Shown here: piece by piece, positions 1 to 64,000 of the stretch
Layout: each line of letters starts with the position of its first letter
Numbering within the stretch: position 1 is the stretch's first letter
NCBI GenBank assembly: GCA_964436005.1
Contig: CAYTBK010000007.1
Span: 1,340-65,339, forward strand
Direction: 5' to 3'
DNA from: an uncultured Acidobacteriota bacterium
Lineage (GTDB): Bacteria > Acidobacteriota > JAAYUB01
DNA: 64,000 bases
Notes under the pieces: generated by a model
What the model was told of the DNA's origin: nothing
Seen by the model: the letters and a program-made list of their open reading frames with translations, nothing else
The model's database searches: none
Program-made: the position numbers and the translations under genes

Positions 1-782
1 GTGGGCGTTTGGACGGCGAAGAAGATCCGACCTTCGGACAGCGCCTCCGCGTAGGCCCGGCAGACTTCCGGCGTCATGGGTGTGGCGGCGTGGTAATAGC
101 CCGTGTAGTAGAGGTATTCGCCGCTTCTCTCGGCCTGCGGGCCGTGCTGACGTTTCGCGAGCTGGCCGGCCAAGGGCGCGGGCGCCTGGGGCGAGGGGCT
201 CAGCAGAACCTTCCGTGTGGCCACGTCGTTACGAGTGCAGGTCGAGTCGAAGAGCCCGTCCGTGTACCGGTCGTACTGGACCGATTCGTGCCCGATCATG
301 GCCTGGTCCGTTTCCGGGTAGCGGTAGCGGATGCTAACGGGAGCAAAGAAATTGCCTGTCGGCCTCAGGCCCATCCACCGGTACGGGGGTGGGCCCTGAG
401 GGTTTTCCGGTGGAACGGAGAACGTTATGTTGTTCACGTTGCCGAAGGGTGGAGACCAGTAGTAGTCCATGAGCTGGTTGTCCTCGGCGGAGTCCGCGTG
501 GCCCTGGATAAAGACGTGCTCCTCTCCGCCCGGCGCCGGGGTCTTCCCGCTCAGCTCGATGTGGATTTCCGTATAAGGATCGATTCCGGTGATGATGGCG
601 AATTCCGAGGAAGCCGCGTTCATTTGTCGACATTGCAACAAGTTCAGGAGGTTTTTCCATAGATCGCAAGCCTGGATGGAGAGAAGAGCGGCCGCCAAGG
701 CGGCGGCCTTCAAAACGAAAGAGAAAACCCGAAACGTTTTGCGTCGGCATGGGCGGGGAGAGAGGGCCACGTTCCTATTCAT
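1..782 (-). CDS. Putative lipoprotein or secreted protein of unknown function (runs off the window start; not in the ORF track)
   Basis: Manual translation from ATG at 782: MNRNVALSPRPCRRKTFRVFSFVLKAAALAAALLSIQACDLWKN..., open to position 3. AGGAGG RBS at 791-796 with an 8-nt spacer. Basic N-region, hydrophobic stretch, lipobox-like IQAC. Confidence 0.75.
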   Translation of the reverse strand, partial: MNRNVALSPRPCRRKTFRVFSFVLKAAALAAALLSIQACDLWKNLLNLLQCRQMNAASSEFAIITGIDPYTEIHIELSGKTPAPGGEEHVFIQGHADSAEDNQLMDYYWSPPFGNVNNITFSVPPENPQGPPPYRWMGLRPTGNFFAPVSIRYRYPETDQAMIGHESVQYDRYTDGLFDSTCTRNDVATRKVLLSPSPQAPAPLAGQLAKRQHGPQAERSGEYLYYTGYYHAATPMTPEVCRAYAEALSEGRIFFAVQTP

Positions 783-968
783 GGTCGATGCCTCCTGGCG
801 GGATTGAGCGCGGAGAGCGCTGCCGAAAATCAGAGGAAGAACCGAGGTCCTTACCTGTATATAACATGACAGGAAGCAGCACAAGCCTTATTTTTGAGGA
901 AACCATATTCTGCAGATTTCGCAGGCGACAAAACCCGCCCGGGATAAGACCTTCCGGTGATGCCGTGT

Positions 969-1766
969 TCAGGGCAGGACGGCGAAAACCCGGGCCGGGG
1001 CGCCGCTGCCGCCGCGGATGGACATGGGGATGACGTACAGCGTCGCCCCCCTGGGAGGCAGCTTGTCCAGGCCGGCGATGTTCTCCAGGGCCAGCTTGTT
1101 CGCCCCACAGACGACCCGGTGAACCCGGAAGTCCTTCGAGGGGCCGTTGTCGATGCTGGGCGTGTCCAGGGCGATTCCGGCGATGTCCCGCTCTTTGACC
1201 AGCCACTCGGCCGCTTCCGGGCCGAAGCCGGGGAAGCTGAGCTCCGGCAGCGCCGCGGGCCCGGTCTTGTCCGTGCCGAGCACTTTCCGGCGGTCCGGGT
1301 AGCCTTCGGTGTCCACTCCCGTGTACATGATCACCCAGCACCCCCGGGGGAGTCGGCCGTGTTTCTTTTCCCACTGTTGCAGGTCGGCCACGGTCAGCAG
1401 GTAGTTCCGGTCCTTCCGGCATGCTTGGCGCACGTCGACCACGGCCGCGGGGCCGATCCACTCCTCCAGGGGGACCTGTTCGATGGTCCGGCCGCCTTGC
1501 GCGAAGTGGCGCGGGGCATCGGCGTGGGTGCCCCCGTGCTCGGAGGCGCCGTAGTCGTTGGAGGCGTAATAATAGCCCTTTTCCGTCATCCCGTCGGCCA
1601 CCGATTTCAATTCGAAGGGTTTGGCGGTGGGCCAGTAGATGGTTTGGCCGTCGTAGGGGAAGGTCATGTCCAGGATGCGGGGCGCCTTTTGTGCAAAAGA
1701 GGGGGCGAGGCCGCAGCAGAGCAGGACGGCGAAGAGAACCGGACCGAGAAAGCGAGTCTTTTTCAT
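969..1766 (-). CDS. Cyclase family (kynurenine formamidase-like) metal-dependent hydrolase with signal peptide
   Basis: HxGTHxDxPxH motif (EHGGTHADAPRH), DTPSID, ENIAGL, GGSGAPARV; N-terminal signal-like MKKTRFLGPVLFAVLLCCGLAPSFAQ. Confidence 0.9.
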   Translation of the reverse strand: MKKTRFLGPVLFAVLLCCGLAPSFAQKAPRILDMTFPYDGQTIYWPTAKPFELKSVADGMTEKGYYYASNDYGASEHGGTHADAPRHFAQGGRTIEQVPLEEWIGPAAVVDVRQACRKDRNYLLTVADLQQWEKKHGRLPRGCWVIMYTGVDTEGYPDRRKVLGTDKTGPAALPELSFPGFGPEAAEWLVKERDIAGIALDTPSIDNGPSKDFRVHRVVCGANKLALENIAGLDKLPPRGATLYVIPMSIRGGSGAPARVFAVLP

Positions 1767-1787
1767 GACGGCATCTCCATTGCGGAT

Positions 1788-2435
1788 TCAGTATTGAAAA
1801 CAGGCGGAACGCGGGTCGGCCAGCCAGGCCTGCATCGTCAAGCCGCAGCGATCCTTGTCGCTCAGGCGGAGCCCGCCGGTTCTTTCCTCCAGGGTGAAGA
1901 ATTCCTCTTTCAGGTCCGGGGCGCACAGGGACCAGTCCAGATCCGGTGCGAAGGGCGAGATTCCGGCTTCACAGCCGGGACCGTATTCCCCGGTGCAGAA
2001 GTACTCCACCGAGGAGTTCGTTGTGAAATAGTTGCCATGGGCGAAGCCGTGGGGGATCCAGACCCACTCGTCCCAGTCGCGGTCGGGGTCGGCCGGGAGG
2101 GCGTAGGCCGCGATCTTGCCGAGGGTGGGGGATCCGAGCCGGATGTCCAGGAACAGGTCCACCATGCGGCCCGACAGAGTCCGGACGAGCTTCCCCATGG
2201 GCGGCGCCCACTGGAAATGCAGCCCCCGGACCACGCCGGCCAGGCTGCGGTTCTCGTTGCTCTGCCGCAGGGGTTCGTCGCCCAGCGAACCTTCGCCGAG
2301 CCAGGCGGCCAGGTCGCTTCTTCGGAAGGTTTCGCAGAAGTAGCCCCGCTCGTCGCAGAAGCGGCCGTAGCGCAGGACTTTGATGCCCGGCAAAGGCAGA
2401 TCCCTGATTTCGATCAATTTCATTGGCAGCTCCAT
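1788..2435 (-). CDS. rfbC: dTDP-4-dehydrorhamnose 3,5-epimerase family (RmlC/RfbC)
   Basis: Motifs DERGYFCETF, VVRGLHFQ, GKLVR, DIRLGSPT, WIPHGFAHG. Confidence 0.9.
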   Translation of the reverse strand: MELPMKLIEIRDLPLPGIKVLRYGRFCDERGYFCETFRRSDLAAWLGEGSLGDEPLRQSNENRSLAGVVRGLHFQWAPPMGKLVRTLSGRMVDLFLDIRLGSPTLGKIAAYALPADPDRDWDEWVWIPHGFAHGNYFTTNSSVEYFCTGEYGPGCEAGISPFAPDLDWSLCAPDLKEEFFTLEERTGGLRLSDKDRCGLTMQAWLADPRSACFQY

Positions 2436-2474
2436 TCCGGCGTTCGGCAGCGGCCCCGGATCGGCCGGTCGCCC

Positions 2475-3245
2475 TTATCCCCGCAGCCGTTCCATGCGCT
2501 CCAGGAACTCCCCCGCCAGGGCCCGGTACGCCAGGGCCCCGGGCGACGAGGGATCGTGGCGGAAGATGTCCACCCCGTAACGGGGCGACTCACCCAGGCG
2601 CGCGTTGATGGGGATCTCGGTATCGAAAACCTCGGGGCCGTAAAAATCGCGGATCAGCTCGGTCATCTCCCGCGTGGCCCGAATGCGGCGGTCCACGATG
2701 GTGAAGAGGATGCCGGACCCGCGGGCGTTCAGGCGGACTTTGCCGTCCAGCCGCCGGAGCGTCTCCTTGAGGTTTTCCAGCCCTTCCACCGCCAGGTACT
2801 GGGGCGTCAGGGGAATCAGCAGATAGTCGGCCGTCGCCAGTACGTTGATCATGAGCAGGGAGAAAGAGGGCGGCGAGTCGATGACGATGAAGTCGTACTC
2901 GTCCCGCAGCGGCTTGAGGGCCTTGCGCAGGCGGCGGTCCCACTTGCGGTCCCCGGCCAGCACGACGTCCGTGTCGGCCAGGTGGGGGGCGCCCGTAAGC
3001 AGTTGCAAACCGGGGACGCCCGTCTCGCGGAGGGCTTCCTGGACCCCGATCCGTCCCTCGAGCACTTCCGCGAGGGACGGGTTGAGTTCGCCTCGGGGGA
3101 TGCCCAGGGTCCGGGACGCCGAGGCCTGGCCGTCGGCGTCGACGAGGAGGCAGCGCTTCCCGAGGGCCGCCAAAGCCGCGGAGAGATTGACCGCCGTGGT
3201 CGTCTTGCCGGTCCCCCCCTTGTTCATGGCCAGCCCGATGATCAT
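2475..3245 (-). CDS. ParA/Soj family ATPase (orphan, no parB nearby)
   Basis: Last 256 aa of the listed 616-aa ORF: MIIGLAMNKGGTGKTTT (deviant Walker A), LLVDADGQ, IVIDSPPS, IPLTPQYLAVEGL. ATG at 3245 overlaps the aguA stop (ATGA); GGAGG RBS upstream. Confidence 0.9.
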   Translation of the reverse strand: MIIGLAMNKGGTGKTTTAVNLSAALAALGKRCLLVDADGQASASRTLGIPRGELNPSLAEVLEGRIGVQEALRETGVPGLQLLTGAPHLADTDVVLAGDRKWDRRLRKALKPLRDEYDFIVIDSPPSFSLLMINVLATADYLLIPLTPQYLAVEGLENLKETLRRLDGKVRLNARGSGILFTIVDRRIRATREMTELIRDFYGPEVFDTEIPINARLGESPRYGVDIFRHDPSSPGALAYRALAGEFLERMERLRG

Positions 3246-4306
3246 GCGGTGCCGACCTCCGCGGGTTCCTGCTGGGTGACGCAGTGGATTCCGCCGTATC
3301 CGAACACGAGGTGGGCCGCCGGGACCTGGACGATCCGGCGCGTGGGAAAGGCCCGGGACAGAATGGCCGCCGCTTCCCCATCGGCGGGATCGTCGAAGGC
3401 CGGCAGCAGGACGGCGGCATTGCCGACGTAGAAGTTGGCGTAACTGGCCGGCAGGCGGCGGTTCTCCTCCGGATCGACCAGCGCGGCCGGCAGGGGCAGG
3501 GGGACGATGTCGAAACCCTCCCGGCCCAGGCCTTCCGCGAGCAGGCGGTAGTTTTCGTCCAGCACGGGGTGGTTGGGGTCGTCGCGGTCCTGGCAGACGC
3601 AGCACAGGACGGTCTTTTCCCCGGCGAAGCGGGCGAAGTCGTCCACGTGGCCGTCGGTGTCGTCCCCCTCGATCCCGGAATTGAGCCAGACGACCCTGTC
3701 TGCGCCCAGGTTTGCGCGCAGGACGCCCTCCACCTCCGCGGCCGACAGGGAGGGGTTCCGGTTGGGGTTCAGGAGGCACTGCCGGGTGGTCAGGACCACC
3801 CCGGCGCCGTTGACGTCGATGGATCCCCCCTCGAGAACGACCCCGGGCCGAAAGGCCTCGACGCCGGCCCGGCGGACGACCTCGTCCCCGGCCGCATCGT
3901 CGGCCATGAGGTCGGCGTACTTTTCTCCCCAGGCGTTGAAGCGCCATTTCACGCAGGCCTTCCGGCCGGAAACCCGGTGGAGGAGGAACGAGGGGCCCCA
4001 GTCGCGGATCCAGACGTCCACACTGGGGAAACGGTGGAAGCGGACGCGGTCCGACCGCAGTTTCGTTCCGAGCAGGCCCCGGACGCGCTCCTCGGCCAGG
4101 ACGTCGTCGACGACGATATCCACCCGCTCGCCTTCGCTGAGCGCGCCGACCATGGCGGCGTACGTCTGCTCCACGTGCTCCAGGATGCCCGCCGGGAAAG
4201 TGATAGGGTTCTTGGGCCAGGCCAGCCAGGTGGCCTCGTGCGGGGCCCACTCGGCCGGCATATGCCAGCCGAGCGAGGCGGGTGTGGCGCAGTTGGTTTC
4301 TTGCAT
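3242..4306 (-). CDS. aguA: Agmatine deiminase (PPAD family)
   Basis: MPAEWAPH, WIRDWGP, EGGSIDVNG, DTDGHVDD, GGIHCVTQQEP with catalytic Cys; adjacent to aguB. Confidence 0.93.
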   Translation of the reverse strand: MQETNCATPASLGWHMPAEWAPHEATWLAWPKNPITFPAGILEHVEQTYAAMVGALSEGERVDIVVDDVLAEERVRGLLGTKLRSDRVRFHRFPSVDVWIRDWGPSFLLHRVSGRKACVKWRFNAWGEKYADLMADDAAGDEVVRRAGVEAFRPGVVLEGGSIDVNGAGVVLTTRQCLLNPNRNPSLSAAEVEGVLRANLGADRVVWLNSGIEGDDTDGHVDDFARFAGEKTVLCCVCQDRDDPNHPVLDENYRLLAEGLGREGFDIVPLPLPAALVDPEENRRLPASYANFYVGNAAVLLPAFDDPADGEAAAILSRAFPTRRIVQVPAAHLVFGYGGIHCVTQQEPAEVGTA

Positions 4307-4399
4307 TCTGCCCTCGCGATAACAATAAAATGAAATTGGAAGCCGACCGTCTGGGCGCCCCGGCCGAGAATGGCTTCCGGCCGACAGGCGGTTACGGTT

Positions 4400-5263
4400 T
4401 CATTCCATTCGGGACGACAGCATGTCGTACACCTCGGGCCTCCGGTTGTGGAAGAACCGCCAGCCTTCCCGCACTTCGCGCCCGTGCGCCAGGGAAACGT
4501 CCGCCAGGGCCACCTGTTCCCCGGAACCGGCCCGGACGAGCACCTTGCCGAACGCGTCGGAAACGAACGAACCGCCCCAGAAGGACATGCGGTCCTCCAC
4601 GCCGACCCGGTTCACCGCCGCCACGACCATCCCGTTGGCGATGGCGTGCCCGCGCATCACGTTCTCCCAGGCCCGGTGCCAGTTGCCCTCTCGCTGGCGG
4701 TGTCCGCGAACGGTTCCGATGGCGGTGGGGTAGAAGACCATCTCGGCGCCCTGCAGAGCGGCCAGGCGGGCCGCCTCCGGGTACCACTGGTCGTAGCAGA
4801 TGAGGACGGCCAGCCGGCCGGCCGGGGTGTCGAAGACCCGGATGCCCCCGTCGCCGGGCGCGAAGTAGTTCTGCTCGTAGAAAAGGGGGTCGTGGGGGAT
4901 GTGAACTTTCCGGTACTGCCCGATCGCCCGGCCGTCGGGGCCGAAAATGACGGCGGTGTTGAAATTGCCCGCCGGGTGGGCTTCCCAGACCGAACCGGCG
5001 ATCAGGACGATGCCGCGCTCCCGGGCCAGGGCGCTGCAGGCGTCCGTGGCCGGCCCCGGGATGCTTTCCGGGGCGACGGCGTCCTGCCGGGCGTACTGGG
5101 GGAAGTACCGCGTGGAGAACAATTCCGGCAGGCAGACGACGGTGGCGCCGCGTTCGGCGGCGGCACGGGCCAGTTCGATGGCGCGGGCCACGTTTTCCCC
5201 GGGGCGTTCGGACATGGCCATCTGCACCAGCCCCAGGCGAATCTTTTGTTCCGTCATGGTCAC
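4400..5263 (-). CDS. aguB: Carbon-nitrogen hydrolase, likely N-carbamoylputrescine amidase
   Basis: Nitrilase triad motifs LPELF, YRKVHIP, LICYDQWYPE; next to agmatine deiminase. Start may be the second Met (5257). Confidence 0.85.
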   Translation of the reverse strand: MTMTEQKIRLGLVQMAMSERPGENVARAIELARAAAERGATVVCLPELFSTRYFPQYARQDAVAPESIPGPATDACSALARERGIVLIAGSVWEAHPAGNFNTAVIFGPDGRAIGQYRKVHIPHDPLFYEQNYFAPGDGGIRVFDTPAGRLAVLICYDQWYPEAARLAALQGAEMVFYPTAIGTVRGHRQREGNWHRAWENVMRGHAIANGMVVAAVNRVGVEDRMSFWGGSFVSDAFGKVLVRAGSGEQVALADVSLAHGREVREGWRFFHNRRPEVYDMLSSRME

Positions 5264-5311
5264 CTCAAAGACGGGAGATCGCGGGACACCCGCGGTACGG
5301 TGGCGGCCTCT

Positions 5312-5342
5312 ACAAACGAACGGCCGGGACGAGTCCCGGCCG
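5312..5342 (-). terminator. Probable intrinsic terminator
   Basis: 9-bp GC stem (CGGCCGGGA / TCCCGGCCG) followed on the minus strand by TTCGTTTGT, just after the stop at 5367. Confidence 0.5.
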
Positions 5343-5366
5343 GAGGAGCCACGATGAAAAGACGGG

Positions 5367-6170
5367 TCACACTTCCTGGATGCGTTTGCGCAGGGCGGCC
5401 CGGATGCTGTCCAGGTCGCGCTTGTAGATCAGGCTCATGACGTACAGCTCGTTCACGAGGAATAGCGGGATCAGGCTGCACTCCAACAGCAGCACGCTGA
5501 AGAACCGCGGGGCGCCCTGCAGCCGCGCGAAGTTCTCGGTGTTGGCCACGTGCCGCACTTTCAGGATTTTGGAACGGGCGTAGGACAGCTTGCGTTCCTG
5601 CAGCTGAATTTCGGGCTGGAACGCCAGCAGCGAACGGATGCTCTCCTTCATGAAAGGCTGGGACTGCGCGAACGCCTCCTCGCGGAACTGTATGAAGATG
5701 TCGTGCATCTCCTTGAGCCGGTCCACCTGCGGGTCGATGATGTACTGTTTCTCCTTGGCCGCTTTCCAGTGATTCAGGGAGTTGGTGTAGTTGTATTCGA
5801 AACGCTTCAGGGCGAAGGCGACGTCGGCGTTCCGGAGGGCCTCGTTGAACACTTCCAGGCAGATGGAATCGAAATCGGCCTTCTCGAAATTGTCGTGGTA
5901 GACGTTGACGGAAGTTTCGATGGCCGTTCCGCCCTCCACGGCGTGGACTTCCATGGCGTACACGTTGTTGAGGTCCATGTTGAATCGGTTGTGGAGGCGC
6001 AGGCGCAGCTGCAGGGGGGCATCCTCCGCGGCGACGTCGCTGTCCTTCTTGATCTCGCGGCTGAGACTGGTGTCTATTTTGGCGCCGAGGTCGCCGAAAC
6101 GATATAGGGACATGGCATTGTACACGATACCGGCCAATGAATCGTCCTGCATCTCGATGAAATCTTGCAC
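5367..6170 (-). CDS. Hypothetical protein (267 aa)
   Basis: Coding-like composition. GTG at 6170 preceded by GGAGG; the listed start at 6260 falls inside a sigma70-like promoter. No family recognised. Confidence 0.7.
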   Translation of the reverse strand: MQDFIEMQDDSLAGIVYNAMSLYRFGDLGAKIDTSLSREIKKDSDVAAEDAPLQLRLRLHNRFNMDLNNVYAMEVHAVEGGTAIETSVNVYHDNFEKADFDSICLEVFNEALRNADVAFALKRFEYNYTNSLNHWKAAKEKQYIIDPQVDRLKEMHDIFIQFREEAFAQSQPFMKESIRSLLAFQPEIQLQERKLSYARSKILKVRHVANTENFARLQGAPRFFSVLLLECSLIPLFLVNELYVMSLIYKRDLDSIRAALRKRIQEV

Positions 6171-6231
6171 CGTTCCTCCCTGGCATGCTTGGGTTTGACC
6201 GGTCCCCGCGGACTCGGCGAAAATCTGCGCT

Positions 6232-6260
6232 ATTCTAGCGGAAAAATATCCAGCTTTCAA
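6232..6260 (-). promoter_or_regulatory. Sigma70-type promoter TTGAAA-17-TAGAAT
   Basis: Read directly on the minus strand; 17-nt spacer counted. Confidence 0.6.
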
Positions 6261-6277
6261 CCATGCTGAACATTACG

Positions 6278-8500
6278 TTACGGCTTGAGCTTGAGCCGGA
6301 TCTTTTCCAGTTCTTCCCGCAGGTAGTTCCGCTCGGACAGAATCCCGGGCGCAACCTTCTCTTTGTAATACTCCTCGGCCTTGTGGATGGGCCCTTCGAG
6401 AATCTGATAGAAATTGCGCTGGTTGGCTTTCGTCGTCATGACGTTCTTGTTGTACAGCTCGAAATCCTGGGCACTGACCCGGGCCAATCGCATGGCTTTC
6501 TTGTGCTCGGGGCTGATCTCCTCGGCGGTGGGCACCGATTCGGGCGGAGCCGCCCCGGCCGGCTCTTCCGGTTCGTACACCGTGTCCGGCGACGTGAGCG
6601 CCTTCTCGGTGATGCGCAGCTTCTGCTGCAGTTCCTCTTCCAGGTCGTACTCGGCGGTGGTGGCCGACGGGACCGGTTCCACGGGCCGTTCTTTCTCTTC
6701 CTCTTCCGCCGATGGGGTGACATCCTCGTAGATGACCTCTTCGGCCTCGACGACGGCCTTCGCCGGTTCCTTCACGGCGCGCAGCTGCTCCAACTCGCGC
6801 TCCAGGCGGGAGGCCTCCTCCCTGGCGGCCCTCTCGATCTCTTCTTCCTCCATGGCCTGCTGCCGGTCCTCTTCCCGCTTGCGGCGGGCATCTTCGGCCT
6901 CCTGCTCCAGGGCTTCCCGCCTCTTTTCGGCCGCGGCCACCTCGGTTTTCAGGCGGGCCACTTCGGCCTTGGCCTCTTCCGCCTTCTGCTGGAATTCCGT
7001 CAGCCGCGCCGAGAAGGAAGTGTCGGCGCCCAGGGACTGGATCTCGCCCCGGATTCCGCTGCACTCCTGCTCGATCTGGGCCAGCTGGGCCCGGACGTCT
7101 CCGACATTCTCGCGGATCCGGGCATACTCTTCCTGCATCCGTTTCAGGCTTTCGTCGGATTCGGCCAACCGCCCCTGCTTCTCGTCTCGTTCCTCGATGG
7201 CCAGCTGCAAGGCGTCGGTGGCGGCCTTGACCGCCTCCTCGGCGGCCGATTGCTCTTCCATGGCCGCCATGAGCTGCTTCTCGATTTCGGAGATGCTGGC
7301 CGAAACCTTGACGAGGGCGAGTTCTGCTGCGGCCATCTCCTCGCGGATCCTGTCCGTTTCCTTGCGCACTTCTTCCGTTTCCGCTTCCAGCGACTTCTTC
7401 AGGTCGACCGTTTCCTCGATGTCCTTCTCGCGCTTCTGAATGAGCCCCTTGCGGTCTTCCAGTGTCTTTTGGGCGAGCTTGATGTCGCGCTGGACGTTTT
7501 CCTTCTCCTTCTCGGCGATCTTCAGCAGGCCGTCGGCGATTTCGGCTTCCTTTTCCATGGCCTGGAGCGTTTCCGACAGCTTTTCGTAGACGGCCTCGAT
7601 CTCGTCCAACTCGCTGCGCGCCTCGGTTTTTTCCCGAAGCAGGCGGGCTTTCTCGGACTCCACGTCCGAGGTCTTGCCTTCCACCTCCTCCTTCTGCCGG
7701 GCGACCTTCTCGAGCTTCTCCTCCAGCAGCTGGATCTGGGCCTCGACGTTCCGCCGGCTGGCGATGACGGATTCGATGTCCTGCTCCAGGGCCCGCTTCT
7801 CGTTCAGGAACGCCGACATGACCTCCCCGGCGCGCTGGTGCGATTTGGCGGTTTCCTCGACCCGCCTGGACAGAAGGGCGAACTTGGCCTCCTTCTCGCA
7901 CTTGGCCGCCGTCACCTGGGCCAGTGTTTCCTTGGCCTTGGTGCGGTAGTTCATGATCTCTTCCATGATCGTCTGGCATTTTTCGCGCGTGAGGCGGAGC
8001 ATGGACTCGGTGTCGAGTTCGCCCACGGTCCCTTCCTCGCCGAAGCCGATCTCGGTGGCCAGGATGTCGTTCACCTCATCCATGGTCTTGCCGCTGTCCT
8101 CCCCGGCGATCACGGCGAGGATCCCGCCCAGGACGGACTGGGTTTCGCGGATTTCGTGGAAGAACCGTTTCTCCTGGCCCTGGATTTCGGCTTCCAGGTC
8201 GCGGGTGGCGCTCAGGCCGTCCTTGGCTTCGCGGTAGATGTCCTTCAACTCCCGCCAGGCCGTTCGCAGGGCGTCCATCTCCGCTTTCACGGGGTCGACG
8301 GGAGGCGGTGCGGCTGCCGGCTGCGGCCTGGGCGGGGTCGACGGTTCGATCGGTTCCGGCGGGCGGGGCACAGGTTCTCGGGCAGGCGTGCCGGCCGGTT
8401 TGGACGGGGCTGGCGGTTTCGCCTTGTCCTGTTGCCCCGAAATGGACAGACTGGTCGAACCAGGGTGTTTCTTGAACTTGTCGAAGAGTCCCATTTTCAC
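6278..8500 (-). CDS. Long coiled-coil protein with Pro-rich N-terminal linker and small C-terminal domain
   Basis: MGLFDKFKK start, Pro-rich segment, several hundred residues of E/K/A/L heptad-like sequence, acidic linker, C-terminal MRLARVSAQDFELYN... No Walker A motif, so not a true SMC. Confidence 0.8.
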   Translation of the reverse strand: MKMGLFDKFKKHPGSTSLSISGQQDKAKPPAPSKPAGTPAREPVPRPPEPIEPSTPPRPQPAAAPPPVDPVKAEMDALRTAWRELKDIYREAKDGLSATRDLEAEIQGQEKRFFHEIRETQSVLGGILAVIAGEDSGKTMDEVNDILATEIGFGEEGTVGELDTESMLRLTREKCQTIMEEIMNYRTKAKETLAQVTAAKCEKEAKFALLSRRVEETAKSHQRAGEVMSAFLNEKRALEQDIESVIASRRNVEAQIQLLEEKLEKVARQKEEVEGKTSDVESEKARLLREKTEARSELDEIEAVYEKLSETLQAMEKEAEIADGLLKIAEKEKENVQRDIKLAQKTLEDRKGLIQKREKDIEETVDLKKSLEAETEEVRKETDRIREEMAAAELALVKVSASISEIEKQLMAAMEEQSAAEEAVKAATDALQLAIEERDEKQGRLAESDESLKRMQEEYARIRENVGDVRAQLAQIEQECSGIRGEIQSLGADTSFSARLTEFQQKAEEAKAEVARLKTEVAAAEKRREALEQEAEDARRKREEDRQQAMEEEEIERAAREEASRLERELEQLRAVKEPAKAVVEAEEVIYEDVTPSAEEEEKERPVEPVPSATTAEYDLEEELQQKLRITEKALTSPDTVYEPEEPAGAAPPESVPTAEEISPEHKKAMRLARVSAQDFELYNKNVMTTKANQRNFYQILEGPIHKAEEYYKEKVAPGILSERNYLREELEKIRLKLKP

Positions 8501-8533
8501 TCCTCATACGGGGGATTCTGACGGAACGGGGAC

Positions 8534-8562
8534 ATTCTAGTTAACCGGCAGTGCAAATACAA
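8534..8562 (-). promoter_or_regulatory. Sigma70-type promoter TTGTAT-17-TAGAAT
   Basis: Read directly upstream of the coiled-coil gene; spacer counted. Confidence 0.6.
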
Positions 8563-8571
8563 TAGGAAAAA

Positions 8572-10056
8572 TCACTTGGGATTCCGCTCGGCGACGATGG
8601 CCTCGTAGACTTTCTTGTATTTGCGGGCCGATTCGCGCCAGGAAAAGTCCCGGGACATGGCGTTTCGGATCAGGCGCTGCCACAGGCTGGGCATCTGGTA
8701 GGTGTCCAACGCCTCGTGGATGGCGATTCTCAGGCTTTCCGCCGTGTACGCCTGAAAAACGAACCCGGTCCCTTCGCCTGTTTCCGGATCGAAGTGGCCG
8801 ACCGTGTCGGCCAGGCCGCCCGTTTCCCGGACGATGGGCGCCGTCCCGTAGCGCATGCTGTACATCTGGTTCAATCCGCACGGCTCGAAGCGCGACGGCA
8901 TGAGGAACATGTCCGCCCCGGCTTCGATCAGGTGGGCGAGGCGGTTGTCGAACCCGATGTGCACGCTGATGAAGTCGGGGTACTTCAGGGCGGCTTCCCG
9001 GAAGAGCAGTTCGTATTTTGGCAAACCCGTTCCCAGCAGCACCAGGCGCAGATTCAGACCGGCCAACTCGGGCAGCAGGGAGACGACGAGGTCGATGCCC
9101 TTCTGGTCGACCAGGCGCCCGATCATCCCGATCAGCGGTCGGTCGTCGCCGTTTGCCGCAAACCCGAACCTGCGCAGCACGGCGGCCTTGTTCAGCGCCT
9201 TGCCGCTCAGGTCTTCCGCCGAGAACGTCGCGGCCGTCAGTTCGTCGAGCGCGGGGTCCCAGGCGTCCTCGTCGATCCCGTTGAGAATGCCTGTGAGCGC
9301 GTCCCGGCGCTGCCGCAGGATGCCCTCGAGGCCGCAGCCGTATTCCGGCAGTTCGCAGATTTCCCGGGCGTAGCGCTCGCTGACCGTGGTGATGGAGTCG
9401 GCGAAGAGGATGCCGATCTTCAGCGCGTTGATCTGGCCGAAGTACTCGAACGGGGAGAGCGGGAAGAAGTGGCTTTCGGGAACGCCGTAGGCGCCGATCA
9501 GGGACCGGTGGCAGATGCCCTGGTAGGCGATGTTGTGGATGGTCAGCATGCCGGACGTCGGGGCGAACTGCTCGCCGACGGCGCCCCAGGTGCGCATGAG
9601 GGCCAGCGCCGGCGCCGTGTGGGAATCGTGGGTGTGCAGCACGTCAGGCACGCCGCCGGTCTCGGCCAGGTACGCCAGGACGGCCTTGCAGAAAAAGAGA
9701 TAGCGGAGGGGGGCGTCGCCGTATTCCCCGCCCGTGTCGGGGTCGGTGTAGACACCCGGGCGCGAGAAAAAGCGGTTGGAGCGGACGAGGTATACCGCTA
9801 TCCCGGAATCCGGAGCGGCAGTCCGGAAGACCTGGTACGGTTCTTCCTGGCCGGGAAGAAGTTCCACTTTGCCCTTGTGCAAAAAGGACACGTCTTCTTT
9901 CGGGAGGGGCCTGTCGATGTCCCCGTAGAAGGGGAGGAACACCTCCACGTCGCACCCTTCGGCGCGCAGGGCGGGGGGAAGGGATCCCACCACGTCGGCC
10001 AACCCCCCCACCTTGGCCAGGGGGGCCATCTCGGCTGCCAGAAATACGATTCTCAC
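8572..10056 (-). CDS. glgA: Glycogen synthase (GT5)
   Basis: AEMAPLAKVGGLADV (KxGGL), TIHNIAYQG, GILNGID, RLVDQKG, PSRFEPCGLNQMYSMRYG. Confidence 0.96.
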   Translation of the reverse strand: MRIVFLAAEMAPLAKVGGLADVVGSLPPALRAEGCDVEVFLPFYGDIDRPLPKEDVSFLHKGKVELLPGQEEPYQVFRTAAPDSGIAVYLVRSNRFFSRPGVYTDPDTGGEYGDAPLRYLFFCKAVLAYLAETGGVPDVLHTHDSHTAPALALMRTWGAVGEQFAPTSGMLTIHNIAYQGICHRSLIGAYGVPESHFFPLSPFEYFGQINALKIGILFADSITTVSERYAREICELPEYGCGLEGILRQRRDALTGILNGIDEDAWDPALDELTAATFSAEDLSGKALNKAAVLRRFGFAANGDDRPLIGMIGRLVDQKGIDLVVSLLPELAGLNLRLVLLGTGLPKYELLFREAALKYPDFISVHIGFDNRLAHLIEAGADMFLMPSRFEPCGLNQMYSMRYGTAPIVRETGGLADTVGHFDPETGEGTGFVFQAYTAESLRIAIHEALDTYQMPSLWQRLIRNAMSRDFSWRESARKYKKVYEAIVAERNPK

Positions 10057-10081
10057 AATCGGTTTCCTCCTCGAATCATCG

Positions 10082-11140
10082 TCATGGCTTGGCGAAAACC
10101 CCGCCCTGGTGGATGAAGACGTCCCGGAGAAAGACGGCGGCGTCCTCCGGAGGGGTGGGGTTGATGAAAAAGCCGGTCCCCCACTCGAACCCCGCCACCC
10201 GGGTCAGGCGCGGGAAGATTTCGATGTGCCAGTGGAAGTCCCACTCGACCGTGTCCCAGTAGTAGGAGCGCTTGGGCAGCGAGTGCACGTTCGGCACGGT
10301 GTGGAGCATCATGTTGTAGGCCACGTCCTTGAGCCCGAGCTTCAGTCGCAGCAGGGAGTCCTTGAGGATCGTGGCCAGGTCCACGATGGCGCGCTGGTCC
10401 ATGAGCGCGAAGCTGTGCGAATGGAAGCGCGGCATGATGGTCATTTCGAAGGGGAACCGGGAGGCGTAGGGGAGAAAGGAGACGAAGTTGTCGTTGGTCG
10501 TGATGATCCGGTCCTGGCGGTCCAGTTCGAAATCAAGGATATCGCAGAAAAGGCAGCGGTTCTTGAGGTGGAAGTGATCCTTGGCGGACTCCAGTTCGGT
10601 GGCCACCACCTTGGGGGTCACCGGGGTGGCGATGATCTGGGAATGCGGGTGGGCCAGGGAAGCGCCGGCCGCGGCGCCGTGGTTCCGGAAGACGAGGATG
10701 TAGCGGAACCGGTGGTCCTGGCTGAGGTCCAGCCAGCGCAGGCGGTAGGTCTCCACGATGCGGGCGATGTGCTCGACGGGCATGTCGGCCATGTCCAGGT
10801 CATGCGCCGGCGTTTCGATGACCACCTCGTGCGCGCCCACCCCCCGCATGCGGTCGTACGGTCCCAGGGCGCGTTTGTCGAGCTGCCCTTCAATCATCAA
10901 GGCGGGATAGAGATTCGGCACGACCCGGATGTCCCAGCCCGGCGCGTTCCGGTAGGAGCCGGGGTGGCGCAGGGCCATGATCTCCATGGGGGTCCGGTCC
11001 TCGTGTTCGGGGCAGAAGGGACAGAAGCCCTCCTTCTTTTCCGTTTCCCGGGCGATCTGGAAATCGCGCGGGCGCTTCCCCCTTTCAGCCGAGATGACGA
11101 CCCACTGCTTCTGGATGGGATCCTGGCGGAGTTCGGACAT
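10082..11140 (-). CDS. galT: Galactose-1-phosphate uridylyltransferase family (HIT-like nucleotidyltransferase)
   Basis: MSELRQDP, RGKRP, CPFCP, GAHEVVIETP, FRNHGAAAGASLAHPHSQ (HxH active site), FHWHIEIFPRL. Confidence 0.9.
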   Translation of the reverse strand: MSELRQDPIQKQWVVISAERGKRPRDFQIARETEKKEGFCPFCPEHEDRTPMEIMALRHPGSYRNAPGWDIRVVPNLYPALMIEGQLDKRALGPYDRMRGVGAHEVVIETPAHDLDMADMPVEHIARIVETYRLRWLDLSQDHRFRYILVFRNHGAAAGASLAHPHSQIIATPVTPKVVATELESAKDHFHLKNRCLFCDILDFELDRQDRIITTNDNFVSFLPYASRFPFEMTIMPRFHSHSFALMDQRAIVDLATILKDSLLRLKLGLKDVAYNMMLHTVPNVHSLPKRSYYWDTVEWDFHWHIEIFPRLTRVAGFEWGTGFFINPTPPEDAAVFLRDVFIHQGGVFAKP

Positions 11141-11152
11141 GGCGGGCTGACC

Positions 11153-13204
11153 TCAGGATTCCCGCTGCAGGGAAGTGAGCCGGAGCTGCATGGTGCAACG
11201 GTTTTCCCCCCGGGAGAGCGGCAGGAAGAACCAGAGCCCCAGCCCCTGGAATGTTTTCTCCATGGTGTCGATGGAGAGGGAGACGCTCTCCACCGGGAAG
11301 TGCCGCACGGCCACGGGGCTGGAGAAAGTGAAATCGACGAGGAAGCCGTCCCGCCGGTCTTCCAGGGTGACGCCGTCGGTCCTGTCCCAGCCGCCGTCCC
11401 GGGCGAGCCCGCGGGCCTCGATCCGCCGGAAAACGGGGTAAATGCACTTGGCCGGGTCGTCTCCCCCGGACAGGCCGAGGGTCCACTCGATGCCCAGGAA
11501 GCCTTCCGTTTCGGTGAGGAGGTGGTACACGACTTCCAGCATGGGGGCGGCCGGCGTGGGGTAGTAGCGCTTTTTCAGCACGGCTCCGTCCACCTTCGCG
11601 ACCAGCGGGATGCCGGTGGGGGAGGCCTCCGCGAGTTCGAAAGCCTGGCGCCGGAAGTCGAGCGCGGGCCGGGCGGTTTCGATCCGCAGCGCCGGGGCTT
11701 CCGGCAGCGCGTCGAAGACCGCCTCCCGACAGGACCAGCGCGGGCCGTCGTCGAAAACGAGGTGGGAGAAGTCCAGGCCCGGCGAGGAGTCGTCACCGTC
11801 CGTGCGGACAACCCGGGACGAGGCCGCCGTGAGGTGGTACTTTTCCTTCCAGCGGGCCAGGGTGGACAGAAGGTTGAAGGCGGCCGGCTTGAAGGAGAGC
11901 TCCAGGAGGGCGCCCCCCTGGGCGGGGGAGACCACGGCGGTGTAGTCGGTGTGGCGGATGATCGCCTCGTCGTGCCGGTCGAGATCGAAGTCCTCCCACT
12001 GGATGGCCGTTTCCGGCTCGTCGCCGCTGAGGGCTTCCAGCTCCGTCTCCGCCCGCAGGATGTTTTTCCAGGCCTCGTGACGGAGGTGCGGCAGGTAGAG
12101 CCCCCCGAACACGCCGTGCCAGAACACGTCGTTGGACTGGGCCCGGAGGAGGTGGTCGTATGCCTCGGTCCGGCGGGTGGTTTCGCTGAACGCGCGCGAA
12201 ACCATGAGCATGCGTTTGTGCATGTAGTTGCTTTCCGGGTATTTGACGAGGAAATTCCGCCAGATGCCCCCCTGCAGGAACGGTTTGATCTGGGGGAACG
12301 TTCCTTCCCTCTCGAAGCGGGCTTTCCACTCCTCGAACCGCCTGGCGCTCTCCGGCGGCAGCGACCACTGGCCCATCTCGATGTAGGAGGCCACCGGCAG
12401 GGCCGCCCGCCCCAACGGCTGGCGGGTGTCCCAGTACTCTTTCAGCGTCGTCGTCCGGACCGTGTCCTGGCTGTCTTCCAGCATGGAGAAGAAATCTTCC
12501 AGCCACCGCCGGTTGTAGACCCAGTCGTACGTTTTCGGCCAGGCGCCGAATTTCTCCGCGTCGTCCAGGGTGACCGCCAGTTCGCGGCCTTCGGCCTGCA
12601 TGCGCTGGAAGGCTTCCCGGACCTTGGGGACCTCCGCCCAGGGGGTCAGGTACCGCATCTGCTCGCTGATGGGGAAAACGCTCACCGCGGCGTCGAGCTC
12701 CTCGACCATGAAGTAGCCGTCGATGTCTTCCGGCAGCAGGCCCGAGGAGAAGAAGTGGTAGTCGTCCAGGCAGACGTAGCTCACGTTGGCCGCGGCCAGG
12801 TCGCCCACCAGGCCGGGTTCCCAGACCCGCTCGGCCAGCCAGGCCCCGGTAGGGCGAACCCCGAAGAGGTTCTGCACTTCCGCGGAGAGGCGGAGGATCT
12901 GCTCCTGCCGGTCCGCCGGGGGGATGACGGGGAATATCGGCTCGTACAACCCCCCGGTGAGGATCTCCAGGCGCCCGGCCTCGACGAGGCCCTTGAGCAT
13001 GGAGATGTATTCCGCGTGTTTCTCCTGCAGCCATCGCAGGAGGAAGCCGGTGCAGTGCCAGACCATCTTCAGGGAGCGGTGCCGCTCGAAGCAGGTCATG
13101 AACGGCCCGTAGGCGTTGCGGAAGGATTCCTCCAAAACGTGTTCGAAGTTGCCCACGGGCTGGTGCAGGTGTATGCCGAGGATGAGATTGACAGGCGGGT
13201 TCAT
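11153..13204 (-). CDS. GH57 4-alpha-glucanotransferase / alpha-amylase (with DUF1925/DUF1926-like C-terminus)
   Basis: Start MNPPVNL at 13204. HLHQP, GAWLAERVWE (nucleophile Glu), DDAEKFGAW (acid/base Asp), AQSNDVFWHGVFGGLYLPHLR. Confidence 0.88.
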   Translation of the reverse strand: MNPPVNLILGIHLHQPVGNFEHVLEESFRNAYGPFMTCFERHRSLKMVWHCTGFLLRWLQEKHAEYISMLKGLVEAGRLEILTGGLYEPIFPVIPPADRQEQILRLSAEVQNLFGVRPTGAWLAERVWEPGLVGDLAAANVSYVCLDDYHFFSSGLLPEDIDGYFMVEELDAAVSVFPISEQMRYLTPWAEVPKVREAFQRMQAEGRELAVTLDDAEKFGAWPKTYDWVYNRRWLEDFFSMLEDSQDTVRTTTLKEYWDTRQPLGRAALPVASYIEMGQWSLPPESARRFEEWKARFEREGTFPQIKPFLQGGIWRNFLVKYPESNYMHKRMLMVSRAFSETTRRTEAYDHLLRAQSNDVFWHGVFGGLYLPHLRHEAWKNILRAETELEALSGDEPETAIQWEDFDLDRHDEAIIRHTDYTAVVSPAQGGALLELSFKPAAFNLLSTLARWKEKYHLTAASSRVVRTDGDDSSPGLDFSHLVFDDGPRWSCREAVFDALPEAPALRIETARPALDFRRQAFELAEASPTGIPLVAKVDGAVLKKRYYPTPAAPMLEVVYHLLTETEGFLGIEWTLGLSGGDDPAKCIYPVFRRIEARGLARDGGWDRTDGVTLEDRRDGFLVDFTFSSPVAVRHFPVESVSLSIDTMEKTFQGLGLWFFLPLSRGENRCTMQLRLTSLQRES

Positions 13205-13242
13205 TCTTTGGTCCTCCCTCGCGGTGGATGGCGGCGGTGGTC

Positions 13243-15477
13243 TCAGACGACCCAGTAGTATTTTTCCAGGTCGTCGATGGCGATCTTCTGGGACAGGTAC
13301 CCGTCGTGGGGCATCTGTTCGGCCAGGTTGTTCCCGATGTAGATGCGAAGCCCGAACTCGAGGCCCTGGTTCTCTTTGGCGCCGATGTCGGCGAAGGGGA
13401 CGCCCAGTTCGACGATGCGGTTCACGCCGACCAGGCTCACCGGGCGCACTTCGACCTCCCGATTCTCGCCGTCCAGCCGGACGCGCTCGTACTTGATCTT
13501 CCCGGCCGCGACGTCGTTGACCATCCGGAAGAAGACGTTGCCCGGTTTCCGGAAGACGACGTCCACCCGGAAGGGGTACTTGCGGTCGTGGAGGATGGCG
13601 TTGTCCACGTCGAGGCGGATGTAGAGGTTGTCGTGGTCGAAGCCGAACCAGAAACCGCTGAAGATGCGGTGGACCTGCTGCATGGTGACGAAACTGTACT
13701 GGTTGGAGAAATAGCCCGCCGCCAGCCACTCGAAGTAGTCGGTGATGTTACCGTCGAGCGTGGGCGTGATGAGCTCGAAAGGTCGCTGGAAGCGGAACCG
13801 CCCCGTTTTCTGAATGATGGGGCGGAAGAACTCCTGGGGCGGCTCGAAGCCCATGCGCCGCCAGGCCATCTGCAGGTGGCTGCGGAAAAGCTGGTCGAAC
13901 TCCCGGTCGTACTCGGAGAAATGGTCTTCGCCGTACCACCAGAACCAGTCGCTTCCTTCGGCCGCCATGATGGCCTGGTGGGCCTCCTGGAGCCTGTCCA
14001 CTTCGTCGGCGCCGCCTTCCAGCCGGCGTTCCTCGTATTTCTTCCGGGTGCTGGCCAGCAGGTCCCAGGCTTTGTTCTTCTCCGGATGGCCGATCCAGGT
14101 GGAGAAGGTCCCCGATATCCACGATCCCGCCCGGATCCTCGGCAGGTCCTGCGGAGGCGGCGCCATGGCGGCATACTCCGAAAACGTGCAGGCCCGGAGG
14201 TGGGGCGACTCCTGCAGCTTCCCGTACAGGGAGCGCAGGAAGCGCACGCCGTTTTCGGGGTAGTATTCCCAGGCGTTCTCCCCGTCCAGGATGATGGGAA
14301 CGGCGAAGGGGCGCCCGTCGTTGGGCAAAAGTTTCCGAATCAGCAGGAGTCGGCTGGTCAGGTCCTCCGCCGCGGCTTCCCCGTCATAGGTGGAGTAGGT
14401 GAAACCGATCATGTCGGAGAGCAGGTGGTCCCGGAAGAACACCCGCAGCGGGCCGGCGCTCGTGTTGTGCGCGTAGTCGCCGTAGCGTGCCTCGGCCGGC
14501 GGGGCGCTCCCCTCGTCCAGCAAACCCGAGCGGAGGAGAGACGCCTGCAGGATCTCCTCGTCGGTGGCGATCCATTCGATGCCCGCTTCCCGGATGAAGG
14601 GCAGGATCTCTTCCGAGACGGACCCCTCGGACGGCCACATGCCCTTGGGCGGCCGGCCGAAGCTGCGCTCGAACAGCCGCACGGCCTCCTCCACGTGCCA
14701 CCGCACGTCTTCGGCGTAATGAAAGTCGTGCAGGGGCAGTTCCATGTTGGGGATGGCTTCCCGGGCGGAGTTGATGTTGCAGACCAGGGGCAGGATCGGG
14801 TGGAAATAGGGGGAGGTGGACAGCTCGATGCGCCCCCCCTCGTAGGCGGACTTGTACGCCGGCAGGATTTCCCCCATGAAGGCCCGGTGCATGGTGAAGA
14901 CCCCCTCCTTGTTTTCCTCGGAGAAGTTGCGGCCGGCCCGGATGAGGGGCTCCACTTCCGGGCGGGCCTTGAGCACCTCGCCCGACCAGGCCAGGTTGTA
15001 CCATACCTGGAGATCGCGGAAGTCCTGCTCGGTGAAGTGCTCCGCCTTCTGGCGCAGCTGTTCGGGCTCCACGACGTACCCGCGCTTTTCGAAAAGTTCC
15101 TTGTAGCGGGGGTAGGGCTGGATCATGTTGTCGAAGTTCAGGGAAAAGAAATTCTTCAGCAGGAAGACCTTGTCGTCCGGTGAGAGCTGGGCGGCGGCCT
15201 TGCGGGATATCTGGAGGAAGTGGTCCTCGGCCCCGTTCTCCGTGTAGTCCCGGAGCTGGTCCAGGAGAGAGGGCACGAGGTTGAAGGTGACGTGCACGTC
15301 CGGAAAATCCTCCAGGATTTTCAGCATGTCGAAATAGTCCTTCACCGCGTGCAGCCGCACCCAGGGCAGCAGGTAATCGGGCGAGTCGGGCTCGCGGTAG
15401 ACGGGCTGATGCATGTGCCACAGGATGAGGACATACAGCGGATCGTTCTGCTTGGAGGGGATCGGGGTCATACGCAT
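13243..15477 (-). CDS. GH57 glycoside hydrolase, amylopullulanase-like
   Basis: Start MRMTPIP at 15477 after GGAGG. WHMHQP, WVRLHAVKDY, GMWPSEGSVS, ILDGENAWEYY, AEGSDWFWW. Confidence 0.88.
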   Translation of the reverse strand: MRMTPIPSKQNDPLYVLILWHMHQPVYREPDSPDYLLPWVRLHAVKDYFDMLKILEDFPDVHVTFNLVPSLLDQLRDYTENGAEDHFLQISRKAAAQLSPDDKVFLLKNFFSLNFDNMIQPYPRYKELFEKRGYVVEPEQLRQKAEHFTEQDFRDLQVWYNLAWSGEVLKARPEVEPLIRAGRNFSEENKEGVFTMHRAFMGEILPAYKSAYEGGRIELSTSPYFHPILPLVCNINSAREAIPNMELPLHDFHYAEDVRWHVEEAVRLFERSFGRPPKGMWPSEGSVSEEILPFIREAGIEWIATDEEILQASLLRSGLLDEGSAPPAEARYGDYAHNTSAGPLRVFFRDHLLSDMIGFTYSTYDGEAAAEDLTSRLLLIRKLLPNDGRPFAVPIILDGENAWEYYPENGVRFLRSLYGKLQESPHLRACTFSEYAAMAPPPQDLPRIRAGSWISGTFSTWIGHPEKNKAWDLLASTRKKYEERRLEGGADEVDRLQEAHQAIMAAEGSDWFWWYGEDHFSEYDREFDQLFRSHLQMAWRRMGFEPPQEFFRPIIQKTGRFRFQRPFELITPTLDGNITDYFEWLAAGYFSNQYSFVTMQQVHRIFSGFWFGFDHDNLYIRLDVDNAILHDRKYPFRVDVVFRKPGNVFFRMVNDVAAGKIKYERVRLDGENREVEVRPVSLVGVNRIVELGVPFADIGAKENQGLEFGLRIYIGNNLAEQMPHDGYLSQKIAIDDLEKYYWVV

Positions 15478-15649
15478 TCTTCCTCCTGGCTGTTTCCGCG
15501 GGCGTCTCCGCGGGCTGTCGGCCGAACCGCCCGCCCGGTCCCGGGTGATGCCCTTCGCGACGGGCGACTCTTCGCGTGCGTCCCGCCGAACCGAGCGGAT
15601 GCCCGGCAGGATGATCGCGCCAAGTGGGGCCATGCCCAAGTTTGAACCT

Positions 15650-15732
15650 ACTATACCATGAGGATGGGACCGGGCGGCTCAAAAACTTGGACCGACAGGG
15701 ACCTTTGTTTTCTGTTGAACATTTGGTATAGT
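15650..15732. promoter_or_regulatory. Back-to-back extended -10 promoters (TGGTATAGT on each strand)
   Basis: ACTATACCA at 15650-15658 and TGGTATAGT at 15724-15732, between the divergent GH57 and hypothetical genes. Confidence 0.5.
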
Positions 15733-15825
15733 CAGGCCGCACTGCTTGTTTTCCGGCACCGGTCGGGGAAACGGCCGCACGAGTTCCGCCGGCGGGAGAA
15801 AGAGGCAGGCGCATGTGGCACATTT

Positions 15826-16302
15826 ATGAAAAAAATCATCACCGTTGAAAAAACAGGGTCTCGCGAGATGGTGATCCGGATCGGCGGCGAGGACCGCTTT
15901 GCCGTCGCCCACCGGGTCGTTCACGAGAATGGGGTGCCCGTGTGGCAATACGCCCACCGGGGCGCCGATCTCCTTTCCGGCGACTGGGACCTGCTGGACT
16001 GCACCTCGCTCCGCCGGGTGGCCGGTTTCCACTACCTCCCTTCCGCCTACCGGCACGGAGAGGATTTGCTTCTCCGGGTGCAGGGCGACGAAAGCGAATA
16101 CTTGTTCCGAAGGCAGGCCGCCGACGAGGACCGCTGGTTGCTGGCGCCCCGCGACGGTGAAACCCTCCTGGAGAGCCTGCCGTCGGAACCCGGGGCACCT
16201 CACCGCTGGCAGTTGGCGCTGCGCCGGGACGCGGCCGGTGTTGTCCTCTGGCCCCTGGTCTGCCTGCTGGCCTTCGACCGGATGGCTTGCGGGCGTCTCT
16301 GA
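15826..16302 (+). CDS. Hypothetical protein (158 aa)
   Basis: Likely start MKKIITVEK at 15826, downstream of the extended -10. No family recognised. Confidence 0.55.
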   Translation: MKKIITVEKTGSREMVIRIGGEDRFAVAHRVVHENGVPVWQYAHRGADLLSGDWDLLDCTSLRRVAGFHYLPSAYRHGEDLLLRVQGDESEYLFRRQAADEDRWLLAPRDGETLLESLPSEPGAPHRWQLALRRDAAGVVLWPLVCLLAFDRMACGRL

Positions 16303-16400
16303 AGACGGGGCGAAACGCTTCCCGGACAATCTTGCCGTCCCTCCTGCCCGGCGCTCTCCGCGGCGCGGCGGAAAACGCCCGAGGCCTCCGGGGAACTCGT

Positions 16401-16856
16401 TCAGGGCTTGTAGAAAAGCGTTATGTCGAAAGGGTTTCCGGAAGCGAAGTAGCCGCGGTTCCTCAGTTCGGCGCCCCGGGGAGGGCAGATCTGGAAGCCG
16501 CGGCCGCCGACGACGCTGGGAAGGGAGAGGGTGGCCTCCTTCATGGGCGCGAAGGCGTTTTTCAGCCCGCCGCCCATGAGATTGGCGATTTCACCCAAAG
16601 CGTCGACCACGGTGCACTCCTCCGGCGGGTCGGAAGTGCCCAGCATGGCCTGGGTGAAGGCGACGGCGGAAAATTCCGGGCAGTGGATGTGCAGTCCGAC
16701 GGAGACTTCCGACGAAAGCCCGATCATCGCCGTGTAGACTTTTTCCCCGTCGGCCGGGACATACCAGTCCTTGCTGGGAGAAACATCCATCCCCAGCATC
16801 ATGGTGAATGATTCGGCGATGACGGGATCCAGGCTGAGGTACAGCTGGTCGATCAT
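16401..16856 (-). CDS. cheX: CheX-like chemotaxis phosphatase (copy 2)
   Basis: TAMIGL, AMLG, DALGEIANLMGG (ExxN motif), LSLPSVV. ATG overlaps the upstream stop (ATGA). Confidence 0.85.
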   Translation of the reverse strand: MIDQLYLSLDPVIAESFTMMLGMDVSPSKDWYVPADGEKVYTAMIGLSSEVSVGLHIHCPEFSAVAFTQAMLGTSDPPEECTVVDALGEIANLMGGGLKNAFAPMKEATLSLPSVVGGRGFQICPPRGAELRNRGYFASGNPFDITLFYKP

Positions 16857-17308
16857 TTTTTCAGGATCAACTGGGCCAGAATTTTCTGGCCGTCCGAATC
16901 GAACCACAAGTCGCGCTTCTCGTGCCCCTGGGGCGTGTGGGTCTTGTAGTCCTTTCCGTAGATCACGCTGGGCAGGGAGAGCCGGTAATTCTCGAAGGCC
17001 TTGACCTTGTTCTTGAAGCTGCCGCCGATCATGTTGGCCACTTCGCCCATGGCGTCCACGACGCTGGCCTTGTCGTCGCCCACGTCCATGCCCAGCATGG
17101 CATTGGTGGAGCGGAAGGCGAAGGACTCGTCGCAGTGGAAGTAGATGAGCCCCGATTCTTCCCCGCCCAACCCGATCATGGCGGTAAACTGCTTTTCGGG
17201 AGGCCAGATGGGGTCTCCCGCGTCCGCCAGGAACTGGACGTCGATGAAGATCATGGTCTGGAAGACTTCCTGGACAGCTTGAATCAGTTCGTTCGTATAA
17301 TCCAACAT
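16853..17308 (-). CDS. cheX: CheX-like chemotaxis phosphatase (copy 1)
   Basis: EVFQTM, TAMIGLGG, AMLG, DAMGEVANMIGGSFK (ExxN), LSLPSVIYG. Confidence 0.9.
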   Translation of the reverse strand: MLDYTNELIQAVQEVFQTMIFIDVQFLADAGDPIWPPEKQFTAMIGLGGEESGLIYFHCDESFAFRSTNAMLGMDVGDDKASVVDAMGEVANMIGGSFKNKVKAFENYRLSLPSVIYGKDYKTHTPQGHEKRDLWFDSDGQKILAQLILKK

Positions 17309-17318
17309 GTCGGTTCTC

Positions 17319-17696
17319 CTAGATGGCCAGGACGGACTTCACTCGTTCCTGGAGCTGGTCTGCGCTGAACGGCTTCTTGATGTAGCCCTTGGCACCGAAC
17401 TGGATGGCCTCCATCACTTTCGATTCGCTGCCCTCGGTTGTGATCATGATGACGGGTATCCGGGCGCTCAGCCCCTTCTCGTTCATCGCCTTGATGAACT
17501 GGAGGCCGTCCATGTTCGGCATGTTGATGTCGCTCAGGACAAGGTCGATGGGGTTGGCCTCCAGCGCCGTCAGCGCTTCCTGCCCATCGCCCACTTCGAC
17601 CACGCTGTCCATCGGGAGCCCGATCTGCTGCAGCGCGCGCAGCACGATCTTGCGCATGACCGCCGAATCATCCACGATCAACACCTTGAACCCCAT
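17319..17696 (-). CDS. cheY: Single-domain response regulator, CheY-like
   Basis: VLIVDDS, LSDINMPNMDG, IMITTEG, YIKKPF. Start MGFKV at 17696 after GGAGG. Confidence 0.9.
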   Translation of the reverse strand: MGFKVLIVDDSAVMRKIVLRALQQIGLPMDSVVEVGDGQEALTALEANPIDLVLSDINMPNMDGLQFIKAMNEKGLSARIPVIMITTEGSESKVMEAIQFGAKGYIKKPFSADQLQERVKSVLAI

Positions 17697-17750
17697 TCTT
17701 CCACCTCCTGGAGCTTTGTCGCCGCCGTTGTCTGACATCGGAACAACCGC

Positions 17751-17816
17751 ATTCTAGCAGAAAGTTTTCCCTCCGTTCAAGCCGATATTTGGCGGGCCAA
17801 CATTTTGGGGTATATT
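17751..17816. promoter_or_regulatory. Divergent sigma70-type promoters for cheY (TTGAAC-18-TAGAAT with TGn, minus) and plsC (TTGGCG-16-TATATT, plus)
   Basis: Hexamers read directly at 17751-17780 (minus) and 17789-17816 (plus). Confidence 0.5.
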
Positions 17817-17870
17817 GTTTTCTCCTTCCGGAACGCCGGGGGGCCACAAAATAGAAATCATGGAGACGAT

Positions 17871-18599
17871 ATGACTTTGCGGGCAATCTGGGCTCTTCCC
17901 GCCATCGCGATCATGACCGTGGTCATGTCGCTGCTGGCGATGGTGTCGACCATTTTCTCCCCCAGCGGCCAGGCGCAGCATCGCTGCGCGCGCTTCTGGG
18001 GGCGTTTCATCCTGTGGGTTTGCGGCGTCCGGCTTTCGGCCAGGGGCTTGGAGCACATCCCCGCCCAGGGGCCTTTCATCCTCATGAGCAACCACCAGAG
18101 CAACATGGACATCCCCATCCTGTTGACCGCGCTGCCCGTGCAGTTCCGTTTCCTAGCCAAGGAGTCGCTGTTCCGCATCCCGTTCCTCGGCTGGTACCTT
18201 CGCCGTTGCCGGCACATCCCGATCCACCGGAAGGAACCCCGCAAGGCGGTCCGCAGCCTGCGGGAAGCCGCCGAGAAAATCCGCGGCGGCGTGCCGGTGC
18301 TCGTCTTTCCCGAGGGCACGCGCAGCTCGGACGGCGAGCTTCAGGAATTCAAGAAAGGCGGTTTCCTGCTGGCCACTTTCGCCGGCGTGCCGATCATCCC
18401 CCTGGCCATCGAGGGCAGCTGCCGGATCCTGCCTCGCGGTTCGGCCGCCTTGCGGGGGGGGCGTGTCAACCTGGTCGCGGAGGTGGCGGTGGAGACCGTC
18501 GGCGCGACCTCCAAGGACACGGACAAGATCGCGGAGGCGGTGCGGGAGGGCATCCGGCAAGCGCAGGCCGCCGCCCGGGAGGTCGAACGTGCCTCATGA
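17871..18599 (+). CDS. plsC: 1-acyl-sn-glycerol-3-phosphate acyltransferase
   Basis: SNHQSNMD (HxxxxD), FLAKESLF, VFPEGTRS, FKKGGF. Confidence 0.92.
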   Translation: MTLRAIWALPAIAIMTVVMSLLAMVSTIFSPSGQAQHRCARFWGRFILWVCGVRLSARGLEHIPAQGPFILMSNHQSNMDIPILLTALPVQFRFLAKESLFRIPFLGWYLRRCRHIPIHRKEPRKAVRSLREAAEKIRGGVPVLVFPEGTRSSDGELQEFKKGGFLLATFAGVPIIPLAIEGSCRILPRGSAALRGGRVNLVAEVAVETVGATSKDTDKIAEAVREGIRQAQAAAREVERAS

Positions 18600-19938
18600 A
18601 ACCCTGAAGTCCTCACGTTTTTTCCAGCCGGCCTGCCGCATCGTGGAGAAGCTCCGCCAGGCGGGCTTCGTCGCCTTCTTCGCCGGGGGCTGCATCCGCG
18701 ACGCGTTGCTGGGCTGCCCTTGCGAGGACATCGACATCGCCACGGAAGCGGTGCCGACGACGATCATGGGCCTGTTCCCCCACCATGCCGCCGTGGGGGC
18801 CTCCTTCGGCGTGGTCCTGGTGGTCGAGGAGGGCATCCCCTTCGAGGTGGCCACGTTTCGCAGCGACCACGGCTACGCCGACGGGCGGCGGCCCACCGGG
18901 GTGACCTTCTCTTCCCCCGAAGAAGACTCCCGCCGGCGCGACTTCACTGTCAACGGCCTGTTCTACGATCCGCTGGAACGCCGCCTGATCGACTTCGTGG
19001 GGGGGGTGAAGGATCTGCGGGCCCGTCTGCTGCGGACCATCGGCCGCCCCGAGGACCGCTTCGGGGAAGACCACCTCCGGATCATGCGGGCCGTCCGCTT
19101 CTCCGCCCGCTTCGGCCTGACCATGGACCCGGCCACCCGGGCCGCCATTTCCCCGCTGGCCGGCACCCTGGCCAGAATCGCGGCGGAACGGGTCCGCGAC
19201 GAACTCGTCAAAACCCTGACGAAACAGGGCGCCCACGTGGCCCTGCAGCTTTTCCTGGATTGCGGCATCCTGGACGTCGTGCTCCCCGAGATCTCCGCCC
19301 TCGTCGGGGTTCGGCAACCGGAGGCGTTCCACCCCGAGGGAGACGTCTTCACCCACACCAAGCTGATGTTCGAGAAGGCCGATTATCCCCTGACACCCAC
19401 CCTGGCCCTGGCCATCCTCCTGCACGACGTGGGCAAGCCGCCCACCTACCGGGAGGCGCCCGACCGCATCCGCTTCCACGGGCACCCCGAAGTGGGGGCC
19501 GACATGGCCGGCGACATCCTCGGCCGGCTGAAGTGCAGCCGGCACGAGGCCGAAGCCGTGGCGGCGCTGGTCCGCGAGCACCTGCGTTTCGCCAGCGTCC
19601 GGGACATGCGGCCCAGCACCCTCAAGCGATTCCTCCGCCTGCCCGATTTCGGCGAGCACCTCGAACTGCACCGGCTGGACTGTCTGTCCTCCCACCGGGA
19701 CCTGAAAAACTGGGAATTCTGCCGTGACCAACTCGCCGCGCTGAACGAGGAACTGTTGCGCCCGGCCCCGCTGCTGCGGGGGGAAGACCTCATCGCCCTG
19801 GGCCTGTCACCGGGGCCGCTGTTCAAACGGATTTTAGAACAGCTGGAAGATTTGCAGCTGGAAGGAAAAGTGTCCACCCGGGAGGAGGCGCTGGCCTGGG
19901 TGCTCGCCACGCACGGCGGAAACAGAAGCGAAGCCTAG
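18589..19938 (+). CDS. cca: CCA tRNA nucleotidyltransferase with HD domain
   Basis: GGCIRDALLG, DIDIAT, EVATFRSD, RRDFTVNG, FGEDHLRIMRAVRF, LHDVGKP. GTG start at 18589 after GGAGG. Confidence 0.9.
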   Translation: MPHETLKSSRFFQPACRIVEKLRQAGFVAFFAGGCIRDALLGCPCEDIDIATEAVPTTIMGLFPHHAAVGASFGVVLVVEEGIPFEVATFRSDHGYADGRRPTGVTFSSPEEDSRRRDFTVNGLFYDPLERRLIDFVGGVKDLRARLLRTIGRPEDRFGEDHLRIMRAVRFSARFGLTMDPATRAAISPLAGTLARIAAERVRDELVKTLTKQGAHVALQLFLDCGILDVVLPEISALVGVRQPEAFHPEGDVFTHTKLMFEKADYPLTPTLALAILLHDVGKPPTYREAPDRIRFHGHPEVGADMAGDILGRLKCSRHEAEAVAALVREHLRFASVRDMRPSTLKRFLRLPDFGEHLELHRLDCLSSHRDLKNWEFCRDQLAALNEELLRPAPLLRGEDLIALGLSPGPLFKRILEQLEDLQLEGKVSTREEALAWVLATHGGNRSEA

Positions 19939-19976
19939 CCGGAGATCGTCTGGCCGGGAGCGGACCGGTTGACCGG

Positions 19977-20933
19977 CTAACTGCGGGCGCGTCGGCCAGA
20001 CCCCCTGATGCTTTCGTAGGGGTCGGGCGTGCCGGCGGGGCGGGTGTGCCAGCGCCGGTGGCCCCACATCCACCAGTCCGGCATGGCCCGGACGGCCCCC
20101 TCGATGGCGGCGGCGAAACGCTGGGTGTTCACCGCGTCGTCGGCTCGCCGGTCGGAGGTCTTCTGCAGGGGGATTTCCCCCTCCAGGCGGAAGATGAACT
20201 CCGCCTGCCCGGAAGGGTCGGGGGCGATGAAGGCGGGGATGACGGCCGCCCCGGTCACCCGGGCGATGCCCGCCGGCCCGACGGCCATGCAGGCGGGACG
20301 TCCGAAGAATTCCACGAACACGCCCTCCTTCTCCTGGACCTTCTGGTCGATGAGGATCCCGACCTCCCCCTTTTCCGACAGCACCCGGGTGACCTTGCGC
20401 AGGGCGTCCTGCTTCAGGATCGGCACGCAGCCCGACAGGGTCCGGCGCCGGGTCATGAAGCGGTCGAAAAGGGCGAAATCCAGGGGTCGCATGATGAAGT
20501 GGACGGGGTGGGAGAAGACGCCGTGGCTGAAGGAAAGCAGTTCCCAGGGGCCGAGGTGGGCCGTCAGGAAGAGGATGGGCCGGCCGGCCTCCTTCGCCTG
20601 GCGGTAGTGCTCGAAACCCTCGTAGCGGACGATGCGGGAGAGGCGGTCCGGAATGACCAGCGCGGGCAGGCGGGCGATCCAGACGAGCAGTTCGCCGAGG
20701 TGGGCGAAGGAATCCCGGGCGATGCGGTCCTGCTGTTTTTCGGACAAGGCGGGGAAGGCGATGCCCAGGTTGATCCTGGCGATGCGGCGGTGCCGCTTGA
20801 GCAATCGCCAGGCCAGCTTCCCTCCGCCATGGGTCAGGAAGCGGGCGGCCGGAAGCGGCAGGAGGCGCAGGAAGCCGAGCGCCAGTCGGCAGAATCCGTA
20901 GATCAGCCACTGTCCGAGGCCGGGCCGGCGCAT
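19977..20933 (-). CDS. Lipid A biosynthesis (lauroyl) acyltransferase family (LpxL/HtrB-like)
   Basis: C-terminal 318 aa of the listed ORF: ARINLGIAFP, TAHLGPWEL, ILIDQ, VFVEFFG, WMWGHRRW. Confidence 0.88.
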   Translation of the reverse strand: MRRPGLGQWLIYGFCRLALGFLRLLPLPAARFLTHGGGKLAWRLLKRHRRIARINLGIAFPALSEKQQDRIARDSFAHLGELLVWIARLPALVIPDRLSRIVRYEGFEHYRQAKEAGRPILFLTAHLGPWELLSFSHGVFSHPVHFIMRPLDFALFDRFMTRRRTLSGCVPILKQDALRKVTRVLSEKGEVGILIDQKVQEKEGVFVEFFGRPACMAVGPAGIARVTGAAVIPAFIAPDPSGQAEFIFRLEGEIPLQKTSDRRADDAVNTQRFAAAIEGAVRAMPDWWMWGHRRWHTRPAGTPDPYESIRGSGRRARS

Positions 20934-20935
20934 GG

Positions 20936-21682
20936 TCACCGGCCCGCGCTGCGCATGGCTGCCAGGAGGGAGGCGGCCCGCCTGGCCAGCGGGGCGTTCT
21001 CCCCGCGGACGACCTTCTCCAGCAGGGCGGTGGCCCGGGCCGTGTCCTGCAGGCGCACGAGGACGTTGGCCAGGTACCAGCCGATTTCCGGTCGGCCGGC
21101 CGCTTCGGGGATCGCCGCAACGGTTTCCAGGTAGGCGCGGGCCGATTCGTAGCGACCGGTCAGGTAGGCCGCGACCCCGCAGTAAAAGCGCGTCCGCCAA
21201 TCCTGGGGGTGCCTGTCGAGCCACTGGCCGCCGCGCTCGAGGAAGGCGGCATACTCGGCCCGCGCATAGACTTCCATCACGGCTTCGAGTTCGCCGTCGG
21301 CGGGGGGCGGGCCGCCGCGGTTGACCGACGACACCCAGGCGAAGGGGGCGTCTTCCAGTTCCGCCGCGATGGCCGGGGCCAGGGGCGAGGTCAGTCGGGA
21401 CTTGAGAACGTACAGCCCGGCCAGTGCCGCCACCAGGATGGAGGCGGCGACGGCCAGCGCGACGGTCAGGCGGCGTGTCCCGGAACGGCCCTTGTCCGCC
21501 GGGAAAAAGTCGGCCGGCAGGGCCTGCTCGATTTCCGGGCGGAGCGCCTTGGCCGCCAGGATTTCCTGGAGGGTGCGCGAACACGCGCGGCAGTGGTCGA
21601 GATGGTCCAGCGTCTCCTCCATTTCGGCGCCGGACAGGTTGCCGTTGACGAATTCGAGCAATCGGGCGCTGTCACATTCCAT
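20936..21682 (-). CDS. Anti-sigma factor: zinc-binding ZAS domain, transmembrane helix, TPR-like C-terminus
   Basis: HLDHCRAC (HxxxCxxC), hydrophobic span LTVALAVAASILVAALAGLYVL, TPR-like FYCGVAAYLTG and WYLANVL; directly downstream of the ECF sigma gene. Confidence 0.8.
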   Translation of the reverse strand: MECDSARLLEFVNGNLSGAEMEETLDHLDHCRACSRTLQEILAAKALRPEIEQALPADFFPADKGRSGTRRLTVALAVAASILVAALAGLYVLKSRLTSPLAPAIAAELEDAPFAWVSSVNRGGPPPADGELEAVMEVYARAEYAAFLERGGQWLDRHPQDWRTRFYCGVAAYLTGRYESARAYLETVAAIPEAAGRPEIGWYLANVLVRLQDTARATALLEKVVRGENAPLARRAASLLAAMRSAGR

Positions 21683-21736
21683 GTTCGCCTGCCCCCTGCC
21701 TGGGAATAGCGCCAGGGACTCCTGGCCTTCGAACGC

Positions 21737-22300
21737 TTACCATTTTTTCCACTCCTCACGGAGGTCTTCGCTGAGGCTGCGCAGCGATTCCAGGGCGTTC
21801 CGCATTCTCGAATGGACCGTGCTGACGGGCATCCGCTTGCGCCGGCCGATTTCCTTGAGGGACAGGGGCGGTTCCCGGAAGAAGGTCCATTGCAACAGCT
21901 GCCGCTGGAAGGGCGGCAGCTGCTCCATCCGCTTGACCAGACCGGCCACGGCCTTCTCCTTCGCCTCCTCTGCCTGGCGGACCATGAAGCAGCCTTCCGG
22001 GTCTTCCTCCCCCGGCCTGGACAGGCTCTCGATCCTCTCGTCGTCCTCCGTCTCGACTTTCCGCAGGGAAGTCCGCCGGCGGATGCGGTCGATGCAGGAA
22101 TTGGTGAGCATCCGGCAGAAGAACCGCATCGCCTCTTCCTTGTCGCTGGGCACCGCCCGCGCGTCCAGAAACTTCCGGCAGGCCTCCTGGAAGCAATCCT
22201 CCGCCTGTTCCTCGTCGCCCACGTATTTGTGGGCGACGCGCAGGAACATCCGCCGTCGTTCCGCTACGATCTTCTCGAGTGCGGCATGGGGGGAAGGCAC
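21737..22300 (-). CDS. ECF-type RNA polymerase sigma factor
   Basis: Region 2 (AEDCFQE, LTNSCIDRIRRR) and region 4 (LPPFQRQ, SLKEIG, TVHSRMRNALESLR); 187 aa. Confidence 0.88.
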   Translation of the reverse strand: MPSPHAALEKIVAERRRMFLRVAHKYVGDEEQAEDCFQEACRKFLDARAVPSDKEEAMRFFCRMLTNSCIDRIRRRTSLRKVETEDDERIESLSRPGEEDPEGCFMVRQAEEAKEKAVAGLVKRMEQLPPFQRQLLQWTFFREPPLSLKEIGRRKRMPVSTVHSRMRNALESLRSLSEDLREEWKKW

Positions 22301-22306
22301 AGCTGC

Positions 22307-23326
22307 CTACCAGCAGTCTTCCGGTTTGGCGGGTCGCATCATGAGGGCGGCGACGGCCGAGTGGGCGTCCTTGTCGTGGAAGAGCGCCTCGTACACTTCC
22401 CGGGTGATGGGCAATTCCACGCCGACGCGGTTCCCCAGTTCCATGGCCGATTCTGTGGTCCGGACGCCTTCGGCCACCATGACCATCTCGCCCAGGATTT
22501 CGGGCAGCCGGCGCCCCTTCCCGATCTGCTCGCCGACGTAACGGTTGCGGGAGTGCCGGCTCATGCAGGTGGTGATCAGGTCGCCCATCCCGGCCAGTCC
22601 GGCGAAAGTCGAGGCCTTGGCCCCCAGGGCCAGTCCCAGGCGGGTGATTTCCGCCAGGCCCCGGGTCAGCAGGGCGCCCTTGCTGTTGTCGCCGAAGCCG
22701 AGCCCGTCGCACACGCCCGTGGCCAGGGCGATGACGTTCTTGAGCGAGCCGGCCAGTTCGACGCCGACCAGATCGCTGCTCGTGTAGACCCGGAACAGGT
22801 CGCACATGAAGGTTTCCTGGACGAACAGGGCGGTCTGTTCCCTGTCCGAGGCCGTCACGACCACGGTGGGCAGGCCCCGGCTGACTTCTTCGGCGTGCGA
22901 CGGTCCGGAAAGAGTCGCCACGAGACCGGGGGGGAGGAAGGGAAGCTCTTCGCGGATCATCTCCGACATGCGCTTGAGCGTCTTGTTCTCGATGCCTTTG
23001 GAAACGTTGACGATGGGGCAGGGGGAAGGGCGGGCCCCGGCCAGCCGCCGCATCACCGAGCGGGCTGCCTGCGAGGGCGAGGACATGACGATCAGTTCCG
23101 CCCCCGGCAGAAGGGACTCCATGTCCGTGGAAACGGCGATTTCGCGCGGGATGCTCACGCCCGGGAGAAAACGGGTGTTTTCCCCCCTTTCCCTCATGTT
23201 GGTCACCTCGGTTTCCTCATAAGCCCAAAGGCCGACCTGATGGCCGTTCCTGTGGAGAAGTAGCGCCAGCGTGGTTCCCCATCCCCCGGCGCCAAGCACT
23301 GCCACTTGACGTTTGATCTTGGCCAT
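22307..23326 (-). CDS. gpsA: NAD(P)H-dependent glycerol-3-phosphate dehydrogenase
   Basis: VLGAGGWGTTLA, SKGIE, SGPSHAEEV, LKNVIALATG, GDLITTCMSRHSRN. Confidence 0.96.
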   Translation of the reverse strand: MAKIKRQVAVLGAGGWGTTLALLLHRNGHQVGLWAYEETEVTNMRERGENTRFLPGVSIPREIAVSTDMESLLPGAELIVMSSPSQAARSVMRRLAGARPSPCPIVNVSKGIENKTLKRMSEMIREELPFLPPGLVATLSGPSHAEEVSRGLPTVVVTASDREQTALFVQETFMCDLFRVYTSSDLVGVELAGSLKNVIALATGVCDGLGFGDNSKGALLTRGLAEITRLGLALGAKASTFAGLAGMGDLITTCMSRHSRNRYVGEQIGKGRRLPEILGEMVMVAEGVRTTESAMELGNRVGVELPITREVYEALFHDKDAHSAVAALMMRPAKPEDCW

Positions 23327-23356
23327 GGCTCACTCCCTGGTGAATTCAGACTGCCC

Positions 23357-23431
23357 ATTCTAGAGCATCCGGGCATTCCTTGCAACGGGAATCTGTCTTT
23401 CCTTTTATCGGGGAAACAGTTCTGGTACAAT
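23357..23431. promoter_or_regulatory. Divergent promoters: TTGCAA-17-TAGAAT (minus, gpsA) and extended -10 TGGTACAAT (plus, kinase)
   Basis: Read directly at 23357-23385 and 23423-23431. Confidence 0.55.
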
Positions 23432-23485
23432 GGCCCTGTCTTCTGGCCATGCGCTGCAAGAGTCGCTGCGGAATGTGAGAACAGG

Positions 23486-26400
23486 ATGAAGCATTCTTCC
23501 CGGAATCGTTTTTTCATGCACAACTCGCTGCCAGCGAGCCTTTTCCTGGCGGTGGTCTTCCTTTTTCCCACGTTCGCCGCTTCCGCCGGGGCGGGCGGGA
23601 AAAAGGGCACGGGGAAGGAGAACGCTCAGGAACCGGTGTATGCCCACTATCTCTTCGACCATTACACGGTGGCCGAAGGGCTCGTCCAGGAGCAGGTCGT
23701 CACGGCCATGCAGGACAATCAGGGGCAGATCTGGGCCGGCACGCTGGGCGGGTTGTCTTGCTATGACGGAAAGAGCTTCCGCAACTATTCCTCGCTCGAG
23801 GGGCTGCCCGATACCGTGGTCCTTTCCCTGGCCACCGATGCCGAAGGGAGCGTCTGGGTCGGTACGGCTTCCGGCGTGGCCAAGTTCGAAGGAGGCGCTT
23901 TTGTCCAGTACTACCTTGTCGGTTTCCGGAAGCAGCCGTCCGTTCGGGATATCCATCAAATGCCGGATGGGACCGTGGCCTTGGCCACGTCCGGCGGCGT
24001 TGTCCTGGCCAGGGGGAACAACCAGAGGAAGCTGACCACAAAGGACGGGTTGCCGGACAACAACATCCTGTGCCTGGAGCTTTCGCCGGAGGGGGGGGTC
24101 TGGATCGGCGGCGCCAAGGGACTTTCGTTGTTCCGCGACGGCAAGGTGATCCACATCCCCTACCTGAACGTTCCGGACCGGGAGAGGGACTTTGTCTCCG
24201 GCCTCTCGTCCGATCCGGTGACGGGGGACCTGGTCGTCACCCGGAAGGAGCGGATCCAGATCCTGAAATCCGGAGTGCTGAAGGAGACCGTCCTGCCCGG
24301 GCTGGACAAGGATGGGGAACTCAACCAGGCCGTGGTGGACCGGACCGGCACGCTCTGGGTCCCGGTGCTCAAGAAGGGTGTTCTCTACCGCCCTCAGGGG
24401 GGAGCTTTCCGGTCCGTCACCGAAGAGACCGGCCTGCGGAGCAACGTAGTCTACAGCCTGCTGGTCGACTACGAGGACAACGTCTGGTTCTGCACGGACA
24501 GCGGGCTGGACAAGCTGTCGAATCGTTCCGTGACCTGCTTTTCCACGAACAACGGGTTGCCGAGCAACACCGTCTGGTTCGCCGCGCCCTGCCACGGTCG
24601 CGTCGCCGTGGGGACGGCCCAGGGCCTGCTGTTCATGGATGACCAGGCCTTGGCGCCGGAAGTGTTCCTGCCGGGAAAGAGCATCGTCGAGTACCATCCC
24701 CTGCCTGACGGAAGCGTCCTCCTCGGGGCGGAAGACGGCGTCTACCTGTTCCGGGACGGGAAGGGGATTCCGGCGGACGTCAAGGAACTCAACGGCCTCG
24801 TGGTCTGGCGGGTCGCCGAACTGGGGGACGGCGAAAACCTCCTGGGAACAATAGACGGAATCTGGAAGGGGCGCCACCCTTCCTACAAACGGTTGCCCTG
24901 GCCGGAGTGGGCGCACGGGAAGGAAATCAGCGATTTCCTCCGCTTCGACCGGGATCACTGGTGGGTCGCCACGAACAAGGGCATCCTGCAGATGACGGTG
25001 AAACACGGCGTCGCCTCTTTCTCGCGGGACGTCATTCTGCCCGGGGCGGACGTGCAGTGCCTCTGCCGCCTCCCCAACGGGGACGTTCTCGCCGGCACCA
25101 TCGGGAAGGGGATCATCCGTTGCTTTCCCGGCGGAACGTCGCGCAACGAGAGCATCCTCCCCCCCGGCAGTTCGAGCAACGTGTGGGCCCTGGCCCTGGA
25201 AGCGAGCGGCAAGCTGTGGATCGGCACGAGCCGCGGCATTTTTACGTATTGGAACGGTGTCTGCACCGATTTCAACGCGCGGTACCGGATTCCCTTCAGC
25301 GAGGTCAGTTGCCGCCGGTCGATTCAGTTGGGCGCGAACGGGACGGGCGCGATCGCCACGACAACGGGACTGTATCTTTACAAAGAAAGCAAGCGGTCCG
25401 AGACGCCTTTGCCCCGCGGGGGCATTACCGACATCCTGGTGAACGGGAAGCCCTGGAGTGACGGACAGGCTCTGGACCTGAGCTACACCGACAAGCTGAC
25501 CGTCCGTTTCCGCTGCCTCAGCTTCCTGAACGAGAAAGGGAACCGCTACCAAGTCTTTCTGGAGGGGGTCGACAGCGACTGGCGCGCCCCGCAGCCGGAA
25601 GGCGTCATCGACTTCCCCTTTCTGCCGCCCGGCAACATGGTCTTCCGCCTGCGCATCATCAACGCTTCCGGCGAGATTCTGGAAGTGCCGCGGAAGCTGT
25701 TGATCCGTTCCCACCCGCCTTTCACCGAAACGCCTCTGTTCTATTTCCTGATTTTCGGCACGGTTGCCGTCGTGGCCCTTCTCTTCGTCATGTACAAGAT
25801 TCACCTGGACCGGAGGGAAAAGACCAGGCTGGCCGGACTGGTGCAGGAGAAGACCGCGGAGTTGGCGGAGTCGGAGGAAAAATACCGCCACCTGGTGGAA
25901 GGGTCTCCCGTCGGGATCGCCATTCTGCAGAAAGGGAGCATGGTCTACCACAACACCTATCTGGCGAGGATCACCAAGCACGCCGTCGGGGAGCTGCTGG
26001 GCAAGCCTTTCGAAAGCCTCATCCACCACGAGGACCTCCCGCTGTTCCGCGAGTACAAGGAACAGTGCGACCGGGGCGACACCTCCCTGCACGAGTACGA
26101 GATCCGGCTGATCTGCGCGGACTCTTCGATGAAGTACGCCATATTGCACGCCATCGCCACCATGTACCGTTCCGAGCAGGCGATCCTGGTCAACGTCACC
26201 GACATCACGGAGAAAAAACGGCTGCAGGAGCAGTTGACCTATTTCCAGAAGCTCGAGTCCATCGGGACCCTGGCCGGGGCCATCGCCCACGATTTCAACA
26301 ACATCATGCAGGGCATCGGGGGGTTGGCATCGCTGATCCGCATGCAGCTGGAGCCCACTTCGCCTTTCCACGGCGATCTGGCCCTGATCGAGGACTCGAC

Positions 26401-27403
26401 CGGCAAGGCGGCGGTCCTGACGCGCAAGCTGCTGGGCTTCGCCCGGAAAGGGAAGTATGTCGTCACCGGCCTGGAGGTGCACGAGGTCATCGAGTCGGTG
26501 ATCGTGTTTTCCCGCCGCATTGTGCCGGCCAATGTGGAGTTCGCCCGCGAGTTCAGCCCTGAGTCCCTTTTTGTGCACGGGGACCGCACCCAGCTGGAAC
26601 AGGTTTTTCTCAACGTCTTCTTGAACGCCTGGGAGGCCATGCCGCAGGGCGGGAAAATCGTCGTGCGCACTTCCCGGGAGAACCTGGCCGAGGACAAGCC
26701 GTTGGTCGACCACACCATGAAGCGGGGCGAATACGTGAAAATCGAGGTGGAGGACGCCGGCTGCGGCATCGCGCCGGAGAACATCTCCAAGGTGTTCACG
26801 CCGTTCTTCACCACCAAGAAACATGATTCCGGTTACGGCCTGGGCCTGGCCACGGCTTTCGGAACCGTCAAGAACCACCAGGGCTACATCTACCTCGGCA
26901 GCGAACTCGGTCGGGGGACGGTGGTGACCGTCTACTTGCCCTTTTACCTGCCCAAGGAAAAAGGCTTTTCAGAAGACCAGCCGGCGCCGCGCTGGGAAAA
27001 CCTGGCCCAGCGGTCCGTCCTGGTGGTGGAGGACGAGGCCATCCTCCGCAAGTATCTGCGCAACCTTCTTTCCTCGTACGAAATCAAGGTGTACGAGGCG
27101 GAAAACGGCATCCAGGCCTTGCAACTGTTCCGCATGTTCGCAGACGACATCGACGGCGTCCTGCTGGACGTGAACATGCCGCTGATGGACGGTGTCGAGA
27201 CATACAAGAAACTCAAGGAGATCCGAACCGACATCCCCGTCCTCATCCTGGGCTCGTACGGGGAGGACGCCAAAGTCAGGGTCATGCTCAACATGGGATG
27301 TCTGGGCGTCGCCTCGAAACCCGTGGACGCCGAAACGGTGCTGGCTCTCCTGGCGAAGATCGTCGCCGGTTCGAACGGCGAGGCGAACGGGGCGGAGTGT
27401 TGA
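23486..27403 (+). CDS. Hybrid sensor histidine kinase: periplasmic Reg_prop beta-propellers, Y_Y_Y, TM, PAS, HisKA, HATPase, REC
   Basis: Repeats such as YTVAEGL, DNQGQIWAGTLGGL and YSSLEGLPD; TM LFYFLIFGTVAVVALLF; H-box IAHDFNN; N, G1, F and G2 boxes; receiver VVEDE...LLDVNMP...SKP. Confidence 0.92.
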   Translation: MKHSSRNRFFMHNSLPASLFLAVVFLFPTFAASAGAGGKKGTGKENAQEPVYAHYLFDHYTVAEGLVQEQVVTAMQDNQGQIWAGTLGGLSCYDGKSFRNYSSLEGLPDTVVLSLATDAEGSVWVGTASGVAKFEGGAFVQYYLVGFRKQPSVRDIHQMPDGTVALATSGGVVLARGNNQRKLTTKDGLPDNNILCLELSPEGGVWIGGAKGLSLFRDGKVIHIPYLNVPDRERDFVSGLSSDPVTGDLVVTRKERIQILKSGVLKETVLPGLDKDGELNQAVVDRTGTLWVPVLKKGVLYRPQGGAFRSVTEETGLRSNVVYSLLVDYEDNVWFCTDSGLDKLSNRSVTCFSTNNGLPSNTVWFAAPCHGRVAVGTAQGLLFMDDQALAPEVFLPGKSIVEYHPLPDGSVLLGAEDGVYLFRDGKGIPADVKELNGLVVWRVAELGDGENLLGTIDGIWKGRHPSYKRLPWPEWAHGKEISDFLRFDRDHWWVATNKGILQMTVKHGVASFSRDVILPGADVQCLCRLPNGDVLAGTIGKGIIRCFPGGTSRNESILPPGSSSNVWALALEASGKLWIGTSRGIFTYWNGVCTDFNARYRIPFSEVSCRRSIQLGANGTGAIATTTGLYLYKESKRSETPLPRGGITDILVNGKPWSDGQALDLSYTDKLTVRFRCLSFLNEKGNRYQVFLEGVDSDWRAPQPEGVIDFPFLPPGNMVFRLRIINASGEILEVPRKLLIRSHPPFTETPLFYFLIFGTVAVVALLFVMYKIHLDRREKTRLAGLVQEKTAELAESEEKYRHLVEGSPVGIAILQKGSMVYHNTYLARITKHAVGELLGKPFESLIHHEDLPLFREYKEQCDRGDTSLHEYEIRLICADSSMKYAILHAIATMYRSEQAILVNVTDITEKKRLQEQLTYFQKLESIGTLAGAIAHDFNNIMQGIGGLASLIRMQLEPTSPFHGDLALIEDSTGKAAVLTRKLLGFARKGKYVVTGLEVHEVIESVIVFSRRIVPANVEFAREFSPESLFVHGDRTQLEQVFLNVFLNAWEAMPQGGKIVVRTSRENLAEDKPLVDHTMKRGEYVKIEVEDAGCGIAPENISKVFTPFFTTKKHDSGYGLGLATAFGTVKNHQGYIYLGSELGRGTVVTVYLPFYLPKEKGFSEDQPAPRWENLAQRSVLVVEDEAILRKYLRNLLSSYEIKVYEAENGIQALQLFRMFADDIDGVLLDVNMPLMDGVETYKKLKEIRTDIPVLILGSYGEDAKVRVMLNMGCLGVASKPVDAETVLALLAKIVAGSNGEANGAEC

Positions 27404-27436
27404 TTCTACGCGCGAGAGGTTCGAGCGGAGGTCGTT

Positions 27437-28738
27437 TTGAAAAGAAACCAGGGGGTGCATGTCGACGCGGTGGAGCCCGAGTCGCCCGCGGAGTTCATGG
27501 GCATCGAGCCCGGTGACATTTGCTTGAAGGTGAACGGCCAGGAAGTGGAGGATTTCCTGGACGTCAACTTCCATTTCCAGGACGGCGAGGAGAATGTCCT
27601 GCTTTTCGCCAAAAGGGACGGCGCACTTTGGGAGGCCGAGGTGGAGCTCGACGAGGGCGAGGAACTGGGAATCGCCTGGGCTGACATCCCTCCCCGTCTA
27701 TGCCGGAACCGGTGCCAGTTCTGTTTCGTCGACCAACTGCCCCGCGGCGTTCGTCCCACGCTGAGAATCAAGGACGAGGATTACCGGCACTCCTTCCTCT
27801 ACGGCAATTTCATCACGCTGTCCAACCTCACGGATCACGACGTCAGGAGGATCGTCGCCCAGCGCCTGTCCCCTCTGTACGTCTCCGTGCACGCCACGGA
27901 CCAGTCGGTGCGCCGGGCGTTGACGGGCAGTCGCCCGGCGGACCGCTTCGATACGCTGTTCGGCCGCCTGGTGGAGGGGGGGATCCGTCTGCATACCCAG
28001 GTCGTCCTCTGCCCGGGCCTCAACGACGGAGACGTTTTCCTGCGCACCGTGGCGGATCTGGCGGCCCGGCGGCCTCAGGTGCTGTCGGTGGGCGTCGTGC
28101 CGGTGGGCCTCACCGCCCATCGCCAAGGCCTGGCGGAGCTGGAGCGGGTGGATGCCGCCAAGTCCCGGGAGGTGCTGCAGGTCGTTCACCGCCTGCAGGA
28201 ATCATTCCGGAAAGGCAGGACGGGGCGTTTCGTTTTCGCCGCCGACGAGTTCTACCTGCTGGCCGGGGAGGAGATCCCGCCGGCCAAGGCCTACGAGGGC
28301 TATCCCCAACTGGAGAACGGCGTCGGAATGGTCCGCGACTTTCTCGAGGAGTTCGCCCCTCTTCTCAAGCGGAAGCGCCCGTCCTGGGCCGGCCGCCGGG
28401 CCGTCTTCGCCACCGGAAGCTCCTTCGCCCCCGTGCTGCGGGGCTGCCTGGAGCGCTTCAACGAAGTTCACGGAGCGTTCCTGGAAGTGCTGGAAGTGCC
28501 CAACCGCTTTCTCGGCCCCAGCGTCACCGTGGCCGGCCTGCTCTCGGGAGGGGATTTCCTCGAGGCGGCCCGGGGGCGGGACGTCGGTGAATTCCTGGCT
28601 ATCCCCGCGTCATGCCTGAACATGGACGGTGTTTTCCTGGACGATTCCACGCCGGAAGAACTGCAACAGAGGCTCAACCTGCCCCTCCTTTCGTTTCACC
28701 CTTCCGCCCAGGGCTTCGACGCCGTGCTGAACGGCTGA
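27437..28738 (+). CDS. DUF512 family radical-SAM-like Fe-S protein with N-terminal PDZ-like domain
   Basis: CRNRCQFCFVDQLP (CxxxCxxC), KDEDYRHSFLYGNFITLSNL, SPLYVSVHAT, HTQVVLCPGLNDG, QLENGVG. Confidence 0.88.
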   Translation: MKRNQGVHVDAVEPESPAEFMGIEPGDICLKVNGQEVEDFLDVNFHFQDGEENVLLFAKRDGALWEAEVELDEGEELGIAWADIPPRLCRNRCQFCFVDQLPRGVRPTLRIKDEDYRHSFLYGNFITLSNLTDHDVRRIVAQRLSPLYVSVHATDQSVRRALTGSRPADRFDTLFGRLVEGGIRLHTQVVLCPGLNDGDVFLRTVADLAARRPQVLSVGVVPVGLTAHRQGLAELERVDAAKSREVLQVVHRLQESFRKGRTGRFVFAADEFYLLAGEEIPPAKAYEGYPQLENGVGMVRDFLEEFAPLLKRKRPSWAGRRAVFATGSSFAPVLRGCLERFNEVHGAFLEVLEVPNRFLGPSVTVAGLLSGGDFLEAARGRDVGEFLAIPASCLNMDGVFLDDSTPEELQQRLNLPLLSFHPSAQGFDAVLNG

Positions 28739-28900
28739 AAGGCCGGCGGCGGCAGGCGCCACGGACACCGGGAGAATCCCCGACCCATCCCCGGCATCCA
28801 ATCGTCAGCCTCCGGCGAATTACGGGGCGTTCGCTTCGGCCGCCCCATTCGGACTTCGGGTGGAAAGGATTAGAATATGCTTGCAAAAATGAGGAAATAC

Positions 28901-29068
28901 ATGAAAGACATCCTGATCGTCCTCCTGATCCTCTTCGCCTGGTTCGCCCTGCAGAAGTGGATTCTGCCCCGCTTGGGCGTTCCCACCTGAATGTCCGACT
29001 CCTGCGATCTCGGGTCACGGGATCATCATCAGAAGAAGAATCCTCCTGCCGGCAAAGACGCTCTCTGA
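28901..29068 (+). CDS. Small single-TM protein, candidate selenoprotein with in-frame TGA at 28988-28990 (not in the ORF track)
   Basis: MKDILIVLLILFAWFALQKWILPRLGVPT-TGA-MSDSCDLGSRDHHQKKNPPAGKDAL*. GAGGA RBS at 28891-28895, TAGAAT -10 at 28871-28876, hairpin at 29000-29022. Confidence 0.6.
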
Positions 29069-29242
29069 TTCCACAAGCGTCCGCCGCCTCCGGGAAAACG
29101 GAAAACGTTGCGGCCTCTGGCCGCCTGGCACCCGCGGGGTAAAACCCGGGTGCGGAATCTGCGTACACATGCGCGAGTGGCGGCATCTTCCGGCGAAGAC
29201 CACTTTTTCGCGCTCCTTCTTTCATCTTCCCCGGTTAACAGG

Positions 29243-29248
29243 TATAAT
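29243..29248 (+). promoter_or_regulatory. Consensus -10 box TATAAT upstream of the ctpA-like gene
   Basis: Exact TATAAT about 30 nt before the ATG at 29278; -35 region weak. Confidence 0.5.
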
Positions 29249-29277
29249 GCCGCTTTATCTTCGGTCGGAGGCTGATC

Positions 29278-30546
29278 ATGCAGCGGTGGATGAAAGGGGT
29301 GTACAGCGTGTCGTCAGTGCTGGTTCTCTTCCTGATTTGCGGGTTTGTCTGGAACAGCTTTGCCGCCGAAGATGAAGATTACAAGAACCTCATCGTCTTC
29401 AGTGAGGTGATCCGGAAAGTCCAGGATTCCTATGTTGAGAAACCGGACATCCGGAAACTGACCGTCGGCGCGCTGCGCGGCCTGGCTTACGGAGTGGATG
29501 CGTTTTCGTGCTACCTGACACCGGAGGAGCGGCGACTCGTGGAAGCGCGCAAGGGCGAAACCGGCATCACCGGCGTGGTCATCACGCCCCGCAGCGGGTT
29601 CTACCGCATAATGGCGGTGATTCCCGGTTCTTCTGCCGACAAGGCCGGACTTTTCCCGGGCGATCTCGTGGAAGAAATCGAGCGCAAGGGGACGAGCGAG
29701 ATGCCGCCCCCCTGCGTGCAGGCCGCTTTGGCCGGGCCTGTGGGCTCGGAAGTGCGGTTGGGCATCCAGCGGGGGCAGTCGGAAGAACTGAAAGAGGTCG
29801 TTCTGAAGCGGACGACCCCCATCGCCCAGGTACCGGAGTACAAGATCCTGGAACCGGGGATCGGCCTGTTGAAGATCCGGGAGTTTTCCCCCGGCGTCGC
29901 CGAGGACGTGAAGCGAGCGCTCAACGCCATGTCGAACAGCGGGGTGAAGAGCCTGGTGCTGGATCTGCGCGACAACTGCAGCGGCAGTTATCCGGAAGCC
30001 TTGGAGACGGCCAACCTGTTCGTCGGCTCCGGGAATCTCGCCCTACTGAAGGTTCGCGGGCAGGATGCCGCCCCTGCGCCGGTCCCCGCCAAGGCCGAGA
30101 AACTCCTTTTCCCCGGCGCCCTGGTGGTGATGGCCAACGGCTTCACTTCCGGCCCGGCCGAAGTCGTCGCCGGGGCCATCAAGGATTCGGGCCGCGGAAA
30201 GATTGTCGGGTTGAAGACGTACGGGACCGCTTCCGAGCAGAAGGACCTGGTCCTCCCGGACAGCGCCGTCATGCGGCTCACCACGGTGCGCTACCTGACC
30301 CCTTCCGGAACGGCCATCACCAACGAGAAGACCAACCTGGCGGGAATCAAGCCGGACTTGAAGTCTCCGCCCGAGGATTTCGCCCTCTCGCTGTATATCG
30401 ATTACGACATGGCGACCGGAGAGGAATCGGCGCCCCTTTACCGGAAATACGTGGACAGCGTCTACGCGAAGCAGCTCGAACAGGCGCTGGAACTGCTGAA
30501 GAACCCACAAATGGACCTGAAGGCCGAGGTCGTGCCGGCTGAATAG
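29278..30546 (+). CDS. S41/CtpA-like PDZ protein, predicted catalytically inactive
   Basis: YVEKPD, PDZ (AGLFPGDLV), IREF, LVLDLRDN. The SASE and TFGKG motifs read TSGPAE and TYGTA. Confidence 0.85.
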   Translation: MQRWMKGVYSVSSVLVLFLICGFVWNSFAAEDEDYKNLIVFSEVIRKVQDSYVEKPDIRKLTVGALRGLAYGVDAFSCYLTPEERRLVEARKGETGITGVVITPRSGFYRIMAVIPGSSADKAGLFPGDLVEEIERKGTSEMPPPCVQAALAGPVGSEVRLGIQRGQSEELKEVVLKRTTPIAQVPEYKILEPGIGLLKIREFSPGVAEDVKRALNAMSNSGVKSLVLDLRDNCSGSYPEALETANLFVGSGNLALLKVRGQDAAPAPVPAKAEKLLFPGALVVMANGFTSGPAEVVAGAIKDSGRGKIVGLKTYGTASEQKDLVLPDSAVMRLTTVRYLTPSGTAITNEKTNLAGIKPDLKSPPEDFALSLYIDYDMATGEESAPLYRKYVDSVYAKQLEQALELLKNPQMDLKAEVVPAE

Positions 30547-30589
30547 ATCGCAATTGGATTTTTCAGCCGGGACAAGGTCGTGGCAAGGT

Positions 30590-31372
30590 ATGGATCGTCA
30601 ATTCTTCATTGAGCGTTACGGCGAGGGGGGGGAAGAACTCCGCCTATTGGACTCCCTTGATGCCGCCCGGCTTCCCCGTCACGTCGCGATCATCATGGAT
30701 GGCAACGGGCGGTGGGCCGTGGGGCAGGGAAAGCCCCGGGTCGAGGGGCACCGGGTGGGCGCGGAGTCGGTACGCGCCGTGACCGAAGCCTGCGCCGCGC
30801 TGGGCATTGAGCAGCTCACGCTTTACGCCTTCTCGGTGGAGAACTGGAAACGGCCCAAGGCTGAGATCCGCGAACTCATGAAGCTGCTGCGCCGCTACGT
30901 CAAGGAAGAGCTGCCCACCCTGCAGCGCAACGGCATCCGGTTCCGCGCCATCGGCCGCCTGGGCGGCCTGGACGCCCTCACCCGGCGCATGGTTTCCTTC
31001 ACCCAGCAGGCCACGGCGGCCAACTCGGGCATGTGCCTGAACATCGCCTTGAATTACGGGGGGCGTGCCGAGATCGCCGACGCGGCGGCCGCCGTCGCCC
31101 GAGACGTGGCGGCGGGACGGCTGGACCCGAGTGCGGTGGACGAGAACGAGATCGAACGCCGCCTGTACACGGCCGGTCTTCCCGATCCCGACCTGCTGGT
31201 GCGCACCAGCGGGGAGTGCCGGGTGAGCAACTTCATGCTGTGGCAGATCGCCTATGCCGAGTTCGTGGTCACGCCCGCCCTGTGGCCCGACTTCCGCGGG
31301 GCCGAACTGCTCCGCTGCATCGGGGAATACCAGAAGCGGGAACGCCGTTTCGGCGGTCTCGCCGAGGAGTGA
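30590..31372 (+). CDS. uppS: Undecaprenyl diphosphate synthase
   Basis: HVAIIMDGNGRWA, LYAFSVENWKRP, LNYGGRAEI, PDLLVRTSGECRVSNFMLWQIAYAE. Confidence 0.96.
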   Translation: MDRQFFIERYGEGGEELRLLDSLDAARLPRHVAIIMDGNGRWAVGQGKPRVEGHRVGAESVRAVTEACAALGIEQLTLYAFSVENWKRPKAEIRELMKLLRRYVKEELPTLQRNGIRFRAIGRLGGLDALTRRMVSFTQQATAANSGMCLNIALNYGGRAEIADAAAAVARDVAAGRLDPSAVDENEIERRLYTAGLPDPDLLVRTSGECRVSNFMLWQIAYAEFVVTPALWPDFRGAELLRCIGEYQKRERRFGGLAEE

Positions 31373-31373
31373 T

Positions 31374-32189
31374 ATGGCCCTTCGGATCCTGTCCGCCCTG
31401 ATCCTGATCCCCGTCGTGCTGGGGATCGTTTTCTTCGTTCCCCCGCTTCCCTTCGCCCTGGCCGCGACGGCCCTGGCCGCCCTCGCCTTCTGGGAATTCC
31501 TGAAAATGGGTCGCTTGCGTTACGGTGGAGGCGACAACCTGCCGCTCGTCTTCCTGGGCATCCTGGCTGGATTCCCCTGTTTCTGGGCGCCGACTGCCGA
31601 CGGGCGCGCCGCCTGGGCGGCCGGGTTCCTGCTCTGCGCCGGGTCGCTGGCCATCGTGCGCGGGAAGGAGCCTGCCGAGGCTTTGGGGCGGATCATTTGG
31701 CCGGCCGCCGGTTTCCTGTACATTTTCGTCCTGTTTTCCTGGGTGTCCGACATTCGCTTCAACCTGGACGTGAAGAACGGCGCGGTCCTGCTCGTCTTTT
31801 TCCTCCTGATCCAGTGGGTGGGCGACACCATGGCCTATGCCACGGGGAGACTGTTCGGGAAGCGGAAGCTGATTCCGTCCGTCAGCCCCGGCAAGACGGT
31901 GGCCGGCGCCCTGGGCGGCCTCGCCGGAAGCGCGACGGTCGGGCTGGTGATGGCTTTGGCCGCCTTCCCGGGCCACCGCCCGGCGGTCTTCGCCGCCGCC
32001 GCTCTGCTCCTCGGCGCGGCCGGGCAGGTGGGTGACCTGCTGGAATCCCTGTTCAAGCGCTGCTGCGGGGTCAAGGACTCCTCCGCCCTGATCCCGGGAC
32101 ACGGCGGGATGCTGGACCGCATCGATTCGCTGCTGTTCACGGCGCCGCTATTCTTCTTCCTTCTCCGTTCGGTGTTGCGATGGGCATGA
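31374..32189 (+). CDS. cdsA: Phosphatidate cytidylyltransferase
   Basis: Multi-TM; DTMAYATG, SPGKTVAG, GDLLESLFKR, KDSSALIPGHGGMLDRIDS. Confidence 0.95.
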   Translation: MALRILSALILIPVVLGIVFFVPPLPFALAATALAALAFWEFLKMGRLRYGGGDNLPLVFLGILAGFPCFWAPTADGRAAWAAGFLLCAGSLAIVRGKEPAEALGRIIWPAAGFLYIFVLFSWVSDIRFNLDVKNGAVLLVFFLLIQWVGDTMAYATGRLFGKRKLIPSVSPGKTVAGALGGLAGSATVGLVMALAAFPGHRPAVFAAAALLLGAAGQVGDLLESLFKRCCGVKDSSALIPGHGGMLDRIDSLLFTAPLFFFLLRSVLRWA

Positions 32190-33424
32190 CGAGTTCCCGG
32201 AAAAAGCTGGCCGTCCTGGGTTCCACCGGTTCCATCGGTTGCAGCACCCTGGACGTCGTCGACTCGCGGCCGGAAGCCTACGAGGTGGTCGGCCTGGCCG
32301 CCGGCCGGAACGTGGAGCTGCTGGGCAGCCAGATCGCGCGGTTCCGCCCCCGCCTGGTCTCCGTGGCCTCCGTGGAGCGGCGGGACGCCCTGGCGCGGCA
32401 GCTCCGGGAAGCCGGCATCGACCTCCGCGGGGTGGACTTGCTCGCCGGCGAGGAAGGCGCTCGCGCGGTGGCTTCCATGCCGGAAGCGGATACCGTCGTG
32501 TCGGCCATGGTCGGTTTCGCCGGGCTGCGGCCGACCATGGAGGCCGTCCGGCGCGGCAAGCGCGTGGCCCTGGCCAACAAGGAGACGCTGGTGGCCGCCG
32601 GAGGTCTGATCATGGAGGCGGCCCGCCTGTCCGGGGCCAAACTCCTGCCGGTGGACAGCGAGCACAACGCCATTTTCCAGTGCCTGCAGGGGCAGGACCC
32701 CGCCGCCGTGGAGCGACTGTGGCTGACGGCTTCCGGCGGGCCCTTCCTGCGCATGCCAGCCGGCGCCTTCGAGGGAATCACCGTGGAAGAGGCCCTGACC
32801 CATCCGACCTGGAAGATGGGGAAGAAAATCTCCATCGACTCCGCCACCCTCATGAACAAGGGGCTGGAGGTGATCGAGGCCCGCTGGCTGTTCAGCATGC
32901 AGCCTTCCCGGATCGGTGTCGTCATCCATCCCCAGTCGGTGGTCCATTCCCTGGTGGAGTTCGTGGACGGATCCTTCCTCGCCCAACTGGGCGTCACCGA
33001 CATGAAACTGCCCATCCGCTTCGCCCTGGACCACCCGGACCGGCTGGCCTCCAAAATGCCCGGACTGAACCTGTTCCAGCTGCCCGACCTGGAGTTCCTC
33101 GAGCCGGACCGGGCCAAGTTTCCCTGCCTGGACCTCGCCTACCGGGCGCTCGAAGCGGGCGGGACCGCCCCCGCCGCTCTCAACGCCGCCAACGAGATTG
33201 CCGTGGCCGCCTTCCTGGAGGAAATGATTCCCTTTACCGCCATTCCCAACGTCATCGCCGAGTGCCTGGAAAATTTCCCGGCGGGTCCGGCCGATACGTT
33301 GGAGGCCATCGAAACGGCGGACTTCTGGGCCCGGGAAAACGCGCGGGAAATCATCCGGGGCAATCCGGACGGGAGCGGGCCGACTTTTCACATAGACCTG
33401 CGACGTTCTCAGGGGGTTTCATGA
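32180..33424 (+). CDS. dxr: 1-deoxy-D-xylulose 5-phosphate reductoisomerase
   Basis: LGSTGSIG, LANKETLV, LPVDSEHNAIFQ, TASGGPF, HPTWKMGKKISIDSATLMNKGLE. Confidence 0.97.
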   Translation: MGMTSSRKKLAVLGSTGSIGCSTLDVVDSRPEAYEVVGLAAGRNVELLGSQIARFRPRLVSVASVERRDALARQLREAGIDLRGVDLLAGEEGARAVASMPEADTVVSAMVGFAGLRPTMEAVRRGKRVALANKETLVAAGGLIMEAARLSGAKLLPVDSEHNAIFQCLQGQDPAAVERLWLTASGGPFLRMPAGAFEGITVEEALTHPTWKMGKKISIDSATLMNKGLEVIEARWLFSMQPSRIGVVIHPQSVVHSLVEFVDGSFLAQLGVTDMKLPIRFALDHPDRLASKMPGLNLFQLPDLEFLEPDRAKFPCLDLAYRALEAGGTAPAALNAANEIAVAAFLEEMIPFTAIPNVIAECLENFPAGPADTLEAIETADFWARENAREIIRGNPDGSGPTFHIDLRRSQGVS

Positions 33425-34857
33425 TCAGCGTGCTGGCGTTTGTTTTCATCCTGGGCATCATGATCTTCCTTCATGAACTGGGGCATTTTCTGGCCGCACG
33501 GGCCTTCGGGATCCGGGTGGAGACCTTCTCCCTCGGGTTCGGCCGGCGGCTCTGCGGTTTCAAGCGCAACGGCACCGACTACCGCATTTCCATGATCCCG
33601 CTCGGCGGGTTCGTCAAGATGGCCGGGGAGCACTTCTCCGAAGACGCCACCGGCGATCCGGGCGAGTTCCTTTCCAAGCCCCGCTGGCAGCGGGCCATGG
33701 TGACGGCGGCGGGTCCGCTGATGAACCTCCTGTTTGCCGTCTTCCTGCTGTGGGTCAACTACATGGTCGGCGTGGAAGTCCCGGGTTTCTACCAGGCGCA
33801 GCCCCGTGTCGGGCTCGTGGGGGGAAACTCCCCCGCGGCCGGGAAAGGGCTGGAGACCGGCGACTACCTGGTAGCGGTGAACGGTTCGGAGATGACCACC
33901 TGGTCTGATTTTGTCATGGCCTCCGTCTCCTTCTCCAACCAGAGCGTTCCGGTGACCTTTTCCCGCGACGGGGTTTCTTTCCAGCGCCAGCTGCATTTCC
34001 GGGAAACGGAGACGGACCCTTCGGAAATCACCGGAATCTACCCCTTCATCCCCATCCATGTGGAGGACGTGGCCAAAAACTCCCCCGCCGAGCGGGCCGG
34101 TTTGCGCGCGGGGGACGAAATCGTGTCGGTGACCGACGGGCCGTCGGTGCAGCGGGGGTTCCTGGCCGTGTTCCGACTGATCCGGGACAATGCCGGAACG
34201 GTCGACTACGGACTGGTCGCCGACGGCCTCTTCCGCCTGTTCACGCCGGCGGCGCCCGGATTCGGTGCCGCCGATCCCGCCTGGGACAGACAGCGGAATC
34301 CTTTTTCCGGGATCACCGAGGGAAGGCGCCTACGCGCGGCTGTCAGGCGAGGCGGCCAGACCTGGGCCGTGGATTTCGTGCCCGACGCCGTGAACCGGAA
34401 CGACGGTCGGGGCCTGGCCGGTTTCCAGCTCGATTTCCGCCTGGTCACGGAGCGCTTCGGCCCCTGGCTGGCCCTGAAGCGTTCGCTCAAGGACAACCTG
34501 CGGTTCGTCGCCATGACCTACCGGGTTCTGGCCAAGGTGGTCGGGGGCACCCTGTCCATTCGCCAGTTCTCGGGCCCCATCGGCATCGCCCGGGCTTCCG
34601 GCGACGCGGTGAAAACAGGCAACCTGGTGGTTGTCTTCAATTTCATGGCCCTCATCAGCATGAACCTGGCGGTGCTGAACCTGTTGCCCATCCCGGTCCT
34701 GGACGGCGGGATGCTGTTCTTCCTGCTGCTGGAGATGGTCTTCCGGCGCGATATCCCCCTGCGGTTCAAGGAGCGGGCGGTAACGGCCGGCATGCTCCTG
34801 CTGCTGGCCTTCATGGCCGTCGTCATCTTCTTCGACGTCTACAAGATGTTCAAATAG
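33421..34857 (+). CDS. rseP: RIP metalloprotease RseP (site-2 protease with two PDZ domains)
   Basis: LHELGHF (HExxH), IPLGGFVKM, AGPLMN, NLLPIPVLDGG; conserved position after dxr. Confidence 0.95.
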   Translation: MISVLAFVFILGIMIFLHELGHFLAARAFGIRVETFSLGFGRRLCGFKRNGTDYRISMIPLGGFVKMAGEHFSEDATGDPGEFLSKPRWQRAMVTAAGPLMNLLFAVFLLWVNYMVGVEVPGFYQAQPRVGLVGGNSPAAGKGLETGDYLVAVNGSEMTTWSDFVMASVSFSNQSVPVTFSRDGVSFQRQLHFRETETDPSEITGIYPFIPIHVEDVAKNSPAERAGLRAGDEIVSVTDGPSVQRGFLAVFRLIRDNAGTVDYGLVADGLFRLFTPAAPGFGAADPAWDRQRNPFSGITEGRRLRAAVRRGGQTWAVDFVPDAVNRNDGRGLAGFQLDFRLVTERFGPWLALKRSLKDNLRFVAMTYRVLAKVVGGTLSIRQFSGPIGIARASGDAVKTGNLVVVFNFMALISMNLAVLNLLPIPVLDGGMLFFLLLEMVFRRDIPLRFKERAVTAGMLLLLAFMAVVIFFDVYKMFK

Positions 34858-35003
34858 CGGCATGGCGACCGAAGAGTATCCAGAGCGCTGACCGCCTCCC
34901 CGCGGACGGACCGGCCCGACCGGGGGAAAGTTCTGGGCCGAACGTGTCCGCGGAGGAAACGATCGGCCTTCCTCAAGTTCATCCTGTTCATCAATGTTAA
35001 ATA

Positions 35004-35474
35004 TTAAATTTTCAATGTGCTGCGCGCTGCCAGCAAGGCCCGGATCCGGCGGGCCAGGCGGTCGGCCAGGCGGCGCACGGCGGACTCCACCGGCGGGGAG
35101 AGCGATTCGCGCAACTCTTCCGGCGGCCATATGGTGACAGCGAAAACCTCCGTTTCGGGGAAGGGGGCCACCTGGCCCAGTGCGCGCAAGATGCCCAGCA
35201 CCCAGGCCAGGTCGTTCTGGTGCAGGGAGGCGGCGGCGCGGGAAGGCGTGGGGACGCGCCGGGTCACCCGCCCCGGTGTCCTGCCGCAGACGGCGTCCAC
35301 GAGAAAGAACCGGGGGGCGAGCGGCAGACTGTCGGCCAGGGCGAAGAGGTCGCCGTCCAGGGTCTGCAGGAGCAACCTCGACTCGCCGGGAAAGGAAGCG
35401 GCGAGTTCCGCCACGACGGCGGGACCGGCGCCGTCGTCCCCGGCCAGGGGGTTGCCGACGCCGATCACGCCCAC
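35004..35474 (-). CDS. Hydrogenase maturation protease (HycI/HoxW-like)
   Basis: IGVGNPLAGDDGAG, LVDAV, SLHQ; last gene of the hydrogenase run. Start uncertain (GTG at 35474). Confidence 0.88.
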   Translation of the reverse strand: MGVIGVGNPLAGDDGAGPAVVAELAASFPGESRLLLQTLDGDLFALADSLPLAPRFFLVDAVCGRTPGRVTRRVPTPSRAAASLHQNDLAWVLGILRALGQVAPFPETEVFAVTIWPPEELRESLSPPVESAVRRLADRLARRIRALLAARSTLKI

Positions 35475-35490
35475 GGCGAAGGGGTGCGGC

Positions 35491-36207
35491 TCAGTAGAGC
35501 TTGATCTCGTAGCGACACCCCTTCTCGCCGCGCTCTGCCTGGACCAGGCGAGGGCGCACGTTGGCCATGCGCGAAAGGTACCCGGCCAGGTAGTTGTAGA
35601 AAAGCACGCACAGTTCCTGGCCCAGGGGGATGTTTTCCTTTCCGCACAGGTCGCGGACGAAGCACTTGCCGACGTCGATGGTCAGATGGTCGCCCGCCGC
35701 GGCAAAGGTGAGATCCCAGGTGGGGGCGAACTGCTCGCGGGCCAGGTCCAGCACCTCGGCGAAGTCCTTGGGCTGGCGGTAGCGGGGCAGTTGGCCCGCC
35801 AGCGTCCGGCCCGCCATGGTCCCCACGGCCGGCAGGCCGCCGCCGAGAGTCTGCTTGAAGACGGAGGCCACGGACAGGAGCCGCACCCCCAGGTCGTTCA
35901 GCGCCGATTTCAGTTCGGCCTCGTCGGACATCACCCGCTGGTGCGTCTTCTCCTCCCCCAGCAGGCGGGTGGCCAGGTCCAGGGCGTAGGGGTCGTGGTA
36001 GAAGTTCTCCGAATGAACCACCTCGCCGTGATCGATGGCCCCGGCCGGGCAGATCTCCGAACAGCTCAGGCAGCCGAAGCACTCGAGGGGTTTCGCTACT
36101 GTCGGCACCCGCTTTTCTTCGTCGAAGGCGAAGACGCCGGTCCGGCAGGTCTCCACGCACAGCGTGCAGCCCACGCAGGCTTTTTCGTCGATCTGGATGG
36201 AAACCAT
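35491..36207 (-). CDS. 2[4Fe-4S] ferredoxin fused to a V4R-like C-terminal domain
   Basis: CVGCTLCVETC and CFGCLSCSEICP. The C-terminal CFVRDLC...LC...YLAG...GCRYEI pattern resembles the V4R fold. Confidence 0.8.
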   Translation of the reverse strand: MVSIQIDEKACVGCTLCVETCRTGVFAFDEEKRVPTVAKPLECFGCLSCSEICPAGAIDHGEVVHSENFYHDPYALDLATRLLGEEKTHQRVMSDEAELKSALNDLGVRLLSVASVFKQTLGGGLPAVGTMAGRTLAGQLPRYRQPKDFAEVLDLAREQFAPTWDLTFAAAGDHLTIDVGKCFVRDLCGKENIPLGQELCVLFYNYLAGYLSRMANVRPRLVQAERGEKGCRYEIKLY

Positions 36208-36210
36208 GCG

Positions 36211-37608
36211 TCACCTCCTGCCGATGCGGCGGACCGTCTCGCCGCGGCGCCGGACGACCACTTCCAGGGGCATCCGCCCCAGGGCGTGCGTGGCGCAGGC
36301 CAGGCACGGGTCGAAGCACCGTATGACGAACTCGAGTCCGTTGAGGAAGCCTTCGTCGGAATGGCGGCCGTACAGGGACTGGGCCGCCGCCGTCACGGCC
36401 CCGTCGATGGCGTCGTAGTTGTTCTGCGTGGCCACCACCAGGTTGGCGGCGGTCAGCCGGCCGGCCGCATCGGCCGTGTAGTCGTGGACCAGGATGCCGC
36501 GCGGCGCCTCGATCAGCCCGATGTACCGGCCGGCCCGCGGGGCGGGGTCGGCGGTCTTGACGGGGCCGCCGCCGAGCTGCTTCGGGATCTCGGCCATCCT
36601 CTCGGCGCAGTGAACCATCTCGATCAGGCGGGCCGCGATGAAGTCTACCACGGACACCTTCTCCCGGATTTTTGTCCGGAAGGCCTGCAGCAGGCTGTCC
36701 GCCTTCGGCGTGCCCAAACTGTCGTTGGCCTGCAGCCGGGCCAGGGGGCCGACCAGCTGGAGGCGGTCCTCCAGGCCGCGGATGCGAACCGACTTCATGT
36801 ACGATCCCGGCATGACGGATTCCACGATGTTCTCGCCGTACGCCGAGGCGGGGAAGGTCTTCAGCCGGGCCCCGCCCGTGTCGACGACCCGGACTTCGCC
36901 GTGCAGGAAGTCCACCCGGCCGTCCTGGGAAACCGCCATGTTCAGGAAGGGCAGCTCGGTGGACTGGCGGATCTCTTCCACGGACTCCAGGCGGGAACGC
37001 ACCACTTCGCCCAGGTCTTCCAGCAGGGTGAGGGCTTCCTCTCCCCAGGCACCGATGCGGGACATCCGGTCCTCGGGCGGGCGGTACGACATGCCGCCGG
37101 GCACGGCCGTCACCGGGTGGACGCCGCGCCCGCCGACGGCCTCCACGGTGAGCTGGCCGAGAGTCCTCAGCCGGAGCGCTTTTTTGGCGGCTTCCGGGTT
37201 CGCCTGCAAAAGCCCGAACACGTTGCGGTCGGCGGAGGGCGATTCGATGCCCAGGATCAGGTCCGGGCCGAGCAGGAAAAAGGTGCTCAGGGCGTGGGAG
37301 TGGAGGATGTGCCCGGCGTACAGGAGGTCGCGCAGCAGCCGGGCGTCCGGCGGAACCTCGACGCCCAGGCCGTTCTCGATGGCCTCGACGGAGACCAGGT
37401 GGTGGGCGGCCGGGCAGACGCCGCAGATACGGGCCGTGAACTGGGGCATCTTGAAGAGTTCCATCTTCTCGATGAACTTCTCGAAACCGCGGATTTCCAT
37501 CACCTGGAGGTGGGCTTTCTCCACGGCCCCCGCGTCGTTCACGTCCAGCAGGACCTTGGCGTGGCCTTCGATCCGGGTGACGGGAGTGAGCGTGATCCGT
37601 TTTCCCAT
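36211..37608 (-). CDS. mvhA: [NiFe]-hydrogenase large subunit, group 3c (MvhA)-like
   Basis: TRIEGH, L1 RICGVCPAAH, EAPRGILVHDY, L2 DPCLACATH followed by a 24-aa cleavable extension (ALGRMPLE...). Confidence 0.92.
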   Translation of the reverse strand: MGKRITLTPVTRIEGHAKVLLDVNDAGAVEKAHLQVMEIRGFEKFIEKMELFKMPQFTARICGVCPAAHHLVSVEAIENGLGVEVPPDARLLRDLLYAGHILHSHALSTFFLLGPDLILGIESPSADRNVFGLLQANPEAAKKALRLRTLGQLTVEAVGGRGVHPVTAVPGGMSYRPPEDRMSRIGAWGEEALTLLEDLGEVVRSRLESVEEIRQSTELPFLNMAVSQDGRVDFLHGEVRVVDTGGARLKTFPASAYGENIVESVMPGSYMKSVRIRGLEDRLQLVGPLARLQANDSLGTPKADSLLQAFRTKIREKVSVVDFIAARLIEMVHCAERMAEIPKQLGGGPVKTADPAPRAGRYIGLIEAPRGILVHDYTADAAGRLTAANLVVATQNNYDAIDGAVTAAAQSLYGRHSDEGFLNGLEFVIRCFDPCLACATHALGRMPLEVVVRRRGETVRRIGRR

Positions 37609-37620
37609 GGTTGTTCTCCT

Positions 37621-38553
37621 CTATCCTGCCGTTTCGGGCTGCGTCGGGGCGGTCCACTCGCGCAGCTCGACGGCGGGCTTGCGGTACATGACGGGGGAAG
37701 CCATCGCATAGGCGTAGAACGTCTTGGCGTCTTCCTCGATGTAGCGCCTGACCTCCTCGGCGGGGATTCCACAGAGCATCTCCATCCGTTTGGCCACCAG
37801 GGTCCGGATGTCCAGGTGCGGTTCGGCCACGACGTCGGCCGAGGGGCCGTTGCATCCCGTGCAGGCGACGCCGACTTCCGGGCAGGGGGCCAGGCAGCGA
37901 TTGAGGGTGACCGAACCCAGGCAGACCACGCCCTGGCTCAGGAAGCACTTCTCCGGATCGGGGGCCGTGACCGCGCCCCGGCGAAGGGGCGTTCCCGGGC
38001 TCTTCACCATCTTCCGCCGGCAGTCGGAGCAGACCGGTTTGCCGGTGGAAACGGCGTCCTTGTTCCCCAGGAACCGCCGGACGATGGTGGCGATGAAAGC
38101 GGGATGCGGCGGGCAGCCGGGCAGGAAGGCGTCCACGGGAACCAACTCGTCGATGGGGACGACGCTCTTCTCCAGCGGCACGGCGTCGGCGTCCGGGCGT
38201 TGCCCCGGCACGTTGGTCGGCCCCTGCGAATAGGCGGTATCCAGCACCTGGTCCTTTTCGTACAGCCAGCCCAGGCCCGACGGCCCGCCGTAGACGGCGC
38301 AGGAACCGAAGGCCACCAGCGTCTTGACGCTGGCCCGGAGCCGGCGGAGCATCTCCCGGTCGTGCTCGCTGCGGACGGCGCCCTCCACGATGCCCAGGTC
38401 GGCCTCGGGGAAGCCCTTTTCGTCCATCAGGACGGGAAGCCGGACGAAGACCACGTCTTCCACCAAGGCCAGAAGTTTCTCGTGCAGGTCTACCATCGCC
38501 ACATGGCAGCCGGAGCAGCCCGACAGCCATTCCGTCGAGATTCTGGCTTTCAT
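37621..38553 (-). CDS. mvhG: [NiFe]-hydrogenase small subunit, MvhG-like (cytoplasmic)
   Basis: Start MKARISTEWLSGCSGC at 38553 (ATGA overlap). VEGAV, FGSCA, PGCPP, plus extra Cys clusters CSDC, CFLSQGVVCLG and RCLAPC...CTGC. No Tat signal. Confidence 0.9.
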   Translation of the reverse strand: MKARISTEWLSGCSGCHVAMVDLHEKLLALVEDVVFVRLPVLMDEKGFPEADLGIVEGAVRSEHDREMLRRLRASVKTLVAFGSCAVYGGPSGLGWLYEKDQVLDTAYSQGPTNVPGQRPDADAVPLEKSVVPIDELVPVDAFLPGCPPHPAFIATIVRRFLGNKDAVSTGKPVCSDCRRKMVKSPGTPLRRGAVTAPDPEKCFLSQGVVCLGSVTLNRCLAPCPEVGVACTGCNGPSADVVAEPHLDIRTLVAKRMEMLCGIPAEEVRRYIEEDAKTFYAYAMASPVMYRKPAVELREWTAPTQPETAG

Positions 38554-39038
38554 GATTTCTCCTCCCAGGTCATTTCCTTCAGGCAGGCGTTGGGGCCGGC
38601 CTGGATGATCTCCAGGCCCACCTTGTGCCCGGGGAAGATCTTCTCCATGGCGCCGGCGAAGACGCCATGGGCCATCTGGCACAGGGAGAGCTTCTGCTCG
38701 TGGGCGAAGCGGAACAGGGCGTTCCGGATCATGCAGGTTCGGAAGACCACGCGCATCTTCCTCGTCCCGCCATCCACCTGCACCAGTTCGGCGCTCTCTC
38801 CCTGGAAAGGCTCGAAGTCCCACCGGATACCCCTCTCGGCCAGTGCGGCGCGCAACAGCTTCAGGGCCTCGACGGGGTCGGCGGTGGGCGCGACGTTCTT
38901 GACCGCCTCCAGGCCGAACTTCTTGCCCGCGTTGAAGCTGATGGACATGCAGCCGCGCCCCAGGTGCTTTTCCGCACCGTGGGCCAGGGCGCCCAGGAAA
39001 TAGGAGACGTCGTGCAATTCTTTCCGCAACGGTTCCAT
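38550..39038 (-). CDS. Stand-alone V4R-like domain protein
   Basis: Start MEPLRK at 39038. CMIRN...LCQMAHGVFAG...GPNACLKE matches the Cys spacing of the ferredoxin-fused domain. Confidence 0.7.
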   Translation of the reverse strand: MEPLRKELHDVSYFLGALAHGAEKHLGRGCMSISFNAGKKFGLEAVKNVAPTADPVEALKLLRAALAERGIRWDFEPFQGESAELVQVDGGTRKMRVVFRTCMIRNALFRFAHEQKLSLCQMAHGVFAGAMEKIFPGHKVGLEIIQAGPNACLKEMTWEEKS

Positions 39039-39147
39039 ACATCCCCCTGCTGACGTGTTTGGCGTCCACCGCCGCAAACGGGGTCCGCGGGCGGCCGACG
39101 GGATCTTGGATTCAGGAGACCTCGGGCGTGACGCCGGCGGCGGGACG

Positions 39148-39510
39148 CTACATGGCCCGCTCGATCTCGGCCGAGCGCTTGCGGAGCTGGTACCGGATGT
39201 TGCCCAGGTTGGCGCCGGGCGCCGCCACCACGGCCAGGATCGAATCCGTTCCCAGCAGCGAGATGACGATGATGCCGTCCTTGTACTCGAACAGCCCCTG
39301 GGTGAGCTGGCCGATCCCCAGTTCCTGGCCGACCACCTCCGACGAACCGACGCCCGTCGAGATGACCGCGCCGACGGCGTCGGCGTCGACTTTCCCCCCC
39401 CGGGATACCGCCTCGATGACGAAACCGTCCCGGCTGACCAGCACGGCCGTATTGATGCCTTCCACGATAATCAGTTCCTTGAGCAGGTCCGTCAGCGTCA
39501 TGATGCTCAT
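39148..39510 (-). CDS. Roadblock/LC7 (MglB-like) protein
   Basis: 120 aa; EGINTAVLVSRDGFVIE, LFEYKDG, LAVVAAPGANLGNIRY. Confidence 0.88.
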   Translation of the reverse strand: MSIMTLTDLLKELIIVEGINTAVLVSRDGFVIEAVSRGGKVDADAVGAVISTGVGSSEVVGQELGIGQLTQGLFEYKDGIIVISLLGTDSILAVVAAPGANLGNIRYQLRKRSAEIERAM

Positions 39511-39514
39511 GTTG

Positions 39515-40957
39515 TCAAACCTCCACCTTGTCTATGGTATTCAGGATTCTTGTCAAGAGGGCGCCGGCCTGGGGCGCCCCTTCCATCCGTTCGGCCGGGA
39601 TGGTGGTCGTTGCGCCGGTGGCCAGGACGAAAAGGGGGATATCCAGGGAAGAGACATGGGTGCGGAAGTCTTCGAGGTGGCGCTCGTCTTCCGGGCCGGC
39701 CACGGCGAAGATCGTCGCGTCGGTGGTGCCGAGCATGCGGTCCCAGAGGAAAGAGAACCGTTTGTCGCCCCGGATGGAGAAGAGATGGAAGACCCGGTCC
39801 GACCAGGCCAGCTTGAGGAAGCTCATCCCGCCCATGGTCGCTCCCCGCGGGGCTTCCAGGCCGCAGGCGCCGGCCAGGGTCTGCAGCACCACCCGGCAGT
39901 CCTCCTCGCGTACGCAGGCCACCAGCAGGCGGACGGGGCGGACCGGCAGTTGCAGGATGTCGTTCCCGACCTGGGGCTCGATGTGCCCTTTCCGCACCAG
40001 TTTGGCCACGGTGACCGCCACGCGGGACTGGGAAAGACGGGTCGTCTCCTGGATTTCGGGAAGGTTGACCTTGCCCTTCCGGATGGCCCGGATCACCGCC
40101 GTGGTGTCGGGGTCGTCCTGCCCGTCGGGAACGCTGTTCAGCTTCAGCGGCTGGATGTCGGCGGGAACGAATTCCTGGCTGTCTTGCCTCTCGTCGTAGA
40201 GTCGGATGGTGTCCATCAGCATGAAGCTGATGGGTTTGGCGATGGCTCCCTCGGGCACGGCCCCGGGGGAGAACCGGAAATGCCCCTCCCGCAGGGCGAG
40301 CATCTCCATCAGGGCGTCTTCGCCCGTGATGTCGCGGAAGACGGCGTCCATCAGCATGGGGCTGCGCACCGTCAGCTTGCCATCGGCGTCTTTCGTCCGG
40401 ATGTGGAGAATCCCTTCCCGCATGGTGTAGTCGAGGAACTGGAGGATGTCCATCAGCGACACCTCTTCCAGGTATCCGCCCAGCGCCTCTTCCCTCGGCC
40501 GCCGCGAAAGTTTGCGGGTCAGGGACTCCAGCCGGGCGACCAGTTCGTCCGGGTCGAAGGGCTTGGGCAGGTAATCGTCCGCCCCCGAGCGGAGGCCGGT
40601 CACCCGGTCCCGGGCCGTGCCCAGGGCGGAGAGGAAGAGGAAAGGCGTGTCGCGGAACCCGTTCATGGCGCGGAAGGCCTTGCAGAAATCCAGCCCGCTC
40701 ATGCCGGGCATCATGATGTCCGAAACCACGATGTCGGGTTCCGCCTGTCGCGCCGCTTCCAGGCCGGCGTACCCGTCCTTGGCGCAGACGACGCGGCAGG
40801 GCGATCCGCTCAGGCCGCTTTCCAGGATCTGCTCCACCAGGGAGAGGAGCCGGGGGTCGTCGTCCACCACCAGGATCACCCAGGGTTCCTGCTCCGGCCC
40901 GTTCGGCGTCCCGGCCTTGGGGAGTGAGTTGTCCTGCCTGGGTGCTGATTTCGCCAT
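39515..40957 (-). CDS. Response regulator: REC, DUF4388/PATAN, winged HTH, degenerate MglA-like GTPase domain
   Basis: VVDDD...SDIMMPG...LSA...KPF (intact receiver); GYLEEVSLMDILQFL...GEDALMEML...EGHFRF (DUF4388); wHTH-like LPEIQETTRLSQSRVAVTVAKLVRKGHI; LFSIRGDKRFSFLW (G3-like) without a P-loop. Confidence 0.85.
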   Translation of the reverse strand: MAKSAPRQDNSLPKAGTPNGPEQEPWVILVVDDDPRLLSLVEQILESGLSGSPCRVVCAKDGYAGLEAARQAEPDIVVSDIMMPGMSGLDFCKAFRAMNGFRDTPFLFLSALGTARDRVTGLRSGADDYLPKPFDPDELVARLESLTRKLSRRPREEALGGYLEEVSLMDILQFLDYTMREGILHIRTKDADGKLTVRSPMLMDAVFRDITGEDALMEMLALREGHFRFSPGAVPEGAIAKPISFMLMDTIRLYDERQDSQEFVPADIQPLKLNSVPDGQDDPDTTAVIRAIRKGKVNLPEIQETTRLSQSRVAVTVAKLVRKGHIEPQVGNDILQLPVRPVRLLVACVREEDCRVVLQTLAGACGLEAPRGATMGGMSFLKLAWSDRVFHLFSIRGDKRFSFLWDRMLGTTDATIFAVAGPEDERHLEDFRTHVSSLDIPLFVLATGATTTIPAERMEGAPQAGALLTRILNTIDKVEV

Positions 40958-41014
40958 GCGCTTCCTCGACCTGCCGACACCCGTTGCCGTTCCGATCATC
41001 CATGAACTGCTCAC

Positions 41015-41043
41015 ATTTTAAAGACAGAAGCATTGACTTGCAA
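41015..41043 (-). promoter_or_regulatory. Sigma70-type promoter TTGCAA-17-TAAAAT for the hydrogenase-signalling operon
   Basis: Hexamers at 41038-41043 and 41015-41020; 17-nt spacer counted. Confidence 0.65.
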
Positions 41044-41254
41044 TGAATTTGTTCACAAATGCAGGTTGTTCTTCCGCCCGAGCCGAGGAGGGCAAAGCGG
41101 TTACCCTGAAAAGCGGGGGTTTTGGGCCAGCCCGCCCCTGGCCAGTGAAGTTGCATCTGCCGGGGAAAGCGGGTACCATTCCCCTTTTCCGTCGCCTTGC
41201 CGCCGGGGCCCGGCGACTCCCGGTCCCGAATTCCCGCGAGGAGGGTTTGCCGTC

Positions 41255-44200
41255 ATGTGGATTGTGTCCTGGCCCCGATTGGCGCTATTGTGCCTGGTTC
41301 TTTCCGTGTCCTGGTCCGGCCTGGCCCGGGCCGGCGCTCCCGTGCCGGCGGCGGAGGCAGGCATTCTGCTGCCGAATTCCGGCTTCGAAGAGGACGGAGG
41401 GGCGGGGCAGCCCGCCGGCTGGGCCCTGGCGCCTTCGTCCGGCGGTGCCGCCGGCGCACTCGCCCGCAGCGACGGAGGGGCGCACGGCGGCAAGGCGTGC
41501 CTGGCCCTGCGACACGCCGTTCCCGCCTCCACCACCGTGCAGTCGGCAGAAGTGCCGCTGGAAGTGGGGCACCTGTACCGCCTGAGCGGATGGATCCGCA
41601 CGGAAAAGGCGTTCACGGACCCCGGACAGCGGTACCCCACGTCCCTGCCCGCCTGCCTCGGCATGGCCTCCTTCCCCTTCACCAACCACTCGCCGGCGGT
41701 GGGCGGCGACTCCCCCTGGCGGGAGGTCAGCGTGCTCTTCATCGCCACCCGGGGCAAGGACCGCGTGCAGCTCCACCTGGGCCGGAACGGCGCCTCGTCC
41801 GGGACCGCCTGGTTCGACGACCTCCGGCTCGAGCCGGTGGAGAACGTCGGGGAACTGGTGCCCGCGCAGACCGCCCGCTGGTTCGGCCCCGCCTATCGCT
41901 ACGACGACCGGGGCTGGATCTTCGTCCACATCCAGGGCGAGCCCTACGCGCGGGGTTACCAGTTCGGCTACCTGCTTGGCGAGGAGATCGCCGAGTACGC
42001 CCGCAAGCTGTCGGTCCGGCAGAACGCCCAGGACCCCGCCGCCGGCTGGGAGATCCTCCGGCTGATGACCGACGCCCTGATGTTCCGGCGTTACGAGCCG
42101 GAGTATCAGACGGAAATGAAGGGCATCGCCGACGGGGCGGCCAAGAGCGGCGCCCGGATCGGCACGCGGGCCGTGGACGCGCTGGACATCGCCGTGCTCA
42201 ACTCGGTGGTGGACCTCGGGCAGCTGCGGGACGCGCTCCCGAAAACCCGCACCGCCCTCACCGGAATCAATTTCCTGAAGAACGAGGACGAACTCCAGGT
42301 GCGGGAGAACAACCACAAGTGCTCGGCTTTCGCCGCCACGGGTTCGGCCACCGCCGACGGACGGCCCGTGTTCGGGCAGCTGTTCATGTGGAACGGCTAC
42401 CTGGGCGTGCACTGGGACGTTCTGCTGGACGTGCAGCCCGCCCGGGGCCACCGCTTCGTCATGCAGACCTTCCCGGGGGGCATCCATTCGGGGGCGGATT
42501 TCTACATCAGCGACGCCGGACTGGTGGTGGGGGAGACCACGGTGGGCCAGACCCCCTTCCACGACGGCGGCACCCCCCAGAGCAACCGCATCCGCAAGGC
42601 CATCCAGTACGCCTCGTCGGTGGACGATTTCGTGAAGATCATGACGGACCGGAACAACGGGCTCTACACCAACGAGTGGCCCTTCGCCGACGTGAAGACG
42701 GGCGAGGTGGGCATCCTCCTGCTGGGGACGGAGAAGTGGCGGCTGTGGCGCTCGTCGGGGAAGGACTTCCCGGCCGGCCTGACGGATTTCTACTGGTGCA
42801 ACAACAATGCAAAGGATTTGGAGGTGCGGAAGGAGTACGCCGCCTCGCCGGACAACGCGCCCTGCGACCTGGCCTTCCGCCCCTGGAACCGCGACCTGGC
42901 CCTGGTGGATTTCTACCGCCGGGAAAAAGGGAAGATCGACGCCACGGCCGCCGTCGACTTCTGGGCCACTTCCCCAGTCAACCGGCCGCACGCCTGCGAC
43001 GGCAAGGTGACCACCGGGGAGATGGCCGACCGGCTGGTGTTCCTGGCCCACGCCGGCAAGACCACCCTGCGGGAGAAGTTCGTCGGCGGGCGCTTCGTCG
43101 CCGACCTGCCCGGGGCGCAGCCCCACCTGTCGCTCGGCTACTCCACGGCCAGCCCGGTCTTTCTGACGGAGCGCCTGCAGGCCGCCCACGCCGCCGCCGG
43201 CGAGAAACCGGCCGAGGAGAAGGCGCCGGAGACGGACCTGGCGGCCGTTTCCGAAGTCTCCACCGTGGACAGGCGCCTGCTCTGGCAGAACACAATCGTG
43301 CCGGCCACGCCCGCGGAAAACTGGTTGAGCGCCGGTTCCGCCGCCTACTGGCGGTTGCTCCAGGACATGCCCAAGGAGGGCAGGGAGGCGGCCCCCTGGC
43401 TGCGCGACCAACTGGAGGGCATCCGCAACGCCTGCCTGTACACCATGGACCGGGAGGGCGACCTGCCGCCCCTCTCCGCCACCCTGCGCTTCGACCGCTA
43501 CGGCGACTACCAGATCTCCCGGGTCAAGGGCACTTTCGCCCTGCACCAGCTCCGGCTGATGCTGGGCAACGCGGCCTTCTTCCGGATGATGGAAGCCGTG
43601 CACGCCGAACTCGCCGGCCACACCGCCACCACGGAGGACTTCCTGCGGGCGGCGGAGGCGGCGGCGGGCCAGCCGGTCCGGGCGCTGGCTCTCCAGTGGC
43701 TGGAGCGGGCCGGGCTGCCGGACCCGGCGGTGGAGGCAGAGGCGGCGGAGAAGAGCCCGGGCAACTGGGAAGTGGTGGTGAAGGTGCGCCAACAGGGCCA
43801 GCCCTGGCGCCTGTTCGGCGCCGTGGACATCGAGGGCCAGGGCAAGACCTGGCGCCGGCCCTGCGAAGTCGACGGCGGGGAAACCGTGCTGACCTTCACC
43901 GTGCCGGAGCGGCCCCTCCGCGTCCGCTTCAACGCCGGGGCCGACTTCCCCGTGGTCTGCGGGGAGTTCTACACCCTGGGCAGCTTTTTCGAGGACTTCC
44001 AACACACCCGCATCGTGTACGGCACCTCCCGGGAGATCGAGGCCAACCGGACCCTGGCCGGCCGCTGGCAGGAGACCGTCGCCGACGTGTTCAGCGAGGT
44101 GTTGCCCCCCCTGGTCAAGGACTGCGAGCTCCGCGAAGCGGAGCGGGCCTCCTGCGACCTGATGGTGCTGGGGCAGGCGGAGGACAACACCCTGACCGCG

Positions 44201-44530
44201 GAACTGGCCGGGAAGATCCCCGGCCTGGAGATGGGCCGGAACTGGTTCCGCTGGCAGGGGAAGACATTCGCCCGCCCCGACGACGGGCTGCTGGTGGTGG
44301 CGGCGAACCCCTGGAACCCGAAGAAGGCGCTCTACCTGTTCCTCGCCAACAGCGCCGGGCAGCTGTACCAGATGACCAAGAAGTGGCAGGTGCTGCCCTC
44401 CTGGGCCGTCTTTCGCGGCGACCAGGTGAAGGAGAAGGGTTACCACCGGGTGGCCCGGTTCGACCGGCCGCTCCCGGCGCCGGAACGGCGGCCGGGAACG
44501 GGGAACGGGACCGGACAGGCAGCCAGGTAG
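41255..44530 (+). CDS. Secreted multidomain protein: CBM4/9-like, Ntn-hydrolase (C45 / phospholipase B-like), M1-aminopeptidase-like C-terminal part
   Basis: Signal peptide; NSGFE...AWFDDLRL; KCSAFAATGSATADGRPVFG (Ntn Cys nucleophile); KGTFALHQLRLMLGNAAF...TTEDF (M1 C-terminal part, no HExxH seen). Confidence 0.8.
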   Translation: MWIVSWPRLALLCLVLSVSWSGLARAGAPVPAAEAGILLPNSGFEEDGGAGQPAGWALAPSSGGAAGALARSDGGAHGGKACLALRHAVPASTTVQSAEVPLEVGHLYRLSGWIRTEKAFTDPGQRYPTSLPACLGMASFPFTNHSPAVGGDSPWREVSVLFIATRGKDRVQLHLGRNGASSGTAWFDDLRLEPVENVGELVPAQTARWFGPAYRYDDRGWIFVHIQGEPYARGYQFGYLLGEEIAEYARKLSVRQNAQDPAAGWEILRLMTDALMFRRYEPEYQTEMKGIADGAAKSGARIGTRAVDALDIAVLNSVVDLGQLRDALPKTRTALTGINFLKNEDELQVRENNHKCSAFAATGSATADGRPVFGQLFMWNGYLGVHWDVLLDVQPARGHRFVMQTFPGGIHSGADFYISDAGLVVGETTVGQTPFHDGGTPQSNRIRKAIQYASSVDDFVKIMTDRNNGLYTNEWPFADVKTGEVGILLLGTEKWRLWRSSGKDFPAGLTDFYWCNNNAKDLEVRKEYAASPDNAPCDLAFRPWNRDLALVDFYRREKGKIDATAAVDFWATSPVNRPHACDGKVTTGEMADRLVFLAHAGKTTLREKFVGGRFVADLPGAQPHLSLGYSTASPVFLTERLQAAHAAAGEKPAEEKAPETDLAAVSEVSTVDRRLLWQNTIVPATPAENWLSAGSAAYWRLLQDMPKEGREAAPWLRDQLEGIRNACLYTMDREGDLPPLSATLRFDRYGDYQISRVKGTFALHQLRLMLGNAAFFRMMEAVHAELAGHTATTEDFLRAAEAAAGQPVRALALQWLERAGLPDPAVEAEAAEKSPGNWEVVVKVRQQGQPWRLFGAVDIEGQGKTWRRPCEVDGGETVLTFTVPERPLRVRFNAGADFPVVCGEFYTLGSFFEDFQHTRIVYGTSREIEANRTLAGRWQETVADVFSEVLPPLVKDCELREAERASCDLMVLGQAEDNTLTAELAGKIPGLEMGRNWFRWQGKTFARPDDGLLVVAANPWNPKKALYLFLANSAGQLYQMTKKWQVLPSWAVFRGDQVKEKGYHRVARFDRPLPAPERRPGTGNGTGQAAR

Positions 44531-44538
44531 GAGACGAG

Positions 44539-46747
44539 ATGAATCCGATGGTTCGCTACCCCGTGCCGGCACCCGCCACCCACAATCAAGTGGGGAAACG
44601 ACAGGCCCGTATTTCCAGGAGGGCAGCTCGTCAGATATTCTTTCTGTCGTTCATTTTTACGGTTCTGGTCATGCCTTTGCCGGCCGGGAGCGACGGTTGG
44701 ACCAACACTGGCCCGAACGACGGGGTGGTGGACCTGGCGGCCAGCCCCGTCGAAGGGCGCCCGGCCTGGGCTCTGATGCGAAACCGCGGCCTGCTGCGGA
44801 GCGACGACGGGCTGAACTGGCAGGCCGTCAACACGGGGGACCTCGCCCGGTCCTTCACCCGGCTCTTCGCCGACCCGCAGGACCCCGCCGCCCTGTTCGC
44901 CGCGGCCGGCGCTTCGGGCGTCCTTTACCGGAGCGCGGACGGAGGGCTTTCCTGGACGCCGGTCCTCACCCTGACCCCGGGGGCAGGCACCTTGTTCGAC
45001 GGTTACCAGTGCGCGCCCTCGGATCCGGCCTTCCGGTACGTCTCCTGCGGGCAGGCGGTGTACTGGAGCGAGGACGGCGGCTTGCATTGGTCGCCGCTGC
45101 CATCGGCCCCCCCCGAAAGCCATCACCGGCTGCCTGGCGGTCTGCCCGGACGACCCGCGCCAGTTCGTCACCAGTTACACCGACACGACGTACTCCCCGT
45201 GGGGAACCGTCAGCTGTCCGGCGGTGGCCCGGTACTCCGTGACGGGGAACACGCTCACGCCGCTCCTGGCCCTGGAGGCCTCGCAGTATCCCTTCTTCCC
45301 GACCGCCGCGGTGGTCGATCCGGAAAACCCGCAGCGGATGTTCGTGCTGGCGAACCGGTATTCTCCGGGCGGGCAGTACAGCATGTTGTACTCGTCTTCC
45401 GACGGAGGAGCCCATTGGAGCGAGCAGTGGTTGGATTTCTCCGGCATGACCCTCCTGAGGCTGGAACGGTTGCCGGAAGAAACCCTCTGCGTGGCCGGAG
45501 ACGGAGGGGTTCTGACCAGCCGGGACGGCGGCCTTACGTGGAGCGCTTCTCTGTCCTGTTCCCCCGATCGCCTGGTGGTGATGCCCGGGCCGCCCAGCCG
45601 GGTTGTGGCCTTGCGCTTGAATCAGCTCGTCATCAGCTCGGACGGAATGATCTCCTGGCAGGACCCGGAGTCCGGAATGTCCACCGCCAGCATCCTGGTC
45701 ATGATTTCCCGCTGGCTCGGCACTTGGTATAGCTGGGACGTCCTGGCCACCGCAGACTCCCCAACCGTGGCCCTGGCTTTCAGCTGTGATCTTTCTCTCC
45801 CGCATTACCGAGATTACTACGACGCGACGGGGCAAGGGCGCATCCGCATCCGCGGCGAGAACCTGGCGACGACGGGCCTGCCGGAAGTGTCCTGCCTCAG
45901 CCTGGCCGCCACTGCCGGGACGGGCGGCCTGGACGAGCTCTACCTGGGCACGACCGAAGGGATTTACCGGGGGATCCGCGGTTGGGGGACCACCTGCACC
46001 TGGAGCCGGCTGTACCCGGCCGGGGGCGGGACCTTCCCCGTGCGCTGCCTTTCCGTGAGCCCCGGCGACCCGACGATTCTCTTCGCCGGCACGGACGAAG
46101 GCGTCTATCGGGGTTCCACCGGATCGGTCGATTCCTGGCAGCGGCTGGGCGATCTGCCCGCGGTTCCCGTGCGCCAGGTGCTGGCGCACCCCGCCAGCCC
46201 CTCCACCCTCTACGCCGCCACGGCCGACGGGTTTTTCCGTTCCGCTGACGGGGGCGCGAGCTGGAAGGACTGTTCGGGCGGCCTGACCGTGCGGGACGTC
46301 CGGGCCCTGCTGGCGCACCCGCTGAACACCGAAACGCTGTACGCAGGGACGGCGGGGGGCGGCGTGTTCCAGAGCCGCGACCGGGGGGAGACCTGGGTCT
46401 CTCTTGGCGGCCCGCACGATCCGGACGTCCGCGCGCTCGGTTTCAGTGTTCACCCTTTCACGATTCATGCCGGAACGGCGTCGGAAGGCGAGTTCGCCTT
46501 TTCCCCGAGCGGGGAGTACGATCTGGACCGAAACGGTTTCACCGACGCCGCGGATCTGGCCTTGCTGGGTTCCGTGCTGGCCGGCAACATGGCCCTGAAC
46601 GGGTTCCGGTCGAAAAACGGCTGGCTCTTCCCGGATTACGCGGAAAGATACCCGCAGCCCGACCCGGTCCGGCACCTGGACCTCAACGGCGACGGGAAAC
46701 GGGACATCCTCGACTTTTGCCGGCTGAAGGGCTTGGTCGATCCCTGA
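44539..46747 (+). pseudogene. Secreted BNR/Asp-box beta-propeller protein with C-terminal dockerin-like module, frameshifted in a C8 run at 45107-45114
   Basis: SxDGGxxW repeats occur in two frames (RSDDGLNW, RSADGGLSW, WSEDGGLHW; then SSSDGGAHW, TSRDGGLTW, RSADGGASW, QSRDRGETW). Removing one C joins them into 735 aa. Dockerin-like DLDRNGFTDAADL and DLNGDGKRDILD. Confidence 0.8.
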
Positions 46748-46790
46748 TGCGTCGTTGCCCGGCTGGGAACGCTTTTTCCCGAACCGCCGG

Positions 46791-49700
46791 CTAGTTCTGC
46801 TGGATGGTCATCCGCAGCAGGTTGACCAGGTCCAGGGCGTCGGCGCCCGGGGCCCCGTCCAGGTCCGCCGCCCCGGCGGAGGCGGCGAAGGGGTACTGGC
46901 CCGGCGTCACGTTGCCGGCCAGGAAGTGGATCATGACCACGAGGTCGAGGGCGTTGACCCGGGTGTCCAGGTTCAGGTCGCCCGGCGTGAGCTGGCCGTC
47001 GGCCGGCCGGATGAAGATGTAAGTGGTGTCGGAACCCGTGTTGAGGCGGTTGTCCTCGGCGCGGAACTCGATTTCGTGCAGCCCGGCGGCCAGGTTGCGG
47101 ACGGCCAGGGACGGTCCGGTGCCCAGCAGGCCGTGGCGCGATGATGTCCACGACATGTGGGCGGCCGGGAAGGCCGGTTCGTCGATGTCGGAGACCACGC
47201 CGTCGAAGACCACCGTGTCGTTCTGGGAGAAGATGGTCAGGGCGGACGGGCTGGCGATGCTGGCCTGGGGCGCCTGCCCGGCCTTGCTGAAGACGAGGTC
47301 GGAGACGTCCTCCGCCGTGTTGATCCCGTCGGTGGCCTGGACCTTGACCAGGCTGCTCTTGAGGCCTTCCGGAAGGGTGGACAGGTCGACGGTGTAGTAG
47401 CTCCTTCGCTCGTCCGAGGACAGCATCTGCCACGTCGTGCCGTTGTCGGGGCTGAAGAGCACGGCGTACGTCAGCGGGTCGCCGTCGGAATCGCCGCCGG
47501 TCCAGGTGATGGTCTGGAAACCCGTCCCGTTCCAGGACTCGCCGCCGTTCGGGGAGAGGACCCGCACCGTCGGGGCCTTGGGCCCGGCCTGGATCTTGAT
47601 GCTTTCCCCGAAACTGCCTTCCAGCAGAATGGTCTGCGTCCCCGACTTGGCCGGCAGGACCTGGGTGAAGAGCCCGCGGCCCTTCATGTCGATGATGGGG
47701 GCGACGTCGAACTGCCGCTCGAAGAGCGTGGCGCCCTGGCCGTCCAGCAGGCGCAGCTTGCAGTTCCCCGTGCCCTGCTGGTCGGAGGAGCCGGCGGGGA
47801 GCAGCCCCTGCCAGGCCGGGTCCAGAATGGCCTTGCCGCCCTGGACCAGGCCGCTGACGTAGAGGTAGGGGGCGGGGGGGGCGCCGGCATTGTCGGAAGG
47901 TGCGGCCGGCGGGGCCGTCGTGCAGGGTGACGGCCGCTCCGGCGACCGGTCCTGCCGGAGCGTGGCCCCGAAATACCCCCGCAGCCAGTTCCACGAGTAG
48001 ACCGACATCCAGGTGTCGCCGCAGTAGGACATCAACGCCCCGTAGTCGTCGGGGTCCTTGAGGCTGAGGCTGTTGTCCGGCTCGATCTGGACGCCCCAGT
48101 CCCCGATGGACGCTTCGGGCAGCAGCGTGCCGTCCTGGTCCCGGTACGCGGGGTATGGTTCGTAAGGGCCCGCGGGGTCGTCGCAGCCCTGCACGTGCCC
48201 CAACCCGTAGGCGTGGCCGATCTCGTGGGCCGTGGTCATCCGGTAGAATTCACTGTCCGAGGCCACCGAGATGCAGACGGGGAAGTCGGCGTCGGTGATC
48301 CCGCGGTTGAGGAAGGACGGGTGCATGAGCGCCAGCCAGACCGAGCCGCAGTTCCAGGTGGGCGGCTGGCAGTGACGGAAGCCCAGGGCGTAGTGCAGGC
48401 CGTGGAGGAAAGCGGACAGGTTGTCGTCGTCGCCCGTGCTGATGACCTCGTGGGTGGTGGCCACGCCCGTGTTCAGCACGCTGATCATGTCGGGCGGGAC
48501 CGGGTAGATCTGGCGGGTGCGGACGATGTTCCGCGTGCAGTCGGCCCAGGTCGGCTCCACATTGCCTTCGCTGGCGGAGCGGACCTTGTACACGTGCACC
48601 GTCATGCGGCAGTCCGCTTCGTGGAAGACGACTTCCTGGATCACCGAGTTGTACGCGTCGTAGCCGCCCGGTTTCTCCGGGATGTGGTTCCAGGCGTTGA
48701 CGGTGGCCTCCAGCCGGGTCGTGCCGGCGGTGGTCCAGTTGCTGGGCAGGATGAAGTTGAAGCTGCGGTCCGTGCTTTCCCGCTGCCACGCCAGGGTTTC
48801 GAACCGGTTCAGGGTCAACTCGTTGAGGGCGTAGATGGGCGAACCCTCCATCTCCACGCCCCCGCGGTAGGCCCGCAGCAGGCACGGAACGCCCGGGATG
48901 TTCTCGTCGGTGCTGAGCAGCGTGGCGTATACCCGCACCAGGGTGGTCTTGCCGCGGACCAGGGTCGTGGTGTGGGAAGGCCCGGGCGGGGTGATCCCCA
49001 GCTTCTCCCATCCCTGGATGGCCTGGGTCGGCTCCAGCGCGCGGGCGCGGAAGTCCAGCGTGTCGGGGTAGGACGGGGGCGGCGGGTCCGGCGGGAGGTA
49101 CTCCACGTCAATGCTGTCCCGGTCGTCGTTCCCGTCGAAGTCCACCGCCCGGACCTGGAGCGAGTGCGTCCCCTCCGTGTCGCCGATGCGGATGGGGGCA
49201 CTGAACAGATACGTGTTCGTTCCCGGGATGGGGATGGGCGTGATGGGGCCGTCCAGGTGGCCGTCGTGCCAGGCCTGCAGGTACAGCAGGCCGCGGTCTT
49301 CCTCCACGGTGCCGCCCACGAAGAACACGGAAGTCCGGGAGGGGTGTTCGGTCGTGCCTTCGGGGCTGACGTCGGTGATTTCCACCACGGGAGGCGTGGT
49401 GTCGGCCGGCGGGGCGGCCACCGTGCCGTCGTAGACCTTCACGAGCACCGCGTCCAGGATTTCCGGCGCGAAGGCGGCGCCGTAGGTGATTTCCACGCAG
49501 CCGATGGTCCCGTGGTTGGCGCTGCCGGCGGTCGTTTCCACCTTCAACTCGTGGTAGCAGGGCGTCGGGCCGTTCCCGAGGTTCACGGTGGCCGAGCCGA
49601 CCAGGTCGCGGTACCCGCCGTCGGTGCGGTAGGCGTACATCGAGGCGACCACCGGCAGGGGTGCGCGCTCGTCCATTCCGACGTATACGCGCACGGAGTG

Positions 49701-50036
49701 CGAGGTGAAACCGGTGAGGGTCAGGCAGATCTTCTCGTCGGCGCTGCCGAATTCGCTGCCGAGAGCCGGGACGTTCTTCAGCACGTTGGGGGCCGAGCGG
49801 GCGTCGGCCCAGGCCGTGACGGTGGGGCGGCCGTTGCTTTCGAAAATGACGCCCCGCCCGCCGCCCAGGTCGGCGTACGGTTGGTGGGCGGCGTTGAAAA
49901 CGTAACTGGCCGCCAGTTCGTCGAAGTTGAGCAGGTGCTGGACGACGGTGGGAGCGGGCCGGGAAAGGGCCGCCCCGACGAGGATCAGAAGAGCGAGGGG
50001 CATTCCCGCCACCCGGCGGAAGCTCGTGGTGCGCAT
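46791..50036 (-). CDS. Secreted metzincin metalloprotease with Ig-like domains and C-terminal dockerin-like module
   Basis: Signal peptide; HEIGHAYGLGH (HExxHxxGxxH) and Met-turn ALMSYC; DTTPPVVEIT, VLSPNGGESW and PKD-like segments; GDLNLDTRVNALDL and DLDGAPGADALDL. Confidence 0.85.
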   Translation of the reverse strand: MRTTSFRRVAGMPLALLILVGAALSRPAPTVVQHLLNFDELAASYVFNAAHQPYADLGGGRGVIFESNGRPTVTAWADARSAPNVLKNVPALGSEFGSADEKICLTLTGFTSHSVRVYVGMDERAPLPVVASMYAYRTDGGYRDLVGSATVNLGNGPTPCYHELKVETTAGSANHGTIGCVEITYGAAFAPEILDAVLVKVYDGTVAAPPADTTPPVVEITDVSPEGTTEHPSRTSVFFVGGTVEEDRGLLYLQAWHDGHLDGPITPIPIPGTNTYLFSAPIRIGDTEGTHSLQVRAVDFDGNDDRDSIDVEYLPPDPPPPSYPDTLDFRARALEPTQAIQGWEKLGITPPGPSHTTTLVRGKTTLVRVYATLLSTDENIPGVPCLLRAYRGGVEMEGSPIYALNELTLNRFETLAWQRESTDRSFNFILPSNWTTAGTTRLEATVNAWNHIPEKPGGYDAYNSVIQEVVFHEADCRMTVHVYKVRSASEGNVEPTWADCTRNIVRTRQIYPVPPDMISVLNTGVATTHEVISTGDDDNLSAFLHGLHYALGFRHCQPPTWNCGSVWLALMHPSFLNRGITDADFPVCISVASDSEFYRMTTAHEIGHAYGLGHVQGCDDPAGPYEPYPAYRDQDGTLLPEASIGDWGVQIEPDNSLSLKDPDDYGALMSYCGDTWMSVYSWNWLRGYFGATLRQDRSPERPSPCTTAPPAAPSDNAGAPPAPYLYVSGLVQGGKAILDPAWQGLLPAGSSDQQGTGNCKLRLLDGQGATLFERQFDVAPIIDMKGRGLFTQVLPAKSGTQTILLEGSFGESIKIQAGPKAPTVRVLSPNGGESWNGTGFQTITWTGGDSDGDPLTYAVLFSPDNGTTWQMLSSDERRSYYTVDLSTLPEGLKSSLVKVQATDGINTAEDVSDLVFSKAGQAPQASIASPSALTIFSQNDTVVFDGVVSDIDEPAFPAAHMSWTSSRHGLLGTGPSLAVRNLAAGLHEIEFRAEDNRLNTGSDTTYIFIRPADGQLTPGDLNLDTRVNALDLVVMIHFLAGNVTPGQYPFAASAGAADLDGAPGADALDLVNLLRMTIQQN

Positions 50037-50148
50037 CGAACCCTCCCTTGCCCAGGCAGGCCAAAACTGCAGCCCTGGTGCGCTTCGGCAGGGGCACGCG
50101 GAACTGCGGGATGCCCGGGCACCATGATGTTGAGCAGCGACTTACAAA

Positions 50149-50177
50149 ATTGTACACCGCAAAGGCGGCACTGGCAA
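50149..50177 (-). promoter_or_regulatory. Sigma70-type promoter TTGCCA-17-TACAAT
   Basis: Read directly upstream of the metzincin gene; spacer counted. Confidence 0.65.
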
Positions 50178-50191
50178 GCCTGTTTTCAGGC

Positions 50192-50228
50192 GGGAAAGGG
50201 AAAGCGGGCCCGTGGGCGGGGGCCCGCT
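50192..50228 (-). terminator. Probable intrinsic terminator
   Basis: GCGGGCCC / GGGCCCGC stem followed on the minus strand by TTTCCCTTTC, just after the stop at 50258. Confidence 0.55.
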
Positions 50229-50257
50229 CTCCGGTGCGGGGCGATTCGAGCGCCTGG

Positions 50258-51427
50258 TCAGTACGTCTGGAGCAGGAGGGTGTACTCGGCCGGGTACGAA
50301 CCGGACTTCGGGGTTCCCGTGACCCGGATGAAGAAATTCCCCGTGCGGTTGGCGGTGTAGGTGAAATCCTGGTCCCCGTACCCCCAGAGCGAGGTGCCCG
50401 TCGTCAGGACGCTGCCCACGTCGTCGAGAAGGTCGAGATAGACGTCCTGGTCGGAGACGACGCCGAAAATGCGGTCCAGCAGGCAGGCCGTGATGGTCTG
50501 CCCGTTCTGCAGCGGAACCACGAAAAAGTCGTCGTCCGTCGTCTGGCAGAAGGAACCCGTGGCCATGGCCGGCAGGGACCCGATCGGATCGGCCGTGTTC
50601 AAGGAATTGTTCGGTTCCTGTTCGAACTTGGTTTCGTGGATCTGGTCCGTGCGCGGAGACGAGGGGATGGAGGTGAAAACCGTCCGGTCAGGATGGCTTG
50701 TCGTGCGGATGGCCATCAGGCAGAAAGTGTGTCTGGAATAGAAGTTGACAATGTCCTTGTACGGTCCCAGTTCCGGGAAGAGCAACCGCAGGTAGTTGGC
50801 CGCCTGTCCTCTTGCCGGGATGCTGATGTTCTGGTCCACAGGGCCCTGGCCGGTGTACACCCGGGCCGTGACGATGATGGGCTCCGAGTTCGGGTTGGCG
50901 ATGCCGAAGGACATGTCGGTGTTCAGTCCGGGCAGCGGATCGTCGTTGCGGACCACGGCCTCGACGTAGGTGTCGGTCGCCGGACGGGTCGGCGGGACAG
51001 AGACTTCGAACTCCATGGGCGGGTCGGGGGTGTCGGTGAGGTAGATGCCGTAACTGCAGCTTACCACGTACAAAGGCTTTTCGGAACGGATCCAGGCCCA
51101 GCCCATGCCGAGGTTCCCGGACCCTGTGGACATGCAGGTGACTGTTTGGTCTTGAAAATCCCCGTAGAACGAAGTGTTCGTCCCGTTCAGCGAGAGCATT
51201 TCCTCGCTGGACATGGTGATGGAGAGCGGGTTCCCGTCGGCCGCAAAAAAGTAGATCCAAACGTCCCCATCCCCCGAGATGGTGAAACGGGTTCGGTAGG
51301 AAACGTTCCCGTACGTACCGAAGGCGACTTGCGGGAAGATGTAGTCGTTGATGGCCATGGCGGCGTCGGACACCCCGGCGAAAAGAAGGAAGGACAGGAG
51401 GATGGTGCGGATCGACAATCGTCTCAT
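50258..51427 (-). CDS. Secreted protein with C-terminal PPC-like (pre-peptidase C-terminal) domain
   Basis: Start MRRLSIRT at 51427 after AAGGAGG; signal peptide; YIFPQVAFG; EQEPNNSLNTADPI...DDDFF...TGNFFIRV. Confidence 0.75.
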   Translation of the reverse strand: MRRLSIRTILLSFLLFAGVSDAAMAINDYIFPQVAFGTYGNVSYRTRFTISGDGDVWIYFFAADGNPLSITMSSEEMLSLNGTNTSFYGDFQDQTVTCMSTGSGNLGMGWAWIRSEKPLYVVSCSYGIYLTDTPDPPMEFEVSVPPTRPATDTYVEAVVRNDDPLPGLNTDMSFGIANPNSEPIIVTARVYTGQGPVDQNISIPARGQAANYLRLLFPELGPYKDIVNFYSRHTFCLMAIRTTSHPDRTVFTSIPSSPRTDQIHETKFEQEPNNSLNTADPIGSLPAMATGSFCQTTDDDFFVVPLQNGQTITACLLDRIFGVVSDQDVYLDLLDDVGSVLTTGTSLWGYGDQDFTYTANRTGNFFIRVTGTPKSGSYPAEYTLLLQTY

Positions 51428-51529
51428 GGTGCCTCCTTGATCTTCGGAAGCCCGTTCCGGGCGGGCGAAGACGAAACTCCGCATTCTGCGTGCACTCCCC
51501 TGTCGCCCGAAAGGCTGCCGGTTTCCTCC

Positions 51530-51558
51530 ATCATGACCGTGAACGCTCAATCCGTCAA
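51530..51558 (-). promoter_or_regulatory. Sigma70-type promoter TTGACG-17-CATGAT
   Basis: Read directly; spacer counted. Confidence 0.55.
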
Positions 51559-51774
51559 CCTGTATTTGCCAGTGCAACCGGTGGGATTTGCCGGCCGTCG
51601 GACTCCTTTTCGTTGTATGATTCGCCTCGTCGCAGAGCGGGTTTCCCCCCTCTTCTCCAGGCCTGGCCGGGTTGGAATCGCGACCGGCGACGTCCCGAGG
51701 GCGGTGCGCCTTTTGAGCGATGCGTCAGCGAGGGTTCAGTGAGTTTGTTGAATACTCGAGGCGGAAGATTTCGT

Positions 51775-54700
51775 ATGAGGCCGCTTGATATCCATGCGGG
51801 GCGCGGTATGTATTCATGGGCAGTCCGATTGTCCGTTGCGATATTGGCTTGCCTTTGCCTGCAGGCCGGGGCGGCCGATCCGCAGGCCTGGATTCGTTTC
51901 CGGAACATCGGGGTGGAGGACGGACTGCCCGAAAACAGCCCCCGAATACTGCTGCAGGACCGGATCGGCTTCCTGTGGATTGGAACGCAGAACGGTTTGC
52001 TTCGCTATGACGGGACGCGCTACAAGATCTTCAAGCCGGACCCGGACAACAAGAGACATATGCGGGGAAGAAGCGTCAGCGCCCTGGCGGAAGGCCTCGG
52101 GGAGAGGCTCTGGATCGGGACGGAGGCAGGCCTGGAGATGCTTGACCGAAAGACGGGCAAGTTCACCCATTACCCCATCGACTCCGGCAGGGTGGAAGCT
52201 TTCAGCAACAAGCCTTTTGGCATCGTGGAGGACGAATCCGGGAAAGTCTGGGTCGTGACGGAAGGGCTCAACCTGGAGCGGCTGGATCAGGAAACGGGCA
52301 AGGTGGTCCGTTTCCGCCACCGGGCCAGCGACCCCTCTTCGCTGGACAGCGATATCGTTCCTTCCAGGCATTGCATTTACAAGGACCCCACCGGGAGAAT
52401 CTGGGTTGGCACGCAAAAAGGAGTCAGCCTCTTCGACCCGGCGACAGAAGGCTTCCGGCGTATTCGCACGATGAAACTGCCCAACGGGATCGGATGCGTG
52501 AATTTCCTGCAGGCGTCCCGACGGTTTCCGGGCGCTTTTTGGGCGGGCACAGCGGGCAACGGACTGTTCCTCATCCAGCCCGATGCAGGTGAGAAACCAT
52601 TTCTGGTGTGGCAGTTTTCGATACAGGACCGGAACTCGTTCCGGGCTGCGGCCAACTGGGTTTTCGGTTTGCTGGAGGATCGGGCCGGGAATGTCTGGCT
52701 GGCCACGTCGGATGGCCTGTACCGTTTCGATCCGGCTTCCGGCGTGTCCCGGGCGGTCGCCCAGGCCAATGTGGGGGCGAACCAGGAAAACGCCTTCATC
52801 GGCCCCTTCCTGGAAGACCTGCACGGGAACATCTGGTTCCGGACGGTCTCGGCCAAGGCCGTCTGCCGGTTCTCGCCCGCGAGCGGGGCACTGGTGGTGC
52901 TGGACGGGTCCGAAACGGACAACACTGGGTTTCGTGTCGGCAACCGGATCTTCGACATGCTGGTGGACAAGGGAGGCGCCCTCTGGATCGGAACCTGGGT
53001 GGGCGGCCTGAACATGATGGATCCCACCCAGCAGAGGTTTCCGGGCCTGCAAGGCTCCGCGGGCGGACGGCCCGGGTTGGCCGCCGACAACGTCCGAAGC
53101 TTGTGCTGCGACCGGGAGAACCTGTGGATCGGGACGAGCGCCGGGCTGGATTGCCAGAACCTGGCAAACGGAGAGATCCGGCACAACGTTCTGGCGCCCC
53201 CGGGAAATGACGCGTCCATCAATGCCGTCCGCTGCCTGGCCGCGGATGCGGCCGGGAAAATATGGGTGGGCGGTTCGAACGGCATTTCGGTCATCGCGCC
53301 GGGATCCAAACAGATGCAGCGGTTTGTCCACCGGGAGCCGGTTCTTCCCCCTTCGTTTTTCCCGCGGCTGGACGAACTGCTGCGGGGGAAGGCTCGCGCT
53401 GCCGGGATCCTCACCGTTGGCGATGGCGCCAACCTGGCGGCGCCGTTTTCCTTGACGGCCCCTACCGCCATGCTGGTCGTTTGTACCGGGGAAGGGGCAA
53501 CGGAACTGGTGGACCGCGGCTGGCTGGAAGGCGCACAGGGGCGCGTGCTGTGGAACATGAAGCCCGAAAACACCTTTCCTGCCGGCGGCGATGAGCAGAA
53601 CCGCTTGTCTTTTGCCGTGGTGCGACTGGCTGCGGGGAACTACACGCTCCGCTACCGCAGCAACACGGCGCATTCGGCCTTCGGGTGGCGGAGAAAACTG
53701 CCCGACCGGCCCGACTTGTGGGGCATCCAGGCCCTGACTCTCACGCCCGCCCAGGAGAAGGTGTTTTCCTCCCTGCTGTCCGCGCGGAATACGAACAGCC
53801 TCTCCCACAATTATGTGCGGGCCATTCTGCCCGACCATCAGGGAAACATCTGGGCCGGGACGTTGTACGGCCTGAATCGTCTGAACCCGGCCACCGGGGA
53901 GGTTCGCCGATACTATGGCGAAAACGAGAACCCTGCGAGTCTCGGCGATTCCAACATCACCTGCATCTACGAGGACAGCGCGGGTTCCTTGTGGGTCGGG
54001 ACGAACGACGGCGGGTTGAGCCGGTTCCGGCCGGAAACGGACGATTTCGAGCGGTATCTGCCCAAGCATTGCATCCTGTCCATCCAGGAGGACCATTCCG
54101 GGCACTTCTGGCTGGGCACGTACGAATTGGGTCTTTGCCTGCTGGACAGAAGGACGGGCGCCACCAAGTATTTTTCCGAGCGCGACGGCCTGTGCAGCGA
54201 CCTGGTGACGGGGAACGTGCCGGACAGGGAGGGCTTCCTGTGGCTCGGCACGTCGCGGGGCCTGTCCCGCTTCGACCCGGCCCGCCAGATTTTCAAGAAT
54301 TACAGCGTGGTGGATGGCAAAACGGTCAACGACACCGTCCAGACCATGTTGCAGCTGCCGGACGGGACGATCTGTCTGGGCGGAAAGAAAGGGCTGAACC
54401 GTTTCCGGCCGTCGGAGCTGCAGGACAATCCCAACCCGCCCGCCGTGGCGTTGATCGGGTTCCGGCTTTTCGGCGAAATGGTCCGACCCGAGCCGAACGG
54501 CCCTTTGCGGGAGGACATCTCCATCGCCGAAGAAATCGTTTTGCCCTGGCACCAGAACAATATTTCATTCGAATTTGCCGCGCTGCACTTCAGCGCGCCG
54601 GAGAAAAACAGCTACGCATACATGCTGCACGGGATGGACAAGGCCTGGATCCATTGCGGGGCGGAACGGACGGCCAATTACACCAATCTCGATCCGGGCA

Positions 54701-55722
54701 CCTATACTTTCCAGGTCAAGGCGGCCAACTGCGACGGTGTTTGGAACGAGAAAGGCAGATCCATCCGGATCGTCATCACTCCCCCTTTCTGGCGAACGAT
54801 CTGGGCCTACCTGCTGTACGCCGCCCTGATCGTGGGCGGCGCCTGGGGGGTTTACCACCTCCGGGTCTGGAAGCTCAAAGAGAATGAATGGCGGTTGTCC
54901 AACCTCGTCGACCTGCGCACATACCAGTTGTCCAAGGCCAACGAGAAGCTCCAGGAAGCCAACACGGAACTGGAGACGTACGCCGGGCGGCTGGCCAAAA
55001 CCAATACCGAGCTGGAGAAAGCGAATCAGCTCAAGACGGATCTGCTCCAGATGGCGGCCCATGACCTGAAGAACCCCCTGACCGCCATCATCGGGTTCAC
55101 GGATCTTCTGAAAGCCAAGTGCGGTCATGACGCAAAGGCGAAGACGGGCCTGGATGTCATCGGGGATTCCGCCGACCGCATGTTCCACCTGATCACCGAA
55201 CTGCTCGAAACGGCGGCCATCGAGGACGGGCGCCTGGTTCTGAAGACGGAAACCGTTGACATGGCGGAGCTTGCCGAGGCCAGTTGCCAATTGGTCAGGC
55301 CTTCGGCCGCAAACAAGAACCAGGAGTTGACCCTGGAAGCCGAGGCGGCCTGCCTGGTGAACGGGGATGAGGGCATTCTCCGGCAGGTGATGGACAATCT
55401 CATCGGCAACGCGGTCAAGTATTCCCCGCTGGGAAAAAACATCTGGGTATCCGTCCGGAAAAGGGGCGGGGAAGCGTGGCTGGAAGTGCGTGACGAGGGC
55501 CCCGGCCTGACGGAAACGGACAAGAAGAGGGTTTTCGGGAAATTCCAGAAACTCTCCGCCCAGCCGACGGGGAACGAGTCCAGCACGGGCCTGGGCCTGT
55601 CTATCGCCAAGGGGCTGGTGGAGCTTCACGGCGGGAGACTCTGGGCGGAAAGCGAAGCCGGGAATGGGGCTTCTTTTTTCATTGCGATCCCCCTCGTGCC
55701 CATCCGCCAGGAAGATGCCTGA
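51775..55722 (+). CDS. Sensor histidine kinase: Reg_prop beta-propellers with an inserted domain, Y_Y_Y, TM, coiled coil, HisKA, HATPase
   Basis: IGVEDGLPEN, QDRIGFLWIGTQNGL repeats, YTNLDPGTYTFQVKAANCDGVWN, PPFWRT, AAHDLKNPL, GNAVKYSP, DEGPGL, STGLGLSI. Start may be 51775 or a few codons later. Confidence 0.92.
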   Translation: MRPLDIHAGRGMYSWAVRLSVAILACLCLQAGAADPQAWIRFRNIGVEDGLPENSPRILLQDRIGFLWIGTQNGLLRYDGTRYKIFKPDPDNKRHMRGRSVSALAEGLGERLWIGTEAGLEMLDRKTGKFTHYPIDSGRVEAFSNKPFGIVEDESGKVWVVTEGLNLERLDQETGKVVRFRHRASDPSSLDSDIVPSRHCIYKDPTGRIWVGTQKGVSLFDPATEGFRRIRTMKLPNGIGCVNFLQASRRFPGAFWAGTAGNGLFLIQPDAGEKPFLVWQFSIQDRNSFRAAANWVFGLLEDRAGNVWLATSDGLYRFDPASGVSRAVAQANVGANQENAFIGPFLEDLHGNIWFRTVSAKAVCRFSPASGALVVLDGSETDNTGFRVGNRIFDMLVDKGGALWIGTWVGGLNMMDPTQQRFPGLQGSAGGRPGLAADNVRSLCCDRENLWIGTSAGLDCQNLANGEIRHNVLAPPGNDASINAVRCLAADAAGKIWVGGSNGISVIAPGSKQMQRFVHREPVLPPSFFPRLDELLRGKARAAGILTVGDGANLAAPFSLTAPTAMLVVCTGEGATELVDRGWLEGAQGRVLWNMKPENTFPAGGDEQNRLSFAVVRLAAGNYTLRYRSNTAHSAFGWRRKLPDRPDLWGIQALTLTPAQEKVFSSLLSARNTNSLSHNYVRAILPDHQGNIWAGTLYGLNRLNPATGEVRRYYGENENPASLGDSNITCIYEDSAGSLWVGTNDGGLSRFRPETDDFERYLPKHCILSIQEDHSGHFWLGTYELGLCLLDRRTGATKYFSERDGLCSDLVTGNVPDREGFLWLGTSRGLSRFDPARQIFKNYSVVDGKTVNDTVQTMLQLPDGTICLGGKKGLNRFRPSELQDNPNPPAVALIGFRLFGEMVRPEPNGPLREDISIAEEIVLPWHQNNISFEFAALHFSAPEKNSYAYMLHGMDKAWIHCGAERTANYTNLDPGTYTFQVKAANCDGVWNEKGRSIRIVITPPFWRTIWAYLLYAALIVGGAWGVYHLRVWKLKENEWRLSNLVDLRTYQLSKANEKLQEANTELETYAGRLAKTNTELEKANQLKTDLLQMAAHDLKNPLTAIIGFTDLLKAKCGHDAKAKTGLDVIGDSADRMFHLITELLETAAIEDGRLVLKTETVDMAELAEASCQLVRPSAANKNQELTLEAEAACLVNGDEGILRQVMDNLIGNAVKYSPLGKNIWVSVRKRGGEAWLEVRDEGPGLTETDKKRVFGKFQKLSAQPTGNESSTGLGLSIAKGLVELHGGRLWAESEAGNGASFFIAIPLVPIRQEDA

Positions 55723-55854
55723 CCACAACCTCGCGATCGGGGAAGAGGCCATTTTTACGGGACAATTTGTGATAAAAGTCATTGGAAGACAGCGGCAACG
55801 GTAATATCATGATGTTGCGTGCGGAAAGGCGTTGCTGTGCCTTGGAGGTGGGAT

Positions 55855-57339
55855 ATGGAACCAGGAAGCGGAGGTCTCGAGTACGGGGCGGCATCGATGG
55901 ACATCGGTACGCTTGTCGCTTCTGTGGAAAAAGTGCAGAGCGAAGTGCTGCGCGGCAACGTGGTCGAAGCGATCCAGACTCTCTTCCGCATGAAGAAATC
56001 GGGGCTCCAGGTGGATTTTTCCGCCTTGCAGGAGGTCCTCGACATCCCCAACTACGTCAAGCACCTGTTCGATGAGACGAACATCGGCGACGCCGTGACG
56101 GCGACGAAGTGTCTGGCCGCGCTGAAGGGCCTCCACCTCGACGTCGATTCCAGGCAGATCGATTATGTCCGTTACAAGAAAATGTCGATGCTCGGCAATG
56201 CCAGCGCCGAAGAGCACGCCATGACGGCTCGGCCCGAGTTCCGGTCCCTGATCATGGTGCTGCGGTCGTTTCACGTCATCGTGGGCGATTTCCGGGAGTG
56301 TTCCGTCCATTCGGCGGACGAGGGGGTTTCCTGCCAGGAGGAGATCACCCTGCGCTTTCCCAACCTGTCTTTCCGGGACACGTTTTTGCAGACGGCCTTC
56401 CGGGTGGCCCTGGAACACGATCTGAACTTCACCTGGGAAAACCGCGCCTCCATTTTCAACCAGGACATGACTGGGCACATCGGGTGGTTTGTCCGCCACG
56501 CGGGCAAGGAGATAAGCAGCGAAGCCATGCTGGTGCTGAAAAAGCGCTTTGACCGCTTCATCAATGCGCTGGTGGCGGAAGTGGAGCATTTCGGCTTTCT
56601 CCGCTGCATCATGCCGGAAGGTTCGCTGGACCACATGAAGAAAATCATCTTTTCCCGGGACACGGCCGTGGCTTCCCAGATCTGCTCTGCCTTGTCCGAC
56701 CGGAATGCGGTCGGGGTGCACGATCTCGACACACTCCTTTCCTGGTTCGCGGACGCCGACAACGGGGTTTCCGCCTTCGTCTTCCACCTTTCCATCCGGG
56801 ACTTCGACGTCATCCAGGCCATGGTGAACTTCAAGCTGATGCGGGACAAGGTAGGCCCCCCGTTCATTGTTCTGGCGGAAGACCCATTTTTCCTGGTCAT
56901 GAAAGATCCCTTTCACCTTTTCTCGGGCTGCGAGTTTCTCCAGCTCTTTTCTCCCGAGGCGGTGTCCCAAATTTCCGCCACCATCGTCAAGACGGCGGCG
57001 TGCCGGCGGCGGTTTGTCCGGATCCCCGTGGACATCCGCTGCCACGCCAACTTGCGCACGCGCTCGGAGCACACGAGGGTGACCCCGGTCAGCCCGGCGG
57101 GCGCCTTCCTCAAAACACACAAGGCGATTCCCGTTTTTGCCCCGGCGGAAATCCACCTGTACGATCCGGAATCCGGCTTTGAGGAGACCATTGTCGGAAA
57201 CGTCATCTACAACCAGCGCGGCGGGTCGGCGGTGCGTTTCGACAACGTGATCTCTTTCGAAAAATTCAAGCAGCTGAGGGCGATGACCCTTTCCCGGCAC
57301 CGTCGGGTCGTGGACACCTTCCAGCGCTCCGTTCTTTGA
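55855..57339 (+). CDS. Cytoplasmic protein with C-terminal PilZ-like domain
   Basis: RRRFVRIPVD (RxxxR), PVSPAGAFL (degenerate D/NxSxxG), GNVIY...SAVRF. Start ATG at 55855 after GGAGG. Confidence 0.7.
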   Translation: MEPGSGGLEYGAASMDIGTLVASVEKVQSEVLRGNVVEAIQTLFRMKKSGLQVDFSALQEVLDIPNYVKHLFDETNIGDAVTATKCLAALKGLHLDVDSRQIDYVRYKKMSMLGNASAEEHAMTARPEFRSLIMVLRSFHVIVGDFRECSVHSADEGVSCQEEITLRFPNLSFRDTFLQTAFRVALEHDLNFTWENRASIFNQDMTGHIGWFVRHAGKEISSEAMLVLKKRFDRFINALVAEVEHFGFLRCIMPEGSLDHMKKIIFSRDTAVASQICSALSDRNAVGVHDLDTLLSWFADADNGVSAFVFHLSIRDFDVIQAMVNFKLMRDKVGPPFIVLAEDPFFLVMKDPFHLFSGCEFLQLFSPEAVSQISATIVKTAACRRRFVRIPVDIRCHANLRTRSEHTRVTPVSPAGAFLKTHKAIPVFAPAEIHLYDPESGFEETIVGNVIYNQRGGSAVRFDNVISFEKFKQLRAMTLSRHRRVVDTFQRSVL

Positions 57340-57512
57340 CCCCGGCGACGCGGCTTCCTTTGTAATATATTGAAGCAACAATTTATTGCATTGATTGCCC
57401 GGCATGATTTGTCGTGCTTCCCCCGAATTCCTGGTATAAAATCGACCGTGCCAAATCCGCTCTTCCCCCCGTGGCCTGCCGGCCGGGAGAAGAGATCAAA
57501 TGAGGTGGTTAC

Positions 57513-58043
57513 ATGAAGAAAGTCAGGTTCTTGCTTCTATTCGGCGTGTGTGTGCTGCTGACCTTGCCCGTTCTTTCGCAGGGGGCGGATGTTCGGCAGC
57601 AGCTTTTCCTCATCAGCCAGGCAGTTGGGGCAGGAACGAAAATTGGCGTGATCTGCCAGGTGTCGACGAACGCCGCGGCCGTTCAGAGCCTGATGGTTTC
57701 GTCGAAGGCCTACCGCGTCGAACTGCTCTTTTTCGATGCGAAGACCATCCAGGACGTCGAGAAAGGTTTCGTGTCCCTGCTCCCGAAAGGGATTCGGGCG
57801 GTCATCGTCATCCCCGACAATTGTGCCGGGAGCAAGAACGGCATCGGGATTCTGGCCGGAAAATGCAAGGGAGCCAAGATCCCCCTGTTCGGCACCATGC
57901 CGAACGCCTTGGCCCTGGGCGCCCTGGCCACGGTGTCCAAAGCAGGCGACGGTTCACTGAAACTCATCGTCAGCAAAGCCAAAATGGCCGAATGGGGAGT
58001 CCAGTTCAAACCGGAAGTGCAGGGGAAAATGGAGCTGCAATAG
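57513..58043 (+). CDS. Small secreted protein, single lobe of an ABC substrate-binding / YfiR-like fold
   Basis: Signal peptide; KIGVI, AVIVIPDN, KIPLFG, GALATV, LKLIVSKAKMAEWGVQF. Confidence 0.6.
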   Translation: MKKVRFLLLFGVCVLLTLPVLSQGADVRQQLFLISQAVGAGTKIGVICQVSTNAAAVQSLMVSSKAYRVELLFFDAKTIQDVEKGFVSLLPKGIRAVIVIPDNCAGSKNGIGILAGKCKGAKIPLFGTMPNALALGALATVSKAGDGSLKLIVSKAKMAEWGVQFKPEVQGKMELQ

Positions 58044-58099
58044 CCGATGGTCCCATTCGGCAAGGTTCCGGGGGAGTTGCTGCGGCAACTCCCCTTTTG

Positions 58100-59431
58100 C
58101 TATGAGATGAGTTCTGCCGTGAAATCGTAATCGAGTGAACGCTTCAGCCTGGCCTGGACGAATCGTCCCGGCGAAAGCGTTTCCACGGCGCCCTCCGTCA
58201 GGTAGACCACGCCGTCCACATCCGGCGCCTGACCTTCGGTCCTGGCCTGGACCAGGAAATCGGCATCGTCGCGGATGCCGTCGACGACGACCTGGACCAC
58301 CTTCCCCCGGTTCTCGCGCTGCTTTTTTCGAATGATTCCCAACTGCAGACGCATCAGCCTGTCGCGACGCTTTTCCGCCTCCCGGCTGTCGACCTGGCCA
58401 TCCAGCTCGCTGGCGGGGGTGCCTTCCTCGTCGGAATAGGCGAAAACGCCCAGATTGTCGAGAGCTGCGTCCTTCACGAACTGCACGAGCCTCCGGAAAG
58501 CCTCCGGCGTTTCGCCGGGGAAGCCGACGATGAGGGAGGACCGGAGAGCCAGGCCGGGCAGGGCGGATCTGGCCTTCTCGATGAGCGAAAGATACAGCTC
58601 GGCGTCGCCGCGTCTCCCCATCCTGGCCAGAATGTCCGCATCGGCATGCTGGAAAGGTATGTCCAGGTAGCGGCATATGTTGCGGGAGGAGGCGATCGCC
58701 GCCAGGAGTTCCTCGCTGATTTCCGAGGGATACGCGTACATGAGCCGCAGCCAGTATTCGCCGCCGAGAGAACCCAGGCGCTTCAGCAAGGGCACGATGG
58801 CGTTGCGTTCGCCGCGGTCGCGGCCGAAGGAGGTCGTGTCCTGGCCGATGAGGATCAGTTCCTTGACGCCTTCCTGCAGCAACCGCTCCGCTTCCCGGAC
58901 GATGTCGTCGCCGGCCCGGCTGCGCAGTTTCCCGCGTATGGCCGGGATGGCGCAGAAAGTGCAGCGGTGGGAGCAGCCGTCCGCTATCTTCAGGTAGGCG
59001 ATGTGAGCGGGCGTGACCCGACGCCGGGGCGTAGCGAAAGTGGGCAGGAAAGGGGGATCGTCGATGCGGACCGACCGCCCTCCTGAGGTCTCGATGGCTT
59101 CGCAGATCCGGCCCAGATCATTGACGCCGAGGATGGCGTCGATCTCCGGGATGTCGCTCGAGAGCACGCTTGCGTACCGCTGCGCCAGGCAACCGGTGAC
59201 CACCACTCGCAGGGCTGGGTTGGTCTCCTTCTGACGGACTGCCTCGAAGACGGCGTCGAGAGATTCTTCCTTGGCGCTTTGGATGAACCCGCAGGTGTTG
59301 ACGATGGCGACGTCGGCGTTGTCGGGCAGATCTGTCAGTTCATGCCCGGCCTGGGCCAGGAGGCCCGCCATGATTTCCGTATCCACCAGGTTTTTCGGGC
59401 AGCCCAGGCTTCGAATGTATATTTTTTTCAT
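58100..59431 (-). CDS. rimO: Ribosomal protein S12 methylthiotransferase
   Basis: SLGCPKNLVDTE, NTCGFIQSAKEES, YLKIADGCSHRCTFCAIP, YLDIPFQHA, QAPDVDG. Start MKKIY at 59431 fits the RBS spacing. Confidence 0.95.
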   Translation of the reverse strand: MKKIYIRSLGCPKNLVDTEIMAGLLAQAGHELTDLPDNADVAIVNTCGFIQSAKEESLDAVFEAVRQKETNPALRVVVTGCLAQRYASVLSSDIPEIDAILGVNDLGRICEAIETSGGRSVRIDDPPFLPTFATPRRRVTPAHIAYLKIADGCSHRCTFCAIPAIRGKLRSRAGDDIVREAERLLQEGVKELILIGQDTTSFGRDRGERNAIVPLLKRLGSLGGEYWLRLMYAYPSEISEELLAAIASSRNICRYLDIPFQHADADILARMGRRGDAELYLSLIEKARSALPGLALRSSLIVGFPGETPEAFRRLVQFVKDAALDNLGVFAYSDEEGTPASELDGQVDSREAEKRRDRLMRLQLGIIRKKQRENRGKVVQVVVDGIRDDADFLVQARTEGQAPDVDGVVYLTEGAVETLSPGRFVQARLKRSLDYDFTAELIS

Positions 59432-59484
59432 TGAATTCATCCTCGAAAAATTCCGTTCCTGCATCCTTGCCCGGAAGGCAGCGT

Positions 59485-59554
59485 ATTATAGCGGGGCGGC
59501 GAGGGATTCCCAAGCACTACATTGCTTGATTATTATCGGCATGAAGGGTAAAAT
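59485..59554. promoter_or_regulatory. Divergent sigma70-type promoters: TTGGGA-17-TATAAT (minus, rimO) and TTGATT-17-TAAAAT (plus)
   Basis: Read directly at 59485-59513 and 59526-59554. Confidence 0.6.
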
Positions 59555-59637
59555 CGCATATTTTGGACGACCTTGGCAGCTGGCGATACCCACGCTGCCT
59601 CTTCGCGCGAAGCTACTGTCTTTCCTTGGGAGGAAAC

Positions 59638-60702
59638 ATGATACGAGTTGTTCAGCTGAAATTCGCTTTCCTTGTGCTCTTCGCTTTCAGCCGGCTGGGC
59701 ATGGCCCAGACCACTCCGGCCGCTACGTCTTCTCCCGAAGCCAAGCCTAAAATCAAATTGGATCATCTGGTCCACGATTTCAAGGAAGTGAACCCCGCGT
59801 CCGACCTGGAGGCCGTGTTCAATATCACGAACACCGGCAACGCTCCACTGGATATCATAGATATCAAAGCGTCTTGCGGTTGCACCATCCCCAGCATCGG
59901 GAAGCGGCTGCTGGCCCCCGGGGAAACGACAGTCCTGAAAGTGCGGCTGAAACCGCCCAACATCGCCGGCCTGGTCGACAAGAAGGTGACCATCAAGACA
60001 AACGACCCCGTCATCCCTTCGGTCATGCTTTCCCTGCTGGCCAACGTTGTGCTGGAGCTTTCGATCGAGCCGCAGTTCCTCCGCTTCGAGAACGTTCTTC
60101 GCTCCGATCAGCCGACCCGCGACATCTTGCTGGTGCCGAGAGATGCCGAGAAATTCAAGGTGATCGGAATCACCGCTGACTCCCCGTACCTGTCCACAAA
60201 TTTGGTGCAGGAAGGGGCGCGGTACCGGGTGACCGTTCGACTGGACGCCCCTTCTGTTCCGGCGGGCACGAGCGATTTCATGAGCACCCTCGTCCACATC
60301 AAGACCAACAGCGAATCGTTGCCGGAAGCCCTCGTTCCCGTGAACGTGCGCTTTCTTCCGCTCTATACCACGCTCCCCGAGCGGTTGCAGGTTTACGTCA
60401 AGGCAGACGCGACTTCCACCCGGCCGATCATCATCAAACAAACGCACGGACAGCCTTTCGAAATAACCGCCATTCGCTCGAGCAGCCCCTTCGTCAAGCC
60501 GACCATCGTCACCAACGGCCAGGCCAGCAACGACGTGTCCGTTTCATTTGAAATCCCGACCGGGCAGCGGGCGGCGAGCCAGGGCATCATCACCATCGAA
60601 ATCGGTGAGAAATCCATCGCCGTCCCGTTCCGTGTTACGGTGGAAAATCCCCAGCCGCCGACAACGGGCCAGACCCCCGCCCCCGAAAATCCTGCCAAGT
60701 AG
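59638..60702 (+). CDS. Secreted DUF1573 (Ig-like) domain protein
   Basis: Start at 59638 after GGAGG; signal peptide; FNITNTGNAPLDIIDIKASCGCT, LAPGET, VTIKTNDP. Confidence 0.85.
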   Translation: MIRVVQLKFAFLVLFAFSRLGMAQTTPAATSSPEAKPKIKLDHLVHDFKEVNPASDLEAVFNITNTGNAPLDIIDIKASCGCTIPSIGKRLLAPGETTVLKVRLKPPNIAGLVDKKVTIKTNDPVIPSVMLSLLANVVLELSIEPQFLRFENVLRSDQPTRDILLVPRDAEKFKVIGITADSPYLSTNLVQEGARYRVTVRLDAPSVPAGTSDFMSTLVHIKTNSESLPEALVPVNVRFLPLYTTLPERLQVYVKADATSTRPIIIKQTHGQPFEITAIRSSSPFVKPTIVTNGQASNDVSVSFEIPTGQRAASQGIITIEIGEKSIAVPFRVTVENPQPPTTGQTPAPENPAK

Positions 60703-60709
60703 GACAGCC

Positions 60710-61669
60710 ATGAAAGCAGTCACGACGATCTTCGGCCTCATGCTCCTGGCATCTCTTCTGCCGGCTCAGGAAACGTTGCCATCCATGTATGTTCACAAGG
60801 AACACATCACTTTGGAAGACGTACGCCCGAACGAGGTGGTTCCGGTGCGCTTTTCCTACACCAACCTCGGGAAGAAAGCGCTGCACATCGAAAAAGCGCT
60901 CACCTCCTGCGGCTGCCTTTCCTACATCCTGTCGGGCGAGATTTTGGAACCCGGTAAGGACGGCTTCATCGATCTCCAGTACAAGGCGCCTAGCGTCAAG
61001 GGTCATTCCGAATACAGAATTACTCTAATCACCGACGACCCGATGAAACAAGAGGTTTTTCTGACCCTGACGGTGAAAGTGGTGCCGGAAGTTTTCTGTG
61101 AACCCATCTGTTTGGAAGTCGATTGGCCGGTGAAGGCGGACTGGGTTGGCGAGATCAAGGTCACTTTCAAGAACCCGTGTTCAATTACTGGGCTGAAGGC
61201 GAGTTGCGACAGCCTGAAAGCTTCCGTGGCCAAAGCGGACGAAAAAGGGGCCACGATCAGACTGTCCGTCGTCGACGCGAAAGAGTACGTCAACAGCTAC
61301 AACCTGGTGGTGGAAACCACAAGCAAGGAACAACCGTCCATCAATTTTCCCGTGTACTTCAAAAGAGCCCAGGAATGGCTTTTCGGGAAGGATCCGCGAA
61401 AATTCGATTTCTTCACCGGGAACCAGACGATCACGAAGCACATATCCATGGCCCATCAGGACGGCGGTGTATTCCACATCGATAAAATCGAGCCTTCCAA
61501 CAAGTTTTTTTCCGTGAAGATACTCAAAAACGACTCGGCCGCCTGTGAGTTCGACCTGACGCTGAATGCCACGGGAATCATCAAAGGATCTTGCGACGGG
61601 TACCTCACGATTTTCACCAACCGGGGGACGACCCGCCTCGCCATCCCTTGCACAGCCCGTTCCCATTGA
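60710..61669 (+). CDS. Secreted DUF1573 (Ig-like) domain protein, paralog
   Basis: Signal peptide MKAVTTIFGLMLLASLLPAQE; FSYTNLGKKALHI...TSCGC, LEPGKDG, ITLITDDP. Confidence 0.82.
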   Translation: MKAVTTIFGLMLLASLLPAQETLPSMYVHKEHITLEDVRPNEVVPVRFSYTNLGKKALHIEKALTSCGCLSYILSGEILEPGKDGFIDLQYKAPSVKGHSEYRITLITDDPMKQEVFLTLTVKVVPEVFCEPICLEVDWPVKADWVGEIKVTFKNPCSITGLKASCDSLKASVAKADEKGATIRLSVVDAKEYVNSYNLVVETTSKEQPSINFPVYFKRAQEWLFGKDPRKFDFFTGNQTITKHISMAHQDGGVFHIDKIEPSNKFFSVKILKNDSAACEFDLTLNATGIIKGSCDGYLTIFTNRGTTRLAIPCTARSH

Positions 61670-61688
61670 CATGGGTTGACCGCTAACG

Positions 61689-63719
61689 ATGAATCCACAC
61701 CCAACGATAAACGAAAAAAGGGAGATCCCCGGGCCGCCGCACCCTGCGAGTGCGGTCGGCCTGGCCCGGATTCCCGAATGGGCAGCTGTCGCTTTCATCC
61801 TGGCCGTCGGGGTTTGTCTCTATTTGCCATCGGTATTTTACGGATTCGTCTTCGACGATTCGATCCTGGTGGTCAATTTTGCGACAGTCCACAACTTCAG
61901 CCAGGCCCTGTCTGAATTCCTGCACCTTTCCTACCGTTCTGTCCGTACCTTGAGTTACGCCGTCGACTATCTCGTGAGTGGACCGTCGCCGGTGGTTTTC
62001 CACCTGAGCAACCTGTTCTGGCATCTTCTGGTTCTGCTCATGGCCTGGCTTGTGTTGAAACGGATCTGCGATTCACGGCGGATTGCCCTCTGGTCCCTCG
62101 TCTTCTTCGCGGTTCATCCCGTGCACATCGACGCGGTGGCATATATATCTGGGCGGCGAGACATCCTGTCGGCGCTCTTCACCCTCATCGCCCTGTACGT
62201 TTTCTTGCGCATACGTTCCACTTCCCGGTTCGGAACGAGGCTGGCCCTGTGGCCGGTGGTGTTCCTTTGTTTCGGCCTGGCCTTTCTGTCGAAAGAAATG
62301 GGCGTCATCACTCCCCTGTTGATGTTTTTGTATGATTTCACCCGAAGGAGGGCCTCCCTGCCCAAGGAAGCCCGTTGGAAATTGCTTCGCAGCCTTGTCG
62401 GCGCGGTGGCCATGGCCTGGCCGTTCTACCTGGGGACGATCGTCATCGGGATTCTGGTGCTGTCCAGAGTCGGTATCGACTCCTTCACCGGAAGGTTCGT
62501 CTGGTGGGGGGGCACGTACCTGACGAACATCATGACCAGCGCGAAGATCATCCTATATGACATATACTTGATGGCCGTCCCCATTTCACTGCGGGCGGAC
62601 TACTCCTACGCGGGTTTTCCGGTCGTGCACTCCGCAACGGAGGTCACGGGGTGGGTCGCTCTGGTGGCCGTCATCTGCCTGCTGGGAATTCTGGTATGGC
62701 TCTTCTCAAACAAGTATTACCGGTTCGGCTTCTGGGGGATGTGGTTTTTGCTGTCCCTGACGCCTGTCCTGCACTTCGTGATTCCCCACCACGAGATTTT
62801 CGCCGAGCATTATCTCTATCTCGCTTCCCTGGGATTCTGCGTGATCCTCGCCCTGTTGCTGGACAAAGCCAGCCAGCGATTCCCGAAAACGGGCTCGGCC
62901 GCGAAATGGGCGGCGACCGCCGGTTTTTCCATCCTGCTGCTGCTTCACCTGCCAGCCTACCGGTCTGATTTCACTCTCTTCCATGACGTCCTCGACAAAG
63001 CCCCAACCTGCGTGAGGGCCAACTGGACCATCGGCAACCTTTATCTCGCTCAAGCAGAGGCCGAATTCTCTTCGGGCGACCTGGCGGCTGCCAAAAAATC
63101 AAAAACGATCGCTGCCGGGCACTTCGAACGCATCGTCGCCTTGCCCTTGGAGTACGAACTGGATTCCGTTCCCACGGAGATCATCAAGAAAATGAAGCAC
63201 CTTTGGCAGGAGGGTGAGAGCGAAGTCATTCACCGTGATGTCTTTGCGCATGCTTATGCCTGGGAGAAACTGGGTGGGATCTACGAATCGGAAGAGAAGT
63301 TCGAAAAGGCCAAGAAAGCCTACCTGGCCGCCCTCAGCCTGGGGATTCAGCAATCGATGATTTTCGATCGTTTGGGCCGGATGTCCGCAGAAAAAGGGAA
63401 TTTCCCGGAGGCGATCGCCTATTTCGAGAAGGGTGTCGCTTTGAAACCCGACTCTTTCGACACCATTACGAACATCGGCGTTGCTCACTGCGGATTGAAG
63501 CAGTGGCCACAGGCGAAGGCCTGTTTCCAGAAAGCGCTGTCCATCAACCGCAACTACGCTCTGGCCAATTATTACCTGGCCCAGGTCATCATGACGGCGG
63601 AACCCGAATTTGACAAAAAGGCCGTGATCCGGCTTCTGAAGAAAGCCTTGGACAAGAAACTGGATCCCCGGCTGGAGCCCGACGCCAAGCGCCAGTTGGC
63701 GATTTTGCAGCAGCCCTGA
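61689..63719 (+). CDS. TMTC-like GT-C glycosyltransferase (multi-TM, DUF1736-like, TPR)
   Basis: FVFDD, YRSVRTLSY, FHLSNLFWH, FAVHPVHIDAVAYISGRRDIL, LSKEMG, FAEHYLYLAS, C-terminal TPRs. Confidence 0.85.
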   Translation: MNPHPTINEKREIPGPPHPASAVGLARIPEWAAVAFILAVGVCLYLPSVFYGFVFDDSILVVNFATVHNFSQALSEFLHLSYRSVRTLSYAVDYLVSGPSPVVFHLSNLFWHLLVLLMAWLVLKRICDSRRIALWSLVFFAVHPVHIDAVAYISGRRDILSALFTLIALYVFLRIRSTSRFGTRLALWPVVFLCFGLAFLSKEMGVITPLLMFLYDFTRRRASLPKEARWKLLRSLVGAVAMAWPFYLGTIVIGILVLSRVGIDSFTGRFVWWGGTYLTNIMTSAKIILYDIYLMAVPISLRADYSYAGFPVVHSATEVTGWVALVAVICLLGILVWLFSNKYYRFGFWGMWFLLSLTPVLHFVIPHHEIFAEHYLYLASLGFCVILALLLDKASQRFPKTGSAAKWAATAGFSILLLLHLPAYRSDFTLFHDVLDKAPTCVRANWTIGNLYLAQAEAEFSSGDLAAAKKSKTIAAGHFERIVALPLEYELDSVPTEIIKKMKHLWQEGESEVIHRDVFAHAYAWEKLGGIYESEEKFEKAKKAYLAALSLGIQQSMIFDRLGRMSAEKGNFPEAIAYFEKGVALKPDSFDTITNIGVAHCGLKQWPQAKACFQKALSINRNYALANYYLAQVIMTAEPEFDKKAVIRLLKKALDKKLDPRLEPDAKRQLAILQQP

Positions 63720-63735
63720 CCAGGCCAGCAGAATG

Positions 63736-63766
63736 AAAAAAGGCCGCTCATCGGAGCGGCCTTTTT
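63736..63766. terminator. Bidirectional intrinsic terminator
   Basis: AAAAAAGGCCGCTC-ATCG-GAGCGGCCTTTTT between convergent genes. Confidence 0.85.
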
Positions 63767-63781
63767 CACGATCCGGAAGCG

Positions 63782-64000
63782 TCAGCGCGTCACCAGGCGG
63801 TTTTCCGCGTCCGACAACCATTGGTTGAGCAGTTCGGCCAGGTCGTGGTAGGGAGCTCTGGCGGGCCCCGCGAGAGAAGTCACCCGCCGGAAGTGCCAGG
63901 CGCCGTCGGAAACGGTGGCCGTACCGCGGGCGGAAACGGGTTGCGCTTCCACGTTCTTGCCGTCCGGCAGTGTGACATGGAGTTCCAGGGCGAGGTTGAC
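63782..64000 (-). CDS. C-terminal end of a hypothetical protein entering from beyond the window
   Basis: Manual translation VNLALELHVTLPDGKNVE...AENRLVTR*; 73 open codons ending just before the terminator. Confidence 0.6.
   Translation of the reverse strand, partial: VNLALELHVTLPDGKNVEAQPVSARGTATVSDGAWHFRRVTSLAGPARAPYHDLAELLNQWLSDAENRLVTR

Follow-up and report, generated by a model that had tools for sequence, protein, structure and literature searches.

Discovery of bacterial selenoproteins depends on homologues with cysteine (Cys) in place of selenocysteine (Sec) and on open reading frames (ORFs) that are noticeably long, and NCBIfam has models for most of the selenoprotein families catalogued so far. 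Among eukaryotes, SELENOK and SELENOS are small, single-pass selenoproteins of the ER membrane, with an N-terminal transmembrane (TM) helix and a disordered hydrophilic cytosolic tail. Their Sec can pair with a nearby Cys, and a selenenylsulfide is formed in SELENOS. For bacterial genes, the reference is the consensus bSECIS model of Zhang and Gladyshev, with Escherichia coli fdhF as the model case, as far as it is represented in PMC13188914. According to the published criteria, a bSECIS has an apical loop of 3–9 nt with G in the first two loop positions, an upper stem of 4–16 bp, a distance of 16–37 nt from the UGA and an energy of -7.5 kcal/mol or lower (PMC13188914, Fig. 2A). A 2026 inventory lists 119 prokaryotic selenoprotein families with their motifs (PMC13188914), and MerT-like selenoproteins form one known family (PMC13188914, Table 1). 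TsoA, a selenoprotein with the motif LULAXC, is represented by NCBIfam model NF045695 (Haft and Tolstoy 2025, in the summary given by PMC13188914).

The window analyzed here is a stretch of 64,000 nt from an uncultured Acidobacteriota bacterium. Like canonical bSECIS genes such as fdhF, a small gene in this window contains an in-frame UGA that is followed by a stem-loop within the coding region. We estimate a probability of about 0.85 that positions 28901–29068 encode a 55-residue selenoprotein whose UGA is decoded as Sec under the direction of a bSECIS, an interpretation derived from sequence comparison with no experimental evidence. What is new is the protein family, which is very small, membrane-anchored and almost always in the Sec form, while the mechanism of Sec insertion is ordinary. 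The features of the locus are as follows.

27437..28738, forward strand: upstream neighbour, a DUF512/PDZ radical-SAM-like protein, found beside the small gene only in the window and in locus L083
28891..28895, forward strand: ribosome-binding site GAGGA, 5 nt before the ATG at 28901, read from the sequence with its function inferred
28901..29068, forward strand: coding sequence of the predicted 55-residue selenoprotein, MKDIL…GVPT-U-MSDSC…KDAL, by read-through of the TGA at codon 30
28910..28966, forward strand: predicted TM helix, residues 4–22 (Kyte-Doolittle 19-residue maximum 2.37)
28988..28990, forward strand: in-frame TGA, the predicted Sec codon (U30), from homologue comparison
29003..29005, forward strand: Cys35 codon TGC, the partner in the U-x4-C motif and a near-invariant column
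29006..29024, forward strand: bSECIS-like hairpin with a 7-bp stem, GAUCUCG / loop GGUCA / CGGGAUC
29193..29211, forward strand: terminator-like hairpin and T-rich tail about 125 nt past the stop, by consensus match only
29278..30546, forward strand: downstream neighbour, an S41 (tail-specific) peptidase with PDZ, not a conserved partner

The 29 codons that start at the ATG at 28901 are followed by TGA at 28988–28990, after which the frame continues as ATG TCC GAC TCC TGC … and encodes MSDSCDLGSRDHHQKKNPPAGKDAL up to a second TGA that acts as the stop (29066–29068). The complete read-through is MKDILIVLLILFAWFALQKWILPRLGVPT-TGA-MSDSCDLGSRD…KDAL*. An earlier sequence-only reading of this stretch had placed here a GAGGA, an ATG, 29 codons, a TGA and a continuing frame, and inspection of the sequence together with an ORF check located each of these elements where it had been claimed. 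That reading also proposed TAGAAT as a -10 element. The hexamer does occur at 28871–28876, but it lacks a -35 element and a sigma-70 consensus scan gave no promoter at the small gene, and the hexamer was not retained as a promoter. The MKDIL start corresponds to the family consensus, although translation could alternatively begin at the in-frame ATG at 28877. From this ATG, a 37-aa ORF (P0001) ended by the first TGA is present in public gene calls. The hairpin at 29193–29211 may close the transcript of the small gene ahead of the S41 peptidase gene.

The window has a G+C content of 64%, and TGA is its commonest ordinary stop; among the 32 long gene calls with a terminal stop codon, 22 use TGA. 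The genetic code is therefore not reassigned. For the same reason, a lone in-frame TGA proves nothing in this window, and the signal comes from the relatives of the gene. The GC3 counted from the window sequence is 0.90 upstream of the TGA and 0.60 downstream of it, and the tail is poorly conserved.

The closest relative, L083, was found in an Acidobacteria MAG (GCA_018001935.1) directly after a DUF512 gene and reads MKDILVVLLIVFAWFALQKWILPKLGVPT-TGA-MSQSCDLGSRDQKG…. The TGA and the frame are identical to those in the window, and synonymous changes are found past the TGA (TCC to TCG, TCA to TCC). Metagenome contigs were scanned from the alignment of these two peptides with the patterns WFALQKW and MKDIL[IV]VL, neither of which involves codon 30. 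A total of 47 loci were retrieved, each with a TGA at the aligned position and each continuing in frame after it with [ML]-x-x-x-C or x5-C. Together with L083 and the window, and after removal of duplicates, these loci give 41 distinct proteins of 46–79 residues, two of which are cut by contig ends. A word-indexed protein search with the read-through peptide returned only the 37-aa ORF of the window; it missed relatives that were found later and is unreliable for such short proteins.

The internal codon is TGA in all 41 distinct sequences, and the terminal stops of the same set are TGA (18), TAG (15) and TAA (6). At this terminal-stop usage, the chance of 41 internal TGA codons is 1.7e-14 if the sequences are independent, and 4e-4 for ten independent clades. 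Columns W14, L17, Q18, P23, G26, T29 and U30 are invariant among the 41 sequences, F15, L22 and C35 are conserved in at least 90% of the members, and a Cys lies at +5 or +6 from the TGA in all members but one. The gene thus meets the membership test of an in-frame UGA that is conserved in homologues with coding conservation on either side. According to the sequence-only reading, TAA or TAG at this position in homologues, or a lack of conservation past the TGA, would have refuted a selenoprotein. Neither was encountered, as the codon is always TGA and the frame is kept across indels with the Cys at +5 or +6.

Cys homologues came to light when the 37-aa product was run exhaustively with HMMER against 1.84 billion cluster representatives (E ≤ 1e-3). 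The scan returned 48 proteins (representatives at 50% identity). In 46 of them the match reaches the last residue, …G[VI]PT, and the protein is cut exactly at the TGA site. Read-through was confirmed for two of those 46 on longer contigs, namely L139 (…LGVPT-TGA-MSGSCDLPVRK…) and L141 (…LGVPT-TGA-MSGACGPRSRP…). The prediction that standard gene callers would truncate the protein is thus borne out by the public calls, which end at the TGA both in P0001 and in these 46 representatives. The remaining two proteins are continuous, P0144 (60 aa) with …GIPT-C-MSGSC… and P0165 (59 aa) with …GIPT-C-MSGAC…, and the DNA codon at the TGA position is TGC in each. P0144 shares 52% identity over 50 residues with the window read-through. 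Judged from the aligned sequences, the TGC-encoded Cys opposite the TGA constitutes a classical Cys/Sec pair. These are the homologues with Cys at the TGA position that the sequence-only reading had proposed to look for, and they meet the membership test of Cys homologues aligned to the UGA. A homologue with a Cys codon and truncation by gene callers are both shared with canonical bacterial selenoprotein genes. The Sec to Cys ratio of 46:2 among the representatives is unusual, being the opposite of that in most selenoprotein families. In ten database clusters checked, the sole name given by any source is 'hypothetical protein', and most members are unnamed.

The hairpin after the UGA consists of GATCTCG (29006–29012), the loop GGTCA (29013–29017) and CGGGATC (29018–29024). 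With 22 nt from the UGA to the loop and a simple-hairpin energy of -10.2 kcal/mol, it satisfies all published bSECIS criteria and hence the corresponding membership test. Under a strict test with a contiguous stem, 24 of the 41 family members pass, compared to 157 of 1352 TGAs in the window (11.6%). Most failures are AT-rich members, in which the 6-bp stem by itself gives only -6.1, and a clade in which the stem is bulged; the L115/L116/L120 clade and some AT-rich members do not reach the strict energy threshold. A uniform search for the best simple hairpin after the UGA, applied across the family, shows that every clade has a hairpin with a stem of 4–8 pairs and a loop starting 16–23 nt after the UGA. 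The loop is usually of the GGU type, and the sequences seen most often are GGUC (also GGUCA), AGGU, UGGAU, GUA and CGUGC. As in canonical bSECIS genes, the small apical loop starts with G and then G/U at 16–23 nt from the UGA. The hairpin persists while the encoded peptide varies by clade (DLGSRD, QVTS, SVEQ, AVDRR, RVPA, REVDAE and GPRSR).

Compensatory changes were observed between CUUGUC/GACAAG in L090 and CCUGUC/GACAGG in L092, and among GUUGCUC/GAGCAAC in L101, CUGCUC/GAGCAG in L106 and L112, and CUUGCUC/GAGCAAG in L117. In the clade of the window, the stems are GAUCUCG/CGGGAUC (window), GAUCUCGG/CCGGGAUC (L083), AUCUCG/CGAGAU (L096) and UCUUCC/GGAAGA (L139). The L096 stem was read by eye only, and the uniform search picked a different hairpin there. 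The register of the window hairpin is conserved in L083 and L139. In L133, the Cys codon at +5 has become CGU and its partner ACA has become ACG, so that the pair is kept while this Cys is lost, and a Cys occurs again at +9. Among 12 distinct members with a 4-nt loop, 90.5% of cells pair and five of the seven pairs show substitutions on both sides. Covariation scores 0.576, compared to 0.199 in shuffles (0 of 500 reach 0.576) and at most 0.126 with a slid partner, with the caveat that these 12 rows were selected and anchored on the predicted hairpin. Compared to synonymous recodings that keep amino acids and GC3, the family has a mean z of -1.92, with 37 of 41 members negative and 44% at p < 0.05. 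The window hairpin has z = -2.0 and p = 0.05 in this comparison and is not significant alone.

The SECIS-like hairpin of the sequence-only reading was a bulged structure at 29000–29022. Its substance is upheld, with a hairpin conserved at the right distance and supported by compensatory changes, but its register is not. The bulged hairpin is the minimum free energy structure when the window sequence is folded singly, but its stability does not exceed that of dinucleotide shuffles (z = +0.28), and its third pair is broken in L083. Most likely, the 7-bp GATCTCG/CGGGATC stem with the loop GGUCA forms the functional hairpin, and not the bulged 5+4-bp structure. A search of Rfam gave nothing at gathering thresholds and only chance snoRNA matches at permissive thresholds. 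Two further approaches were tried and dropped. A MAFFT alignment of the 48 nt past the TGA was ungapped and off the structural register between clades, giving no family-wide consensus fold. A covariance model from the 4-nt-loop members recovered only its own two sequence types and L129, and was too sequence-specific.

Two explanations would do without Sec. The gene could encode a plain TM peptide of 29 (or 37) residues that ends at an ordinary TGA stop, the conservation downstream reflecting an RNA hairpin or a 3' UTR. Gene callers annotate it in this way, TGA is the default stop in a GC-rich genome, and the tail has a lower GC3 and low conservation. We nevertheless regard this explanation as improbable, since all 41 sequences, AT-rich members among them, have TGA internally whereas the terminal stops of the family are TAG or TAA in 54%, the frame and the Cys are kept past the TGA across indels, and the homologues with a Cys codon read straight through. 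In addition, the hairpin has no U-run after it and no terminator was called there by the terminator scan. Alternatively, TGA-ATG could join two translationally coupled ORFs, one for a membrane peptide of 29 residues and one for a soluble Cys peptide of 25 residues. The window and 29 of 43 distinct sequences have ATG after the TGA, which suits such an arrangement, but the other 14 have CTG (9), CTT (2), CTA (1), AGA (1) or GTC (1) at this position. The five with CTT, CTA, AGA or GTC are unable to initiate, so the downstream conservation does not come from a second ORF restarting there, and the second-ORF reading was rejected on these non-start codons. The Cys forms are single continuous ORFs, and coupling leaves the invariance of the TGA unexplained; very little weight is left for it. 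The Sec reading of the in-frame TGA is strongly supported by the sequence comparisons and almost certainly correct. Those refuting conditions of the sequence-only reading that were checked all spoke for it. By the standard bacterial mechanism, with SelB and Sec-tRNA, the UGA at 28988–28990 would be decoded as Sec, directed by the stem-loop at 29006–29024 inside the coding sequence with its GGUCA loop 22 nt past the UGA. When selenium is limiting, a truncated 29-residue TM peptide would be made instead.

The predicted protein has one N-terminal TM helix, the segment P-T-U-M-S-x-S-C at the membrane surface and then a short variable hydrophilic tail. Hydropathy and the family alignment agree with the single TM helix and the U-x4-C motif that had been described from the window sequence alone. 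Across the family, the core motif of the helix is W-F-A-L-Q-K-W-I-L-P, and the tail has a mean length of 26 residues with no conserved sequence. The mean number of K+R rises from 0.34 ahead of the helix to 2.12 within the twelve residues that follow, a bias that predicts an N-out/C-in topology with U30 and C35 at the cytoplasmic face. The family would consist of widespread proteins of approximately 50–60 residues, nearly always in the Sec form.

The likeness to eukaryotic SELENOK and SELENOS is one of architecture only, with no sequence relationship. The Sec of the small family lies at the membrane surface right after the helix, whereas that of SELENOK and SELENOS lies near the C-terminus, and the SECIS of the small family lies inside the gene and is bacterial in type. 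The proteins YgaP-like_TM (PF11127/DUF2892), MerT and MerF, from sulfur or metal operons, are also small, lie in the membrane and keep a conserved Cys close to its surface, but they have two helices, not one, and a different motif. The PF11127 HMM gave no match to the small family, and the YgaP-like genes described below are neighbours, not homologues.

TsoA carries the nearest known motif. It shares with the small family a short motif in which a Cys comes soon after Sec, and some members of the small family read …T-U-L-A-D-S-C. In contrast to TsoA, which has U-x3-C and a Leu before Sec, the small family has U-x4-C or U-x5-C and an invariant Thr before Sec. The motif of the small family is T-U-[ML]-x-x-x-C, the NF045695 HMM gave no match at E ≤ 1 for any of 32 members, and membership in TsoA was not met. 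Membership in the selenobacteriocin family SbtA (TIGR04081), defined by an SGUG motif and a conserved radical-SAM maturase neighbour, was not met either, with no HMM match. No match better than E = 0.03 was found for 32 members in Pfam-A 2025 and NCBIfam release 20 (June 2026). The family is unrelated to any listed family and differs from canonical bacterial selenoproteins also in its very short length of about 55 residues. The 119-family inventory (PMC13188914) contains no small membrane protein with T-U-x4-C, and literature searches on small or membrane bacterial selenoproteins gave nothing. We treat the family as uncatalogued, with the reservations that short proteins are easily overlooked and that the TsoA paper was not covered.

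The genes around the small gene vary among its relatives, and some types recur. The next gene upstream, on the same strand, encodes a thioredoxin in 14 Sec loci and the Cys locus L137, and the next gene downstream encodes an ECF sigma factor in 11 Sec loci. In L137 a zf-HC2::sigma fusion is found downstream, and in the other Cys locus, L138, a small zf-HC2 anti-sigma gene is found upstream. An ArsR regulator occurs with a metallo-beta-lactamase and rhodanese protein in L098, L099, L103 and L104, and with a rhodanese-YgaP_TM protein beside the gene in L141. YgaP-like_TM genes adjoin the small gene in L138 and L141 and are found in its vicinity in L139, where desulfoferrodoxin, rubrerythrin and Usp genes surround the small gene. 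Thioredoxin, zinc-finger anti-sigma/ECF pairs of the RsrA-SigR type and ArsR-rhodanese pairs of the YgaV-YgaP type belong to systems that respond to thiol-oxidative and to sulfide or persulfide stress. The recurrence of these neighbours suggests a thiol or sulfur redox role. The window's own neighbours, the DUF512 and S41 peptidase genes, are not redox genes.

The most economical functional reading is a membrane-tethered Sec-Cys redox centre that is recycled by thioredoxin, which is inferred from gene neighbourhood only and has not been shown. Sec30 and Cys35 would form a reversible selenenylsulfide, and the centre would serve the response to thiol-oxidative or reactive-sulfur stress. A more specific proposal remains tentative, and we consider it possible rather than probable: the protein may be a bacterial architectural counterpart of SELENOK/SELENOS, acting as an almost obligately Sec relay or sensor that links thioredoxin to ECF-sigma/zinc-anti-sigma systems and to reactive-sulfur handling by rhodanese/YgaP.

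A genuine selenoprotein could also, instead of catalysing redox reactions, bind or traffic soft metals or metalloids such as Hg, Cu, As or selenium/sulfur itself, much as the small membrane proteins with a Cys pair do that are encoded in mer operons. It is established chemistry that soft metals are bound well by a Sec/Cys pair placed at a membrane surface, the known MerT-like selenoproteins offer a parallel, and ArsR-family regulators adjoin the gene in L098, L099, L103, L104 and L141. These regulators come with rhodanese or persulfide-dioxygenase-like genes, however, a combination more in keeping with sulfur sensing. The neighbourhoods examined are devoid of mer, cop and ars structural genes, and thioredoxin and ECF/anti-sigma neighbours are more frequent, so that a metal-trafficking role appears unlikely; metal or metalloid binding is nevertheless not excluded, nor is a sensing role for the sigma system. 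A selenium-containing RiPP precursor of the selenobacteriocin type, modified by the adjacent DUF512 radical-SAM-type enzyme, was considered because the small gene of the window directly follows a DUF512/Radical_SAM_2 gene and because, in L083, the DUF512 stop overlaps the upstream ATG of the small ORF. Both DUF512 and S41 neighbours are common to the window and L083 only, and approximately 45 other loci have different neighbours. The small-ORF pattern was detected in none of 85 other loci, including all 80 DUF512 loci from other phyla, the proteins match neither TIGR04081 nor any other NCBIfam model, and an N-terminal TM helix is not typical of leader peptides. Since only two related genomes show the linkage, the RiPP reading was rejected, and we see hardly any room for it. 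On the genomic comparisons, the DUF512 linkage is lineage-specific. The DUF512 protein itself has a best match of at most 47% identity, from other phyla, in a species-representative genome collection, and its nearest relatives in a large protein database are Acidobacteria MAG proteins with 63% identity.

If the selenocysteine reading is true, the protein is among the smallest selenoproteins known and is invisible to standard annotation in many phyla. With 55 residues and relatives that are almost all in the Sec form, the family has been missed by both discovery routes. Widespread in metagenomes and systematically mis-annotated, it would add a tiny, membrane-anchored type to the bacterial selenoproteome, and dozens of public 'hypothetical' ORFs of 29–66 residues would be truncations of a small selenoprotein gene. 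The recurrent neighbours suggest that it is a selenium-dependent part of membrane-proximal thiol/sulfur stress defence in anaerobes and sediment bacteria. Owing to the small size, the whole protein with its Sec-x4-Cys centre would be accessible by peptide synthesis and could be a convenient model.

Sec use has been documented in Acidobacteriota, in Occallatibacter riparius (PMC12013277, Table 2), and its use by the source genome is plausible but has not been shown. The 64-kb window contains no tRNA genes according to ARAGORN and no SelA, SelB or SelD motifs according to a motif search. The flanks of the relatives, searched with ARAGORN at 35 loci, contain no tRNA-Sec. A search of the flanks for other CxxU/UxxC read-throughs gave noise only, and no further candidate gene with an in-frame TGA was found in the window. 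The window also encodes the large subunit of a [NiFe] hydrogenase, which is present in its Cys form, with the C-terminal motif DPCLAC.

The cysteine at position +5 after the selenocysteine (U) is absent from only one family member, the Sec-form relative at locus L133, which reads U-V-K-D-A-R-Q-V-T-C and carries a Cys at +9 in its place. Its relevant features are:

L133, near 1067: in-frame TGA
L133, 1075-1096: SECIS-like hairpin 3' of the UGA

The Cys codon is replaced by CGU and its pairing partner ACA by ACG, and the hairpin is kept. In the Cys-form gene of L137 (1252-1300), the hairpin with a GGUC loop that its closest Sec relatives share (GUUGCUC-GGUC-GAGCAAC) is missing, and the sequence folds instead into a different, nearer hairpin, GUCGGGC-AGUU-GCUCGAC. 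As far as a single sequence can indicate, this change fits a loss of SECIS constraint in the Cys form.

The word-indexed protein search with the 55-aa query returned only a self hit. Because the exhaustive HMMER search recovered 48 cluster representatives that the indexed search had missed, and these have long exact words in common with the query, the absence of hits in a word-indexed search is not reliable evidence at this protein length.

In L083, an Acidobacteria MAG locus, the stop codon of the DUF512 gene shares bases (ATGA, 7359-7362) with an ATG that is in frame with the small ORF and lies nine codons 5' of the consensus MKDIL start. This overlap suggests that the small ORF is translationally coupled to DUF512 there, and on the same basis its true start is ambiguous in that lineage. 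A similar upstream ATG is present at 28877 in the window. Downstream of the small gene, two elements were identified:

29193-29211, + strand: terminator-like hairpin and T-rich tail, in the gap that separates the small gene from the S41 peptidase gene
about 29243-29249, + strand: TATAAT box (ggTATAATg), preceding the peptidase start by ~30 nt

Given this hairpin and box, the small gene and the peptidase gene may be separate transcription units.

An additional ORF of unknown function accompanies the small selenoprotein gene in L141, a locus with a Sec-form relative:

L141, 4306-4449, same strand as flanking genes: 47-aa ORF (MGERRNRSTGVDTIKWLKML…VGCMP)

It is flanked on one side by the small selenoprotein gene and on the other by a rhodanese-YgaP_TM gene, and L142 shows the same arrangement.

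Other genes in the window include the following:

8572-15639, - strand: glycogen/alpha-glucan-like cluster (by eye only)
20936-22300, - strand: ECF-type sigma factor and 248-aa protein pair
21737-22300, - strand: ECF-type sigma factor gene (Sigma70_r2 and r4 domains)
35491-39069, - strand: [NiFe] hydrogenase cluster, Mvh-like on reading by eye
39148-41014: roadblock/LC7-like and response-regulator genes after the hydrogenase cluster (by eye)

The 248-aa protein, encoded after the sigma factor, looks like a zinc-finger anti-sigma factor, a prediction resting on its N-terminal H-x3-C-x2-C motif (…LDHLDHCRACSRTL…), hydrophobic segment and TPR repeats. Relative to the selenoprotein gene the pair lies upstream, at a distance of ~7 kb, and it is of the same kind as the pair adjoining the selenoprotein family in other organisms. 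Read by eye only, the region at 8572-15639 looks like a glycogen/alpha-glucan cluster, in which one product resembles the glycogen synthase GlgA (MRIVFLAAEMAPLAKVGGLADV…), another is a GalT-like uridylyltransferase, and two further large proteins are GH57-like. The hydrogenase cluster encodes a ferredoxin-like protein, a large subunit (PF00374) and a small subunit; the large subunit ends in …DPCLACATHA, the Cys form and not the Sec form.

Follow-up and report, generated by a model that had tools for sequence, protein, structure and literature searches.

Why should a [NiFe]-hydrogenase be encoded in the middle of an operon of signaling proteins? The question is raised by a locus on contig CAYTBK010000007.1 (assembly GCA_964436005.1) of an uncultured Acidobacteriota bacterium (JAAYUB01), from which we analyzed a stretch of 64 kb, referred to here as the window. 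The first-pass annotation of this DNA had proposed that the enzyme is a sensor and not a catabolic hydrogenase. The genetic link to signaling on which that proposal was built is sound; that the protein reports and does not harvest is what we infer from it. Judged from sequence and genome comparison, we lean, with modest confidence, toward reading it as a 3c-lineage hydrogenase that senses H2 or a low-potential redox state and would signal through a pair of V4R-fold proteins to modules of the Roadblock/PATAN/GTPase type.

Results

A hydrogenase operon with signaling genes at its head

Seven genes, all in one orientation on the minus strand, occupy positions 35004-41014 (Table 1). They are flanked by a convergent rseP-like gene on the plus strand, ending at 34857, and by a divergent plus-strand gene starting at 41033. 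The gene order is the one first described: a REC-PATAN (DUF4388) protein with a degenerate GTPase domain, Roadblock, a V4R-fold protein, the small and large hydrogenase subunits, a ferredoxin-V4R fusion and a protease. The gaps between them, in operon order 4, 109, -4 (an ATGA overlap), 12, 3 and 16 nt, are also close to those reported earlier, and the 109-nt gap may contain a second promoter. The sigma70-like promoter said to drive the operon is less secure. Its site is present, AT-rich and the sole promoter-like match in 34700-41400, but a single match against 0.6 expected from shuffles is weak and not statistically compelling.

Table 1. Features of the hydrogenase-signaling operon in the window
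Feature	Position	Strand	Basis
Sigma70-like promoter candidate, TTGCAA-17 nt-TAAAAT	41015..41043	-	sits in AT-rich patch
REC + PATAN (DUF4388/PatA_N) + possible wHTH + C-terminal degenerate Arf/MglA-like GTPase domain	39515..41014	-	Pfam, profiles
Roadblock/LC7 (MglB-like), 120 aa	39148..39510	-	PF03259 49.7 bits
V4R/Bet3-fold protein, 162 aa, paralog of ferredoxin-V4R C-domain	38550..39038	-	fold match
[NiFe] small subunit, MvhG type, 310 aa	37621..38553	-	5odc_E, VhuG 209 bits
[NiFe] large subunit, group 3, 465 aa	36211..37608	-	NiFeSe_Hases; VhuA 268 bits
Ferredoxin (2x[4Fe-4S]) + V4R/Bet3-fold domain, 238 aa	35491..36207	-	Fer4 + fold
Maturation endopeptidase, 156 aa	35004..35474	-	TIGR00072

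An enzyme apparently equipped for catalysis, without its usual partners nearby

The large subunit has the motifs claimed for it intact, with RIEGH at residues 12-16, RICGVCP at 60-66 and DPCLACATH at 433-441, and the cleavable tail beyond the last of these is indeed there, 24 aa long. Its top PDB matches are 7t2r_D (1e-87), MvhA 5odc_F (6e-86, 292 bits) and 5xf9_D (9e-81). The small subunit, whose corrected start (ATG 38553) overlaps the stop of the V4R gene by 4 nt, contains an Oxidored_q6 domain and best matches MvhG (5odc_E, 1.4e-65), the alignment covering the whole cluster-binding stretch and all cluster cysteines. Its twelve cysteines (13, 16, 85, 147, 175, 178, 203, 211, 220, 224, 231 and 234) correspond to three [4Fe-4S] clusters. 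The maturation protease scores 71 bits with TIGR00072 (cutoff 47) and keeps its position in nearly all related loci. The hydrogenase possesses every feature of an active, matured enzyme with a five-cluster electron wire.

Electron-acceptor partners had been noted as absent, and the wider comparison agrees: no mvhD, hdrA or diaphorase gene lies beside the hydrogenase, either in this operon or in the related loci. Searches for MvhD (with the L073 protein as query) and HdrA gave no match in the window or in 62 genome loci. HdrABC was found neither in the window nor in any flank of the related loci, hyp and diaphorase genes do not occur within the window, and hyp genes are missing from the related loci as well. 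Where MvhD would be expected stand the V4R and ferredoxin-V4R subunits. More distant relatives do carry metabolic partners, one at 37% identity sitting in a canonical HdrA-MvhD context with mvhD adjacent and another (L076), at 42%, in a NuoEFG and hyp context. Relatives of the large subunit in a 3c context (37-41% identity) and in a 3d/HydABCSL context (42%) lie at about the same distance from it.

Two V4R-fold proteins

The gene that overlaps the small subunit (corrected start ATG 39038, SD AGGGGGA) encodes a protein previously called V4R-like. This call is invisible to Pfam, which returned no match to any family, PF02830 (V4R) included, yet it is confirmed at the level of the predicted fold. 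The AF2 model (pLDDT 86) has TRAPPC3/Bet3 and the V4R sensor domains of PoxR and MopR as its top Foldseek matches (prob 1.0, TM about 0.55-0.6; query-normalized TM about 0.43-0.61). The ferredoxin-V4R protein joins Fer4 families (residues 4-60, Pfam) to a C-domain that yields only a weak ATC_hydrolase match and none to the Pfam V4R model. In its AF2 model (pLDDT 82.5), this C-domain resembles YslB, TPC6/Bet3, BcsD, MopR/PoxR/DmpR and H-NOX, with a Foldseek prob of 1.0 and a target-normalized TM, for the C-domain only, of about 0.5-0.6. Aligned with each other by hhalign, the standalone protein and the C-domain match at E 5e-4, with three cysteines in register.

Among relatives, C102, C120, C152, H113 and H124 of the standalone protein are invariant, as are cysteines 11, 14, 17, 21, 43, 46, 49 and 53 of the fusion, together with 182, 188, 200 and 231. 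The three or four invariant cysteines of the V4R domains lie in the region equivalent to the Zn site that tethers sheet to helix in the V4R/Bet3 fold. That site is structural in PoxR and Thor-TRAPPC3, and the cysteines conserved here probably form one like it and not a redox center, which counts against the sensory model. The fold serves elsewhere as ligand sensor and GTPase regulator and binds small molecules, so the modeled structures would fit either a sensory or a GTPase-regulating role. The window proteins share this fold, a two-layer alpha/beta one, with PoxR/MopR/DmpR and TRAPPC3/Bet3 but differ in lacking a Pfam V4R match, in the ferredoxin fusion and in their linkage to a hydrogenase.

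A pseudoGTPase and a Roadblock protein

The first gene of the operon probably starts at ATG 40957, which is preceded by the SD GAGGAAG. Its product has a REC domain (PF00072, 90.5 bits, residues 47-162) followed by a PATAN domain (DUF4388/PatA_N, PF14332, 56.9 bits against a cutoff of 25, residues 180-276). The wHTH domain assigned to it earlier is weakly supported, since the segment reaches just a sub-threshold MarR_2 match (19 bits, cutoff 27) and a PDB sequence search with it gave no match. The pseudoGTPase assignment is moderately supported: in a profile search of the PDB with the C-terminal domain, small GTPases were the only matches (E 0.0025-1), and hhalign pairs it with MglA-like proteins at E 2e-4. 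The P-loop (GxxxxGKT) is missing from the domain (RLLVACVREEDCRVV), which sets it apart from MglA-type GTPases. The adjoining Roadblock protein exceeds the PF03259 cutoff of 23 bits with 49.7 and belongs to the Roadblock/LC7 family, although with the MglB equivalog model it scores 19 bits where 200 are needed.

This part of the operon recalls the MglA-MglB-(RomR) systems and the PATAN regulators PatA and PixG/PixE, in that it groups Roadblock, a REC-fused PATAN and an MglA/Arf-like domain. Linkage of PATAN, MglB and MglA has been documented, Roadblock and PATAN being known partners of MglA-type GTPases. Here, the GTPase domain has no P-loop and forms part of the regulator protein, whereas a true MglA takes its place in 20 related loci. 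A survey of prokaryotic small GTPases makes no mention of a link to hydrogenases, the word 'hydrogenase' occurring zero times in it.

The pairing of hydrogenase and signaling genes recurs across phyla

A survey of homologous neighborhoods had been named beforehand as the test of the sensory proposal, with homologs lacking signaling genes as the outcome that would speak against it. We examined about 60 related loci, with approximately 17 kb seen per genome. The cassette of V4R, small subunit, large subunit, ferredoxin-V4R and protease is invariant, with the standalone V4R present in 55 of 55 loci and ferredoxin-V4R in 57 of 57. Where at least 3 kb of upstream sequence was available (51 loci), Roadblock genes precede the cassette in 49, PATAN in 39, a true MglA (GPGMSGKTT) in 20 and any of the three in 50. 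The 295 kb of upstream sequence hold 90 Roadblock, 51 PATAN and 20 MglA matches, compared with 3, 1 and 0 in 309 kb downstream, an enrichment of about 30-fold. The survey thus speaks strongly for the link to signaling, with two V4R-fold proteins nearly always present, and none of the outcomes named beforehand as refuting the proposal was observed. On the other side, some genomes have the Roadblock/PATAN genes divergently transcribed or 3-5 kb away, and locus L040 has none of them within 8 kb.

Loci with this pairing come from seven or more bacterial phyla and from a single methanogen, Methanofollis formosanus; hosts include Acidobacteriota, Desulfuromonadales/Geobacter, Fermentibacteria/Aegiribacteria, Eisenbacteria, Fibrobacterota and Methylomirabilota. 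Partners vary with lineage. In Geobacter sulfurreducens they are CheW and an MCP, in Fermentibacteria cNMP-binding and GGDEF-STAND proteins, in other loci histidine kinases and GGDEF proteins, and in still others Ser/Thr kinases. Sister clades of the hydrogenase are likewise linked to signaling genes, and one of these, at 41% identity, joins an intact Hanks (Ser/Thr) kinase and the hydrogenase small subunit in a single protein, a Rosetta-stone fusion. It appears that the same sensor cassette feeds different outputs in different lineages, namely true MglA, CheW/MCP, Ser/Thr kinases and c-di-GMP enzymes. Such a range of signaling partners is what one would look for in an input module, and not in a regulated enzyme.

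Discussion

The group 2b hydrogenases HoxBC/HupUV, the best-known H2 sensors, need no extra ferredoxin, which weighs against a sensory role here. Group 2c is reportedly deemed sensory in the HydDB classification through its linkage to c-di-GMP genes. Our hydrogenase resembles group 2b in its proposed working, where a signaling partner senses the redox state that a cytoplasmic [NiFe] enzyme takes on once H2 has bound. In other respects it is not of that group: all best matches are to group 3, and the operon encodes no histidine kinase. Group 2b enzymes lack the C-terminal extension and its protease, while the window retains both (the 24-aa tail and the TIGR00072 protease) and would use a V4R pair with Roadblock/PATAN as transducer in place of a PAS kinase. 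A group 3d/HydABCSL assignment fits poorly too, as the window has no NuoE/NuoF-type diaphorase and the small subunit, at 310 aa, carries three clusters and not the proximal one only. There is a likeness to group 3c MvhAGD-HdrABC (5odc), the F420-non-reducing hydrogenase of methanogens, with which it shares the MvhG-type small subunit, three [4Fe-4S] clusters, a group-3 large subunit, the tail and the protease. However, MvhD/FlpD (a [2Fe-2S] protein) and HdrA are replaced in the window and its related loci by a ferredoxin domain and a pair of V4R-fold proteins.

We propose a model in which an Mvh-type (group 3c) hydrogenase lost MvhD/Hdr and gained a dedicated transducer. The locus encodes a large subunit that is normally matured, an MvhG-type small subunit, a ferredoxin-V4R protein and a second V4R protein translationally coupled to the small subunit, and these four are inherited together across phyla. 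They may form one complex. Oxidation of H2 would load the five-cluster wire, and the redox state of the ferredoxin would alter the conformation or the pairing of the two V4R domains, arranged as a Bet3-type heterodimer. Roadblock and the REC-PATAN-pseudoGTPase protein would read this change, with the REC domain supplying a second input by phosphorylation. What the module controls is probably motility or polarity (taxis to or from H2), or else transcription. As the pairing recurs in at least seven phyla and a methanogen, the hydrogenase most likely reports the H2/redox state and does not serve energy harvest.

A metabolic role is the alternative that we take most seriously, although we consider it less likely. 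The protein would be a ferredoxin-coupled cytoplasmic hydrogenase, working as an H2-evolving valve or in H2 uptake, with ferredoxin-V4R as the point of electron entry or exit, V4R gating by a metabolite and the neighboring genes regulating the enzyme. The intact active site, proton-transfer Glu, three clusters and dedicated protease do look fully catalytic, and a 2x[4Fe-4S] ferredoxin, typical of electron hand-over, is what one would expect of an enzyme passing electrons to a soluble acceptor. V4R domains bind small molecules, and many of the hosts (Fermentibacteria, Fibrobacterota) are fermenters with reductant to get rid of; genome papers interpret a cytosolic hydrogenase of such organisms metabolically, and two proteomics papers state that Geobacter Mvh may take part in hydrogen metabolism, in production and not in uptake. 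Yet in about 60 loci neither an acceptor module (diaphorase, Hdr or MvhD) nor hyp is linked to the genes, whereas metabolic relatives carry these adjacent. The diversity of signaling partners points to an input module, and an enzyme with a purely metabolic function would hardly account for the kinase-small-subunit fusion.

It is improbable, in our judgment, that the hydrogenase is cargo, positioned or assembled at a pole, pilus or membrane complex by V4R and Roadblock/PATAN/GTPase proteins. MglA/MglB/PATAN systems are spatial regulators, V4R/Bet3 makes up GTPase platforms together with Roadblock or longin folds, and the Methanofollis cluster adjoins ParA-like and type-IV-pilus-like assembly genes. 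This would nonetheless leave unexplained the ferredoxin-V4R fusion, the CheW/MCP, kinase and GGDEF partners and the kinase fusion, and by eye the subunits carry no membrane anchor or targeting signal. Least probable of all is that the adjacency is incidental, Roadblock and PATAN being abundant in these phyla, and that the enzyme is a bifurcating Mvh with unlinked MvhD-HdrABC. The small subunit is clearly MvhG-like, MvhD/Hdr could lie beyond the 64 kb of the window genome and the roughly 17 kb seen per related genome, and G. sulfurreducens indeed encodes an Hdr cluster elsewhere. Against this stand the 30-fold, strictly upstream enrichment over at least seven phyla, the invariant V4R and ferredoxin-V4R in the position expected of MvhD, and the adjacent mvhD of canonical Mvh relatives.

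Returning to the sensory reading, it is tempting to extend it further, though only tentatively, to a GTPase switch of the TRAPP/Ragulator kind in a prokaryote, with a hydrogenase as its gate. V4R/Bet3 domains are known to form homodimers or heterodimers, and in TRAPP they lie beneath a small GTPase alongside subunits that are longin- or Roadblock-like. In a switch of this kind, the H2-set redox state of the [NiFe] site would pass through the ferredoxin to a V4R heterodimer resembling Bet3. The heterodimer and Roadblock proteins would jointly provide the platform on which MglA-type GTPases, or the fused pseudoGTPase here, undergo exchange or activation, and the switch would steer motility or polarity to give hydrogen taxis. 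If this were true, the cassette would act as an interchangeable input and could supply Che arrays, Hanks kinases and c-di-GMP enzymes as well, among both bacteria and methanogens.

A partly similar 'Mvh' locus in Geobacter had been noted earlier, and the same core gene order is in fact annotated in G. sulfurreducens as the uncharacterized cluster mvhQRSLFUPV (GSU2416-2423), flanked by CheW (mvhQ) and an MCP (mvhV) (PMC7894505 supplement), which tempers the novelty. Common to both are a hypothetical protein (mvhR), the small and large subunits, a 'hydrogenase-associated ferredoxin' (mvhF) and the protease. The likeness is one of gene order, the standalone V4R corresponding to mvhR and ferredoxin-V4R to mvhF by position. 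Geobacter has an additional hypothetical gene, mvhU, and in place of its CheW and MCP flanks the window has the REC-PATAN-pseudoGTPase and Roadblock genes. Geobacteraceae MAG loci (L001, L032 and L057) are members of the family at 56-60% identity. In the literature we found neither a sensory reading of the cassette nor an assignment of its proteins to V4R nor a linkage across phyla. In proteomics figures for G. sulfurreducens, the MCP MvhV is the only product of the Mvh cluster listed as detected, which is weakly in keeping with hydrogenase subunits that are expressed at a low level, as a sensor would be.

Results

Domain and profile searches of the window recovered seven co-oriented genes in the order claimed by the first-pass annotation, with small corrections to three start codons and to the spacing (see table). 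With the revised starts the intergenic distances are 4, 109, -4, 12, 3 and 16 nt in transcription order, the small-subunit start and the V4R-like stop overlapping as ATGA. A convergent rseP-like gene on one side and a divergent gene on the other delimit the operon, which makes it a natural transcription unit. The sigma70-like promoter proposed earlier is present as a site, although statistically it is near chance (one match against 0.6 expected). An Rfam scan of 34500-41500 (E<=1) gave zero matches, and RNA folding showed nothing out of the ordinary in the 109-nt Roadblock-V4R spacer (z = -1.0). A long antisense open frame across the hydrogenase genes, a high-GC artefact without homology support, misled a simple gene caller.

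Coordinates of the operon genes, other window features and features of related genomes (L numbers denote compared loci; PATAN, DUF4388/PatA_N domain; FdV4R, ferredoxin fused to a V4R/Bet3-fold domain)
Source	Feature	Coordinates	Strand	Details
Window	Hydrogenase operon	35004-41043	-	seven genes
Window	Gene 1, REC-PATAN protein	ATG 40957	-	REC 90.5 bits; PATAN 56.9 bits; ~220 more residues
Window	Gene 2, Roadblock/LC7 protein		-	49.7 bits
Window	Gene 3, V4R-like protein	ATG 39038	-	162 aa; zero Pfam matches
Window	Gene 4, [NiFe] small subunit	ATG 38553	-	310 aa
Window	Gene 5, [NiFe] large subunit		-	
Window	Gene 6, FdV4R		-	2x[4Fe-4S] ferredoxin + 170-residue C-terminal extension
Window	Gene 7, hydrogenase maturation endopeptidase		-	TIGR00072, 71 bits
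Window	sigma70-like site	41043-41015		
Window	rseP-like gene	end 34857		convergent
Window	Divergent gene	from 41033		
Window	Antisense open frame	35017-39003	+	1328 codons
Window	Glycogen/starch cluster	8572-15639	-	
Window	CheX/CheY-like genes	16401-17738	-	
Window	Large histidine kinase	23306-27403	+	1365 aa
Window	Large histidine kinase	51490-55722	+	1410 aa
L028	DnaA-type ATPase protein	5180-6532		450 aa; Bac_DnaA, 1e-21
L040	XylR_N+V4R and EF-G-like genes	3387-6222		
L061	REC+PATAN+Roadblock protein	5413-6558		beside histidine kinase
L068	Ser/Thr kinase-small subunit fusion	5153-7000		
L075	Methanofollis formosanus cluster	5262-15404		CP037968

The large subunit keeps the features noted on first reading, all found in its translation: intact L1 and L2 motifs (RICGVCP, residues 60-66; DPCLACATH, 433-441), the N-terminal Glu motif (RIEGH, 12-16) and, following L2, a 24-residue tail of the cleavable type. 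Its top PDB relatives are all group 3, among them the large subunit of Acetomicrobium NiFe-HydABCSL (7t2r_D, 1e-87), MvhA (5odc_F, 6e-86) and an NAD-reducing enzyme (5xf9_D, 9e-81); taken alone, it is about equidistant from relatives in 3c and 3d contexts (37-42% identity). The small subunit is clearly MvhG-like (5odc_E, 1.4e-65), 3d-type short small subunits scoring much lower against it (98 and 92 bits), and twelve of its cysteines are in register with the ligands of three [4Fe-4S] clusters. From the intact motifs and tail, the MvhG-like small subunit and the three-cluster cysteines, the hydrogenase looks mature and active, and its small subunit places it in the Mvh (3c) lineage.

The label "V4R-like" for the 162-aa protein was borne out at the level of the fold. 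Its family (159-173 aa among the 120 matches listed) carries no Pfam annotation, and JGI names some members "predicted hydrocarbon binding protein". Structures resembling its AlphaFold model (pLDDT 86) are TRAPPC3/Bet3 and the V4R domains by which PoxR and MopR sense phenol, with H-NOX lower in the list. The FdV4R model (pLDDT 82.5) matches YslB, TPC6/Bet3, BcsD, MopR/PoxR/DmpR and H-NOX with its C-domain, and profile-profile alignment joins this domain to the 162-aa family (E 5e-4), with cysteines in register at C102/C182, C120/C200 and C152/C231. The models and the alignment identify the two as V4R/Bet3-fold paralogues. Four invariant cysteines lie in the FdV4R C-domain, in addition to eight in the ferredoxin. 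In PoxR and an Asgard TRAPPC3 homologue, a structural Zn is bound by cysteines of the equivalent region (PMC10933270), and by analogy a Zn site is the cautious reading of the conserved V4R-domain cysteines.

In the first gene the REC and PATAN assignments are solid. The wHTH suggested earlier found no confirmation, the MarR_2 match being sub-threshold and a PDB sequence search with the segment returning zero supporting matches. When the last ~150 residues were searched as a three-homologue profile, the PDB matches were confined to Arf, Arl, G-alpha and Ras proteins (E 0.0025-1) and ran from strand 1 to past switch II; the region also aligns at switch II with MglA-like GTPases of related loci (E 2e-4), and the P-loop is absent from it (RLLVACVREEDCRVV). 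On these three grounds the name pseudo-GTPase, also given on first reading, is fair, and we hold it with moderate confidence. For the standalone PATAN proteins (~245 aa) of Acidobacteriota loci, a GTPase identity of the C-terminal half was rejected (hhalign E 0.06 and 0.009); this half looks Roadblock-like.

Database relatives of the large subunit number 7661 proteins at E<=1e-20, the best 120 of the 7661 being 55-92% identical. Clustering at 50% reduces the close family to one representative (615 bits), and the next cluster scores 404 bits. We compared 62 genome loci, scoring gene presence by HMM searches on stop-to-stop ORFs in all reading frames. They come from Acidobacteriota (Thermoanaerobaculia, Bryobacterales and Holophaga included), Geobacter, Pelobacter and other Desulfuromonadales, Fermentibacteria, Aegiribacteria and Sabulitectum, Eisenbacteria, Fibrobacterota and Methylomirabilota. 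The V4R-like gene lies immediately 5' of the small subunit in all 55 loci with enough sequence, and FdV4R follows the large-subunit gene directly in 57 out of 57. The first-pass annotation had pointed to homologue neighbourhoods as a check on its sensor proposal, and signalling genes do co-occur there: where at least 3 kb upstream is available (n=51), Roadblock is found in 49 loci, PATAN in 39 and MglA-type GTPases, bona fide by their GPGMSGKTT motif, in 20, with at least one of the three in 50. Linkage to the cassette (V4R-like gene to protease) is polar, on the upstream side: 295 kb of upstream sequence holds 90 Roadblock, 51 PATAN and 20 MglA matches, and 309 kb downstream holds 3, 1 and 0. 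Of the relatives with gene context, the nearest (72% identity) repeats the window's gene order up to FdV4R, where its contig stops before the protease position.

The upstream module varies by lineage. Acidobacteriota have PATAN and Roadblock gene pairs 5' of the cassette, and a Desulfuromonadales MAG has a histidine kinase, then one protein that combines REC, PATAN and Roadblock (L061), then the cassette. The Fermentibacteria layout is Roadblock-Roadblock-MglA-PATAN-DnaA-like ATPase-V4R-small-large-FdV4R-protease-cNMP-binding-GGDEF/STAND. The DnaA-type ATPase gene, present in ~16 Fermentibacteria/Aegiribacteria loci, always stands between the PATAN and V4R-like genes; downstream, such loci (L028 and others) carry genes for cNMP-binding and GGDEF-STAND-TPR proteins and two for B12-radical-SAM proteins. 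Four Fibrobacterota loci (L038, L045, L046, L050) carry, 0.5-5.3 kb upstream, a Ser/Thr kinase with TPR repeats and two conserved Pfam-less proteins (about 470-530 and 340-365 aa); as many as three Roadblock genes in tandem, and then the cassette, follow. L040 alone among the loci lacks Roadblock, PATAN and MglA inside 8 kb; upstream of its cassette, as in L041 and L042, are genes for an EF-G-like GTPase and for canonical XylR_N+V4R proteins, between one and three of the latter. In three MAG copies (L054, L056, L059) the small and large subunits are split into multiple frames, through either assembly error or decay.

The predicted signalling theme is retained in sister clades at 46-40% large-subunit identity. 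The 46% clade has ferredoxin and V4R as separate genes, then Roadblock; the 40% clade shares this layout, with Ser/Thr kinases flanking the cassette. The order in the 44% clade is PatA_N-Ser/Thr kinase-V4R-small-large-FdV4R-Roadblock. Gene fusion is a classic sign of two functions acting jointly, and in the 41% clade (L068, also L069) one continuous ORF joins a Hanks-type Ser/Thr kinase to the small subunit. The L068 fusion has intact kinase motifs (GKGGMATV, VIKK, HRDLKPEN, DFG, APE) and all cluster cysteines, and a 533-aa polyferredoxin-FlpD (MvhD-like) protein is encoded just 5' of it. Methanofollis formosanus DSM 15483 (43%), a cultured hydrogenotrophic methanogen (PMC9119062), has the order Fd (84 aa)-V4R-like (187 aa)-small-large-Roadblock-Roadblock-like. 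The genes that follow encode a ParA-like ATPase and a pair of T2SSF proteins, and those upstream a T2SSE ATPase and an archaeal prepilin peptidase; apart from the ParA-like gene, these neighbours are of the type-IV-pilus assembly type.

Discussion

The proposal that this [NiFe]-hydrogenase acts as an H2/redox sensor rather than in catabolism passes the comparative neighbourhood test and, as to function, is still a proposal. We lean towards an H2- or redox-sensing complex as the most likely mechanism. Gene content, folds, cofactor ligands and linkage are observed; complex formation, electron flow into FdV4R, a conformational read-out and an output are inferred. H2 would be split at the [NiFe] site, and electrons would load the three small-subunit clusters and two in the ferredoxin domain. 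The V4R pair, altered by redox state, would signal to Roadblock, PATAN and GTPase-type proteins or, in other lineages, to CheW/MCP, Hanks kinases or c-di-GMP enzymes. A further input, by phosphorylation, may come through REC. Output is probably motility or polarity, judging from the roles of PATAN/MglA systems and from the presence of Che and pilus genes nearby; the other candidate is transcription.

The main rival, which we regard as less likely, is a ferredoxin-coupled metabolic hydrogenase whose activity the V4R domains gate and which the neighbouring genes regulate. Metabolic readings exist in earlier work: two G. sulfurreducens proteomics papers suggest that Mvh may serve hydrogen metabolism (production) and not uptake, and the Hyd24-12/Fermentibacteria genome paper interprets a cytosolic hydrogenase as NAD-linked or a sulfhydrogenase. 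As first noted, the operon lacks the usual electron-acceptor partners. MvhD and HdrA homologues are absent from the genome loci compared and from the 64-kb window, which also holds no diaphorase or hyp genes. The detection method works, because it finds HdrA-like-MvhD-small-large beside a 37%-identity relative, and NuoE/F/G-like subunits, a short small subunit and adjoining hypA, F, C, D and E beside a 42% relative. Incidental adjacency, with Hdr encoded elsewhere, has to be set against the polar linkage and is improbable in our view. That the GTPase-type module serves to localise or assemble the hydrogenase is improbable too.

The core cassette is already known from Geobacter, where it is annotated and uncharacterised, and the "Mvh" locus mentioned on first reading does match in gene order. 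The G. sulfurreducens cluster, in a proteomics supplement, comprises mvhQ (CheW), mvhR (hypothetical), mvhS (small subunit), mvhL (large subunit), mvhF (hydrogenase-associated ferredoxin), mvhU (hypothetical), mvhP (protease) and mvhV (MCP) (PMC7894505). Its core order, mvhR-S-L-F-P, is identical to the window's, but its flanks are chemotaxis genes. MvhV is the sole cluster product listed as detected in the hydrogenase figures of the two proteomics papers. PATAN-MglB-MglA linkage is documented in a prokaryotic small-GTPase survey that does not mention hydrogenases (PMC4316618). Our literature search found no paper that gives this hydrogenase a sensory role, its partners a V4R fold, or the locus a cross-phylum or Roadblock/PATAN linkage; an earlier remark in Coppi 2005 (Geobacter hydrogenases) is possible. 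If the sensory reading holds, which we consider somewhat more likely than not, the system is of a known kind, a sensory [NiFe] hydrogenase, but comes from the group 3c lineage and has a new transducer.

JGI labels many close large-subunit homologues "F420-non-reducing hydrogenase large subunit", and metagenome studies can be expected to take them as Mvh-Hdr-type or NAD-linked energy metabolism, which is probably wrong for the window's clade. Among H2-sensing hydrogenases, group 2b is to our knowledge the one lineage that is understood, and H2 is the central currency of syntrophy. If the sensory reading is true, there would be a second, widespread H2-sensing lineage with a different transducer, explaining H2 perception in anaerobes such as Geobacter, Acidobacteriota, Fermentibacteria and a hydrogenotrophic methanogen, and giving hydrogen taxis a testable molecular basis. 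Bacterial MglA/Roadblock/PATAN switches would also gain a physiological input, as would V4R/Bet3-fold proteins, prokaryotic relatives of parts of eukaryotic TRAPP and Ragulator. Two cultured hosts, the genetically tractable G. sulfurreducens and Methanofollis formosanus, are available for follow-up.

Two histidine kinases of very large size are encoded elsewhere in the window, each with a Reg_prop beta-propeller sensor region; Y_Y_Y was found in the second only, and the first is of the hybrid type, with a receiver domain. Both are candidates for the kinase that acts on an orphan receiver like the REC-PATAN protein. At 17 kb from the operon, a gene for a single-domain CheY-like receiver stands in a row with two genes for CheX phosphatases. 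The glycogen/starch cluster encodes a starch synthase, a GalT-like protein and two GH57 enzymes, and alpha-amylase genes lie beside the operon copy on the closest relative's contig (L063).

Follow-up and report, generated by a model that had tools for sequence, protein, structure and literature searches.

Sequence comparison and structure prediction identify the C-terminal domain of a response regulator, encoded in a stretch of 64,000 nucleotides from an uncultured Acidobacteriota bacterium (hereafter the window), as a G-domain homologue that has lost its P-loop. The gene for the regulator (gene A) opens a [NiFe]-hydrogenase operon and has a Roadblock gene as its neighbour. Together, these features suggest a G-protein-like switch operating without GTP. 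The explanation that we favour overall, with about an even chance of being right, is that this dead, MglA-derived G domain (psG, for pseudo-GTPase) docks the Roadblock protein within the hydrogenase operon. To our knowledge, pseudoGTPases have been documented mainly in eukaryotes. psG would add a clear example from bacteria, its origin being traceable to GTPases of the MglA/CvnD type and a natural candidate for its partner being encoded 4 nt away, and would offer a simple system for studying the role of a G domain after nucleotide switching has been lost. The features of the locus are reported in table 1.

Table 1. Features of the gene A operon; positions are those of the window.
Feature	Position	Strand	Evidence
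Promoter-like site TTGCAA-17-TAAAAT, 5' of gene A	41015..41043	-	consensus match only
Gene A (P0001), 480-aa response regulator, REC + PATAN + wHTH-like + pseudo-GTPase	39515..40957	-	
REC domain, residues 28-143	40529..40876	-	Pfam Response_reg 9e-26, 90.6 bits
PATAN/DUF4388 (PatA_N, PF14332), residues 161-257	40187..40477	-	Pfam 2.5e-15, 57 bits, above cut-off
Probable winged-helix segment, residues 282-329	39971..40114	-	family-conserved, sub-threshold in every library
Pseudo-GTPase domain (psG), residues 335-480, 146 aa	39518..39955	-	AF2, Foldseek, profile against PDB, hhalign
Former P-loop site LLVACVREEDCRV, residues 344-356	39890..39928	-	alignments, model
HLFSIRGDKRFSFLWDRMLGTTDATIFAV, residues 391-419	39701..39787	-	string quoted earlier, position verified
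G3 remnant and switch II/alpha2 RGDKRFSFLWDRML, residues 396-409	39731..39772	-	family's most conserved block
Roadblock/LC7 (MglB-family) protein P0002, 120 aa	39148..39510	-	Pfam Robl_LC7 3e-13
V4R/Bet3(TRAPP)-like protein, 162 aa, three invariant Cys (C102, C120, C152)	38550..39038	-	AF2, Foldseek, alignment
[NiFe]-hydrogenase small subunit, MvhG/VhuG-like	37621..38553	-	Oxidored_q6 1.6e-26; VhuG 1.4e-62
[NiFe]-hydrogenase large subunit, MvhA/VhuA-like (group 3)	36211..37608	-	7t2r_D 1.4e-87; 5odc_F 5.8e-86; VhuA 1e-79
2x[4Fe-4S] ferredoxin fused to a second three-Cys V4R-like domain	35491..36207	-	Fer4 families; paralogy to the 162-aa protein
Hydrogenase maturation endopeptidase	35004..35474	-	TIGR00072 8.9e-20

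An earlier note on this DNA had pointed to a resemblance between the C-terminus of the gene A protein and MglA/CvnD-type GTPases, and had proposed a fold search over the residues encoded by about 39515-39950. This search returned a confident Ras/Arf-like G domain, so that the first refuting condition named in that note, failure to model as a Ras-like fold, did not arise. The AlphaFold2 model of psG (pLDDT 92.3, pTM 0.88) has the element order b1, a1, b2, b3, a2, b4, a3, b5, a5, which is the alpha/beta fold of G domains with its b2-b3 hairpin. Foldseek gave 698 matches in the PDB at E<=1e-3 (best E=8e-6); the best 50 of these are nearly all GTPase G domains, mainly Arf/Arl, Ras, Rab and Sar1, with TMq values of 0.55-0.66 among the best matches. 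The psG family profile gave 144 PDB matches (best E=1e-5), the best 60 of them comprising Arf/Arl, Arf-like GTP-binding and G-alpha proteins and nothing else, with an alignment covering b1 to b4. By hhalign, psG matches a P-loop-bearing MglA/CvnD-like small GTPase from the gene cluster of a relative (93.7%, E=1.9e-7) and the MglA of its own genome (64%, E=6.7e-5). Since family profile, hhalign and Foldseek all support the resemblance, it is not due to chance, and psG is confirmed, at the level of sequence and model, as a true G-domain homologue. There is strong support for its descent from a small GTPase of the MglA/CvnD type, which has the G3 motif T-P-G-Q-x-R-F; psG has the MglA-type G3 pattern [TS]-x-x-G-x followed by R-F, comparable to HLYGTPGQARF in the neighbouring GTPase within L004 and to HLYTVPGQ in the MglA of the same genome.

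The psG family is absent from Pfam and very rare. About 35 relatives were found by exhaustive HMMER search, and a word-index search for which the query was the C-terminal region by itself returned nothing but that query. One HMMER match, P0009 (559 aa, internally repetitive), was judged a probable false positive and excluded.

Both strings quoted in the earlier note, LLVACVREEDCRV and HLFSIRGDKRFSFLWDRMLGTTDATIFAV, are located as it claimed. No stretch of the psG domain of gene A matches GxxxxGK[ST]. In the model, b1 and a1 are joined by two residues only, and the GLDNSGKT and GKGEAGKST sequences of P-loop-bearing GTPases align to F-T-D-E-x-x-A / C-V-R-E-E-D-C; in the profile alignment with the PDB, F-T-D-E sits opposite GLDNSGKT. 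The loss extends to the homologues: a functional GxxxxGK[ST] is missing in all of the approximately 35 relatives, the P-loop being lost or degenerate in every one found, and its place reads L-F-x-F-T-D-E in subfamily A and a degenerate G-T-D-R-D-S-R-N in subfamily B. The G3 motif (DxxGQ; TxxGQ in MglA) reads S-I-R-G-D in psG and [SFL]-x-R-G-[ED] in the family, with the Gly kept and the catalytic Gln gone. G4 ([NT]KxD) and G5 (SAK) are absent, and the b5-a5 stretch is short and the least conserved. As the P-loop is wholly lost and G4 and G5 are gone, canonical binding or hydrolysis of GTP by psG is almost certainly impossible, to judge from alignments and model.

The domain might instead bind a nucleotide or another phosphate ligand non-canonically, and be a switch rather than a dead scaffold. 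Such a role would suit the near-invariant G3 Gly and the conserved K-R that follows it, as well as the G-x4-S-R-N and the N-T-D remnant of G4 that are retained in subfamily B (the latter in that subfamily only). However, in subfamily A, which includes gene A, the P-loop is deleted, not substituted, leaving a two-residue turn, and psG has neither the Lys/Ser-Thr pair nor the switch I Thr, NKxD or SAK. We consider this alternative very improbable.

Conservation in the family, measured on about 21 psG sequences from distant lineages, is concentrated in the G3 loop and alpha2, which score 3.4-3.6 bits per column; the region that once held G4/G5 scores 1.7. Gene A differs from the family consensus at several near-invariant positions (FTDE->CVRE, ADF->MSF, WEP->WDR), a point against a docking role. 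With a predicted G-domain fold and lost G motifs, psG is a putative class i pseudoGTPase. In eukaryotic members of this class (for example the AAGAB N-terminal domain, CENP-M and the pseudoGTPase domains of p190RhoGAP), the G motifs are lost and the fold is kept for protein interaction (PMC12490416, PMC5593906), a role that psG may share. Unlike them, psG is bacterial and MglA/CvnD-derived, forms part of a response regulator of the two-component type and has a Roadblock protein as its counterpart, and its nucleotide-free status is a prediction. The published MglA-MglB interface comprises b2', b2, b3 and alpha2 of MglA, with a stoichiometry of 1:2 (PMC3199381). psG appears to keep this b2-b3-switch II-alpha2 face, the surface that MglA offers to the MglB dimer, and docking of a Roadblock dimer onto psG is plausible by analogy. 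psG would then be a nucleotide-independent, permanently 'on-like' docking surface, linking the PATAN regulator to a Roadblock/V4R/hydrogenase assembly.

The candidate partner is encoded, as had been claimed, by the next gene, 4 nt away (gene A TGA at 39517-39515, Roadblock ATG at 39510), and its Robl_LC7 score is 49.7 bits for a cut-off of 23. The Shine-Dalgarno sequence GGTGGAGG of the Roadblock gene sits within the 3' end of gene A, and the two genes are probably translationally coupled. P0002 has 62 homologue clusters, mostly 52-77% identical, and is 23% identical (E=2e-6) to the MglB of its own genome, where the canonical mglA-mglB pair lies on a separate contig (C9). It scores 19 bits with the NCBIfam MglB equivalog NF052242, far below the cut-off of 200, and in place of the adjacent active MglA expected for an MglB GAP it has a P-loop-less domain as its neighbour.

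The start of gene A is the ATG at 40957, preceded at 5-11 nt by GAGGAAG and backed by the N-terminus of a 55%-identical homologue (P0017). The domain order REC, DUF4388, wHTH-like proposed earlier is supported by Pfam for the first two domains; for the third, the matches are sub-threshold (Pfam MarR_2 at residues 288-328, E=0.0014, below cut-off), and the family profile gave weak PDB matches to HlyU, MarR and AdcR (E=0.02-0.9). The receiver keeps the phospho-acceptor D80, the acidic pair D33/D34, S110 and K132, and, together with PF14332 above cut-off, this makes gene A a PATAN response regulator. The operon has no HATPase_c kinase, in agreement with the earlier note, the nearest matches on the contig being at about 26.6 kb and 55.4 kb of the window. 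The promoter-like site is the sole sigma-70-like match in a scan of 34800-41300, and no terminator-like sites were found on the minus strand between gene A and the maturation-protease gene.

This organization also bears on the possibility that the gene A product is chiefly a DNA-binding regulator of the hydrogenase operon, with the winged helix as output and psG as an oligomerization or co-regulator domain modulating DNA binding. Gene A is the first gene of the operon, its helix-turn-helix-like segment is conserved (65% identity between two congeners) with weak matches to MarR, ArsR and Rrf2 regulators, and REC-like and wHTH proteins coupled to group 3 MglA have been described by Wuichet and Sogaard-Andersen (PMC4316618). 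We nevertheless regard this explanation as improbable: every wHTH match is sub-threshold, the same architecture also adjoins unrelated genes (IorAB/PaaK, EF-G-like), and PATAN has an established role as an output domain for protein interactions (bioRxiv 2021.06.11.447907).

Beyond the Roadblock gene, the operon continues with a V4R-like protein and an Mvh-type hydrogenase, a continuation that the earlier note did not mention. It is strongly supported that gene A heads a single operon with the Roadblock gene, two V4R/Bet3-like three-Cys domains and the hydrogenase. The model of the 162-aa protein (pLDDT 83.8) has TRAPPC3/Bet3 and the sensor domains of PoxR/MopR/DmpR as its top Foldseek matches (E ~1e-4); the family profile gave no matches in the PDB by sequence, the fold search alone providing matches. 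The three-Cys domains may be expected to hold Zn, as an analogy with MopR and PoxR suggests. The PDB chain 5odc_F, matched by the large subunit, is MvhA.

The locus points to a widespread cassette combining PATAN and Roadblock signalling, V4R/Bet3-like domains and a cytoplasmic [NiFe]-hydrogenase, of which we found no description in the papers searched. A PATAN protein is always near this cassette, which mostly lacks psG: among the seven hydrogenase cassettes with full context, PATAN adjoins Roadblock in all, and psG is present in three. There are Roadblock, V4R and hydrogenase genes with PATAN and without psG in L016/17, L018/19, L039 and L040, and therefore the Roadblock protein does not need psG. 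Since the cassette is usually found without psG, PATAN and Roadblock constitute its conserved core. psG is a rare addition, replaced elsewhere by a fused Roadblock domain, as in the PATAN regulator of the sister cassette L018 (Pfam 2e-5). Other candidates for psG, namely the C-terminal regions of proteins with PATAN alone and a 181-aa neighbour in L017, were rejected (hhalign probability 0.2%). P0008 and P0014, on contigs that are too short, were left out of the context comparison.

The pairing of an MglA-like domain with Roadblock, as proposed earlier, is found in two of the three context classes of psG genes, where one or two Roadblock genes follow (the window, L001, L007, L004/5, L023, L024 and L025), most of these operons being without an active GTPase. 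It does not extend to the class III regulators, which adjoin IorAB/PaaK (L011, L012, L027-L036), or to those of subfamily B, which adjoin an EF-G-like gene; neither group has a Roadblock neighbour. psG is the fastest-evolving domain of the gene A protein, with 42% identity between two congeners, compared with 60-70% for REC, PATAN and wHTH, 87% for Roadblock and 89% for the V4R-like protein. The difference between psG and Roadblock is unlike what is expected of a tightly co-evolving interface. The class I 162-aa V4R-like protein was also compared with a class II 168-aa Cys-rich protein, and homology of the two was rejected, BLAST and hhalign giving nothing.

Because Roadblock is conserved with PATAN and hydrogenase where psG is missing, psG occurs without Roadblock, and psG evolves fast, PATAN has at least as strong a claim to be the partner of Roadblock. 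The PATAN-MglB neighbourhood has been documented before (PMC4316618, bioRxiv 2021.06.11.447907). psG would then be a lineage-specific, slowly decaying appendage, or would bind the V4R-like protein, the hydrogenase or itself. However, switch II/alpha2 is under visible purifying selection in the distant lineages sampled, class II operons retain psG, usually as their sole G domain, together with two paralogues of Roadblock, and the fusion in L018 is easier to explain if the task of the C-terminal module is to engage free Roadblock proteins. Taken as a whole, we hold this account to be rather unlikely.

If psG does dock the Roadblock dimer, binding may, we infer, be gated by phosphorylation of the receiver. 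More speculatively, an unlinked kinase would phosphorylate D80 and alter the presentation of PATAN, the winged helix and psG. This would couple the hydrogenase or redox state to an output, which would be either transcription of the operon via the winged helix or an interaction with another protein through PATAN. A broader scheme, which we put forward only as a doubtful possibility, is that PATAN, Roadblock, V4R/Bet3 and Mvh hydrogenase form an undescribed H2/redox-sensing pathway built from parts of G-protein regulators. The nucleotide-free MglA-derived domain would replace the GTPase here, and the switch would be set, without GTP, by the redox or ligand state of the hydrogenase/V4R proteins together with receiver phosphorylation.

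Gene A shares REC and PATAN with PatA, PixE and PixG, whose PATAN binds proteins and which often have MglA/MglB homologues nearby. It differs from the PatA type, in which PATAN precedes REC, by the reverse order, by the additional wHTH and psG, and by its hydrogenase setting, as opposed to type IV pili or chemotaxis; it is thus not a PatA in the strict sense. That a single bacterial operon should hold a small-GTPase fold, Roadblock and Bet3/V4R recalls the Rag GTPase-Ragulator and TRAPP/longin-Roadblock GEF platforms known from eukaryotes and Asgard archaea (PMC10933270), and is of interest for the debated question of how far eukaryotic platforms of GTPase regulation go back to prokaryotes. 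The likeness concerns the parts and not a demonstrated mechanism; unlike these platforms, the locus has no active GTPase and no tie to membrane trafficking, and is associated with a cytoplasmic Mvh-type hydrogenase.

Close parallels also exist with MglA-MglB of Myxococcus and Thermus and with the wider MglA family, including CvnD of the actinobacterial conservon, which have in common with the locus the G-domain fold, an adjacent Roadblock gene and PATAN proteins in the neighbourhood. In contrast to free-standing MglA, psG is fused to REC-PATAN-wHTH, lacks P-loop, G4/G5 and intrinsic Arg finger context, and has D or E instead of the catalytic Gln. Compared with the conservon CvnA-D, the operon of the window has no kinase and no DUF742 match and its G domain is dead, Roadblock being the sole matching part, whereas class II psG loci parallel CvnA/CvnB/CvnC/CvnD with a histidine kinase, Roadblock, wHTH and a G domain.

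The start of gene A, the regulator gene, is backed by the homologue P0017 (55% identical), and the encoded receiver keeps D33/D34, D80, S110 and K132. Residues 335–480 have no Pfam match. The ORF, the Pfam matches and the positions confirm in all details what the earlier note had described, namely the domains, the adjoining Roadblock gene 4 nt away and the two quoted strings, which correspond to residues 344–356 and 391–419. The Shine–Dalgarno sequence of the Roadblock gene lies within the 3′ end of gene A.

As a single sequence, the C-terminus gave only a marginal Arf match (E=0.65). When 1.84 billion representatives were searched exhaustively with HMMER, 14 proteins scored E≤1e-3: the query, 12 relatives and one repetitive protein, which was discounted as a false positive. 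Those relatives that are full-length share the REC–PATAN–wHTH–X architecture of the query. A 19-sequence domain profile had 144 matches in the PDB (best E=1e-5), and every one of the 60 listed is an Arf/Arl, Arf-like GTP-binding or G-alpha protein; the alignment spans β1 to β4 and sets the family motif F-T-D-E-x-x-A opposite the P-loop GLDNSGKT. The AlphaFold2 model built on the same alignment (pLDDT 92.3, pTM 0.88) has the element order β1-α1-β2-β3-α2-β4-α3-β5-α5, and Foldseek gave 698 PDB matches at E≤1e-3; GTPase G domains, chiefly those of Arf, Arl, Ras, Rab and Sar1, make up nearly all of the best 50. These four lines of evidence identify the domain as a G domain, by homology and predicted fold; the fold check could have refuted the original idea and did not do so. 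The proposed MglA/CvnD-like G3 region is also borne out, since profile comparisons link the domain to the genome's own MglA (E=6.7e-5) and to a P-loop-bearing 162-aa GTPase in the cluster of a relative (KIVVFGKGEAGKST...HLYGTPGQARF; 93.7% probability, E=1.9e-7, 103 columns). As a whole, the structural reading of the earlier note was correct.

The reported absence of the P-loop extends to the whole family. The window protein belongs to subfamily A, which has L-F-x-F-T-D-E in place of the loop, and in the model the β1–α1 junction consists of two residues only; subfamily B has a degenerate G-T-D-R-D-S-R-N and an N-T-D remnant of G4 (GTDRDSRN and INTDP in the regulators of locus L006). The G3 glycine is near-invariant, and the catalytic Gln is replaced by D or E. 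Among 21 subfamily-A sequences, conservation peaks in the G3 loop and α2 (R-G-[ED]-K-R-F-S-F-x-W-E, 3.4–3.6 bits) and is lowest in the former G4, α4, β6 and G5 region (1.7 bits): selection acts on the switch II face, and the nucleotide-base side has decayed. G1, the G3 Gln, G4 and G5 were each sought in the gene A domain and none was found, so the protein does not qualify as an active GTPase. Of the 401 phylum genomes sampled, only two, both of one genus, have the domain; 185 579 species representatives yielded four loci with it, and metagenomes 15. Neither Pfam nor NCBIfam has a model for it. The family is real, rare and apparently undescribed.

Features of the window and of the loci compared (L numbers and C9)
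Feature	Location	Strand	Remarks
Gene A ORF, 480 aa	window 40957..39515	minus	good Shine–Dalgarno
Receiver domain	gene A residues 28–143		Pfam 9e-26
DUF4388/PATAN	gene A residues 161–257		Pfam 2.5e-15
MarR-like helix-turn-helix	gene A residues 288–328		Pfam, sub-threshold
Roadblock/LC7 protein, 120 aa	window 39148..39510	minus	ATG 4 nt past gene A stop; Robl_LC7 3e-13
162-aa protein	window 38550–39038	minus	three-Cys domain (C102, C120, C152)
Ferredoxin fusion	window 35491–36207		same three-Cys domain (162-aa numbering)
Class I	window, L001, L007		regulator, 1–2 Roadblock genes, 160-aa three-Cys protein, then Mvh-like hydrogenase
Class II	L004/5, L023–25, L013, L022		regulator and conserved 168-aa Cys-rich protein, family unknown
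Cys-rich protein of class II	L004:9411–9917, L013:6276–6755, L023:3766–4296, L025:6459–7013, L022:1536–1667
Class III	L011/12, L027–36		NC10-like lineage; regulator then IorAB/PaaK; no Roadblock
Subfamily B	L006:8001–11526		flanked by hybrid kinase, single receiver, 688-aa EF-G-like GTPase gene
~360-aa REC-PATAN regulators	L018:3431–4519, L040:4603–5679	minus	divergent from cassettes, histidine kinase before each
mglA/mglB pair, contig C9	L008: 3785–4375 and 4400–4900	minus	own genome

Subfamily-A genes fall into three context classes. Where class II contigs are long enough (L004/5, L023–25), two Roadblock paralogues are also present, followed by a ~960-aa histidine kinase in L004/5, L023 and L024; only L004 carries an active small GTPase. 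Adjacency to Roadblock genes is therefore recurrent and not universal, as class III and subfamily B lack them. Class III, a second redox-enzyme context, always has genes for indolepyruvate:ferredoxin oxidoreductase IorA/IorB and a PaaK-like ligase downstream, and a ~476-aa Fe–S protein gene lies divergently upstream. In L006, the EF-G-like GTPase gene starts 8 nt downstream of the regulator. The Cys-rich protein that always follows class II regulators (160–185 aa, ~70% identity; DPIKCALWGMLVGNIENMGILP...HPLCLVHKG...GCRS) has no Pfam match and no detectable relationship to the V4R-like 162-aa protein.

Downstream of the Roadblock gene, the window operon encodes this 162-aa protein, MvhG-like and MvhA-like [NiFe]-hydrogenase subunits (PDB 7t2r at 1e-87 and 5odc at 6e-86, with matching VhuA and VhuG models), a fusion of a 2×[4Fe–4S] ferredoxin with a second protein paralogous to the 162-aa one and, at the far end, a maturation protease. 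A single promoter-like site precedes gene A, and the minus strand between gene A and the protease gene showed no terminator-like site.

Homologues of the window Roadblock protein form 62 clusters, most 52–77% identical. Eight loci encoding them were read, and six of these (L016/17, L018/19, L039 and L040) carry the same Roadblock–V4R–hydrogenase cassette in other phyla, always without the pseudo-GTPase; L020 is too short to judge. In L038 the same Roadblock subfamily lies in a PATAN/MglB/Arf-like GTPase cluster without hydrogenase (2153–7357: REC-PATAN, 159-aa MglB-like protein, 193-aa Arf-like GTPase, PATAN, DnaA-like ATPase and RdxA_C protein). In L016/17 and L039 a gene for a PATAN-only protein immediately precedes the cassette, and a PATAN protein and a ParA-like one are encoded divergently as a pair. 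L018/19 and L040 contain two Roadblock genes, with a kinase and a ~360-aa REC-PATAN regulator encoded divergently. The L018 regulator ends in a fused Roadblock domain (Robl_LC7 2e-5; order REC-PATAN-Roadblock), and that of L040 has the same length and REC-PATAN matches. Because these cassettes lack the pseudo-GTPase, PATAN, Roadblock, V4R and hydrogenase constitute the conserved core, and the pseudo-GTPase is a rare C-terminal accretion at a position where a Roadblock domain is fused in other loci.

The earlier note's functional reading is plausible but only partly supported, and must be reframed within this signalling cassette. The analysis establishes the predicted fold, the homology, the loss of the motifs, the structure of the operon and the co-occurrence statistics; the mechanism is inferred from these. 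MglA binds the MglB dimer through its β2-β3-switch II-α2 surface with 1:2 stoichiometry (PMC3199381); the same surface, retained in the pseudo-GTPase, would form a nucleotide-independent dock for the Roadblock dimer. We give this model an even chance. It is favoured because the retained face is the one that binds MglB, because operons of classes I and II supply a Roadblock protein, in some cases two, and all but one of them lack an active G domain, and because a Roadblock domain can stand in for the pseudo-GTPase at the same position. Against it, the cassette elsewhere does without the pseudo-GTPase, which in turn occurs without Roadblock; between the two congeners the pseudo-GTPase is only 42% identical (62% in β2–α2), and Roadblock and the V4R-like protein reach 87% and 89%; and the window copy departs from consensus at several near-invariant positions. 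That PATAN is instead the partner of Roadblock is a rival model, somewhat less likely. Gating of the putative docking by receiver phosphorylation is plausible, as the receiver is intact and kinases occur in class II and L018-type loci; the window operon has none, as originally noted, and its kinase must be unlinked.

The closest known systems are MglA–MglB, PATAN response regulators, eukaryotic class i pseudoGTPases and the conservon; class II loci mirror each of the four components of the conservon (kinase, Roadblock, wHTH and G domain). Gene A is not a PatA-type regulator in the strict sense, since its domain order is reversed. The PATAN–MglB/MglA neighbourhood is already on record (PMC4316618; bioRxiv 2021.06.11.447907); in the library of papers searched we found none that ties PATAN, Roadblock or V4R proteins to a hydrogenase, or that reports a response regulator with a fused G domain lacking the P-loop.

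The whole genome has two Roadblock genes, that of the window and a 166-aa mglB on contig C9, beside a canonical mglA (GPGLGGKT, TVPGQ, NKRD) and adjoined by anti-sigma-factor-like genes. In L016/L017 and L039 (about 2900–6000), the divergent second PATAN protein is accompanied by a ParA/MinD-like ATPase and a 181–185-aa unknown protein; an NTPase of another class may be the switch in these PATAN-only cassettes. MAFFT repeatedly placed the N-terminal half of PATAN (P0001, the gene A protein, ~165–215; SLxDILQFL..ReGiLhi...G.l.v..g.l.dA) onto that of Roadblock (5–50; L.eLLkeL..veGi..avlvsrDGfviea), which may hint at a common fold or be an artefact. The model of the 162-aa protein (pLDDT 83.8) resembles TRAPPC3/Bet3 and, among sensor domains of the V4R type, those of PoxR, MopR and DmpR; a structural Zn site is suggested for the three-Cys domain by the fold match with MopR and PoxR, and some relatives have weak Pfam ATC_hydrolase matches.
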